From Phoronis australis (Eukaryota > Animalia > Phoronida), in contig NMRA01000096.1 of NCBI GenBank assembly GCA_002633005.1, positions 372,001-436,000 of the forward strand: a DNA stretch of 64,000 nt, read 5' to 3'. Each line of letters opens with the position of its first letter. Positions within the stretch are counted from its first letter, which is position 1. Shown here in pieces: positions 1 through 64,000 of this stretch. The notes beneath the pieces were generated by a model. The model saw only the letters and a list, made by a program, of their open reading frames with translations. It had not been told where the DNA came from and did not search any database. The translations under genes and the position numbers were made by a program.

Positions 1-1437
1 TTTGCACATGCAATGCAGCTATAGGTTCTTTTTTGATGTTGAAAACAGTTTGCCCATTATACTATGTCAGTCACTGACCATTACAGAGTACCTTCACGGT
101 GTCTCAATATGATGGAACATGCATTAAATATGATGGTGTATTTAAACACTTCTGTCGCCATTACCAAGGTCTGGGAGGTTTTACTTGCATGTTGGAAAAG
201 TACATTCTTCAAATGAATGTATGTGGCACGCAAACACTTGTTTACTCTATTTACCATGGCAACCAATACACTACTGATTCCATAGATTGACTTGCTTGTT
301 ATTTGTTCAACTTATTTCAGGCTCATGCGGTGCACATGTGAAAACATTAAAACACCACCTCTCATAGAGCTTCATTTCCCGTTTTAGAGATGTTCCCTGG
401 TCCCTGCCCTAGCCAGACCAGAATTCACTCAATTAGTTTTTGTGGGGTTACTTAATAGCATATACATAGAGAACGTAGGTTCCACATTCACAGAGAGATT
501 GCAAGCATATCAGCTTACGAGGTAATGGCTGGCACGACAAATAATGCAAATGTGTGTTCACATGCTGGTGGCGTCCACATGACAAATGTTATTGTATTTT
601 CACAACAATTGGTGAGCAAAAGCTCCCAAATCATGCTCTACTACCAACAAGAAGCGTTTGCACACACCTCTTTTTCGAATTATTCTTATTAAAATGTGTC
701 TTGTAATTTTGAGACATCAGCTTATAGCAACCACCAACAAAACATTGTTCATAGACTTTGTTAGCTTACATAGTATATACAAATCTAAAAATCAAGATGA
801 CATAAATTAAAAAAGCTTCAGGTAACTGAACCAAAATGTTGGAATATATAAACAATATTGCACTTCACAGACAAATTAATCACTAAACGGAATGTTCAGT
901 CAAATCCTATTTGTCATGCAGAAATAAAAGCATTAAAATGACAAAAAATACATGAAATGACAAAAAATTACACATGATACAAGGTGTATTCATAAACTCA
1001 TCCAGCCTGTCAAATTTCATGGTGTCGGCATAGCAACTCACTGTGTAAGAGTAAAACTGGACATGTTCACTTAAAGCGATAGTTCAACCTATAATCAAAG
1101 AAGAGTGTGATACACGCACTGAAGTAAGCAAGAGAACTGTGCGTGGTTTGAAATAGTTTAAACAAGAGCACAGAGTTCATATAAATTGAGAATAAAATGA
1201 GCCATTTACACATTAATAGAACATCAAAAAAGGCAGTTTAAACGTAGTATTATTTCAGTAAAAGGATGTGCATGTTTAGCCACAAAAATAGCTACAAAAG
1301 AATGTTTTGGTAAATTATATTTTTCTAAGAAACCATTGAATTTACTTGGAGTGACCCAACAGCGACCTCTGTTGGAGCCATACTAACCCTAGACCATAGA
1401 GTGGTCGCATTACAGTTGGGTACAAAAGTCATTAGCT

Positions 1438-1790
1438 TAAAGATATATTTGCATGCTCCTAGCCATGCTAATGTATAACAGGAACTAAATGCCCATGCTA
1501 TTTGAACATCATCTACGCTAAGCAAAGCGCAGTTGTGTTCATTGACAACTTGTAAATGTGAAAACAAAAAATCTGCAAATAGATGACCTTTGCACTAATA
1601 ACATAACATGGGGGCTCACATAACCCGCATCATGCAGTGTTATTCCCCAACACCATGTCACGATGCTTACTTGACACGGTTGAGTGATATATGGCAGACA
1701 ATTTTCAACAAAAACTCGTCCTTAATAACATTTGGCAATTTTCAACCTAATTCGTATTCACATCGGCACTGTATTTTGTGTTTCTAACTA
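1438..1790 (+). repeat. Dispersed repeat with an inverted copy at about 25730-26075
   Basis: Clear by-eye alignment over more than 250 bp, for example CATGGGGGCTCACATAACCCGCATCATGCAGTGTTATTCCCCAACACCA. Confidence 0.75.
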
Positions 1791-2601
1791 ATTTGACAAA
1801 GCAATCACAGAGATAAAGGATTAGTGTGCAAGTTCCACTTTAAGCAACCATCTAGAGGTTTCAGTATCAATTTTAAGTGAAAACTTGAGAGCAATTGCAG
1901 CAAGAAATCACGCATGAAGCATAGGTGGACTTAGGGGAGCCTGCCCAGAGGCACAGCCAAAAAACCCGTCGGCATATCATTTTTAAAATTTATGCCATTT
2001 TTCTTAACAAATGTGTGAATAATTGGTTTTTGGCAAACCTGGTAAATGACTGGCATGCATGTAGTGATTGCAGACAATAGCTATCTAGACCACTTAATAA
2101 TGGGAAAAATCTTATCTTATTTTCAGGCCTGCTCTGTTGTCTAGGAGGCCAGGCAATTAGATAAAGTAGCAAGGGAATGAATTTTTTAGAATTCATGAAA
2201 TTAAAAATAAAAGATTGTCAAAATGGAACTGCACAAAAGGATTTGGTTGTTCAGTGAGAACATTACAAAATCGCATAAACTTGATGTTGTCTCCAAATTT
2301 TTTGACTACAGAACAATAGACATGAACAAAGTCAGTTTTGCCAATACAGTAGTGCCAGAAGGAGAAAATTTTTGAGGTGTTCCAGTATGACACTCGTGAT
2401 CCATGTCCACAGCCATCAGTTCACCCTCTATGGCACTCATGACCCAGGCCCATACCATTAGTTCCAACAAAGACTTTCCCCACAAAACCAACAAAAACTT
2501 CACCACACTGCAGTCACCACCATTTCCAGTAGGCCGACTGTGGGCCAACAATGCTGCACCGGTGATCACAATTTTCCGTACAGAGTTTAAGTAGTTGTGT
2601 A

Positions 2602-5600
2602 TTAGTGTTGTATAAGCGCGTCTTGCTCATGTGCATTACTGTCTACACTTGAGGTGGAGCCACCTATAGCATGTGTAGTTGAACAGTTAACATTCATATT
2701 CTTTTCAGCTGGGGCTGTCGGCTCTTCAGTCTCTGGAGGTAAAGTAGGAAGACACTCTGTGACAACCTATGGTGTAAAAAAGCAAAAACAACTGTTATGT
2801 AAATAAGTTAAAAATTGCATAATTCTCTTACAAAATGTCACTACTATACTACAAGAAATTTACTCGAGTGACTTTCTGCATTTAATTACCATAGTTCAAA
2901 CAAAAGAGTACAGCAAATTTGAAAGAAGGATGTTCTTATTTAGGGCTGTAAAATCTGTATGGGAGGGGGGAAGGCACTTTTTTTCGCACCCAACACCCAT
3001 ATTTTTCGTTTATATCTTCAGCCCACCACCTGTAATTTTTTATAAGTGTGAAATGCAACCACCCGTAATTTTTTTTGTCGTTCCTGCGGTTGATTGCACA
3101 GGCGCTTGAATTTATCTGTTCCTCGATCACCACTGACGTCATTCATTACTAAGAAAACACAGTTATGTTTCTTATACATGGTTATTAGCCATTGAGAAAT
3201 TCAAGCGCCTGTGGTTGACTGGTGTTATGGGCATGCCAATGGGGAGATTGGAGGGAGTGAAAAAGTCGGAGCTTTTTGCAAGTTGCGTTCTTATTTTAGT
3301 TATTGATTCTGTACAGATTATTCATAAAACTTACTGAAATTACCCACCATCAAACATTTAGGCCCAGTGAAACANNNNNNNNNNNNNNNNNNNNNNNNNN
3401 NNNNNNNNNNNNNNNNNNNNNNNNNNNNNNNNNNNNNNNNNNNNNNNNNNNNNNNNNNNNNNNNNNNNNNNNNNNNNNNNNNNNNNNNNNNNNGGCATTA
3501 CAGTTCATTTCCAGGAAGGAGAGTTTACTTACCACCTTGCCCTTCCAGAGTGACCTCAGTTCACCTCTGCATAATGCAGTCACAACAACTGTTAAAAGCG
3601 TGCAAGGCACAAGATACAGTAATGCTGGTTGGCCACTCTCCATTAAGAACAGGGCGACAAAGGTGATCACGAGACCTATGCCATAAGCTGCAATACACAA
3701 ACGAAACATGTTTAGCACAAGGGACTGTTCATAAACCCTGACATGGAGTTGATGTGTGACGCACAGGTGACTAGTGACATGATACATGCAGGCTACAGGG
3801 ACTCTTTCGGAAATGTTCATTTTACCAAAGTGACTGTACGTCCAAAAAGAAGGTCTTTCCCAAAGAAGTGGTGGACGCTTTTTCGCAAACTTGTATTGCC
3901 ACACGCAGTGCCCTCGTGGGCTTTCTAGACATGTTGTAAAAGAGACATTTCACTTTTTTGTAGCTAGGACACTCCCAACAATGCTTCTGTAGACAAATGA
4001 CTAACTATAATATTAAATATTTTAATGGTTCATATGGAAAAAATATTGCCATGTTGCACACACTTTTCACATGTACCATACATTCAAATGGGTCCTGAAA
4101 GAACCTCCACGGGGTTATTTTGAACCTCACGGGAAGCCTTTCACAAATCCCCAGTACCCCTTCGATTACTAAAACAATTTTATTGAAACAAGCAGACAAG
4201 TGAAACCCAGTTTCATTTATTTGCTACACCACACACTGACAACACTCGTTTCAACCTTTGTTACATTGACAGCAGAGTAAATAATCAAGCTGCAATTATC
4301 CAGAAGATTTCGCTGAATTCAGAATCACTTCATTGACACTTCCTCTGAATGCAGATCAGTAAGAGGCAGGACAACAGTTCAATATGTGCTTTGTAACTGG
4401 TGTGAATTTGTCTGTAACTGCTCAGTGGCTGTAACAATGTCTGGAAGCTAATCTGGGCCAAGGATCTAATCTTTGTAATCGAAACTGAATCCAAAATTAA
4501 TTTTGACAATTTCTATTCAACTTTTATGCATACTCAAGATAAGAGTCAATTATATTGTGCTCGAGTACACTATGGCCTACCTGGATGACTGTGTAATGCT
4601 GGCTTGCACTCGATGATCCCAGCATCAAATCTATAAGTTTAAGTCTGAACTTGAAATCTTGAGTTTTTACTCAAATTTGTAGCTCGAATCAAGGGGTCAT
4701 CAAGTGCGAACATGGATTACTCTGAACAGCATGAACCATGACATACTCGAACACACAGACTTATCTCAAGTTCACACAAATGCAGAAGGAAAATGTGAAG
4801 AATACAAAATTCAATTTTGAGTACAAAGACCATGTGTGATGCACAGGAAAAGCAATAAAATGCGTGACTTCACAGGTGACAGCTCAACTAATCTACAAGT
4901 TGTAATACAAACCTATTGAAGTAGTGACAAAGTACACTCGACCCCTGCTTCCAACAATGAGATCAAATGCGTGAACATACGATACCAGAAAACCTAAAAA
5001 AACATCAAGACATCAATATGAGTGACAACAAGATAAATACAACCATCCACTTGTTCCAATTATAGTGCACATTATATCAGCAAGTAAATTTGAAAATTTC
5101 CCCATTATTTTTAAATTAATACAAACTCAGTAAAACGCTCTTCTTGGTTAGAAAAATCGTCTCAGTGTTTTATGTCCTGCTACAGGTATTCAGCCAAGGT
5201 ATCCAGGACACAGTAACTCTAATAAATACACTCTGCAAACTCTTATCTATGATCCACTTTAAGTCGAAAAGTAAAAGTTGTTGACCACAGAGAAGCTTGG
5301 GTAAGACTGGGAGCAAAAACTGCTTTCAGTTGACACCATTTGACCATTTAACGTGCATGAATAACTCATGTAGCCAAAGGTATTAACCAATTGTACAGCA
5401 TGAGACTGCGACAATGTGCAAAGATTGAATATTTTTATTGCATGTCTGGCCCCACACAACAGCTTACAAGAATAACATATATCATGAAACTGGCACTTTG
5501 GTTTTCTTTTTTTGGCACCAATGTTTCTCAATGTTCAAAATATTTTGAGGCAGATGTCAGTTTAAAGTAACTTGATACAGAATAGAGGCTGCGCTACTTT

Positions 5601-8600
5601 TCCATTCATTTATTCCCCTCTGAGAAACTCAACACTAATTAATCTTTAAGCTCAAAAACTCAATACATTCACTCAGGGGAAACCAAGCAGTTAATCTCAC
5701 AAAATGAAAAGAACCATAGGACCTCAAATTTACAACTTTTGTGAACAACGTATTTTTCAATATAATTGTGACAGTTAAAAATTTCTATCCTCACACTACA
5801 CGTTTTTTAATCTCCAATAGATGGCAGCACTACTTACCTGGTACTAATACATCACCGTATCCTAACAGAGAAAACGGCAGGTCGCATAAATTAAGGTCAG
5901 AGTTGAACAAAATGTGAGGCACTTTAAACACCATCGGCAACTGAAAACAAAATCGTAAAAATAATCACAACAAATTTTCAAATTAGGCATGGGAACATTT
6001 TGATTTGCTATTCAAAAATTCTCTAAAAAGATATTCTTCTCAGAAACCAATAGTGACACTTCTGTATTTTGCACACAGCTGTAGTAATTTCAAGCTCTTA
6101 TACACAAGGCTGCAATTAAAAGTGATTGTTGTTGTGTTGATTTAACTTGCACTGAGGATCTCTTACTTATAGACATTTGGTTAAAACTAAAATTTGACAG
6201 GCAATGAATGCCTGTATAAAAAAAATCAAGGCAGTTGGTGATTGCAAACATAGAATCCCCAGGAAGCAATGAAAAACTTTAGATTTGCTTGTTCCCTTGA
6301 AGACAGATTTCTGGCACATGGGTAGACATAAAGATCAAAAAGTCACAAGCCCTTTCTAGGAACAAGCTACACGAGGGTTACCACATTTTCACACGAGCTG
6401 CATTCACAAGATGACCTCGTAAACCCAAGCTCCAGATGGGGTACTCAGGTTTTCAAGCCAGCAAAAAAATCGTTAGATGATGTCACGTATGCAAAAGCTT
6501 GTCTTACGGTTTCTCCAGTAGAACTTTTCCCACCAGTAGCGACATCTACCATCACGCTGTCTCCGTCCTAGCAACAAAAAATAGAACTGCAGGTACAAAC
6601 GAGTGGTCCGTAATTTATGTCAGAAAGGGGCAACATTTGAACTTCAAGAACACAACATCTTACGAAAAACCTTTTCCATCAATACACTGACTTGTACATC
6701 CCTTTCGGACATTATGACTGGGCAAGTCATGTTATAAAGCTTTCGGACATTATGGCTGGGCAAGTCATGTTATAAAGCTTTCGGACATTATGGCTGGGCA
6801 AGTCATGTTATAAAGCTTTCGGACATTATGTTATAAAGAGGACAAGAAAGCAATTACGTCCATGAACTATCAACATGTATATAAAAATAGCTATTTCTCA
6901 GCATTTGCCATAAAAGCAACCAAGCAATATCAAGCTCAATAACGCACTAAATCTCCGAGAACTCTAAAATCATGAATGCAGTTGTCTCAATAATAAATCT
7001 CTGTGTAACGTTCATTCCAGAAAATGTAATACATTAATTTAATATTAAGTAGTGACTGTCATTGGCAAATCAAACAAAAAGAAAGTCTACAAACATCACC
7101 AAAGCACTTGAGATTCAGGTCTTAGCAGACAAATATTGGACTTTAATGGAAATAACATGATCAATTCCAAACCAGTAAACTACTCAACAACATTCCTACA
7201 AGTGATTCCAACAGCATGTTGTGTGTTACAAATAGCATGGTTTGTGATCTGTTCCACAGGGAAAACTGTTTTCACTGTGAAACAGTTTCTGAGGTATAAC
7301 TACGAGTATGTACAACATTCCTGTGATTCTTTCACAAGACTTAAAAGTTGACTGTTAATGATCATGGGATCCCTCAGTGTAAATACCTTGTTAGGATTGT
7401 TGAAGGTTCAAATACTTCAACTCACCTTTGTGAACAATGGTGTGATGAAGACAAAGAAGATGTCATACACAAACAGCAGACCCAACATAATAACACAACC
7501 CTGCAAGGAAGAGAAACAAATTGCAATGACTATTTTGATGAAATCAAATTATTATCAATGGGGAGCATGAAAATTAGACAAGCAAATATAATTTTAACAA
7601 AAGCAATGCAAAGCGTTGAAATGTGCCCATGACCTCGCCTCAAACGGTATGCTTCTAGGGTAGGTTATTAGTATCATAAAAACCGCCACTAGATGGTGCA
7701 GAATACATCTAATCCCTCCGAAAATGGGAAGGCGTCGACATTCACCTAAAAGAGAAGTGTTTGCCAAATTCCATGAAAATCCATTAAGGAGCTCAAAAAT
7801 ACGGAAGCAAAGTTAACGTAAAAAATTAAATTGCCACTAGGGGGCCCAGAAGTAGTTGGATCCATCCAAAGCAACTCTTCATCTGTTGTGAAGTTCGTAA
7901 AAACACATTTGCCAAATTACACGAAGCACCAGCTAGGGATTTAAAAGAGAGAAGCGTTAATGCAAAAAATGGTCAGAAGGGGGTGCCCCAGTAGTCCAAA
8001 AATCAACGTCCGTTTTGCTCTTGTCAGTTGAAACACATAATGATCCTCTGGACTATTTGGTGGATACAGAAAGGGGCGACAAGACTAAAAATAATGGTCA
8101 CTAAGTGCCGAATGTGTAGAATCCATTCAAAAATAGAAAGTCGAGGTCGTCTCTACATGTATGTGTATATACATTTTGTATCCGAAGTTCTCCAAAAATG
8201 AAGATAAGATATTTTGTTATAGTTGGAATATTGCGAAAACGGACAATTTTTGTGCACAAAGTTTGAGATAGCCTTGACGCTAATACAAACTTATTAGGTC
8301 CCGATGGTTTATGCTTTCTCATTAATGAGAAACTACAAACTTTAAGATTGACCAGTCAAGAAGGACCAACAACAGTGGACTTGTGTACAGACACAAATTA
8401 CGAACATTAAGTCCTAAAACACAAGGGAGACCCAGGTTCAAATCCTGGCTTTAATGGTAACAATTGAGCATTGCAAAAAGGTGTCTCATACTCCTCTGAG
8501 CTAAGTCTTAATAAAGAATATATGCAAGGGAGTGACTGAGAACCTGAATATAATGCAAAAGTGATTTCTAGGGCTGCGCTCATATAAATAAAATCCCACA

Positions 8601-11600
8601 CTATTAGAAAACAAGCGTGGGAACACACACACACACACATAAACTTACCAAGAGATTTGGGACCCGGATTGTCTTTAACATATTTAAACTGAAGGCAAAG
8701 CCCAGTATGTTTTGAAGAATCCATGCATAACTGGAATAAATAAGTAAGTAAAAAATCATTACAAACACAGCTTAAACATTCCACAAAAAACAGACCTGAC
8801 AACGAGACTTCAAGGCACAAGCAGTTAAAAGTAGATTCCAGCTTAGTGAAACATTGTGGTACCTTAAGAAGCTGCCTCATGCAGTTTATAGGTTGTGCTT
8901 GAACTTGGATTTCCGCTTGATCTCAAAATCGTGAACTTGGAGTACCCGAGTGAATTTGCAAGTTTACTCAAATAATCACAACCACGTTGACAAAAAATTT
9001 GCTCTGCACTAAAGCAAATCACATATTAATGTAAATTTTGACCAACCTTTATTGGCTTTTTCAACTTTTGACGATCATACTCACCAAACAATAACTGATT
9101 AACCCTTCACATATTCCTCCAATTCTGTGACATAAGTTCCAGAAAAAAATGAGTGATCGTGGTGCCAATAACTACAAAAATTCTTTATATTCAATTATTA
9201 TAATGAAATAATACGCAATCTTGACATTAAGTGAACTTCCAAGTTCAAGCACAACACATAAATCAGGGAGAGTAAACAATGTCCGGTGACTTCAAATAAG
9301 TTGCTCAGTTATGGTAATTTCATCAACCAAAAACTAGCTTAAGTTACTTTAGTTAAGCCAAGAGTCATACTATTCCCTATCCTTTAAGGCAGAGGTGGAC
9401 TGCTAAAGGACTGAACTATCTGCCTCACTGTAAGGCTTAAACTGATTGACATATTAATTTGTAAGAAATGTGCTTGCTGCATGTTTCTCAGAAAAATTCT
9501 ATTAAACTGCAAGGAACTTTTGTAAAATGGCAGTCCCTAGGTGAGCAATTCCCACCTGAAAACTTCCTTTCTTGTCAAACATTTATAAACAGATGTGACG
9601 TCATGAAATGTCTTCATTACAGACATCAAATGAATGTCTTTCAAGATCTACAGTTCCAAAAAAGACCAATGTTTCACCTATTTAATATGAAGTCAAATTC
9701 CCACTAAGACATATTAAAGCAACATCTGAAACACACCCCTATTTTGTATGATATAAATTCATTATCATGATGTTGATTAACCATCATAAGTCCGCTATCA
9801 GTCTCATCACCATTCACAGAAAACCCGTTTTGATCATTTTTCATTGCTCAGTGACAAGAAATCATATAAATTGTCATGATCAATCATACACTTTGCAAGA
9901 AAATTACACCTATTGTTAATATGAATTCTTATCAACCATTAACATCGTATGATACCATTCACATGAAGTAATGGTTCCTATAAATTCATACAAAAAATCG
10001 CTTTATGATAAATTACGATCCTGCGTACATTAAGAAACAAAGACCAGTTCTTATCAATCTAGTTAACCTTTACGTGCAGTCCCAGACTGTCTCACAACAC
10101 CAGCGCAGTTCCTAACAAACCCAAAAGATCCCAAACCCACAGCTGTTACCTGGAATGCCGCTCTATTGCCCACCATACAGATATACCGATACAGAATAGA
10201 GCCAGAATGATTCGTCTGATCTCTGGACGATACTTCAAGAGTGGCAGATTGTTTCTAGGTATCCTGGAATATGAAAGCACGATTGACATCATTGCTTAGT
10301 CATGACTACCAAATTAGCAAGTGCTAGCCAAATATTGTGTTAGCAGAGCGTGAACAGGACACAGGCTTGTTTAACTTTATTAAAATTTAACACATTTAAG
10401 TGTTTATTATTTGTTCCACGTGTCATTTCTAAAAAGCAAAACAAAAAATCAACCACAAATCAAATAAAAAGCTGACCTTTCACAGAACAGTAATTTGTAA
10501 GTTCGGTTCAATTCAACTGTAACAACAGCCAAATCAGTTTTCATACAACTGGATACATACCTACAACCAACAAATGGAATACGCTTCACTACGACCACTA
10601 GGCAGGCGTACAGACCCATGGATGCAGCAAGGCAGAATATACCGATAATTGCGTACACTGAAAGGAAAAGAGACTCAAAGAAATTCAAAGGACAGAATGC
10701 ACAAACAATGAAGCTGGTATGCTGAACCAAGCTGAGATGTTATACGCAACAAATGCTAAAGCTGAAAATGTGTGTTCAACATATACGCTGCATTTAGGAT
10801 TGCTAACAAAGTCATGAAGATTCACTCAATTGCAATAAATATTTTATTTTGTCACGGAACTGTTTACCTCATTGTTTAAAGCAAATGGTGGCATTGCTAA
10901 CTTACGACACTACAGCACATTCAAGTATAATTCTAGGCGACATAATGCCATTGCCTATGGTGAAACAATCACTGGCATTGCTAACTTACGACACTACAGC
11001 ACATTTAAGTATAATTCTAGGCGAGATAATGCCATTGCCTGTGGTGAAACAATCACCAGACTAGTGTTGGACACCAAAAGGAAAACAGATAGCTTCCAGC
11101 AAGATTTCACAAATTGATTTAACCAATACATAAATTACTATGCCCCACTCTCCAGCTCTGCTCAACAATGGCAAGTCCATTACCGTTATTACAGAAATAA
11201 CAAGACCCCTACCCATTCCAACTTCGTTAATGTCAAACTCATGCTTCTACTTACCTAAGTAATCATAAAAGAAGAAAAGTGCCACTAGCATCCCACACAT
11301 CAATACAACAAAGATGACTATGTACTTGGGAGACACGTCCAGCGTTTCTTTCTCCTTTTCCTTTTGATCACCATCAGTGTCCGCTTGACCAGTCGACCGT
11401 TGGTTCTGATTGGTATTGCAGATATTTTGCTTTCTTTTCCACCTTTAACGCATAATCTCAAGGTCATTCAGTCAAAATTAAAGGGACATTATCATTTAGA
11501 GGTCAAAAAAACGCAATTTTAGGATTATTGTTGAACGGGATAGACTTTTTGAAGTTATTAGAGTTGACAAAACTGTAAAGCAATAAAAATTGTTGTTTTT

Positions 11601-14600
11601 GTTATTTTATTGCAAACTGACAATTTCTGCCATTGTTTGCCAGCCATTTGCTGAAATTGAGGCAAGTGGCTTTACCTGTTAAACACGCTTAAAATAACTC
11701 TGCCATCTATTGAGTGGGATCTAGGTCAGCTAGTAGTGCGTTGGATTGCAACATGAGAGTTTTAGGTTTGAAAAAGTGTTTCTCACTGATGATGTCACTC
11801 TAAGCATTGGTTTACAACGATATGTTTTAGTCACTTCGGTCAACCGTTCAAGATACAATAGCCCCGTTTCCATTGCTTGAAAACAGTAGAAAATTTGTTT
11901 ACATCTATTTAATTGACCAGTTTGCTCAATGAATGCCAAAGCTAGCCATCATTGCGAAATAATCAATTTTTGTGAAACTACTCGGTATCCATGCTTATGC
12001 ATCTAATTCAACATGGCTACTACAAGAAACAGGAATATATGGCAGCAATCAAGTATGAAAAACGAATTCCAAGTGATGTCTGTGTGAAGAAGTCAGAGCT
12101 TAATTGGTGAGAAACTATTGTTTTCCAGTTGACACAATCCCTTTACCACATGTTCATTAGAATACAACACTGACTGTGTAGTATTCAGAAGTAAGGTGAA
12201 CATTCCAACACTGAAGAACAAATTATCAGGCTTGCATGAAAATATTTGTGACGACCTAATGACTGAGGCAATGAGGCCTAGTAGGTTGAGTATGCGCCTC
12301 TTGTACAGAAGATCGTGGGTGAAAATCTCAATGCACTCTGACTATTGCTAGACCTTCGAGTCAGGTTTCTAGTTTCACAGCTCAACCAAACTCTGTGTAT
12401 ACATATTACATGCGTATGATATTAACCAATAAGTGGTTTCAGGTGTTTGGTGCAATGGGTCCATGTGAGTGGCCTGCGCATGCCCGATTCAATGTGTATC
12501 AGACCACCCGCACTATTCTTTTCTTAATGACAAAACAAGGTTATTGTTCATTTTCAGATAAAACTGGGAAAGAGTCAAGGAATTTGAAAATAACCTACTC
12601 CTCGAATTTCACAGTTCCTGACCAGTATGATCCAGACACGATGGTTACCATGGCAATCAACCAAATCAATATCAGATTATAATCCAGACGGTGGAATGCA
12701 GGAGCGTACATTTGAACAGTGACATTCTCTGGGCCCAGTGTCTGAAACAGAAAAGCAAAGCGAGCAACAACTGAGAAAAACGCACACTACTCCTCACACA
12801 CTGTGGGGGGCATCAAAGTGCATTATCTGGCAGAAAAGATTCCTTAAATTTCTTTAAGAGCAAAAGGTGTCTGGCACTTTTCCCTTTAAGTGAATGTGCT
12901 TGTGGTGTAATGGTTAGAGCAGTGAACTGGCAACCAAAAGGTCCCCGTTTTATACATCTGTGCTCGCTTTTTGTAGAATGCCGTAAAAGCTGAAGATGAC
13001 TGAAGAAATGACTGACTGAAACATTGTGTCAATGTAAATAGGCTAAAGGACCATGAAAATAGACCAATAGATTTTAGATACTGTTAATAACATTTGATTT
13101 CAGCCAAAGAGTAAACCGCATAATGAATAATGACTGTGTCAGTATTACAAAAGCAAAGCTTCCATGTTGCAAGCCAGTTGCTGATGCTAACTCGTGGCCA
13201 GCTGGCAAATCCGGTAATGATCAAAATCACTTAGTAAACTTTCCTGTTGTAGCTGCACGTCAAGATTACTTCAATGACACTATTACATACTCCCAAACTA
13301 TAAAAATGAATAGTGAGGATGAATTACATTCTCATTTCCTCAGTTTCTCTCAGGGCCCTAGTGGTCGTCATGGCAGCCATAGGGACGTCTAATTTTAAAA
13401 AATGGTGGCTTAGACAGCACTACCAAAAGAGAAGCAAGATGGCCTATTTCAAGAAAACCTTGGCGAAAACGATGAATTTTAACATTTCTGATTAAGAAAT
13501 TTCATTGAAATCTACAACTCCTAGTTTTAATTTGTTAAATAATTGGGATTACAGACTATTACCGTCCATTTTTACCATAAATATCACATTGATTATCAGC
13601 AAATGCTGGCAGCCATGTTTTTGGGGAAATACCTCCCTATCCTGTGATGTCAGGATGACCTCATGCTGAATACCGCATATGGTGAGTGTCAATCTCGTGA
13701 ATTTAGACCTCCACTTTTCAAAAACTAGACGAGTTCCTAGTTCCTATACCCTGAGTATGGTAATGCACTGAGGGTGCTTTCTTACCTGTATGTACTTATA
13801 GTCGCTGGAGGTAATCAAAGCTACAGTTATATTGATCTCGTTGTAATCTGACGTCTGATTGGCTGTGAAGCTAGGCTGTAAACAACAGACAAGGTATATT
13901 GCCTCCCGTTTTGAACAAAATCAAAATTGTGATTTTTTTCTATCTTCAAAGGTTTACTAGAATGCTGCAAATGGTCGGAATTCATTATGTATTTGGTTGC
14001 TTACTCCGTTGATAACTTTCACCACCTGTCTCGGACATAAATGTGTTAAAATGAAGAACACTTACAATTGGTAAAAATGTAATCTACGTGATACAAAAAG
14101 CTTTACCCAATGGAACAATGTACTACAGCAAAATGTGCAAACACATAGCTCTATACAGCAGCTATCTGTGGCTTCACCACAATGGTAAAAGTGAGCATGA
14201 CAAAGCAAAGGACATGAATGACAGCTTACCATTTTCTCCTCACTCACTACAATCAAAGCCTGGGCACCTGCTGCCTGGGCATTGAATGCTTTTTCTGAGA
14301 ATGTACAGTTGCCACGTTTGACCACAGCTACATAGCCCGTCACGTTAGCTTGGTCCGGCCAGTCTTCATCGCACCCAAATGATGGGGTCAGATCTCTCAG
14401 CCTCTCTGTAGCCTGACAAAATATCGAATTAGATCTTGTGAGCAAGCCTTCCATTAGTTGTACATAGTAATTTGGCAGCAACTATTCTTGAAAACATAAC
14501 TTATTGAAGACAAAGAAGTCTGTTCATCATCTTTTTAAGCCACATTGCAAATTATTCTTGTCTGATTTATGTCTTGCCTGAAGATGAGACATGGTCACTC

Positions 14601-16261
14601 TAGAAACAAAAATAATTGGACGCGTGGGTCACGAATTTGACTGAGTTTGTATAAAGCTAAGTAGCAGAGAATTCTTAATTATCATTTTGAAAGAGTTCAA
14701 CACAAAAGCAACATTTCTGATCAGGAGATGAGGTAGAACAGCAACAAACACCAGCGCCACCTATCAGTCATTGACAAACAATGTCAGCAGACACATAGAA
14801 TCCATAGACTGCAAGTCTTTGGAGGAAAAATGCAAGTTGTCAACTCAAATGATCAATAACGGTAAAATGGTATAAACAATCAAGTAACCACAATACGATC
14901 AAAGCGTCTTATCTGATTCACTACAGACTGATCATCTTCCGTCAGAGAAAAATAGTTTTATAATAATTTAAAAATACAGAATCAACGAGTCACTGTTAAC
15001 TGTTGTTCATGTTCAAAAGCATAACATCCTCAGCACAGTGCACATATCTTACACTGTCCTTTCTGTGTTCTTCAAGATGTTGAAACAGTGGATTGTAACT
15101 TATACAGAAGGTTCTGTTCTGGAAATGGTTCAAAACATTCTCTGTGTACAACAAACCAAAGTCGGCTTTGACCTGCAATAAAATATAAACTTTTTAATGA
15201 CTGCATTACAAAGTATATCACCAATGACCGATACTGGCCAAAATATGAGTTGTAACTCTACAACCCCATTTTGGTTGATTTCAAATCATATCAGGCTGAT
15301 GATAAACGAACATCAGTCTCCTCAGCATTCATAAAGAACCTGTTTTGACCACTTATCATTGATAGACTAGTAATGACAAATCATATAAATTAACACAACT
15401 GATGACAAACAAAGTATCTCAATCACTAATATGAAATGTCATCAACCATTTAGCATAAAATCCTTAATACCATTTGTATGAGTTCAAATTGCGTGTGTGG
15501 TCCGACCAACAAGTTCTCTGACCAATCAACAAAATCCAGAGATCGTCGCAACAGTGAGAGCTAATTCTTTATAGTCCTTGAGATTCTTAAGGAGCAAGAA
15601 AGAATTCTCTGCAGACTGTTTGACAGCTGAATTCAATTGCCTATTGGCAAGCAGTCTGGAGGTTTATCTGTATGTCACACACAACACTCCTTCCCCTTCT
15701 CTGGAACAGGCTGACCTGACAACAGATCTCAGCAATACTCTTAGAATCCTAGAATTTGCCCTCAGCAAACACTCCTTGTGTCCTGGAATTTCACGTCAGC
15801 AACTCTCTTTATGTTCCAGGATCCCGACATGTGAGCCAAGCATCCAAACCAATCAGCCAACAGGCAATTGCCTATTAGCAAGTAATTTAGAAAAGTTTTA
15901 ACAGACTATACCTCACACTTGGAAGGCAAGTGCTACAACAAGGCATTTCAGAATTTGGAGTATGGCTCTTTAGAATAGGAACACATTATGTCGGATTCGA
16001 AGGATCAGTATGGCCTAAAGGGATAAGTGTCCAAGGCTCAAGACAAGTCAAGAGCTGAGATGGCTAAGTTGACATATTAGCATTAGCATAGTTCAGAGAT
16101 GGGCTTGATGCTCTGGTTTCATTTTTAAAGAAGATTGGGTTTGGCTAAGGGTCTCCATAGAGCCGCATACAAAACAACACAAGAACACAACAGAACGTTT
16201 CAAAGTTTACCTGAAAAAGCAAACTAGTCAGTGTCAGAACGAAAATTATGTTGCTCGCCAT
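2602..16261 (-). CDS. SPPL2: Signal peptide peptidase-like 2 (SPPL2A/2B-type GxGD intramembrane aspartyl protease), complete CDS, 15 coding exons, about 568 aa
   Basis: Exons in transcript order, all GT-AG and phase-compatible: 16211-16261, 15053-15172, 14230-14412, 13786-13875, 12599-12741, 11255-11442, 10561-10657, 10150-10263, 8649-8730, 7426-7500, 6508-6567, 5838-5940, 4913-4993, 3533-3687, 2602-2766 (TAA at 2602-2604). The translation has a signal peptide ([20 protein letters not shown]), a PA domain ([30 protein letters not shown]), the catalytic YD ([14 protein letters not shown]), GxGD ([13 protein letters not shown]) and PAL ([10 protein letters not shown]). The luminal PA domain separates SPPL2 from SPP and SPPL3. 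The A versus B paralogue cannot be assigned. Confidence 0.95.
2943..3374. mobile_element. Second copy of MITE family A, in the opposite orientation, running into an assembly gap
   Basis: Begins TTA|GGGCTG..AAAATCTGTATGGGAGGGGGAAGGCAC and aligns by eye for about 430 bp to the reverse complement of about 22880-23315. Confidence 0.8.
6702..6838. repeat. 38-bp minisatellite, about 3.5 copies
   Basis: Unit CTTTCGGACATTATG(A/G)CTGGGCAAGTCATGTTATAAAG at 6702, 6740 and 6778, with a deleted copy at 6816. Confidence 0.9.
8891..9256. mobile_element. MITE-like element with inverted termini of about 40 bp
   Basis: GTTGTGCTTGAACTTGGATTTCCGCTTGATCTCAAAATCG on the left and CGCAATCTTGACATTAAGTGAACTTCCAAGTTCAAGCACAAC on the right; the outer 18 bp pair perfectly. 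Confidence 0.65.
10889..11056. repeat. 84-bp tandem duplication
   Basis: TGGCATTGCTAACTTACGACACTACAGCACATT..GGTGAAACAATCAC occurs twice with few mismatches. Confidence 0.9.
12265..12380 (+). mobile_element. Degenerate second copy of the SINE family at 27965
   Basis: GAGGCAATGAGGCCTAGTAGGTTGAG head followed by TGCTAGACCTTCGAGTCAGGTTTCTAG. Confidence 0.45.
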
Positions 16262-16619
16262 TGTAAATCTAAAGCCGCATAAAAATATTTATTTCACTTC
16301 CTGATAACTGATAGCGACTACATTTAAAATGATAAGCATTATATATGCAACCACTATAACAATTTATCAAATAATTTTGGATTGTTTGGTAAAATTGACA
16401 TTTTTCTATGAATGAACTGCTTGTGGCTGCAAATTGCCTTTAACGTCACAATGGCTCAGGTGCGTGCTGAAAACGTTGGTTATGTCAGTTTTATTGTTGT
16501 TAACGTCTTGTTAGCTATGGATTCTTGTGTGTTTTTTTCGTTAATAATTTGTGAATTTCTTGTTATACGCTAACTGGAAGATTTTAGTAAAACATCACAG
16601 CAAAATGTGAAATATCTGA

Positions 16620-17334
16620 GCCGGTACCTTACCGGCACGCGATTGCCTTGCGCCCTTGCGTGGCCAGCAAGATTAGAAATGGTTGCACTGGCACTCTCAT
16701 CAGCCGATCGACTTTTTATTCTGATTGTATTACTCGCTGGTCCCCTGCGTACCTAGCGAGCACGCAGGTATCACGCAGTGGCACGCGCTTTAGCATTGGT
16801 TGATGTAACCTCAGCAGTCATTGGTTAGCTTTACAACACTGAAAAAATGGCGGATTGTGAACGTTTTTTAGCTTTGTCATGCGTCGCAGCACCTATTTCA
16901 ATGCTGCAGTGATGTTTGATAGCAGCGTGCTTGAAGCATGTACATGTACAATAAACACATATCTGGCCGATTTAACCGGCGTGTAATTCATACTGTATGA
17001 ATACAGGACAGTGTCGTAAACAAAAGTCATCAACGATCGACAGTAGAAAAACTCCCCCCCCCTCCCAAAACGGCGCAACCGAAATTTCTAGGATTCACAT
17101 TTCCTGAACATGAATTTTAAGCACCGATTTGTCTGTACAACAGACCACATTTACACTTCAGTTCATCAGTCATGCCAGTTTGTTTGCGTAAAGCGCTACC
17201 TGTTGAGAATTCGACCAGCCAATCAGAAACGCCGATGTACAAAAATTTCCCGAGGAAGATTTTGTGATACCTGCGTGCTGGCTACTGACCACCTAACGGC
17301 ACGCAGAGAACCAGCGAGATGCTATTACAGCGTT
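16620..17334. promoter_or_regulatory. Shared bidirectional promoter region of SPPL2 and LSM7
   Basis: CpG-richer stretch between the divergent start codons (16261 minus, 17335 plus). It has inverted CCAAT boxes (ATTGG at 16795-16799 and 16820-16824), a YY1-like AAAATGGCGG (16844-16853) and a forward CCAAT (17219-17223). A minus-strand donor (CCG|gtaagg at 16632) and an acceptor (ctttag at 16269-16270) suggest a non-coding first exon of SPPL2. Confidence 0.65.
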
Positions 17335-20050
17335 ATGGCGAGCGGCTTATTAAAAGTGCGTGGGCTACGAGCTACCTAGCCNNNNNNNNNNNNNNNNNNN
17401 NNNNNNNNNNNNNNNNNNNNNNNNNNNNNNNNNNNNNNNNNNNNNNNNNNNNNNNNNNNNNNNNNNNNNNNNNNNNNNNNNNNNNNNNNNNNNNNNNNNN
17501 NNNNNNNNNNNNNNNNNNNNNNNNNNNNNNNNNNNNNNNNNNNNNNNNCCCCCAGCAACCCCCCCAAACACACAGACTTTTTTTACAAAAAATGCATAGA
17601 CCAAGGTTTTTACATCTAAGTTTACAAAACAGCCTTCTGTAGTGAGCATTTTTACTAAAAAAAACTGTAGACCAAGAAGATTTTACAATGCTATCGACCA
17701 AGTGTGAGCATAGCAACATTATGTATACGTTGTGTATACAATTGTATATTTCTTCCTGCTTTGAAAAAAGAGCCCCCACTGTGAGCCTTCAGAGGCTTCC
17801 TAGTATTCATTACAATGTGTGAGTCCGAACTTGAAAGGTTCCTATTAACAGTGGGCTTCCAAATGATACATTGGGCACCAGGGCGTCTAAGATTACTGCT
17901 AGTCCAAGGACGCCCAGGACCTCCGCTGCATAAAGGCCTGGTTGGAAGGAATTAACTTGGACATAAATCGTTCCAACCTTTAAGTTCCCAAATTACTGCC
18001 AGTGGTTTATAGGTTGACAACAATGTGGGGTGGTGTGTAATAGTTTCTTAGGACATTCCTCCCATGAGATTTATCTATGTGACTTGCATATGTGAGCACT
18101 TGTTATCAATTTCGGTTCTGATAAGCGTTAAAAAATCCATAAACCACTGGCAGAAATTTGGGAACTTACGGTAGCTTTAGTTTGGCACAGGCATCAGTTT
18201 GGGCTGCAACAGCCCTCAATACGCTGGAAGCTTTTCAACGAGTTATGCCTCATAATGATTAAACCAAAAAAGCCATGTTGTTATAAGTATAGAGTGACAC
18301 CGTAGGAGGCCATTGATGTCTTTAATTCCTTCCAACTCGAACAAATACTTCCGCAATCAAATTATTTTCTAACAGTCCTTTGCTCAGTTCCCCAATTCGG
18401 CAACTGGCCATGTTTACAGTGCTCGTGCCAGGGGATATGATGTCATATCCCTTTGGGTGTTGAGCTTTCAAAATTTTGTCAACTGAAATTAAGTTGTGCT
18501 CTTTACAGCAAGGTGGCGCTGGTGGTGACAAACAGGAGAAGCGGAAAAAGGAAACTATTCTTGACCTTTCGAAATACCTAGACAAGGTCATAAGGGTCAA
18601 GTTTGCTGGAGGCAGGGAAGGTCAGTTGAGGGGGTGTTGTAAACTGGTAGACCGCATTCACTGCCGTCTTTTACTATTTTTAAACTTCATTTCGTCCTGT
18701 GTAGCTGGCTAAAAATGGAAACTCAAAGTAGGCTTTTTACTCTCGTAAAATTGGTCTTTACTTTTATAGGATCATATTTCTATTACTAACTCCAGTCACA
18801 GGCAATGAGACAGAGTATGTGCTCGCTTTGTCCAGTTGTGAACATAGCAAATTTGTTGAATATAACACTACGCAAGTTGTTGCAATTGTATTTTTTTCTT
18901 AATTCTCACTGAAGAGTTCCATCATCCACTCACATTCTTCTCTCTCTCATCTATACTAAGCAACTTTTGCTCACCCATAACATTTGGTGCAATGTGGTGA
19001 GAACTGTTCATGAAATGTATTTTAACATTGACGTGTTCTATTTCAGCCAGTGGCGTGTTAAAAGGATATGACCCATTGTTGAATCTTGTACTTGATGGAA
19101 CCACAGAGTTTCTTAGAGGTAAAGAGTTATGAACTGGCTGTGAACCAGTTTCATTTGGCATGTTTCAATCGATCGTCTTGGCAACAAATTGTTGCTGGAC
19201 CTCCTCAAAATGTTCGTGGTAACCCAAGTCAACTGCTACCAAGGCAGCTTGTATCAATACGAAATGTTATACCCGAGTAAAAATTGTAAAACAGGTTTGT
19301 TGTAACGTGGCTGGAATACACAGGGAAAATTTCCGGTGTTGGAATTTCGTGAAATTATTACTAAATGTTCTACTGTCTCGAAAGTCCTCTGTTTGTCAGT
19401 GGGGGTTGCATGCAAAAGTTCCGACGCCTACAAACGATGCAAGAGCCAAAGTAAGTGAGGAACCGGTGTCTGTGGGTGCACCAGGGATCCGCAGAGTGTT
19501 GTTTTTTCTTTTTGGCTAATGGAAAATGGGCTGTTTCATTTGCAACATCCAGTTACCCCCTCTCGGGCGTGATGTCCTCCGCAGGCTTACCTCCCTAGGC
19601 AAAAGCAGGTGAATGGCACACATTATATGTTCAGGACTCATCTCTGGAGACGGCAAAATTACCCACTCTGTAGATTGAAAAGACGTCCAAAATTTGGATG
19701 AACGCCAAAATCGCCCTTGTCCTAAATTCCAGAATCGAGAAATTCAATTTTTGCGAGAGTTTATATGTCCCAAATTCTAGAGACTATCCCAGATTGGAGA
19801 ATTTTTACCGTACTTAACATTGAATTGAATTGGCTATACCATATAGGATATGATTGAAAACTCGCATGTTGTTTTACCAAACAATTGACTGATCACAATT
19901 TCTTTTTCAGATCCTGACGATCCTTTTAAATTAACTGAAGATGAGCGTCCGCTGGGCCTGGTGGTGTGTCGTGGCACGTCAGTGGTGTTAATATGTCCTG
20001 CAGAAGGAATGGAATCCATCGCCAACCCCTTCTTACAACAGGATGGGTAG
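17335..20050 (+). CDS. LSM7: U6 snRNA-associated Sm-like protein LSm7, 4 coding exons, about 114 aa
   Basis: Exons 18509-18620, 19047-19118 and 19911-20050 (TAG) splice in frame to ...DKQEKRKKETILDLSKYLDKVIRVKFAGGREASGVLKGYDPLLNLVLDGTTEFLRDPDDPFKLTEDERPLGLVVCRGTSVVLICPAEGMESIANPFLQQDG*, a clear LSm7 sequence. The first coding exon is less certain: the best candidate is 17335-17355 (MASGLLK|gtgcgt, phase 0), next to an assembly gap. Confidence 0.95.
17981..18168. repeat. Inverted repeat (probable small MITE) in LSM7 intron 1
   Basis: TAAGTTCCCAAATTACTGCCAGTGGTTTAT ... ATAAACCACTGGCAGAAATTTGGGAACTTA: 30-bp arms with one mismatch. Confidence 0.7.
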
Positions 20051-20149
20051 TGCTACAAATGTCATATCAAGGACTGTATATTGTGTAAATAGTGTCTAAT
20101 ACTCCATGTAACAGACTGTAGGTCTTACTGATGAACTTCACGTTTGTGA

Positions 20150-20155
20150 AATAAA
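20150..20155 (+). terminator. Probable LSM7 polyadenylation signal (AATAAA)
   Basis: Canonical AATAAA 100 nt after the LSM7 stop codon, followed by T-rich sequence. Confidence 0.55.
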
Positions 20156-20249
20156 TTTTTATAATTTATAGGATAGTTGAAAATCCGTCTTGTTCATCAC
20201 TGAAAGACTGATTGAAGCAGCCACATGTGCAGGGCTTGAGGTGATCAGT

Positions 20250-20450
20250 GATGAAAAAAGGAAACATTTCCGGGCGATGTAAAACGTTCCACAAACAAAT
20301 AGGCTTGTGTGAAATATTTTTATGTTGTAAAATCTAACTGAAATAAATGTTTTTTGCATAAAAAAGTCAAAGTAATTATAAAAAAGAGGCAAGAAAAACA
20401 AAACTGGAATTCAAATAAGAGGAAATCGAAACCAAAAGAAGAAATCCTCT
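20250..20450 (+). repeat. Dispersed repeat with a second copy at about 26900-27110
   Basis: Shared AAATAGGCTT(G/A)TGTGA..GTTGTAAAAT(C/T)TAACTG..CTGGAA(T/A)TCAAATAAGAG..GAAGAAATC. Confidence 0.6.
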
Positions 20451-21149
20451 TGAAACAGGAAATTTTCGAGCTGTGATAAGGTCGTATCTACTGATCTTGA
20501 AACTGAGGAAGCTGCTCTGTGCTCAAGTTGTATAAACATAAGAGTACTGGGTTTTTGGCAAGTCCAAGGTGAAAGCAACCCGTCTTAGTAATACCTTTAA
20601 AGACACATGGAATGCGAAAGCTCTTCAAAATATCTTTTAATCAATTTCTGATGAAAGTACCATATCAGAACGTCTGCTACACAGAGCTATTCACTTTCGC
20701 CTGTAAGGGAATTTGTAAAAAATCACAAAATTCACTTGAAATGCTCATGAAGTCACCAGTTTCTTATTTGCCTCCCGCTCACAATCATTTGACAAACAGC
20801 TGACTGACAAGATGGATATTAACGGCAAGTTATGTGTGACCGCACTTCGATTCTCACGTTGACCGCACAGTATGAGGCAAGATAGGGAGGCATGAAATTT
20901 TTCATGCAGCCTAAAAACTAAAGTTATGCATAAAAACTATTAGTCTCAATTGTTGCACAACTGCAAGTGCATTATATATTTTTTAGATTAGAATATCAGT
21001 GTAAAAGAAACAATAATTTCCATAAATAAATGCACTATTCAACATCGAAAGCGCAACAGACCAGTGTGACGGCTATTATCCAGTGTACACACTTAACGTC
21101 CCTGTGTCCCAATATTTTGATGGAGACCCAGTGCCCGTTTCCACGACAA

Positions 21150-21356
21150 CTTGGAAACTTGAGCTTACGCTATTTCTTCACAATTGCTGAAAAAAATTTA
21201 GCCAACTAATTATGAGTGGATCACTCGAGAACTTTTAGAAATTACCTCAATAATTAGCAGATTTGCTCAAGGGAATTTATATTTGTGAAATTGTTAAATG
21301 GAACGAGAGACCAAATTTCTGGCTTTAAGTCATGAAGTCGCTTGAAACTGGCTCAG
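21150..21356. mobile_element. Degenerate partial copy of MITE family B
   Basis: Contains TTCACAATTGCTGAAAAAAATTTAGCCAACTAATTATGAG and a right-end-like GAGACCAAATTTCTGGCTTTAAGTCAT..TGAAACTGGCTC, both similar to 47368-47774. Confidence 0.5.
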
Positions 21357-22480
21357 ATGCTTTGATAGAGTCCTGGGCTACCCAATAGGGCACCCAGTGT
21401 GTTAAAATGACACAAACTCGCATCTCTGTCAGAGTCGATTGGCTAAGCAATGATCAAAAGATAATTCAAATGTTCTGCAAATGCAGTAACACTCGCATTA
21501 GTAAGGTCCAATGAACTGAGAGATTTCATTTGTGTACGGTGAAGCGGAATGGACAGGTGCGTGAACTAATACTGCCACTGAACTTTGACCACGCTGAGTG
21601 AAAATCTGAATTGTGAGTTATACTGTAAAAGCAAAACCAATGACTTTTGCTGATTTGTTATAGATTACTTTTTATAATAAAAAACCCAAATGCAGTTGTG
21701 GGTTATTTGTAAAATGCTGCAAATCAACAAAACAGGTTGAAACACCCGATAAATTACATTTATTCAACAAGCCAAGCACGCGCATGGTTGGTCACGTCTT
21801 TATTTTGTGTCTTGCGTAGAATCAAAAACACAGCAGTTAAATATAAATTAATTGATTATTAGACTTCCTATGCTTTACAGTACACACTGATCACACCAAG
21901 TATAAGGAACCAGATTCAAAATGCAGTTTACAATGTGCTAAGATGATCACTGCAAAACAACACGGGCCCGACACAAATCAGTCAATGCTGTGGATATTAA
22001 GACATCTACTAGTCAAATAATAAGAACCAGAGTATGCAGTCTCTCCAGTCAAATGCGGCACACAAAGACCGATAGCTGTCAGTGGTACTTTGGACCATCT
22101 CGTGTCAGCGTTCATAAAAGTTTCATAGCATTGAATATTATAGGATCTATAGAGCAATACACAGGAACTTGGCCACAACAAACTGTTGCAAAAAGTCCAC
22201 TTTCACATTCCAACTAAACGGACCTACATCAACTTCTGCTGAACGTTCCTGATAATAAGGTGAAGTAACTGTGTATGACTTCATTCAGGAACTTGACATA
22301 CAGGTACATGCTGGCCAACTACACGTTCATAAATATCACCTGAATAAGGGGGGAAAGTTGTCACCTTTGTATGTCAACACTACCACGATTGTTATTAATA
22401 AAATGTGTGGTACATTCCTTCAATTGCCACTTAACAATCATGGCTTGAAAATGTTTTCCAAGAATGATTTATGGCGACCT

Positions 22481-25400
22481 TTATGAATTAGCTTCCGATT
22501 CAGAGCTTGACGATGAGTCTGACGATGTCAACTCGTCTGTTGACGACTTCTTTCTCTGTGTTTTCCTCTTCACATCATCGGGCTAGAAAATTGAACAAAC
22601 ATATAACATGTATATGGTAACTTCACCTCACAATATACACTGTACACCACACGTCTGATTATGTACTACAAATGTGTATCAAGTTATTCAATATTACACA
22701 GAGCACTTCTTGACCACGGGTCTGTTTCGTGAAAAGTGACTTAGGGCTGTTCCAGCAAAATCTGTGTGGGAGGGGGGGGAAGGCAACTGAAATAAAAATT
22801 TATGGGTGGTTGCGTTTGATTTAAATTCATAATGGCTGGTGGTCGTTCTTCAAAAAAATCAAAATTTACAGGTCGTTGTTGTTTCATTGGGCCATAAATG
22901 TTTGATGGTGGGTAATTTTAGTAAATTTTATAAACAATCCTCACAGAATCAAAACCTGAAACAAAAATGCAACTTGCAAAAAGCTCCGACTTTTTCACTC
23001 CCTCCGATCTCCTCATCGGCATGCCCATAACACCATTTAACCACAGGTGCTTGAATTTTTCGATGGCTAATAACCAGATATAAGAAACATATGTTTTCTT
23101 AGTAATGAATGACGTTAGTGGTGATGGAGGAACAGATAAACTCAAGCGCCTGTGCAGTCGACCACAAGAACAAAAAAAAATTACAGGTGGTTGCATTTCA
23201 AACTTATAAAAAATTACGGGTGGTAGGCTGAAGAAATAAATGAAAAATATGGGTGGTGGGTGCGAAAAAAAGGTGCCTTCCCCCCCGTCCCATACAGATT
23301 TTACTGGAACAGCCCTTATAACTTCAGACACAAATTTGGTCTAAAGCTCCCAATTCACAAATACTGAATAAAGGTTAAGCCATACAACTAGTAGAATATC
23401 ATAATCATACATTTTAGTTAATTATCTTGTCTTAGTTTCTTTATCTTCTATTTATCATATTTTATATTTTATCTCTTTCATTGGTCTTTCCGTGTTAATT
23501 TCTTACTCTTTGCTTATTATTTAAATATTGTCTTTCATTTTGTAATTCTGTTAGTTTGTCTTACTGTCTGTATGTTTTTACCGAGGGCCTCCATGGAAAG
23601 CAGTGTGAACTGATGGGGCCACCTTCTTTGTAAATATTACATTAATAAATAATAACTAAATAAATAAAAAACCTGGTAAGTAATTAAAACAAATTATCTC
23701 AGTAACTAGAAGTAAATGGGTATATTTTCAGAGGCTTTGTATTTTTGTTAAAGTGGGAATTAATTATTTTTCAGAAATAGCTCTGTGGACCGTAAGACCA
23801 ATTTGAATTTCTGTCTTAAGTTTTAGGTCGCTTTTCATAAAACCCCAGAACCCCGAATGCTGCTATCTAAGCACAAGTCCTCAACACCAAAATCACTACC
23901 GTCAAACATAGGTACAACGGACCCTGTTTAGAATGTTAGCGATTTTAGCAAAATGTATTATGGTACCATTCACAATAGTTAACAACATATTTTACGATTA
24001 CATCAAAACAACATTCAAAATTTCCAGTCGCTAACGAAAATCCACCAAGCTTATGATGAACAATGGCCGACTTGACGGCCTAGTCTGAAGAATGTACTCA
24101 GGCCACCAGCAAATAATACACTATCGCAGTTTGCCTGACAACTGTTAGTATTGTTTGATTTCTAAAGACATCTCGGAAGGTTGAGAAAATGTGAACAAAT
24201 TAGCCTGAATTAAGTCAAAACATTGTACAAAAGCTGCGTGCCGCAAACAAGATTAAGAAGGCCTATTTTTTGGCCCACAACCATTTTTACGATAGTTCAC
24301 TATGGAACAAAAAATGACGCAGGAGGACGAAGGCGGTCAGCAGAAGTAAAAATGCCAAAAAAGCATGCATGTGACAATAAAGCAGGTCAGGCTAGTAAAG
24401 CTGGTCAAAGTTGGTAATGCTCTAAGTCAACAGACAGCTGTTTTGAACATGCCACATCAAGGCAAATGTCAGGACATGAAATGTGCCATATGAAGGAATG
24501 CTCGCGAAGACCTACAGCAATAGGGTTTAGGATTGGAGTCGATAAAACACACAAATGAACCAAAAAAGAATACCCTAATTACAACGAATCATTGCAATGT
24601 ACAGATTTTGAAAGTCTCCTGATATGCGTTGTAACAAAGTTGGACTGTACATCATGTTGTTACCTTCCACAATAGTGGTTCACCATTTTCCTCCAACAGC
24701 TGGGTGAGGTCGCGGACTGCCTTAGGCTGAAGATCCCCAACGGATACACCATCACCCTGGGCTTGGGTCAAGGTCGACTTGGCAAGGTCAAGGTCTTTCC
24801 TGTCACCTGAACAAAGCATAACAAACTTGCATAAGTCTGATTCAATTAGAAAGAGATTTTATGAAAGAAAGGCGAAATTTGGCATACATATAACCAGCAT
24901 GAACAGGGAACAGCCATTGGCTACATACATGCTTGTAGTAACCAATCAAAGCACAACGATGAAGTTAGATATTGTAATTGCACTATTGGACCGTGTATTC
25001 CACATTACAGACAAAATACGCCATATTGGATCATGTACTTACACTGACCACCAATTCGATAACTGAAAGTCCACCATTGGACAATGAACTTACAGTAACA
25101 GCCAGTAAGATAATGGTGCAGGCACTATTGGACAAGGTACTCAGAGCAACATCCAATTAGACAACTGCACGTGCACTATTGGACAACAAATTTTCAATAA
25201 CAGCCAATAATATTATGATATGATCACTATTGGACAATGTACTTACAATGCCACCCAATCACATAACTGTATGTGAAGGCCAACGATTCAGGGTTGTGAC
25301 CACGAAGGGTGTCCAAAAGTCGGCTCAACATGTCCATCTAATGCAGAGAATAAATTCAGAGGTAAGAATTATCAAATACGAGTATTTCAATTTTAAGTGC

Positions 25401-28400
25401 TGTCCAATCAATTACTTGCATTTCTCCAAGACTCCTTAACCAACAGAGTGAAATCCTCTCTCAGTTCAAGCTAAATGTTCGCTGAAACCAACTGAGAACC
25501 ACAACAGTGTGGGATGATTTTAATCCAACCATTTATTTCCTACAACATTTTCGTCACATGGCACATTCACCACGAAGAAAACAACACTGGATCTGTGTGC
25601 AGTAATCCTATTAATCACCAGGTCTGAGAGATGAATGTAGTTCACGGTTGACATGAAATATGAAAAAAGAAATTGCAAACATGCAAGTTTAAATAAATAT
25701 TGGGTACTTATCTTCACTTCTGGAACTTGGTTTGGTCAAATTAGTTTGAAACACAACATATAGCGATGATGTGGGCATGAAAAATGACAAATATTTTTAA
25801 GAAAGAGTTTTGTGTCGGAAATGATCCTCCATGAATCACTGAACCGTGCCCAGTAAGTATCGTGATGTGGTGCTGGGGAGTAACACTGCATGGTGCGGGT
25901 TATGTGAGCCCCCATGGTACGTCATTAGTGCACAGGTCACCTATTTGCATAATTTTTTGTTTTCACATTTGTAAGTTGTCAGTCAACTGCACTTTGTTTA
26001 GCGTAGATGGTGTTCAAATAGCACAGTGGTCTAGTTCCTGCTAGCACAGTTAGGAGCATGCAAATACATCTTTAAACAGGACTCACTAAATGTATAAAAA
26101 CAATGCTTGTGAAAGACAAACACTACGGTAACTATACAATTAAATGATGAAATATTTTTGAAAAAAATACCAGATTTTCCAATTTACTTTTCGTGTTTAA
26201 TTACAGCCAATAAAAAATAAAGAACATTCTGTCATGCATTTTTTTGTGGTACCCCCTTGCTTTTCAACAATGCAACATTCTCTGCTCAATTTGTATGGAT
26301 TATCAAAACAGATGTTTTGACCTCTGACCTTTGTGTTCGCATGTTTTGCACTAGCACACTCAACAACAGGACACAGTGATACATGAACAGCAAGGTTGTT
26401 GTTGTTCACTGAAGCTACATGCATTATTAATTTTCACATTTTAGGACCCTATATAGACCACTGTGCTGTTGTCCCAATACATGCCCTAAGGCACACTGTC
26501 AAAAATCCACAGTGTCCTCGAAAACTACCATACCACGTTCCCCGGTCTATACCTCACCTGATTTTTTTGCTTTGCTTGAATGCATACGGGCGCCACTCTC
26601 AGATAAGTCACCAGACCTGGAAACTTCTGTCAAATAATAAAAATAAAATTCCTTTTAAGTCTAAAACTCGCTGTGAATGATCATGCGTTGAATTACCAAA
26701 CTGGCTGAACAATCAACTAGGGTTACCCCAGGTGGTGTACACTTTAGAGACACCTTGAATATGGTACACACCACCTCGGGCAAAACGACCCGTATTTCGC
26801 TACCGGAACAACAAAAAGCAGGCCTAATTTCCCCCTCATGACAGATGAGTGCAACCGTGTCGTGTTGACAGGGCTTTAAAACAGGGCCTGGAATGACCTG
26901 TGACAAAAAAGAGAAAAAGTTTCCAGGTGATATATCCTTCTACAAATAAATAGGCTTATGTGATAGAAATATTTTTGTGTTGTAAAATTTAACTGCAACA
27001 AACGTCGTTTTGCATGAATAAAGCCAAAATAACGATAAAAAAGAGATGAGAAATGAAGCTACTGGAAATCAAATAAGAGTCAGTCGAGACCAAAAAAGAA
27101 GAAATCTTTTTAAAAGATTCCAAACCCTGTTACTACAACAGTACCTCCAGCAACTGATCAGCCTTATCATTGTCATCCTGCAAGGTGTAGTAGGTCCACA
27201 GATTGTTGATGGTACGCAGTTTGCCAGTCTCCTCAGTGTGTCTTAAGATCAGTGACTCCACTGCAATGAGAAACGACCAACATAGGACTACACTGGACTA
27301 AGTGCTGCATATCTTGTGTGTGGTATTCTCACGACATGGGGAAGGGGAGAGGCTAATTAATGTTGGAAACAGAACAGCATAAACCTTAAGCATCAAGAGT
27401 AAACAACCACGCTTCACACGACTTAAACAAATTACTGCAGTGCCACACCTTTAGGCCCATGGGCCTATATCCAAAATAATGCCTTTTTGCGCAGCCTTTT
27501 ACCCACATGATTTGCCTAATGGCATGTGCATTGCAGTTCTGCACAGCAATACGGCAGCACATACCTCCTGAAAAGTTTGCCTACACAACTGCCAAGTGAG
27601 ACTTGGTAGTTGTGTAGGCAAACGGTGCAAAAAGATGCACACTGAATTTATCTTTAGTATATAGACCAATCATGGTTGGGAGAGTAAACAGTTATTGATA
27701 GGCAAAAATTGGTAACACCATATTGCGCATTGTCAGATCCACAGGTTTGTCAGTGGCAAGCAGTTTATATTTATCAAAAACACGGTATACTAATTTTCAG
27801 GATTTTTGAAAAAGCACAATACAAAACTCAAATACTACCCATGTTACAGTTAAATTTCCAATACAACTAAAAAGTATCCTTAACTAGACTTTAGTCTGCA
27901 TACCAAAATATTTTTCCCATTCATAAAATACATATGTCAAATCATATCAAACTAAATATTTCAAGGAGGCAGTGGGATAAGTGCCCACTTCCTTTACTCA
28001 ACGTCGTGGGTTCGAGTCCCACTGGGGCACACTGCTAGACCCTGGAGTCGGGTTTATAGCACCTCTGCTAGGTTTCAAAGCATACAGATGGTTCCTGGTG
28101 ATCAGTGCAATGAGTCTACCAGAGTAGCTTGTGCATGTCTGGTAGAATGTGTACCACACACCCTGCAATTATTTTTTTATTAAAAGATACCAAACCCCGT
28201 TTTGGCCTATTAACAGATATCAAAAACGACGTACCTATCCAATTATCTGAAACGAAATGCTCTGTGACCCCGACAACCCTCAAAAATTTTGGAGGACATT
28301 TTGAAAACTCTTTTCCAAGTCTGCTAAATGGGTAAACGTGACCTACGCTTTTAACAAATTACACTGGGGGGAAAGACCACCCACCAAGAACTATGATATC

Positions 28401-31400
28401 CAATCTCTGACACAGGGAGTGCGAGTTTTTAGTTGATTCCTGCTTTTATCGTTCAAGAATGACACCAATAGGAGACAGAATGAAGAATGACTTAAATCGT
28501 CAAAACAGGGTTTAGTGAGCGATCAGTTTGACACAAAATGATGCTCCTTTGTCTTAAAACATTTCCTCCATCCACTGTCACCACAAATTTATGAGATGCA
28601 GGTTTGAAGCTCGACCTACTTGTTGGTGCCAAGTCAGGACATTTGTTCATTAATAATTCCAGGTTGGGACCGGTGACATACATTTGCACATCTGCAGGAT
28701 TGCTGGACAGGAACTCCAGGAACTCTCCAGCACGATCACTGAAAGAGGTAATTAAAAAGGTAATAGCCATGTCCTGAAATACAACAGTGACATCTTAAGG
28801 GGAAAGCAACCGTTTTTGATGTTACCGTCACTAACTACAGATCTTTGGTTATCTTGGAAACATATTTTTCTGAGTTGATTACTGTTTCCTTGCGAGTATT
28901 TACTACCCATGGAACAGTAGAAAGCGACGTGAACGCCTCCACAAATGGCCTTCACCTTGGCTCTGCATTCACATACATTCACAGCAAATACGAATAACTG
29001 ACGAGTCGGACATTGTGTTTGTTCAACAGCAGTGAAAGCAGAACCAAGTAGTGGGCCTCTTGCCTGGCCATTTATGTCGCAAACTGTTGCACGCGTAGTA
29101 ATTACACGCCAGAGAAACAATAAGTGACATGGAAAAATGTCATTCTAAGATAACCAAGGATCTGTTTTTTACTAAAAGTAACAACAAACAGTTGCTTTCC
29201 TCTTTAAATTCTGCAGTGTTTAGCCACAATGCCAAACACCAGCCAGACACCAATCCTACATCACATGTTGATAACTGTTACCATTCTACATAACGCCAAC
29301 GAAGTTTTGCTGTGGTATACCGACACAAAGACGATGGCATATCTGGACAAACATCCATGGATTACAATACTCCACTCCTTTTTGTCAAATAGTATTCAAA
29401 AGCACCTGACAATTTGATTGCTGAATTTACAATTTAACACATAAGTTGCATCCTATCTAGCCAATAAGTAACCTTTGATTAAAATATATGACTTTCAAAT
29501 CCAATTCAACTGATTAAAGTTTTACTTAAAAACTCACCGTCTATTTGCAAAAGCATTCTGCCAAGAAGCACAAGGAAAATAGCATGTCACACCAGATTTA
29601 AGTAATGTGCAATATTTGTAAAAATATTTACAGCCTCCTGAAATTACCAAAAAATGCCCAGCCAAAATTCGGTCAACTTCACACTCATTTCTTGTACCTA
29701 CCCAAAAAAGTTGATAAAACTTAACGACAATGATGGGACATTGTCATTTCACTGGAGTGTCAAAATCCACTTCAAACATTGTTGCAATCTATTGTGAACT
29801 TTCCAGTACAGGAGATATGTGTTGTTGTTCACCGTCTCTAGGCATTTTGAGAAGGGTAGAAAATCTCCAGTTTGGGATAGTGAAAAATTAATTATATCGC
29901 TCGAAGTTAGAACGTATCAAATTTTAGAAATAGACAATACCGGCCGTCCCAAATTGAAGAAATACAACAAGTGACAAACCATCGGTCTCCTCAATGTTGC
30001 TCACTATGAGGCATGAAAAAGTCGCTATGGCAACTATTTTTAATGATTTCACAATCTGCCAAGTTTATTTCAGACTGCTGATACACAAAAGCAGTGTCCG
30101 AAATTTGAGAAACACGTCAAAATTGACCGTGTCTCAATCTTCAGAATCACGATAATTCAATTTCTGGCTTGAATTTCCATATCCCAAATTTTAGAGAACT
30201 TTTACGGTAAATTCAATGACTCAGGCTCAGCACAAATAGAGAGCTGAAAATTTAATCCACTCCTTCAACTGAAAGTAAGTTGAGAACATAAATGAGTGAA
30301 CTAGCAGTAGTTCGTTAATTTGTCCGATCCTCGTCACGAGCTGTACGCTCAACTAACTCTCACTAGAGGTAGCCACTGCATCTAGCAGCGCTTCAGCTGC
30401 GCCAAACCTTAGATGTTAAACAGCGTTGGTTAGACACACCTTTTGAAAACTATTGTGGGCAGTGACAGCTGACAGTACCATGCATTTAAATACCTGTTCA
30501 CATGAGCTCTAAACAATGCATTGAGAAGGACATAGGGTGAAGACTCCAGATCATTCTTCAATAGCTGAAGACTGTCAACATCTCCGTGGTCAGCCAGGCT
30601 GTGGCAGAGTCGGCGAAAGTCTACAGGGTGGACAGAAATCAAGTTGCAGGTCTATGTTTACACAAACACCAATTACAACACATTCAATGGACGTAGACCA
30701 AGTCAACTAAATCATGGGTGCAGTGACACTGGATATTTGATAATTTTCGTAACTGCATCATCACTGCTGTTTGAAAACTTGTGCCACACACCTGTAGCAC
30801 TGGTATTTCTTCTTGAAGACCCATTTCACACACCAATCATTTTAAACAGTATGTTCTTGCAAGGTAGCTCAAAAGGACAAAGCCCACCTCTTGGCAGACT
30901 TTATTCACAAATTGATTAAACCGCATTGGGTTCAAGAGTTACAAATTGGTAGGATTTGTTCAAATAGTGATATTTTGTAATTTCCACTAATAATTAACAT
31001 CACAGAAACATACAACTGCCACTTTAATAAAACAATTAGGTCTGTGATTCGTCACTAGCAGGAAACGTGTGATTGGCTAACACGAGTCAGCTGACGTGTG
31101 TATAACAGCAGGAGTACTCACCATTGACCCTGGTCTTTTCAAACAGAAACTTGCCAACTGAACACACAAAACTGGGCGAAGGTTTCTGATCACCAGCCTT
31201 GTCACTACAACAGAGTCAAATGGTAGTTATACTCAAATCTTGGTAACGATCGGATATAATGTGCCAATTTTCTCCACTGAATTGACCTATCCCCAGGAAT
31301 TTGAATGATGGCTTAACTGACCAATCAGAACGCAGCATTCTTGACACACCTTCGTTTCCAAGCCACCATTTTACCCGACCAAACAACACGTAGCCGGGTA

Positions 31401-34400
31401 AAACTTACTGTTTGTTGGTAGACATTGTGCAAGGGGCGGAGCTTGCGATAGATCAATCACAAACATCTAAATGGTTCTCAAAACATGGGCACATTTTATT
31501 CGACTATTGCCCAAATCTTAACTATCCTCTGGTGACGTGTCTGTGTGCGCGAGAGAGCACGTTGTAACAAGACAAATACGCTATGATCTGTTCCGTTTTA
31601 TCAATCTGGCAAATCATTCACTTTGTATTTTGAACATTTTCAGGCCAGCCTCATACAAACACTTAATTCAAGCAAGAAAAAGAGTGCATACAAAGGCATT
31701 GCTACGTTATGTAGATGCAAGTATCCGGTTTCATGAAACAGTCCCTAAATGTTAGGGATGACCTTAAGTCTTAGGGACGTCCCTAAAGTTTAGGGACTGT
31801 TGCATGAAAAGTTCCCAGGTAGTTTAGGCATTACATAGGGACTCAACTTTTGAGTTACCGATCATTAGTCTTTAAGTCGAATCCCTAGCAATAAAATGGC
31901 TGATCAAGCTCATATTGCTGTTGAAAAAAGAATTTTCTATGACAGAACCCGCTCAAGATGTTTACAGACAGTGAGCTAAACGAAAGATTTAGATTTTCAA
32001 GGGCTGTTTTTTTCATGATAGTTAGAGAGCTTGAAGAGAAGCTGGAGTTGTCGAACAGGTTATCACCCATTGTACAGGTTAGTAGTTCCATCATAAACTG
32101 AATTTATCAATTACTAGTGCCATGACTTACCCTACGTCTCACTTAATTCCCCAAGTAGAAGACTTAAACAACACATTGGGAAGTGCGGCGACTCCTACCG
32201 GAGATTCTAGTATTCTCACTAGTTCGTCGCCACAACTTATTGTTTTCTAATTTACATTAGTGTGAGTGGCCACAATCGATTGTCTGCTCTCTCAACAGCA
32301 GTAGAAAACTCGAATTCTCAGATAATGCTTATTGACTGTGCACTCTACTTGAACAATCATTCAAAAGGTGGAACAGAGAACATAAATGTGACAGGTATTC
32401 ACTCGTTGAAAATAATTTTCTTCATGTTAAGCGACCTTAGCCATGGCAATAATCGGGATTGCTCGGCTTTGAGAACTTACTTCGGATTTAGGGCACTCCC
32501 AATAAGGACTGAGTATAGGACCTCTTCATGCAACAGTCCATAAACAAAATCCTTATAGGGTCTTCCCTAACTAGTTTGGGAACTTGGTTAAGTCCCTAAT
32601 TAGGGACTGTTTCATGCAACTGGGCAAAGAAGCTCACAAAAACACAAGATCACGCTAGCCTTCGCAAGATATCGCCTCATATCAAAAGCGAAGCACACGA
32701 TCATACCAACTTTTACGACAAATATCTTGGGTCTATAAAACAAAGCATTGTTCGGAGAATTTGACGAAAATGTTAAGATTTTAAAACACAAATTAGTTAC
32801 CGTATTTGCCCTAATAACCACCCAGGGCACTTAGAAAACTTCGTTTCAGGGTGGCTCTTTCTATAACCCAAGGTGGTTGAATTCCGGTCTCCGAAACGGG
32901 TAAAATCGGAAACTAAGATTCATCGTATTTACACTCTGTGATGTATCAGCAACCTATGACAGACTTTCCATAAAATTGTGGTGCATCGCTATCAAACTTT
33001 GTTGTTAAATTACGATAATTTTACTGAAAATTGTGCTGCCCCAGGGTGAAAACTCCCCAACTGGCTGCCTCGCAATCGTCAATATGGCAACTTGAATGCT
33101 TGAATAAAAATAGTTTTGACTCGAGCAAATTACCTGTCAGAAATCTTCCTAAAGTTTTCCATATAACGTCCCTAAGATTTTTAAGTTCACGTGGAGTCGG
33201 GATTCAACCGGCAGGTTAAGTCCTATCTGTGCTAGATCATGCCATTTGTGATCGTACGCCTTCCCAGCAACACGAGAAAAATCTCTGGACGAAAACACAC
33301 ACACATGTTGTGGGTCACGTGACGTTTGTTTCGAAGTTCGTCTGCGTGTGTGAGTAAGCGAGCACGTGCGTGTCACTAGAATTCATTTGCCAGAGTACTG
33401 GAACGCAATCTAACAAGCTACATGTGCATTGTATCTAAAGAAATTAGCAGAAGCATTAGAGCAATTTCATTCAGCACTTGCCGGTCTCATCTGCTGAAAA
33501 ACGTTCGCCAATTGTCTTGGAAAGGCCCATAATCGCCGTGAGTCTGGATGCGTACTTGACTGCCTGACAGTTATTTTTCGGTTGAGGGGTGTGTAATCAT
33601 TCCCTGTCAGTGGTCATTTTATCGGATATTTGGCTTTAAAAACACCAATTATGATTAATCAAACAATACCTTTTAAAAATAACGCAAAAATTTTTATGGT
33701 GTTAGAAACTGTCGGAAATTTGTGCCAATTATTTATTTCTTGCCGATGCTACTTTGCTACCCGTTTCATGAATGGATAATTCCCGGCTAATGTCTTTGAT
33801 GACAGGTACATGTGGTCAATTTTTTTTTATTAATCTTCGATTTGCGGTTTTCACAAGCACAAAGAAAATTTAGATTCCTGTTGAGGGTGGGAAATAGGCA
33901 ATACAATCCCGTAGACAAGTATGCTGCATCTGTTGAGAAAGGCCACTGAGACCATAGTGGGACACGTTCCTCGCAAGATAAAAAAACTTGTGTTCTTTTT
34001 GTGGCACGGCGGAAGTTTGAAGAGCACAGTCACGGCTACTGACACCAACATAGCAGCGAAACTCGTGGAGTGCAAACTTTGCGGACAATGATTTTTTCCG
34101 GAAGAACTGTCGGATATTATTAATAAATTGAAGACGTTACTGTAGAATTTTAGGACTGTAGGTAAGGCATTTTTCCCACATACACGTTCATGGGCTGGGC
34201 GCTTATTTTAGGAAAGTCTGAAAACGCGAGGGGGGCGCTTATAGGGGCATGGGCGGTTACTCGGGCGAATACAGTATGTGTAATGAATAACTTGTTTTGA
34301 CTTGTTGTAATAACAACAAGTTTTGAATTTTGCCCGAACAAGTTTGGCTTACTTGTGTTGAGTTTGAAAACTTGTGCAACAAGACAGAAATTTTGAGAGA

Positions 34401-37400
34401 CCATAAGCCAAACTTAGGGCAATCAACGTAATGGCTTCAGGACATAGTGTGGACATGCACTTTAGACCACACATGAAATTTGTATTGCCCATCGAGTGTT
34501 AGTTTTCTATTGCGGAGAACACCGAAAAAACTGAACAACTTCCAGGATAAAAATTAATATTCAGTGCATTGCTTAATAGTATACTTACAGTAGTTGTAAG
34601 AGCTTGTTCAAGTCACCACTAACAATCCCTTTGAACAACTCTTGTTCTTCGCTGTTTAAACCAGACACGTCTAATGATGTCTCCTCAGGAATCGCCTGAA
34701 CAAATGACTGAAACAGGGACTTAGCCATTAACTGATGATTTTGAACAACTCTGACACTGGAGTGGGACCCACACTTTACAGAGACTCTAAAGAATGAAAA
34801 TGTTTAATACATTAGTCACTAATCAAGATTGCGTAATACTACATCAAATTTATAACTTTCAGACATTTCAATTAAATGGATTAATAGCGATATTATATGT
34901 GCCGGGATCTGTTTTGCAGACCCTACAAGTTATGTGAGGTGCTTGTTTACCTGAGAGGGAACTGTGAAAGGAACAGGCTGATCTAGTCGTTTGAGAACGT
35001 TCGCCAGGAAACGCAGAGTTCGACCATTCGGCTGAATGTCTTCCTCCTCATACATTTCAAGCACACCTAATGCCTTCTGGTGATCACCCACGTTCCCTGA
35101 GGATTCATTTTGCAAATTGTCATATACTGCCTACTCGAATATGAAAAACGATAAAATTATTAAAACAGCCTTAATCTTACAAGGAGCTTATTGAAACGAT
35201 GCCTTCATGATTTCGGGTGAAAACCAATCATACATGGTTATCGCTAGAGGTGGAGACGGGGCTGTTTTGAGGATCTCCTTCGTGTGAAAGAATTTGTAAA
35301 CTGTGCTCAAGCAAAGAAGTTAAGGACAGAAATCATTTGGGTTTTCAAATGTGATTTTTTTTCCTGAATTAAGGTCATCCTATCTGATTATGATAATATA
35401 AAAAATACTCTGAATTTCATTCGCCACAGTTTATAACGAAAAAACGTTTTATTGTATCATTAATCTTGGTATTCCGCTGCCATTTTTTCAAGTCCAATAG
35501 TAAGCCCATTACACGACAGGAGGTGCCAATTTTTATATTCAGGTGTATTTAAGCAATGTTCCAACGATTGTATACAGTACACCTATATCACTACAAAAAT
35601 AGACACAGCAAAAATCAACTATTCCTCATTGCAACACCAGCTCCTGATTTAGCCTCTAGATGGCAGCGTTCTCTAATCTTTGCTCCTTAATCACGATCAG
35701 CACCAGCTTCAGTGAGAAAAAGCAATTTTCCAGTGAATTGTGGGTAAACTGTATTGCTAATCTCGAGAAGAACAGTTTTAATGCAAACTCCTGAAACTGA
35801 ACACATGACCCTAGTCTGACCTTTAGCGCTTCAACCAATGGAAAGAATGTATTCCTGTTCTATCCTTCCAACAAACTAAATTTTAGAAGAACATGTTAGG
35901 TGTTTATTAAAATGTGAATATCAACTACATTAAAGTTCGAGACTCGAGTTTGGCAAACAGGGTATCTAGAATTCAAATTGAACAGAATTCCTGGATGTTA
36001 TACAAAGAAACAAAATCCTGATCTGGGTTTTTGCATTATCTAACAGTAATCGTGGATCGGATTTTTCCAGTGCCCAGTTGCATGAAACAGTTTGATTCCT
36101 ACAGTATGTTAAGAGCATAGTGCAGAACCCACTAGTGTCATAAGTTGTCAACTTTAATGAACTGTTAGACTCAATTTTATTTTTTATGTTATTAGAAAAA
36201 GTCTTTAGTAAAGGAAGAACTCTTAATAAAAATGAAATGATAGAAAAATATAACATCTGTGTGTAAAGAAAGACATATATATGCAAAAGATTTAGGGGTC
36301 TTAGTCGAAACCATGTTTAGTACTGTTTCATGCAAACGACCAATGGAACCCTGATAAACTAATAATCTGTGATTATTGTTGAAGAATGCAAGGACAAATG
36401 GCTTCGGGAATTCTTTTTTGCACAAATCAAAGTTCGTGATTCGATTCGATGTATCAAATACAAATAATTTGGTTAAAAAACTTAAATTTCAGCTGTTTTA
36501 TTTGTCAAACTTAAGACCAACAACTTTAAAAACAAAAGAACAAGAAAGTGAGATAGTTGTCTTATTTATCAATTTCTAATACAAAACTGAGAAACTAGCA
36601 CAAAACCCAAACCATACCATAAGCTTTGATGAGCTGTAATAACATCTCATCCCTGTCAATGGCAAACAAGTGCTTAGTCTCAGTGACCAGCGTTTCAAGC
36701 TCCTTAATCTGAAAACAGGAAAAAAAAGTTCTTTTGAAATGACATGTCAGTCGACATACAATAGCTTTCAAATAGTCTACGAATTCTGTAAGTAAAAGAG
36801 CTACTCTATGACAAAGCAATAGATAAATTAAGTCAATTTTTGTCATCAATCTTTGTAACTTTTAACTCACCCACTAACTCCCTTCCATCATCTTTGTTAG
36901 TGCATTTTACTGCCTATCTTTTCAAAGTAAATATAGTTTGCTTATTGTTTCTACTTTATTATTAAAACACAAGGACATACTGACTGATTCATGATCAGGA
37001 CATATGCCAAACATAAACTACCGTGATTAACTGGTCCTATTTACAAATCTGCAGTTTTGCTAAAAACGTGTGAAACTGAAACACAGTGATTTTGAATAAA
37101 AACAAAAAATATGGAATTTCATTACAATTGACAGATGAAAACATCTCTCGAAGAGATATATTAATTATTTTAATTAGCCTATAAACTTGAGTAGACAGAT
37201 TTAGTGAATTGTTCCAACATTCAATCAAGCTATTAAGTTTCATATTTACCAGATAAAAAATTAAAAGTTGTTACCTTATTTTCTTTTATCATTCTGTCAC
37301 AGGCTACCACAAGTCTTGGCATAATAGCTCTTAGGCCTGGTGTCTGCAATGGATATCAAGGTAGTAAGCTGGTTTGACAATAGAGGTCACCAAGGTAAGA

Positions 37401-40400
37401 CAGGTCACCAATCCACATGACGTCACAACCACTTCCCACTGCAGCCATGAAAGATGTCTCGATAGAGGATACAGAGGTAAAAACCTTAACAGACTGCACA
37501 GAAAGTAAGTTATTTCAGTGGCATTTACACTTAGAACGTAGGATAAATCCTTAGTGTTTAATAGAAATCACTAACAATAGTCCTCATCCAAATTTTCATT
37601 CAAAAGGGCACACTACAACACATTGGCTGCAGGCCAAAGGGATTTCCCATTGAGTAACATGCATTTATATCGGAGTGTACAAAATGAATCAAAGAAATTG
37701 TAGATCATTAAAAAGGTACAATGATATTGTTCAGGTCAGCTACACATACACAAGAACAGAAAATGACTAGAGGCCCTTCAAATCCAAAATAGTTCAACTG
37801 TGACGGTGTCATACTAGGCTGAACTGACCACACAGCATGGTGTGATTGGGTTTTCCATTAAAATCCCTCATGACACCATGCAGTCTTTGTTGGATAGTTT
37901 TGCTCATAGCACAAGTTTGATCCCATTCAAACATGGAACACATTAACTATACTACCCGAAGATAACCCTCATGACACTGCTCCTAAACAGACCAGGAAAA
38001 GCAAAAAATCCCAGGACTTCTGATGGCAGTGAGATATAGTGCCCAAAAAACAGATTTGATTGCCCGACACCATAAAATGACTTACAATCATTGCCACAAC
38101 AGCAAATGATAGCTGAGGTGAGACGATTCTTAGAATATCACTATTAACCGATCACATCATAAAAACATTAATACTTTCCTATTTATGACATAGCATTTTC
38201 ATATTAAGTCAATGTTAAATGATTTACAGCACAAGAAGGAGCAGAACAGATGGCTGGCCCAGGAATTGGAGACAACAACATTCAACACCTACAAGCCAAT
38301 GCCGTCCAGATAGGAGGAGCCAATCAGAACATGATCTTTCCAGCTGCCCAGAATGTGACCGTAAATCAGGAGCCCTCAGGTAAGGAACACATAGGTCGCA
38401 ATTATAACCTTTGCATATACCCGCCTCACACAAATGTTCTAAAAATCTCCCGTTTGTTATTAGAGCTTTGAAAAATATCTGCAACATCAGTCCTACGAGA
38501 GTGCAGCAACCGTATCAGGCAGGTTTGCCTTACAACAATAAAATGTTTAAGGATGGTAGAACACAACATTTTGTCAGTTGTACTAAGACTCATTATTTTT
38601 GAATTGGGTGGTGATATACTCGATCGCTAACAATACTGCTCAATACAAGATATCTCGCTTAATATTGCCATTCTCGGTATCGTAACAAATGGAATGGCTC
38701 ATCCAGTTGACAAGGTATGCACAGGTTGATTTGTCACAGGCGCATAATTTTAAGGGTCCGGCATTAATTGTCAGTCTGCACTACTAACAAACAGTGAGGT
38801 CTTTGCAAACTCAGAAGTCACTTCTCATCCAAGTACGGAACAAGTTGAAACCAATTTTAGATTAGTAAGTGGTCTCCTTGGACACAACTCATGTTTATAG
38901 CTGCTTTAAGAACATGTCATTCTTGAACAGGATGAAGTTATGATTGGAATTTTCAAGGTTCATGTGCCAACAATCCACTAGGTACACATGCCAATGCAGT
39001 ATACACGTAGTGTTACCTTATGTAGGCATACACAAATGATGCATCTATACACAAAACGTACCGAGAGTGGCGTACATGAAGTAATGTCCCGTGAGACATT
39101 ATTCCGCGTACGTATTGACTGAGACTGAATGAAAAGTTTGATGATTGAACCAACTAAAGACGTCGAGTTGACATTGACCTACATTTTGAACTTTCCATGT
39201 CAGAGGTCACTGCTGAAGTAGTGTGGGAGGTTAATACGAAAAACATTATTACATGGCCATATTACACTCGACAGATTCAACGCGTATGGAATAAAGTATA
39301 ACATTAACCCCTTTTGGCCCATTATAGAAGAAAAGGTAACATTCATTTACACGGTCCTATATTTTCATCACCACTAAATAACTAGCACCAAACTGGTTCT
39401 TAAAATACGGGTGCCTTGTGACTATTGCCTTTTTGATGCCAGAAATAAATTGCTCAGAACTGAGAGGAACTAAAAGATTGGGATATTTGTATACAAACAT
39501 CATTCTACAACCACCCTCAGTAGTTACAAAATGGTATTTATTGCCGTAATCCACTGTTTGATTGTCAGCTCCAAATACAACGCCCAGAGACAGTTCTAAT
39601 CGACTATGGCGACGACTTATGCAACGACCTTGCATGCAATTTTAGTAGGCTTAGGACTGCTCTTGAGTGACAAATTACCCCAAGAAGGTGACTTAAATAT
39701 GGCGACTTAACAAAAACCTTTTACATGTAACTGAATGGACTTGTAAAATGGACCAATGAAGTGACGATTTGCTGGCAGTAATTGTATGACTTCTCGATTA
39801 ATTCGTAAGATGAAATGAACAGTTATCTCGTACAAAATGATGACATATCCAGACAGAACAACTTACACAATGACTGGTAAACCGAGGTCACTTCTAGCTT
39901 TCCCTAATATTTAAATTTTAATCTAATTTTCAGGATCATCCGTCAAAGATTTGTTGGCAAGAATGCTACTCATTGAGGTAGGATGCTTTTATAAGGAACG
40001 CGAACCACAGACATGCATGCATTAAACCATGATGAAAGAACCGTTGAAAAGAAACACAACTGACAAACTGCTCATATTCAAATTACAGCCTATAGTAAAC
40101 ACTGTTTGGATGTTTTCACATTCTTTTGCAGTGAATTCAAACATGAACTATAAAGCCTTCGATTTTGTTGCAGCAGGAACAGTCATAGATGTACAACCAT
40201 TGAAGTATTTTTACATTACCCTCACTAACAAGAGCATTGCTAAGCACTGATATGAGCCTACTGTATGCATTGAAAATGACAAAAGATGTAAAGTGTGCTT
40301 TTTTCAAACAAGACAGAACTGCTCAAAATGGGCAAGTGTTGTTCTCTTTAGGATAAAATCTTTTCTACCAAATTTCAAGACAATTGTTCATCAAACTTCA

Positions 40401-43400
40401 TACTTAAATTAAGGCAAAGGCGAAAAAAATAATAAAACAGTAGTCGTATCCGTCCAAAAGTCATGTTCTTGTTAACAGGAACAAACCTACAAAATTCCAT
40501 GATGATTCTTAAAGAATTTGGCAGATGTTGCCGCATGTGCAAAAATAAAACTGCCACTAGGGGCAGAGGTCTAGAGATAAACCTGTCAAATTTCAATTTG
40601 CGTGTAAAGAACAAGCAACATTATGTCACTGTGAACCTTTTAGAAGAAGCAACAACAGCAAGACCGAGAGGTCGAAACTCTCAGACAAGATAACGAGGAC
40701 CTCAGCAAAAAAATGGACCAGCTAGAAAGAGAAAAAGCAGAACTCAGCCACGAATTGGTAAAGATAAAAAAAGAGAGAAGCCAAGAAATGGTACAGATAA
40801 CAAAAGAGAGAACTGAGCTAACCAGAAAGATTGCAACTCAGGCTCGACAGCTAGAAGAAGACAGTGCACAGCATGAGCATCTTGATCAGAGAATAAACGA
40901 GCTTGAGGTAAGGAACTTAAATCCTACCAAAACCATGAGAAAGGGCCGCAACACAGATACAAGAGGCAACTTGAAATTCAGTCAGAATAAACACATCTCC
41001 CTATAACTTTCAACATACAACTTGAATTGTAATTTTTTATTATAGTGACATGTGTTCAAATACATTTAAGCAATGAATATGTTACAGAACAGGAACAGCC
41101 AACCCTCCATGAAGCTTACAAGTCACTTTAGATACATGATATAAAAAAGAAAAAAAAACAAGTGTACACGCATTGCAAGAGGACTAAAAGACAGAGATTA
41201 GTGTGATCATAAATAAATATAATTTTTCTTTACTTCAAAAATATTTTTGATGAAAACTCAACTTTTTCTGATAACATTTTTTTGCATGATTGTAATTAAT
41301 TAACTTTCACAGCATTCTGCACGAAATCGTGGATATTTAATCTCAACTTGAGAGTAAGAGGTGTTTCTGGCATCTAAGAAAAACGGACACTCAAACAGAA
41401 AATGTACTTCAGTTTCGACCCGACCAGTGTGACAAAGACAGCAAATTCTATCATCAAATTCTAGAGAACGAAAACACCCAACCTCAACCAATAGCTGTAG
41501 GGTTTCGGTTCTAATTTGAGCAAGAACTGACCTACTAGACCGAGTTAAGTCTAAATGCACATAAGGATCAACTTCAAAAACGTTCTTCATCAAAACATAT
41601 TAGGTTCTTAACTTTGGTTTTGAACAACATTCAAACAACCACCTCTTACAGGCCAAATCATGCAAAATATTCTTACAGTGAGAGAGCGTAACTGAACATA
41701 AGTTATGAAAACAGTCCGAAATCCCTAATTATTCAAAAATGTTCATAACTTCAGAATACCAATTATTAGTACAAGTAGTGTATTCCCACCAAAATATTCG
41801 GTATGTTAGTCTATCATCCTCGAAATTAATAATACGATTCCACATTCTCAAAAGCTCAATTTTCCGCCTAACACTGGGGAATTCCCACACCATGTCACTC
41901 ATAACAGCATGATTAGGAGCGAATTTGTGAACGCCCAAGAAAAATTACGGAGCTCTATTCTGAATGACATCACAATCCTGTAAACTAGAGCCGCCCCAGA
42001 CCCCTACACAATAATCTCTAACAGGCACAACACATGCATTGAATAATGTAGTGAATGTTCTGTACCTCATTTTTTTATCCTTTTTAAATTTATAGATTAA
42101 AGTGCTCAAAGCTCTTCCGGCAGATTCGGACAAAGTTTTAGCAGTTTCAGAAAACTTCAAATGTTCATTTAAAATTATTCCTAAATATTTATAAATGGGT
42201 ACATATTTTAGGTCTAGTCGACCCAACTGAAATTTATATAGACTACGAGAGACATGCTTGGATCTGAAGAGAATAATATTAGTTTTTTCCAGATTGACAA
42301 TTTAGAGCACCATTTGTCAGTTATATTCAATAAACCCTGTAAATTTTCTTCGCTCTCGGCAAGAACCACTATATCATCCACATAAAACAAAGACGAAACA
42401 TTATCAGCACTCATAGGAATTCCTAAATTTGACTGTTTTAAGTCCGTTGCCAAATCATTTATGAATAATGCAAAAAGAGTAAGTGATAAAACATCTCCTT
42501 GTTTGACCCCACAAGGTGTATAAACCAGTCCGTAAAGGTATTGTTAATCTTAACACACGATTGAGTTTCGGCATAGATATTTTTAACCGATTCATAAAAC
42601 TTTCCAACTATCTTCAGATCCAGCATTTTAAAAAGTAAAATATTTCTATCTACCCAATCAAAAGCTTTTTGCATATCAATAAAAGTCGTAAATGTAGATT
42701 GTTTGTTATTCAAGCGGTTACGTATAACCGAGGACAAAACAAAACCGTGATCGACACATGCTCTGTCACATCAAAAGCCATTTTGCTCATCAACAAGGAG
42801 CCCGTTTTCCTCAGCGTACTCAACCAGTCTATTGTTCAATACACTACTATACAACTTGTACACGTTGGACAACAAGCTGGTACCTCTATATCTCAGCGGG
42901 ACGTGAGGGTCCTTCTCTGACCCCTTTGGAAAAGGCATAATAACGGATTTAGGCCATAAACTAGGAACCATACCGTAACGAAAAACCATTTGGAACAAAT
43001 AAGTCAAAAGGTCAATAGCAATTTGTGTTCAACTGCTAAATGTGTTGGAGGGCACACTCACAAATTTCCTTGTTGTAGTCGAGCAAAATGAAAGTAGGTA
43101 AACCATGTAGTTTTTCAGCAATTATGGCCGCGCAACATTACTGCCGTCCATACAGACTTGCTCTAGAACAAGTTACTCCTGGAACGAATTGTCGCTAGGT
43201 TTAAGGGCTATGTGGACAGTATTTAAACCAATGCAACATGCCCCACTTGTGACAACTTACTCCACCTTATCAAGGTAGGACAATTTGTTCTAAGGTAACT
43301 TGCGCTACTTCTAATCACTGGGGCAAGGTGGAAGTAATTATCAGCTGCGGTTACACACAGACCAAGTCTTCTTTTGTGCGTCATATTCGCATCAGCTGTT

Positions 43401-44686
43401 TATTGTCATGCGAAGAGCGATAACTTCTGCCTTGCGCTAGTAATTGGATTTGTGTGTGTGTGTGCGCACGCTTCACTTAAAGTGGGGCAAGTAGCACTAA
43501 TGCAAGTTGTTCTGGGACAAGTCTGTGAGTGGACGGGACTATCGATGGCCGAATGCGACGTTTCTCGTTGTAGAATCAAAAGAAGTGTCTTGAAGAGAAA
43601 CTTTTCGAGCAAGGGCGCCACTTGAAGAAGTTACACACGAAGATGAAGAGGAAGAACGCGTGTTTCAGCTGTCTGCACACAACCAGTCAGGCTTGCACCT
43701 ATTGCATTAAGGCTGGACGCTGCGCCAATGCCCGCCCACTAAACTCGAACTATATGAACATGTAACACAGTACTACCGTATTCGTTCCAGTAAACGCCCA
43801 GACTTGGTTGAATGTGCATATTTACATTAACAAATCTTCCACTTTTATTGGGATACAAGCCCACTGACCCTACCCTCAATTTACACATTTGTGAACACCA
43901 GTCTCAGATAACGTTTTATTTGGCCTTTCATAAAGTTGCTGACACCAATACAACAATCTGAGCGTTTACTCAAATCGGTCATTCAATTACTCTCGTTATA
44001 AGCTCATACTCTAGATGTCAAACCTGTGACTTTCCGGTAAGTCAATACAAGTGCCCCAGGTGTTAAGGGTCAACCTTTATGTGCATGGTATTCACTATGC
44101 TATTCTTTACTTAGGGTACTGTCATTGACTGGACATATGGGAAGTGTTGCTGTGATCCTTGTTAGTTCCAAATCGTTAAGCTTAGATACATTCTTGGTTG
44201 AATAACTCTGTATCAGGGTTGACATTTTACCAGCAGTGTACTCCCTTAGTGGGCCATGAACCCCATGGGTTTCCTATCAATGCAAACTTAAAACAATGAA
44301 GCCATAACGGACTACAGGGCAACTCTTACTGACAATCTCGTACTCCAGGTTACGGAAATTTTTTTAATGGTCTCAACATTCTAATTAACCTATCAAAAAC
44401 TAGGTGGTGACAACTGAATTACATTTTTAGCAAACAATATGGCAGGAATCATCATGTTGGTTATTTTTGTACCTTCAAATTTTCCTTCGGGTGTGTTTCA
44501 TATCCACACATGTGCAATCAAAAGAACGAAAGAATTATCTCTCAAGAGACCATTAAAAATCATGACTACAGCCCAACAGGTCTCAGAAGTCGTTCGTGAT
44601 ACCCGATCAGTCGACCTCGCTGCTAATCATGGAGGTATCCCACCGCAATCCACAACAATCACTGTGACTGTGACTGTCACACGCAG

Positions 44687-44729
<43 letters not shown>

Positions 44730-47700
44730 CTCACACACGTACCTCCACGGGGGAAATTTAAGGTTACAAAAATAACCGAGGTGTTCTGGATGGGCAGAAA
44801 TGTGGAATTCGAAATTTTACTTTATCAAATTTATCGACAAAAATAGATGGAACATTCATTAAATGACAACATGGCTTGTTCTCCATAGATATGATAAACA
44901 ACAGTTGGGTATTTTGTATTACTTGTATGAAGCAATGTATTCTCTCAGCCTTTGTAGAATCACAAATGGAAATTTGTAAATTATTTATGTTCGAAATAAT
45001 TGAGAATTACTGAACTTTAACTAGTTTACACTGCCCAGCTTTTTTGATAATTGAATATGACAAGAGATTACGCTATGATTCTTTACCACCAGTAAGAAAA
45101 TTTTCTTGACCTGGCAGGACGAGAGCTCTGAACGTTGTTCAACTTTTGTGTCTTTTTTTGTTCAGGTATTTATTATCATTTATGAAACAGTACAAAAACA
45201 AACAACAAATAAGTGCATCAATTTATTCACGCATGCACACCTCAGGAGAGACTATTCTCGTATCTCGTATAATATAAAGTAAACAAACTTCTACATGGAG
45301 TTAACGTGAACAATGAAATTTTCCCATTTTGCAGAAAAGCTGTCATATAAAAAATTTTTATATACAATTAATTTTTCAGCATCAAAAAAATTGTGTGTCT
45401 TCAATGAGCTTCCGGCAAACTTTTGACACATCTCTTATGTTGTGGTCAAAAGTACTTCAAACTGATGATTTACACATTGCTTTGATTCACAAAATCTATG
45501 ACAGTGGGTGAAACGTTTCTCACCATTGAACTGTTTTAGTCTTATATGTGCATTGAGCGCCGATAAGGCAACGGCTATTGATCTGGGGCCTGTTCCAAGA
45601 AACTGACTTAAGTTCATTTTTGACTTAAGTTTAAGATTTGTCTTAAATTCCCAACTTTGAAACTTCCATGTTCGGTAAGTTAGTCAAAATTAAGACAAAA
45701 ATTATGTCACACACTTAAGCCGAACTTTAGATCTCTTTCTTGAATTGGTTTTCAGACAAATTTAACTTGTATTTTAAAATTTACTAAAATTTAAGATTTG
45801 TCTTAGCTAAGTCTGTTTTGTTGGAACGGGCCCCTGTTCTACACAATGGAGACAGTCGAATGTTTTGATTTATTTTCTGCAATGGTCAAAAACTTGCAAT
45901 AAGGCAAATTAACACTAATCCTTGTGTTATACTGTGCTTGGAATGGTGCTGAGGAGTTCAGTTTTAGGTGTTTATTAAGTGCATCCTTTGAACTTTATCC
46001 TGCTTAGTTTGATGAAAATCATTTTCGATTAACTTACGTTGTGCTCAATATAACTTTTATTTAAAAAATCTTAAGTCGCTTTAGTAATTTATTACCATCA
46101 TTCTGTGATTTTTGGTATTCCTTAAATAATTGTTGCAGGTACTACATGCTTCTTAATCACATTTCAGTTTTACAAAGCATGTCAATTAAGAAGCCTAATA
46201 AAAATTAGGCAAGTGTAATTCATGATATGCTAAGTAGTTATTGGTCTTATTATGTCACTTGCATTTTGTAGAGTAGCTTCGATTAATTTATCTTTATTGT
46301 TTGTTACTCCTTTGCTAATAAAATAATTTGTTTTGAAACATTCAAGTCTCATTTTTTAAGCAAATAAGGGTAATCATCACACAAGAAGCACTGGTAACAG
46401 ATACACCCACACACCCACACACAGACACACACACACACCGACACATTAATAGCCACCCACCCCCCCACAANNNNNTCACCCGCCCGCCCACCAACACCCG
46501 CCCGCTCGCCCGCCCCTTCCCAATAACACACTAACCACTGCATTACCTATGACCAATAGGATAAACAATACCTAAAACTGGTCTTATGTGTCTTTGTTTG
46601 GTATGTATGATAGTAACCTAAAAACATGCACCATTGTGACCTCTCGTCAACTTGAACATTTAACCGTCCTGAAGAAACTCGACGGCAAGAACAAACAGTT
46701 TCATATTAGCATTTTGAGGCCTAATCTATGCAAGTTCCTTTATTACACCGACTCTGCAACTGTTTCACACCTTAACCTAGTTCCAGTAAACCAATGTTAA
46801 CAAGTTCAGAATTTGACATTTTAACACTTAATAAGAGTTTCTGTAAATTTTTGGACGTATTCCACAGTCAAACAATGCACTTTAAGTTATACAAGAACTC
46901 AAAGTTTGCACTTTTATGGTGACTTTCAGAGGTGACAATAGAGTTTTGCTGCAAGTGCCAACTGTATCTATGGTAGAGACCAACAGATTTTAATGCTAAA
47001 TGAGATGACTCTTACTACACAAAGCCAGCAAACTCGGCAATCTCATCCGTAAATGACAACGAGCGCCATAGCTAACAAACAGTTCAGCAAACCACTTCAC
47101 ACGGTTAGCTCGGCACATTGCATTCCCCAGGCACGTATTCAACAGCTGCTGTAGTTGGTCCTACCTGCAGTATCTTCCGGGCCTGCGTCACTCTATTGGT
47201 CTCTAAGAACCCTATCATCAGACTCTGTAGGACATTCATCTCACCGTGGTGCTTGGTGGCCAGGTCCATGGCTGGAACAAAACAGCAGCAGCTGGTCATG
47301 GCTTGTGAAACAAGGTCAAGTATGGAAAACAAACAAGGCAAGATACCGAGGATTGCTTGAAGATCTGGAGCCTGTTTCATGAAAGTGTCTTAAGACTTTA
47401 GACAGAAATTTGATGTTACGCTCCCACTTCATAATTGCTGAGAAAAGGTTTAGCCAAGTTATTATGAGAGTGTTACAGTGTAGAAATAATGTATAGCCTC
47501 ACAGTATACAAAGGTTTAGCCAAGTAATTATGAGAGTGTTACAGTGTAGAAATAATGTATAGCCTCACAGTATACAAAGGTTTAGCCAAGTAATTATGAG
47601 AGTGTTACAGTGTAGAAATAATTACAGTAATAGAAATGATCTCAGTAACTAGCGGGTATGTTCTCACTGAACTTATGCTCATGAGAGAGATTTAATTTTT

Positions 47701-50700
47701 CTAAAATAGTTAGATGGAGCGTAAGACCAAATTTCGGTCTTAAGTCATAAGTCACCATTCGTGAAACAAACCCCAGCCCCCATGGTAAAATACCCCCACT
47801 ACACCCGAATACCATTTTTCATGAAGACCACTGAATTTACACACAAAACCTGATTATTCTGATTTGTCACAAAGGCGTGTTTAGGATTTCTTTTGAAGTA
47901 TTTTAGCCCCAAATCTCTGCTGCCAAGGCCTCTGTGTTTCCGAGTAATGTTGGCAACAGGGTTCCTCGTCCTTGGTGCCCTATCATGTCGCATGATGCCA
48001 GTATACATGTGTTGGTAAACTCGAAGCATGCCACGGCTTTGTTATTTTTTTGGCCAGATTTCGAGTACAGCGATTATACCCAGGGCCCTGAAATGTATCT
48101 GACAGCACATTCGTGAGTCAACACAGGTTAGATTGATTGTATCCCAAAACACAAACAGTGAACAATGAACGCGCTTTTGAGAAGGTCAAATGGCGTCTTC
48201 TTATTTCACGTCGTTTGAGCTAAAATAACTTCAAAACTAAGTCGGTGACCCCGTATTTCTTCTTATACCGTAAAAAACATGATAGTGCCACTAATAAACA
48301 TATTCAAGAAAAAATTAAATGGTGTAACTTTTTGTGTAGAAACCGAAATGCTAAAATTTGAGGTACTCAAAGTAAAAAACATCCTTTACAAGACATAGGA
48401 AGATTACTAAGCCGGGAAATGTAAGTTCAGTGCTTAAAACATAAATCTCATATCCTCCAGTAAAATCAATCCATTTTCATGCGAACTTCACTACTGTTTA
48501 AATTAGAAAAGGCTTTCTAGTATGTAAATTTCGCATTTTTGCCATCAGAGGTGCCCCTTCCCGTAGATGACTTAAAGGATAATCTGTTTCAGTGATTCGC
48601 ACATATTTTGGCAGATTTGTAAAAGGCAAAGAATGTCCCCCTTAGCTTAGAAATCATGACTTCGTAGGGTAGTGCACTGTAATAGCATGTTCTGTTGCCA
48701 ACAACATAATAAATGAAGCTGTGCTTATTCTTAATTTTCTCAAGGTGTCAAAAAAGTAGGAAATTAGTACCATTAGTCTACAGAAAATCAACAGAAGAAA
48801 CAAACCTTTGCGTCAAGAAATCCATACCTTTTTGCAAGTTGTCAGGGTCCTCTTTTTCGATAAAAAACTTGAAGATTTCGTCAAACATCACCACACGATC
48901 GTGTTTCTCTGACAAATACTGCATCCCTGAGATGATGGTCTCACCATCAGCACTAAACAGAAACAATGTAAACAAGGTTACACATAACAATCACCCTTAG
49001 GATCCCCATTTACTACATAATCCAACACCAGTGCTTATTATCGTCCTCATACTGGAGCTCTAAGAACTGCACATCAACAAGATCAATTCTCTTAGTTTGG
49101 CCATTTGAGTACGCAGTCAATGATCCGGCTTGAGATCCCAGTCCTTCTGCTGTAGTGGTAATTAGCAAGAGAGACATCTCTTGATAAAACGCATGGGACG
49201 GACACAAAAATCGCCTACGTTCTTAAATTTTGAAAAGTTACAAAAGTTATTTTTTTCCGACAAATTAGCGTTCATTCCCAACTTTTCTATCAAAATTTAA
49301 TAGCGTAAATTTTTCCCTGTACAAACTATATGGTGTTTTGGACGCAACAGAAATCTCGCCCAATCACCCATTTCCAACATTCTTTGGAAAATGTGACGTG
49401 TCAGCTTGAGACACAATATGGCTGACATGAAAAATTTATTTTGTCAAATTTTCAACAAATATAACTTTATGCTTTTAGCCTGGTTTGTATGAAGCTATTA
49501 CCAAACAAAAATTTTGAGCACTGGCAAGAATGCAGTAAGCCTGTAAATAATAAAACTATGGCAATTTTAACAATAATTATTATTATTATTGTCCCAATTT
49601 GAAGAATTTTTAACTATAGAGAAAAACCGAGGTAACCTAGTACAATCAGACTCAAATAATGCAGGAGTCGTTTGTGGTAATGATGTGCTTTAAAGAAAAG
49701 CTTGAGAATATAGGGAAAGTACACAGAACTCAGCGGCATTGTGGTTAAAGCACCGAATACAGGGGTCTACAGTGGTAGGTTTAATACTCTGCTGAGGAAG
49801 CTATTCTTCTATAGATCATCCACGCTATTGTTAATCAATTCACCCTGAAAGCACATCCATTCCTCTTTCATATTGACCCAGGTCTTAATGAGGAAGAAAA
49901 CTGAGGGAGGCACTATGCATTCAATCAGCTGCCAGTTTTAAAACCCTCCCACATTTGAACACATATGGAAATGATTCTAAAGACTATTTGATAAGCAGTA
50001 AGTTCTGTAAAAATGATTATAATCGAGGGATCTCCAACCAATACAGTCCAAGACTGACAAATAATCAAAAGCGCAGACTTCTGAGTATAATTACAAGAAT
50101 ATTTATTCACTTAAGTGAAGCTACAAATAACTATGCCACCTTTATGCTTGTTGTTTGTCAATTGTACAGGTGACCAAGATTGAAATTGACAGTCAATAGT
50201 TGGCACCTTGCCTCAGAAACGGGCACAAATATCTGCCTTGTTGCTAGATTATTGACATTTGAATCATGTCAAGTCAACCGAGGCCACAAAAAAAAACATT
50301 AACAAATTTGACCTAAAACAATCACAACAAGCTTATTTCATCTATCCAGGTGGTAATAACAGAAAACCCAGTATACATGTCTGTTTATGTACGTGTCTAA
50401 TCAAACACAAATTACTGTTTTACACTTTGACTAAGAGAGCTGAGCACAAATACCTGTTTAAGGCTGCTGTCATGAAAGTCTCAAGTAAAGCGTGTGTCGA
50501 AGGCTTAATGTAACCTTGGTCAAAAAAAAGTTCCATCATCCGCTGACAACTGTCCACATTTCCTACGGATAATGAAACAAGAGCAGTCAAATCTGGAGAT
50601 TTGAGCATCGGTTCACAATAACTGTTCCCCAGCTCAAGTGTTGACCGAAGGCGTGACTTCAACATCAGCATTGTTACGGTAAAATTCTCTGGTTTGCGAC

Positions 50701-53700
50701 AGCGAAAAAATAATTATTTGGCTCAAGGTAGGAGTTTCTACCCAATTTTATGGTAAATATTGGCCATCACAAATTCAAGAATTACGAGGAAGGCGAAAAA
50801 TGACTCATTTTAAAATTCTGTTGCCCTGGCAGCCATTTTCAATGATTGTATCTCAGACTTGGTTGATACAAAACGATGTTTTAAATAAATGCCAAAATTG
50901 CTCATGTCACAATCTTTAGAATCAATTGACTTAAATATTTTTACCATGAACACTATAAAGCATGTCCTGGTGTTGAAAGATCAAGTTTCTTCATATGAAT
51001 GCGATTTTTCCCATGTTTGAACTGATATGGGTTGCAATAAAATAAGAGGAATTCTCGCAACAGCCCCACAGCTTTGGTCGTTGAAACTAAACCGTTGTGA
51101 AAACAATTAGCCAAGTAATCTGAGAAATTGGTGTGATGTCTGAAGTATTACAACTGGGTGTGAAACATGATAATTTTGTCTAGAATCATACAACGTTAAA
51201 TTGCAGAAAGCATGGTTTTAACCAATGAACCTTAATTTACAATCACAAAGTATAACCAATTCACTTCTTTGCGGTCTATAAGTAAGCATCCGATAACAGC
51301 TAGATATGCCCTGGATAAGTAACAGATGTCATACGTATTGCAATTGACCTATCAACAGGATTTTTAATGATGGCTTAACTGACCAATCAAAACGCAGCAT
51401 TCTTGACACACCTTCATTTGCAAGTCGCAATTTTACCAGTCAAACAATACGTTGTCGGGAAAAACTTATCGTTTGCTTGTCGACTATTCGCAAGGGGGCG
51501 GAGCTTGTGACAGCTGCCAATGAGTTTGAAAGGCACTTTGCGTTCTGACAACTAGAACCAACCTGATGCTGCCACAGCCTTCAGCAGACGTGAACAATTG
51601 TCTTGGTTAGAGTAGCTACTGCTGAATTCTTTAGTCTCCATAAACTGTTTGTGACGTAAAGCATAGTCCTCAATTGTTTTAAATGCCTCTGAAAGGAATG
51701 AATTGCCAAACATTATAATCTCTGACAAGGTATGTATCATTATGAAAATTTGTTGATTAAGCATCTACATATTAAAGGTCAATTGGAAAATAACACAGGA
51801 TAACTTATATATTGTCAGTAACTAAAATGGCCAACAGGGGGTGCTACAGTAGTCTAAGCCGCCCAATGTAATCAGCTGGTGTCAGCACATTCTAGTCATA
51901 AACTTGTGTCAACGATTCATCAAAACCTGTCGAGCAACTGACGGACAAGCGGACAAGTTGAAAACTAAAATGGCCAACAAGGGATGCCTCGGTCGTCAAA
52001 CTCGAGCGATAACCGACTGCTACATCCTCGAGCGAAAACCAACTGCTGCATCCATGCCACTATTTTTTGCGTCAAGTTTCATCAAAATCTGTCATATCAT
52101 TATGATAATAATCGACGAACAAAGAAAATATTTTGTTGAAAATTAAAATTGCCAACATGAAATGCCAGGGTAGATGGCAACATCTGAGAAGTGATTGGTT
52201 GTTGTGTATTTCCAACACATATCACTGCATTCAGTTTCGACAAAATTCTTAAAATCGTTTTGCAAAAACATGATACACAAGAACTTTATAGTCGAAAACT
52301 AAAATACCAAGTACCATGGTAGCTGAATCTGTTCAACAATGGAATGTTGCCTGGACATTCCTACAAAATACCTCTGCATTACCTTTGGGCGAAATTCATT
52401 AGGTTCTTTAACCAAAAATTGATGGATTTCCTTGTCAAAAAACAGAACAGCCAACTGGTCCTGCTACAACAGTCAAATCCATTCAATAATTTAATGGTGC
52501 CACCGCATTACAACGATAGAGCTCTGATCAAGTTTTGGCAAAATTTGTCGAGTAATTTTGCCAAAAATTGATGGCCAAAGAATTTCTTGTTGAAAGCTAA
52601 AGTGATGCCACTGCATTCTTCTCATAAAAATTCGAGTCAAATTAGATCATAATCGATCAATTGGTTTTCAAATAATCAATGGACAATGCAGACAATGAAG
52701 GACGGACAGGATGCTGATTATGTGCGATCACAAAATTTTTGGGTGCATAAAAAACACAAAACATTGCAACCAGAGCTTTGTCTAATTTTCTACAGAATTC
52801 TGTCGTTTTGTATGAAACAAGAGCATAAACACAGCATCTAAAACATCGGAATTAGAGCATAAACATAGCATTTACAAAACATCAGACTTCTATAGGGAGT
52901 TTTCTCAGAAAGCAATTTGAAAAGTTAAGACGCTGTTTTCGAACTACCCCACAAAAAATGAACAAGACAAATCACTGGAAAATTAAGATTTTCAAAACTC
53001 ATAACAAGGCATGCCAAATGACCACCTCTTATGATGGTGACCCATTATGATAGCGATCAATCTTCAAAACGCAATGGCCTCCAGAGGATCATACCTTCGG
53101 TTTTGCCCTCGTTCACCATCAAAGTGGCCACATTGAAGAGCGCCCAAGTGTAACTGGCATACGCGGGGTTTTGACTCTCCCTGAAACAGGTACACAAACA
53201 CTGTGGTCACAGCTTGACTATTAAAACCCACTATGGTCACATCTTGCAATAAGAATAATCGTGTTGACACTGACGAGGTATCTTTATGCATGCAATAACC
53301 AGCAATAACATTAATAGCGCACTCTACATCAATGGCAAATAATCAGTTTCATTGACAACTACTGATGGTTGCTCAACTCGGCCCAACAGGCGGAATGAAA
53401 CTGTCGCACCCTCGATAGCAGGAACACAGGTGGCATAAAAACTAACTAAATTCCACCAAGCTTCATCAAGTTTAATAGTGCGTCACCTATTTGATCTTTT
53501 AGACCAAACTTTAATTTCCATACTCCATTACAAATCATTGCTCAGTTAGTACGAGTCTTTTGATGAGGAGCACTTGTCAAAAAAACTTGAAAAAGCTTGT
53601 TGGGCCAGTCAATAGTTTTAACATTGAATTCCAAGCTTGGAAAGCCTTTCCTCTCAGTAGTTATTCCAGTGCAAGCATGGATATGACTTCTGGACCACTG

Positions 53701-56700
53701 TTCAGCTAAAACTCAACTCATTGTGTCACAGAATGAAGGAGGTAAAAAAACGAGCGATCTCTGCCCACAGTCGTTCACTAACTCGGCCAAAGCATAAGTC
53801 AAGCTTGATGATTTACAATATTTTTAAGGAGTTGTTGAACTACAATCAAACTTTAAGAGTGACGAGCTTCTACAAAGCATTGTTTTATTAAAAATTTAAG
53901 TGATGGAGTTGGCTTTATTCATTTAGTCGTGAACATCCCGGTGTAGTATCCCTTTAATTAAGGAAGAGCACTTGTCAATAATGATTATTCAAGTTTGATG
54001 AATCGAGTGTCATGAGATTTTAACACAAGCGGTCTTTATCCAGTTAAGCACGACAACATACAGCATGTTCTTGTAGCGCAGTGCTGCCTCCAGATCCTTT
54101 TTGTGAGTGGCCATCATGAAGACGATCTGTCTCAGGGTGTCAGCTTGGAACACAAAGCCCTTACTGGACAAGTCTTCCATCAGGGCCTCAGCAGCTTCCA
54201 CTTTCTGGGAAAAACAAGAAATTGACGTTGAACATGTTACTTCGACTGTTCCGATCAGGTACCTTGATGAATTGTAAAGATAAAAAGCACAGGAATAATT
54301 GTTGCAGTGCTCTTTGCGTCATTGGCTAATGAAAATTTTCATTGATGCAATATGATTGCTTAACCTATAATTAGCCAATTGTGAATTGATGTGATTGGTT
54401 TAAGTCAAATGCAGCTAGCCGTTTAGACCAACCACTACTCACGTAACATTGAGGTAGCAGATGAAATGTCACACGTGAAAATGCAGCGCGTGCAAAAAAT
54501 ACTGCATAAAACAACGACAGAAGGTCCTAACACAACTCGTAGGTCCACCAAATTGGTCCATCAATTATACGCCCAGTGGGTAAATTAACCCATAGTAGTA
54601 TTTCAAAAGTGATCCCTACGAGTGTAGACAGAACAATGGATTCAAGAACAAGAGCAACGCTGAGCGTTGAAATGCATACATGGCCGGACAGCAAATGGCT
54701 TCTATGGGTGTTCTATAAGTATAATAAAAATGGCCACTAGATGGCACACGATATATCAGACCTGTTTGAAAATGGCAACTCATCATCCTCTTCCAAATAG
54801 AAAGCTATTTCCTAAATATCATGAAAATCTGTCAAAGTACTCCAAAAATTACAAAAGTGAACAAAAAAAACAAATTGCCATAAGGAGGCGAAGCGGTAAT
54901 CCGATCTGTCCATCTGTTGTCACGTTTTTTTAAGTTATTTTATAGGTTATTTAGTACTTTATTCATGAAAATGTTCAAAACATTACTGAAACAACAAGTA
55001 CGCACACACGCACACAAGTACACCACACACATTCATGTTTCGAAATAATAGGTAACTAGACAACTAGACAAGATTTGATTTTTTATTACTTATACCTGTT
55101 GTCAAGTTAATAGGAAATTCAATATGCTTGCCAAACTTCCAACAGATTTTACAAGGAGGCTTGGGAGGTACAGACACAGATGCTGAAAATGTCACTAGAG
55201 GGCATCACAGTAGTTGAACCCATCCAAAAACCCACGTCAGTCATGACATAGCGGGTCATTTTACGTGCCAACATGGCCTTAAGCAACAACAAATTGCGAG
55301 TATTTCCCAAATCCAGAGATCACTTCCATCCTCAGTAACAGTCAAATTCACGAGAGCAGTTTTACAAGTGGCACAAATGAAAAGATAGTCGTTAGAGCCG
55401 ATTTCACGTATCAGTTAGGGCAACCAGTCCGTCATCCATCGATGACGCGTCACCCCCGGCTCCTCATCACGAGAATCTACTTACCCCTTCTGCACAATAT
55501 CGTGACAACAGCCATTTTTGTATTCCTTGTACACGCTCTGAACGGCTCTCTCCCTCCTTGAGCAGCAACTCCAGCTCTTCAGTAGACTTGTCAGCCAACT
55601 GAGACAATGGGAAAATACAATCTTAATGAAAATATTCAACCGAAATGTTATCTCTTAAAACATTCATACAGGACTTCCTCCACTATCTTCTCACTAGACA
55701 TTACTAGATACTATTAGTAGTACCGTGGAAGGTGGATTAGTCCTCTAACTTCAGTATCAAATTTTGCAGAAATATTATTTAGGAATATAAACAAAACTGA
55801 TAATAAATGTTTCTGATCTCACTGTCAACTCAAAGAGCCATATACTCAGGACAACGTGCTTACATGTAAAAGATATGCTTAAATAGATACCAACTGCCTG
55901 TTATAGTCTCTGTACAGTATTCCAATAAATGTGAATGTGCTTCCTACTCTAAAATTTAACCAACTTCGAGTCCACACAGCAAACATTAGCACTATCTTTT
56001 AGCAATTTTATTGTACTTCTTCATGAATATTAATGTCTTCCAGAGACACGTGGCTGTACTCTGAGTTAACATAAGCAAACACATTAACCAATCGCAAGGT
56101 GTACTCAACCATTAATATTCACAAATACAAATGACAGGTGGCCGTACTTTGAACCGCGCGAATCTTACCTGTACCGACTGAGGCCTGCCCTGAGTGCTGG
56201 GCACAATTTCAACCACACTCAACAGATGGAGTGCTTGCATGATGGCCTCGTGATCTGCGCGATGGGAGACCTTGTCAATGTTGTTCACACATTCCCTTGT
56301 GACTCCCAAGTCCTGATAACGAAGAGAAATTAGTGCGATTCACAAAGCCGTACTAAAGGCTGTTCTAGTCTGAACTAACATCAATGGGAAACTCAAAATA
56401 CACTACGGGGCACTAATGCAACAAGGGTCCTACCTGTAGAAATACATGCGTTCAGGTGTCATGTGAGACCCTTAGAAAAGTGCCCCCTTGCTCTCAATCT
56501 ATTGAGATGTTAACAATGGACCTTTTCTCATGATCACCACTTAATGGTTATCAAGCCACTCATTGCAAGACAAGTTTCCACAAAACCATAAAAAAAATAA
56601 CTTCACGCGTACATATTGTACCACACGTGCGCATACCGCTCAGGACGGCATATTGCACTGATCACCTGGGAACCATTTTTATGCTTTTTGTACATATATG

Positions 56701-59700
56701 TATGTGTGTGCATGCGTGTGTGTGTGTGTGTGTCTGTGTGTGTGTGCGTGNNNNNNNNNNNNNNNNNNNNNNNNNNNNNNNNNNNNNNNNNNNNNNNNNN
56801 NNNNNNNNNNNNNNNNNNNNNNNNNNNNNNNNNNNNNNNNNNNNNNNNNNNNNNNNNNNNNNNNNNNNNNNNNNNNNNNNNNNNNNNNNNNNNNNNNNNN
56901 NNNNNNNNNNNNNNNNNNNNNNNNNNNNNNNNNNNNNNNNNNNNNNNNNNNNNNNNNNNNNNNNNNNNNNNNNNNNGCGTGTGTGTGTGTCTACATAGTG
57001 GACCCTTACCCCACTAGGCCACACTGCCTCTTCTCACAAAACGTAACTTTGCATACGCAAATATGCAACCACAAATGCCATTTGACAAATGAAAGACACT
57101 GCCTACCCTTTGAGGAGACAGTATAACTCTGTGATTTGAGCTCCTTACTCCAGTTTTGAAGACCTGAGTTCGAATCATGGCTCACACTGCCAGACAAGTG
57201 AGTGTTGCACACAGACAGTTCTTACCCCTCTTAGCTTAGTCTTACCATGATTTTCCCTAGATAAGCCCATAGGCGTGTATTTGGAAAATAAATATTTTCA
57301 GGTGTTTTAGTAACACCAAATAAATGCCTGGGCGTTTATTCGGAAAAGGGGGAATGTTAACGGAAAGATTTAGTTTTGGCGACACAAATGCTAGCACGGA
57401 CGTAGGCCTAGATTAAGGTTTCCTGTCTTTGACATTTTTATTCAAAAGTGAGTTTTTTAAATTTTATATTAAATGAATAGTTTGCCAACATTTTGTTCGT
57501 TCTTATAAATGATAAATGCCCCACAAACCTGAATTTGTGACTAAACATTGATGCTGAATGGGCTTTTAAGAGGAAATTTTCCGAATACATGCCAAACTAT
57601 CTGGACAGTTGACACCAGAAGTTGTAAGGCCATGGGCGTTTATTCAGCATAAGTTTCCGAATACAGGCCCATGGGCATTTCATCGGGTGGGCTTTTCTAT
57701 GGAGAATCCTGGTAGTAATAGATGTACTTAAGGAAGTGACTGAGAACGTGGATGTAATGATGAAGTGATTTCCAAGAGAGCGCTACTATTACCCTTTCTC
57801 TCATTCCTTGCAGAAGAGGAAGTAGTTGATCCCCGTTGAACGTGCGTGCATATGACATGACTACATCACTGTTCAGCTGTGAACTCGTCTCACTCGTCGC
57901 CCACTCATTCTTCGCTAGCTCCAGAATCTGACGGACAAAAACTTAATATTATGACATTTCGAAAAACATCTATTTCTAAAACAAGACATTCGTAAACTAA
58001 TGGCCAACGGCAAAATTGTAAAGATGACCCCTGCTGTCACTTGTAGTGCACTCCATAGTGCTAGACACTTATTAGTCCCCTGCGGCGAGAAATCTTGCAG
58101 CTTGGTATATGGAGCCCAAATAGCGTGTTTAGTTCCAGTTTACTTCTGTAATTTAACATTCCAGTCTCGCCAAACAATCATGTCAGTGGCAACCATTTTG
58201 CTAGTCTACGCTACCACGGTTTCAATCATACTTGCGAAAAAATTATCCTGGTGTTCATAAGGTAGTGCATGGGCTGGCAAGATTTCGCCACACACGGAAG
58301 AAACTCCCCTCAAGGAATGCACGGCTGGCTGCATATTGAGCCTGGATACAGAGGTATTCTACCTTACAGTGGATGGAACAGTGTACCGACAGAGTTAATA
58401 GTATTGTTTGTGAGTTAAATATTCCCTTACCAACACTAAAACTGTGAATTAGAAAATGGCACATTACTTGTGACTAGAGTAAGTAAGGGTAATAGTCATC
58501 AATATAATGAATAAATTTCTTTTGACATACATATTCAAAAATGCCATAACAATTATCTAAATTATTGTTTCATTTAGTTTCTGTATGCAACTTTTGAATT
58601 TTTTAAAGTCTTATTTTCACTGCACCCCCTCCCAGCAAAAAAAGGAATGTTATAAAAAATCTCGATCTGGAAGTTTAATTAGAATCTTATCGGCCATTTC
58701 TAACATATGATTCTTTAAAGTAAGTCAAATTAAGACAAATTTAAAGGGTCTGGCATAAACATAAAATAAAATAGTAAAATGAACCAAGCACGGACTGGAA
58801 TGACAAACCCAGGTCGAACTTGACAACCACTGCTTCAAGGACTGACATCGATACTGACATGGAGACCAAGGCTCACAAACATTTACACGAATTTTAATTT
58901 CTTAACATTTTTTCCAACACTATAAATGATGACAATCACAATTTGATCGTTAAGAAATTTCCCTACTGGTTTACTTGCAGATAATCTTAAGTCAGTCTAG
59001 CTCACCTTCAAAGTATTTTCAACATCTGGTGCAGATCGCATGGCTTCCTCCAAGTTAGGCCGTATTACAGAAGGTCTAAATCGGACAGGCTTACCTTTAA
59101 CTGAAAGGAATAACATGCCTGGCCCATTAATCGGTATTTACTAACAACAGACATCAGCGCAAATTTTATCCAATAAAACGGTTTCAAAGAAATGTCAACT
59201 AGAGAAAAGTGACACCTGAACAAGAAGTAATAAAAGATAAATGAAAATCTATTTCAAAGATGGAGTATTTCCAAATATAGCAGTAGTTGAGAGGAAATTT
59301 CAATTTGAGAACTGCCGCCTGCAAAAAAACGAAAGCGAAAGAAAAAGAAATAGAGATGTCGTGTAAACAATTACAGTTATTGTCATCAAAAACCATAAAG
59401 TTTCCCAAAAGTCCCAAGTTTTATCAGATGCAAGGCAAAAAATATAGAAGGAAATTAAAAGAAAATTTGAACTGCAACTTTGTCTGTTCCAACACACAGC
59501 AATAAGAAGACTTAAAATGGGTAGTTTACTCAGTGCCATTACGTTTATTTTTTCATATGAATTTCGGATGCTTTGTGATACCGAATCAGAGTCATTTTAT
59601 AGTACTCTGGTGCTGCCACAGTAGTTCAGTTTTTGCACTAACATAACGGGAATCTCCGCCCACATACCCCATCCCCCTGAAATACAGGCTCTTTGGCCAA

Positions 59701-62700
59701 CTTGCGGAACCACAATCGACATTTTCTACAATTCATAACCATTTCCAATTGTGAACAGTGTCAACCAGTGTAAAACCACATCATAGATTTCAGAGAAACC
59801 GAACATCGTTTTTTTTTGCTTATCTGCAAAATAATCTCGACTAACTGTACAATTGGCATCAAAAATTAAACAACAATAAGTCCTTAGTTCCTAAGTTGAT
59901 AGGCCCTCAATGGTACCACTAACTCCCATAAGACACATACCAGTCCTCATTCCAAGTCCATGGCGATGGCAGTTCCATTCACAGCTGCTTCAAAATGTAT
60001 GTCCGTGATTATATTTGTTGTAAAGAAAGGTAAAAATTCCCCCTGGGGCAGAAATTCCCTGAACCGGGTGCATTCATATTGTGCAACTAAAAATTAAACC
60101 AACTCAGAGGACTAGACGTGGCTGCTATTATTTGAAAGACTTGTACGCTCTGCCTTACCGAATTCCACTGCATCACTGATATTAACAACAAGCTGTGATA
60201 GGAACACGGCAAAGTTGACTTCATTCTCTGGAAATCCAATTTCCTGAAACAAAGTAGACGCAGAAGATTACCCAAAACACCTATTGCTAAGTGTCAATAT
60301 TTGAAGCAGTGGCCATATGCAGCATTCGGACACCAAGGCATATGAAACAAGAAAGTTGCCTTTAGGTATGGATCCAGAGAGAGGTCTGTGCTTTTATGTA
60401 AAGATCCATAGAGGGGTCCGTGTCTTTAGGTATGGATCCAGAGAAGGGTCCATGCTCTTGGGTATGGATCAGTGAGGGCTCCACAAACTTCATAACATTT
60501 AAAACCCTTGGAAAAATTTCAACATTCTCCTGAGTTTACCCATTGAAGAAACTCCCCCCCCCCCATCAAGCCCATGTATTCATGTCTGGCATTGTTCAAC
60601 TTAATCTAATATTATACACACAAAATTGTAAAATCAAAGAATCATTCAACCACACAAGACTCACTTGTAACCTGGTGATGACTTCGTCTCGCTCCTGCCC
60701 TAACTCCATAAGGGCAGGTATGGCATAGCTGTGAAGTGTGAGCATAAAGTCAGTCTGTTCTCTGCACACCTCCTTCATTGAAGACAGGCTTTTGTATATA
60801 CCTGCAAAGTTGTTTCCATCACAACGTAATCACAGTTTCATACAGACATCATGTTTAATTCAATAAAAGCTATTCATCCTCATCAGAGTGGGCGCCGAAA
60901 TCTTAGAATTCGGATCCAGAAATTGTTTTGGCAGTCGACACTTCAGTCATAATCGGCCAATGTGAGACTTCCAAGAAGCAATGTTGCGGCTCATCGTGTG
61001 CAACCGAATACCAGTCACCTCGAGAGAATGAGGAAAGTTTATTATTGTGATATTTAAAATGAGGGTGGCCTCTTCAGTGATAGCACTGCTTTCCAAGAAC
61101 TGTGAAAGGGTATTTTCATGAAGTCAACATGTTCCCCTACGCACTTGTTGCGAAGAAGTACCTCCTGGTGCAGCCAGGTCCCACGTAATCAGCCCCATTG
61201 CTTTCTGAAAGTCTCCCATTACATGAAACAGAAGATCCTGTGCACACGAAAGAACTCAAAAAGTCACTAACAAAACGTATTACTGAATTTTACTCTTTTC
61301 AAACACACTTTGGATTCAGGTTGCAACACCAGAACAAGTAGGGAGACAGTAGTTGAAAAAATTATGACATTCTGAATAAATTTCAACAAAAACAACTTAG
61401 GGAAACTTCCATCATTACAATGTACAAACAAAGCATGGACGATGAACCCACAATTTCATAAGTATTTGATAAGACAGTATTTGAATATCAACCAATTTCA
61501 TTCTCATCAAACTGAACATGGGTGAATTTACAGCATCAATGAATTATGCTCATTATGAAGGGAACATTTGTCTTCATCCGACACAGTAAATCTATTCTGT
61601 TATGACTCGACTCCTGTCAAAGATAGACCTCTTCAGAACTTATAACATTACCTGTTATTTTACCTCAAACTGGAGGACAAACACAAAAATATTGTCCAGA
61701 TAAATAAACCAAAATTGTCAACAACTATTCTTTTTCAATCACATATAGAAATGACATATCACATTTCAACGTGTAAAATTGCCTAAGCGAGATTGAATGT
61801 GAAACAGGTCAACTCACTTTCCACATTCTTGGCTTCCAAAGCACTTTTGATCAGAGGCCAAAAGAAATGGCTTCGTGTAGGTACACCCTGCAAAAAGAAC
61901 ATAATTGTCAACAAAAATAGTTCCACTTAAACGACTAAAACACCACACTGGATATGGTAAAGCACTTGTTGAAATCAAACCACAATCTTTGCCAGCAGAA
62001 ATTCACATGTAAACCTTTCAAATGCAAACTCGTAAATTTGGATATAACAATGAAGCAATCATTTTTAGACACAAAACAATTTTTTTTTAAGTTACATAGA
62101 CGTCTACCACACTTCATTACAGAATCAACTAATAATGTTCTCAGGAAATGTAGTTATTAAAATAACTTTTAGAAGGTTTCTTTAATGTTTACAACTTATC
62201 AAAATACAAGTACACAAACAGTTCATAACACAACAGAATTAGTGTTTCATTAACTTATTAATATCTTTGTAACACATGAACATAAAGCCCCAGTCTCGCT
62301 GCCATAAAACTGAGAAAACTATCCTGCGTTGACGCACCACATGATGAATGCCACTCTGGGTCCATATTTGCAAACTTAAAAAACTGTTGACATACAGAAA
62401 ATAACCACTGTAATCCTTCACTTGTTTACCACACTATATGGCCGACAAGTGAAATTATAATTTGTGAAATTCAAAACAAAAATAAAGAAAATTTTAGTCT
62501 ATCACTAACATAGACGCCATCAAACAACTTTTAGTCAATTTTTCATTATTTGCAGTTAAGAAATCAGCCTTTCAGAAATTGAAAAATTACAATTTTGGCA
62601 ATTATTTTTTCTATTTAGGTGGAGAATTAATGCTCTTAGTTTCAGGTCTTTTAATGCAGTTAACGCACATGTTAACTGCATTTGCCGAATTTTTTCAAAA

Positions 62701-63752
62701 ACTTATTAATCAGCATGAGATGCTAGATACTAAGACATTCTTCAGTAAAACTGAGTCATGAAGAACATTAGACGAGCAATGACGCTTACCTCTTTCTGCA
62801 TCATCTTGAATAATTCTAACGTATAATCTGAAATACAAAGTGGATACATGCACATAACGTTTGTATATTACATTCCGTCGTAACTAAGGTTGGTAGAAAC
62901 TGGTGAAAATGAAATTAATCAAGAGGCTGAACACAAAACAAACAGTGGTCGGATCAAACGGACGAACACCTACAGCCAAGTTTCTAAGTCACATTTTTCA
63001 CCAGTGAGTGAAAATTGCCCCCTCCACCTCCACCCCCTCCACCCAGTCACCAATTGCACTCCTTCCCACTTTGGTCACAACAAATTGCAAGAAGCCAAAC
63101 TGGTTTCATACCCTTGCTCTTATGAACTGCTCTAAATAAGATTCCCTTCCCCATTCAACGTGGTTTCACTTGGACAACACTTTGTAGGGGTATTAGGAAG
63201 TGAACCCCATAAATGATTTCCTTTGCTGTATACAAATATGTAATCACCCCTGCAGTTTCAATGAACTGACCCATACCAAGGCTGAAAAGCATGACTGTGA
63301 AGGGTGAAGTACAGAGTCACTTTGCATTTAATAACACAATCATTAAACTGATTTCAATTTCGAGGGGATTTTTTGAACATTCGAAGATTATTTTTGGAGG
63401 AATTTCACATGCAAAAATGTTTCAGATGGGAATTAGGCTAATACTGGACTACAAAATCAATACAATGAGCCTGTGAGCAGTGTTCACAAAACCAGGGTTT
63501 CATTGCGAAATCTTTAAAACAAAGACCGACTACACTGACAATGGATTGACTTCGTAAGTAGCACAGGAAATATTCAGCAGCATTTAGCCAACACAAAGAA
63601 AATTGAATTTACCATTTTATCAACACCTTGATTTTCATAACATTACCTATTTTTCCCATCTCCAGTGCTAAATATGTTGTCCCTACAATATTATCGCTGT
63701 TGTAGTTTTTGGCCCGTAAGTCATTCACCAGTTCAGCAACTTTCTCTACTGG
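22481..63752 (-). CDS. LRPPRC: Leucine-rich PPR motif-containing protein, mitochondrial (LRPPRC/BSF-like); 5'-partial, 27 exons in the window, about 960 aa
   Basis: Exons in transcript order, all GT-AG and phase-compatible: 63647-63752, 62790-62827, 61818-61887, 60665-60801, 60159-60243, 59006-59100, 57793-57927, 56169-56312, 55485-55598, 54062-54204, 53095-53180, 51563-51688, 50454-50562, 48828-48952, 47165-47271, 37275-37343, 36618-36708, 34951-35096, 34589-34695, 31122-31204, 30494-30620, 28620-28738, 27145-27260, 26558-26626, 25247-25337, 24664-24806, 22481-22582 (TAA at 22481-22483). Segments I recognise as LRPPRC: EGVPTRSHFFWPL, EKEDPDNLQKAMDLATKHHGEMNVL, ARKILQTPGLRA, LETLVTETKHLFAIDRDEM, EEEDIQPNGRTLRFLANVLKRLDQPVPFTVP. 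Confidence 0.93.
22744..23315. mobile_element. PIF/Harbinger-like MITE (family A), complete, 572 bp
   Basis: TIRs of about 40 bp (GGGCTGTTCCAGCAAAATCTGTGTGGGAGGGGGGGAAGGCA / TGCCTTCCCCCCGTCCCATACAGATTTTACTGGAACAGCCC) with a TTA target-site duplication at 22741-22743 and 23316-23318. Confidence 0.85.
23560..23670 (+). mobile_element. LINE/SINE 3' tail fragment (L2/CR1-type stem-loop plus TAAA-rich tail)
   Basis: GAGGGCCTCCATGGAAAGCAGTGTGAACTGATGGGGCCACCTTC..AATAAATAATAACTAAATAAATAAA. A reverse-complement copy lies at about 61035-61100. Confidence 0.5.
24980..25285. repeat. Degenerate 51-bp tandem array overlapping an LRPPRC splice donor
   Basis: CACTATTGGACAA recurs with a period of about 51 bp. 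ACTTAC (minus-strand GTAAGT) ends at 25042, 25093 and 25246. Confidence 0.7.
25730..26075 (-). repeat. Dispersed repeat, inverted copy of 1438-1790
   Basis: TGGTGCTGGGGAGTAACACTGCATGGTGCGGGTTATGTGAGCCCCCATG and flanking sequence. Confidence 0.75.
27965..28120 (+). mobile_element. tRNA-derived SINE relic
   Basis: Pol III B-box GGTTCGAGTCC at 28009-28019, followed by TGCTAGACCCTGGAGTCGGGTTTATAG, which is shared with a second degenerate copy at about 12265-12380. Confidence 0.55.
28799..29203. mobile_element. Kolobok-like non-autonomous DNA transposon with TTAA target-site duplication
   Basis: Imperfect TIRs of about 80 bp (GGGGAAAGCAACCGTTTTTG..CAGATCTTTGGTTATCTTGGAA / TTCTAAGATAACCAAGGATCTG..CAGTTGCTTTCCTCT), flanked by TTAA at 28795-28798 and 29204-29207, with RR...YY termini. 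Confidence 0.7.
31281..31451 (+). repeat. Dispersed repeat carrying CCAAT and a GC box; second copy at 51343-51513
   Basis: ATTGACCTAT..GATGGCTTAACTGACCAATCAGAACGCAGCATTCTTGACACACCTTC..GGGGCGGAGCTTG is present in both copies. Confidence 0.75.
31724..32625. mobile_element. Harbinger-like non-autonomous element with a terminal mini-hairpin
   Basis: Left end CCGGTTTCATGAAACAGTCCCTA and right end TAGGGACTGTTTCATGCAACTGGGC. A further inverted copy of the end at 31789-31809 forms a hairpin with 31729-31749. Confidence 0.55.
36072..36341. mobile_element. Short MITE with TIRs related to those of the element at 31724-32625
   Basis: GCCCAGTTGCATGAAACAGT ... ACTGTTTCATGCAAACGACC. Confidence 0.5.
37408..37648 (+). 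promoter_or_regulatory. Candidate regulatory cluster of the nested gene: CCAAT, full CRE, ETS-like core and NF-kB site
   Basis: CCAAT at 37408-37412, palindromic TGACGTCA at 37418-37425, CACTTCC at 37430-37436, and GGGATTTCCC (fits GGGRNWYYCC) at 37639-37648 in intron 1. Confidence 0.45.
37447..43765 (+). CDS. Putative nested antisense gene encoding a RHIM-like motif / coiled-coil / Cys-cluster protein, 5 exons, about 235 aa
   Basis: Exons 37447-37504 (donor gtaagt), 38230-38379 (tttacag / gtaagg), 39934-39977 (ttttcag / gtagga), 40644-40907 (cttttag / gtaagg) and 43574-43765 (cgttgtag / TAA). Intron phases 1,1,0,0 join them into one 708-nt ORF with no internal stop: MKDVSIEDTEVKTLTDCTETQEGAEQMAGPGIGDNNIQHLQANAVQIGGANQNMIFPAAQNVTVNQEPSGSSVKDLLARMLLIEKKQQQQDREVETLRQDNEDLSKKMDQLEREKAELSHELVKIKKERSQEMVQITKERTELTRKIATQARQLEEDSAQHEHLDQRINELENQKKCLEEKLFEQGRHLKKLHTKMKRKNACFSCLHTTSQACTYCIKAGRCANARPLNSNYMNM. 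The 5' end is uncertain: translation could start at Met 38250, or exon 1 could be internal using the AG at 37443-37444. Confidence 0.75.
41030..43020 (-). mobile_element. 5'-truncated, frameshifted non-LTR retrotransposon (LINE) with RT domain and C-terminal CCHC knuckle; clade not determined (RTE-X-like or CR1/L2-group-like)
   Basis: Collinear ORF fragments 42771-43007, 42459-42737, 42214-42453, 41945-42226, 41729-41938 and 41300-41593 carry RT motifs YRGTSLLSNVYKLY..QNGF, FIDMQKAFDWVDR, GVKQGDVLS, LFYVDD and YKYLG, then RICCLCHTGRVETEVHFLFECP. A minus-strand AATAAA lies near 41036-41041. Confidence 0.9.
44678..44738. repeat. (CACG)n/(CA)n microsatellite
   Basis: Read directly from the sequence. 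Confidence 0.9.
45586..45833. mobile_element. Harbinger-like MITE with CTG target-site duplication
   Basis: TIRs GGGCCTGTTCCAAGAAA / TTTGTTGGAACGGGCCC, with CTG directly repeated at 45583-45585 and 45834-45836. Confidence 0.75.
47368..47774. mobile_element. Harbinger-like MITE (family B) with an internal 66-bp tandem repeat
   Basis: Imperfect TIRs of about 57 bp (GAGCCTGTTTCATGAAAGTGTCTTAAGAC..TTACGCTCC / GGAGCGTAAGACC..TTCGTGAAACAAACCCC). A 66-bp unit occurs about 2.7 times at 47444-47622. Confidence 0.75.
51343..51513 (+). repeat. Second copy of the CCAAT/GC-box dispersed repeat
   Basis: Aligns by eye to 31281-31451. Confidence 0.75.
56700..56990. repeat. (TG)n microsatellite spanning an assembly gap (N at 56751-56976)
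   Basis: TG repeats on both sides of the N run. The other gaps are at 3375-3493, 17382-17548 and 46471-46475. Confidence 0.85.
57245..57712. mobile_element. Tc1/mariner (pogo/Tigger-like) MITE with TA target-site duplication
   Basis: TA|CCATGATTTTCCCTAGATAAGCCCA ... TGGGCTTTTCTATGGAGAATCCTGG|TA, with repeated subterminal GGGCGTTTATTC-like motifs. Confidence 0.7.
60361..60483. repeat. 32-bp minisatellite, about 4 degenerate copies
   Basis: TTTAGGTATGGATCCAGAGA..GGTCC-type unit. Confidence 0.75.
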
Positions 63753-64000
63753 CTGCAATAAAAAGAATAGAATGGTGCAGATACTCGCAAAATGGCATAA
63801 ACACACTTCATTGTAAATAAAAAATCCTGAACCATTGATCCTTTACGGATAACATGAGGATTATGGGATAATGGTAGCACAGATGGCAGATGTAGATATA
63901 CAATCTGCTGAGATCACTTGATTTTAGTTGTATTTCAAACACCCAGGTGTTCAGTTCGTCATAGAGATACAAATTAGCGGGTATCACTTATCCAAAATAA

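Follow-up and report, generated by a model that had tools for sequence, protein, structure and literature searches.

Amyloid signalling through RHIMs has been well studied in mammals and flies, and in non-insect invertebrates it is known mainly from sequence surveys. The mammalian proteins RIPK1, RIPK3, TRIF and ZBP1 have a common core tetrad, given as (V/I)-Q-(V/I/L/C)-G in PMC9444067, and an asparagine following it. After the core, RHIMs continue with a conserved Asn, a variable residue and an apolar residue (PMC4262963). Invertebrate RHIM proteins are heterogeneous, many and varied (Kajava et al. 2014, PMC4262963). Those of Branchiostoma carry their RHIM-type tetrad in an unstructured segment of low charge, and are all reported to have an architecture suggestive of innate immunity, with NACHT, death, repeat and transmembrane domains (PMC4262963). 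In other proteins a RHIM-like motif inhibits the signal instead of relaying it, as in Pirk/Rudra and the herpesviral M45, ICP6, ICP10 and ORF20 (PMC4262963; PMC13506858; PMC9444067). Pirk of Drosophila, whose motif is C-terminal and follows 18-residue repeats (PMC4262963), is the sole host-encoded RHIM-like inhibitor named in the RHIM literature cited here.

We analyzed a window of 64,000 nucleotides from Phoronis australis (the whole stretch, of contig NMRA01000096.1) in which a candidate gene with a RHIM-like motif lies antisense within an intron of LRPPRC. The predicted protein resembles the RHIM proteins of Branchiostoma in having the tetrad in an apparently unstructured, low-charge segment, but besides the motif it offers only a predicted coiled coil and, at its end, a short Cys tail. 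Unlike RIPK1, RIPK3, TRIF and ZBP1, it has no kinase, death, TIR or Zalpha domain, and its exon 2 has no phmmer match in the PDB. Pirk and the viral decoys are a proposed functional model for it by analogy, sequence similarity being no part of the likeness, and the motif of the nested protein lies N-terminal to a predicted coil of 125 residues instead of at the C-terminus as in Pirk. As in the intron-nested genes of other animals, the whole gene sits in one long host intron; nested genes are common (PMC3814207, PMC5174743), and the arrangement itself is not new. Only the protein is unplaced. The literature surveyed, mostly titles and openings of abstracts, yielded no description of a protein with a RHIM and a coil that lacks an effector domain, and no paper on an antisense gene nested in an LRPPRC intron. 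We consider the locus to be likely a real and lineage-restricted nested gene.

The host intron and the exons of the probable nested gene

The host exon at 34951-35130 matches human LRPPRC (PDB chain 8any_A5, E 2e-6), with about 44% identity over 45 residues by our own count, a level that would suit an invertebrate. The exon at 47165-47269 is collinear on the same chain, at an E of only 0.31, and a third host exon tested gave no LRPPRC match. The host junction 36708/37275 is covered in RNA by 9, 4 and 0 reads in runs X5, X6 and X7, respectively. Reads leaving the exon at 37343 go on, in their loose ends, at 47165, which identifies 37344-47164 as a true intron. All nested exons fall within this single intron of LRPPRC, on the opposite strand, as the first-pass annotation had proposed from the letters alone.

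The same annotation had assembled five plus-strand exons (Table 1), and these stand: each of exons 1-4 is followed by GT and each of exons 2-5 preceded by AG, and joined together they give 235 codons and a TAA with zero internal stops. The four introns measure 725, 1554, 666 and 2666 bases, in phases 1, 1, 0 and 0. When ranked by approximate generic matrices that we built ourselves, the four donors are in the top 0.03-1% of the 7811 GT sites of the window; the acceptors are less striking, in the top 1.4-26% of the 7139 AG sites. The LINE described in the last, 2.7-kb intron is indeed there, as broken RVT_1 pieces on the minus strand, and the RNA depth over it comes from other LINE copies.

The ends of the gene allow some variants. 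Translation might start at an in-frame ATG at 37417, or exon 1 might be internal from 37445, with an acceptor-like CAG just before the ATG at 37447. The candidate mini-exon further upstream adjoins the host acceptor and may thus be coincidental. Downstream of the stop, the first ATTAAA is at 44552.

Table 1. Positions in the window of the host intron and of the parts of the nested gene.
Feature	Positions	Strand	Evidence or remark
LRPPRC host intron, 9821 bp	37344..47164	-	splice sites, RNA reads, PDB match
Candidate 5' mini-exon with an ATG and an open frame, ending in a strong phase-1 donor at 37394	37349..37394	+	coding score 0.2; without RNA support
Exon 1, aa 1-19, acidic	37447..37504	+	donor in top 1%; diverged copy in run X8
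Exon 2, aa 20-69, phase 1-1, Asn/Gln/Gly-rich, low charge, carries the RHIM-type tetrad	38230..38379	+	
VQIG tetrad, aa 45-48, Asn at Gly+3	38304..38315	+	no Pfam or PDB match
Exon 3, 44 bp, predicted coiled coil begins	39934..39977	+	strong splice sites; chosen by gene finder
Exon 4, aa 85-172, predicted coiled coil	40644..40907	+	coding signal, heptad period
Tandem duplication in exon 4, 33 bp, in-frame, 2 x 11 aa	40746..40811	+	copies differ at 4 sites
Broken LINE in intron 4, reverse-transcriptase pieces	41300..43028	-	RVT_1, E 2.5e-12
Exon 5: predicted coil end (aa 173-198), 37-aa tail with five Cys, stop	43574..43765	+	
Likely 3' UTR	43766..44157	+	two plus-strand read pairs inferred within 43634-44157

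Coding signal

To score the nested frame, we used a codon model and approximate splice matrices trained on 22 hand-picked host exons (747 codons, zero stops). The GC content at codon positions 1, 2 and 3 is 0.54, 0.32 and 0.49 in the nested frame, against 0.54, 0.34 and 0.48 in the host exons. A simple gene finder, run unprompted, ranked a chain of exons 2-5 first on the plus strand, with a score of 45.3. The maximum among the nulls was 15.2, and none of 100 Markov nulls reached the observed score; elsewhere, the program gave 11.0 on the minus strand and 5.3-13.9 in five other plus-strand segments. It omitted exon 1 and started the protein at an ATG inside exon 2. In a separate test, none of 150 null introns matched the nested chain.

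At thresholds chosen post hoc, no plus-strand exon in the window other than exons 2 and 4 is both long and open and has a strong donor. Among 5000 dinucleotide shuffles made of each part, none is as open and coding-like as exon 4, and 28 are as open and coding-like as exon 2. For exons 1 and 3, as for the coil half of exon 5 and for the Cys tail, 13-45% of the shuffles do as well; taken alone, exon 1, exon 3 and the tail each carry no significant coding signal in this test. Among the real host exons, 4 of the 22 score zero or less when held out of training. Chance does not explain the chain. Sequence statistics support well, and RNA supports weakly, a gene nested antisense to its host and coding for a long predicted coiled coil.

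RNA evidence

Three RNA runs of raw reads (X5, X6 and X7) were used, at 18-19% of each, with junctions listed from three reads upwards. None of the four nested junctions, proposed earlier as a check of the gene, reached this threshold. In four of four runs, depth is zero on exon 3 and over the 3' portion of exon 4. With the strand convention fixed by the reads of the host junction, plus-strand depth in repeat-free bins is confined to exon 2 and the surroundings of the stop. It amounts to 280 letters on exon 2 in X6, about one read pair, and to 301 letters each in X5 and X7 over 43634-44157, about one pair each. If these three fragments are real, the total is about 0.13 FPKM.

The depths on exon 2 in X6 may be followed at a finer scale. 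They fit two mates over 38230-38369 that start exactly at the exon-2 acceptor, and 8 of 10 reads of this run are partial, which by elimination includes the exon-2 pair. The clipped end of this pair must finish in a letter other than G; exon 1 would give such an end, whereas an exon with the 37394 donor would not. This spliced read would be a single molecule reconstructed from bin depths, and unequal reads could yield the same sums. The nested gene is likely to be faintly expressed, on thin evidence.

The RHIM-like motif of exon 2

The VQIG of exon 2 has the published core of RHIMs and also fits the tetrad as given in PMC12119088. The residues after it agree only in part: the Asn stands at Gly+3, but Gly+5 is a polar Asn, and a run of Asn, variable and apolar residues begins two residues later. 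Judged from composition only, exon 2 has 8% charged residues, 43% Asn, Gln or Gly and no helical period, and the segment around the tetrad (aa 32-65) has one charged residue in 34, one Pro and 12 Asn or Gln; by this measure the flank is of the low-charge, unstructured kind seen around RHIMs. In post hoc tests, the tetrad with its Asn arises in 0.08% of shuffles of the whole protein and in 0.3% of shuffles of exon 2. The bare tetrad arises in 1.3% of whole-protein shuffles; the six-frame translation of the window holds five strict tetrads, of which only one has the downstream Asn. The motif is unchanged in a second haplotype.

Profile and structure searches gave no match. Three cuts of exon 2 returned zero Pfam families at E up to 10, in a search whose HMMER filters drop weak hits, and phmmer found none among the PDB chains at E up to 10. 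A four-copy complex model of the exon-2 segment scored 0.02, which speaks neither for nor against the motif. Of the RHIM announced by the first-pass annotation, the core tetrad and the low-charge context are retained; the profile match that it had suggested as a check is missing, and the pattern after the core agrees in part. We refer to the motif as RHIM-like, not as a proven RHIM.

The annotation had also remarked on the absence of kinase, death, TIR and Zalpha domains. Pfam scans of exons 1, 2, 4 and 5 agree, with no kinase, death-fold, TIR, Zalpha or NACHT domain. In five flanking segments (19.9-37.3 kb and 47.2-63.9 kb), no plus-strand coding chain rises above the null. With no such chain upstream or downstream in the window, a larger signalling domain attached nearby is unlikely.

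The predicted coiled coil and the Cys tail

Hydrophobic residues recur with a period of 3.52 over aa 73-198, a regularity reached by none of 1000 shuffles. Exon 4 alone has a period of 3.54 (2 of 1000 residue shuffles); for exon 5 on its own the test gives p 0.12, short of significance. A single heptad register is kept across the junction of exons 4 and 5, and the pattern reaches 26 residues into exon 5; the suggestion that coiled-coil character continues over the last intron holds for the heptad pattern. The sole shift of register, by 4, is accounted for by the in-frame 33-bp duplication in exon 4, and all four differences between the two copies are non-synonymous. A low-confidence, single-sequence model of exon 5 (pLDDT 57.6) has a helix at residues 2-26.

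The five Cys of the tail are spaced x2, x7, x2 and x5, which is found in 0.03% of tail shuffles in a post hoc test. This is the spacing of the first five ligands of a MYND-type zinc finger placed after a coiled coil. Such a finger has eight Cys/His ligands and a recognizable profile; the tail has five Cys, and the last three ligands are missing. It has no Pfam and no PDB match, the finger is absent from the low-confidence model of exon 5, and the other reading frames of this exon match zero Pfam families. The codon score of the tail is negative, which may partly reflect a training set poor in Cys. The term Cys finger, used at first, hence describes a spacing only, lacking support from profile, fold or codons. 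The tail is probably a recent and non-essential end of the protein.

Homologues, second copy and alleles

Homologues were searched exon by exon, with exons 2, 4 and 5. A word-index protein search gave no match for exon 2 among 6 candidates and none for exon 5 among 5; a control with the host LRPPRC exon also gave none among 19, and these blanks thus carry little weight. A full HMMER search with exon 4 through 1.84 billion representatives returned 4 matches at E up to 0.001. All four were rejected as unrelated repeat or generic coil proteins, one of them (P0006) by its Pfam domains only. Atlas searches gave one unusable match (0.77) and none. In metagenome contigs, exon 4 matched none of 238 stretches and exon 2 had 3 matches of 126, rejected as short matches in GC-rich contigs; exon 2 matched none of 8 viral contigs. 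Rfam gave no match, and no further copies of the nested exons are present elsewhere in the window.

A match of the exons to a transposon had been named as what would overturn the gene, and the Pfam scans of exons 1, 2, 4 and 5 gave no transposon family. The exons also differ from a transposon ORF1 or gag in having four introns and in that exons 1-2 look single-copy in DNA runs: in X1 and X2, at 80% likeness, every contig over these two exons is consistent with two haplotypes.

A second copy of exon 1 was found in run X8, which consists of contigs that we presume, by guess, to be RNA, with spliced host exons. A contig of 154 bases and depth 25.6 matches 37456-37511 with 2 differences. The match extends past the exon by 7 intron bases, as far as the donor consensus reaches; what follows in the contig is unrelated sequence that is absent from the window. 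The contig is unspliced. Upstream, both ATG are kept in frame, 3 and 6 bases closer (by eye, over 30 letters). DNA runs X1 and X2 gave 4 and 5 contigs here, none of which is this copy. A likeness bounded by the exon speaks for exon 1 being a real unit, one that has a paralogue or a very divergent allele.

The two haplotypes differ in intron 1 by 11 substitutions in 725 bases and 3 indels, and in exons 1-2 by 2 substitutions in 208 bases, none in exon 1 and two in exon 2. The latter, one silent and one Ser/Pro, both come from a contig of depth 4. Exon and intron rates do not differ (p 0.74). Given these equal rates and the non-synonymous differences between the duplication copies, purifying selection is not shown.

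Discussion

We favor, with a probability of roughly 0.35, a reading in which this is a weakly expressed nested gene whose RHIM-type motif, placed on a coiled-coil rod, lets the protein, which has no effector domain, act as a decoy in RHIM amyloid signalling or tune it. The predicted 125-residue coil would form a parallel dimer or trimer and hold two or three copies of the flexible segment aa 32-65 side by side, and this segment would stack in cross-beta fashion onto the RHIMs of receptors or kinases. Since kinase, death-fold, TIR and NACHT domains are all absent, the protein itself would be unable to relay a signal and would cap or dilute the fibril, most likely, by analogy, as Pirk and the viral RHIM decoys do; seeding of fibrils would be a less likely variant. 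Low expression at baseline is what a regulator that is inducible or restricted to certain tissues would show. RHIM partners should not be taken for granted: one survey reports RIPK1 without a RHIM in ambulacrarians (PMC11507063).

The same anatomy is explained by a truncated duplicate, which ranks close behind although we hold it to be somewhat unlikely. In this scenario, a larger RHIM-coiled-coil gene was copied, the effector domain was lost, a last exon was gained by chance, and the copy is drifting to a pseudogene. A diverged second copy of exon 1 does exist, the Cys tail without coding signal comes just after repeat-derived sequence, expression is near the floor, and synonymous changes are not in excess. 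Nested genes are also typically short young duplicates inserted into long introns (PMC5174743), and the described invertebrate RHIM proteins bear immune domains (PMC4262963). However, a decaying copy is at odds with canonical junctions throughout, with a frame intact across a LINE-filled intron, with a coil that runs in register 26 residues into exon 5, and with a second haplotype free of disabling changes in exons 1-2. The longer parent was not found, in libraries that may lack the lineage.

Another possibility, which we also regard as unlikely, is that the gene is real but an orphan and that its coiled coil serves as an ordinary scaffold; VQIG would then have arisen by chance in a linker rich in Asn and Gln and have no amyloid function. 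The absence of RHIM profile and structure matches, the imperfect pattern after the core and the frequency of bare tetrads in shuffles and in the window all point this way. On the other hand, the tetrad has its downstream Asn and occupies its own symmetric exon, nearly free of charge and proline, unlike the charged remainder of the protein. That the exons are a chance chain or transposon pieces is very improbable: the faint signal of exon 1, exon 3 and the tail, the unlisted junctions and the omission of exon 1 by the gene finder are outweighed by null introns that never match, by two-haplotype coverage of exons 1-2, by exons without the RNA depth typical of repeats here, and by the lack of a transposon family match or of another copy in the window.

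If the motif is inert, the locus adds one more nested orphan gene, of a common kind. If instead the decoy or tuner reading is right, the gene might be the first known representative of a small family of invertebrate RHIM regulators, variable in copy number and lacking effector domains, whose coil would pre-cluster amyloid motifs to seed or cap fibrils. This extension is doubtful, and equally so is the idea that such a family would be the host-encoded counterpart, outside insects, of the viral RHIM decoys. Were the favored reading true, a small protein combining a RHIM with an oligomerising rod would be a simple and testable fibril switch.

Genes and repeats around the nested gene

Besides the signal-peptide-peptidase-like gene and intronic tandem repeats (table), the window has plus-strand exons at 18509-19118, presumably an LSM7-like gene to judge by their translation; the one piece of these compared with Pfam had no match. 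Self-complementary repeats similar to miniature inverted-repeat elements occur at 28797-29204, 31729-31809, and 27575-27623.

Features located in the window
Feature	Position	Strand	Basis or location
Signal-peptide-peptidase-like gene	3350-14481	-	Pfam matches: PA domain and Peptidase_A22B
Intronic tandem repeat, 38-bp unit	6702-6830
Intronic tandem repeat, 84-bp unit	10889-11056
Intronic tandem repeat, 51-bp unit	25024-25269
Intronic tandem repeat, 66-bp unit	47444-47622
14-residue look-alike of exon 4 end, then GTAAG donor	25314-25361	+	different LRPPRC intron; tblastn E 0.34
Short open candidate exon, good splice scores, coil-like translation	32022-32077	+	different LRPPRC intron
ATG 37349 with open frame to strong phase-1 donor at 37394	37349-37394	+	sequence reading
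ATG in frame with nested gene, within perfect TGACGTCA	37417	+	sequence reading
Acceptor-like CAG	37442-37444	+	sequence reading
11-residue tandem duplication	40746-40811	+	exon 4 of nested gene

Look-alike and candidate exon

The look-alike of the exon 4 end, which DNA alignment did not recover, is probably due to chance and possibly a relic. The chain including the short candidate exon scored inside the range that the gene finder, trained on host exons, gives on random sequences.

Start, coil, and motif of the nested gene

The sequence at the 5' end of the nested gene (37349-37446, plus strand) offers several candidate starts. The in-frame ATG lies in TGACGTCA, a CRE-like sequence. Both this ATG within TGACGTCA and the acceptor-like CAG are retained in the second, diverged, and unspliced exon-1 copy of sequencing run X8 (contigs, from RNA by guess).

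In the predicted coiled coil, the exon 4 duplication produces a hendecad stutter, and all four differences between its copies alter residues. In exon 2, the stretch IGDNNI (aa 32-37; 38265-38282, plus strand) lies 15 residues N-terminal to the Gly of the VQIG tetrad and is similar to the second half of a RHIM. As read from the sequence, exon 2 may thus encode one and a half RHIM-like repeats.
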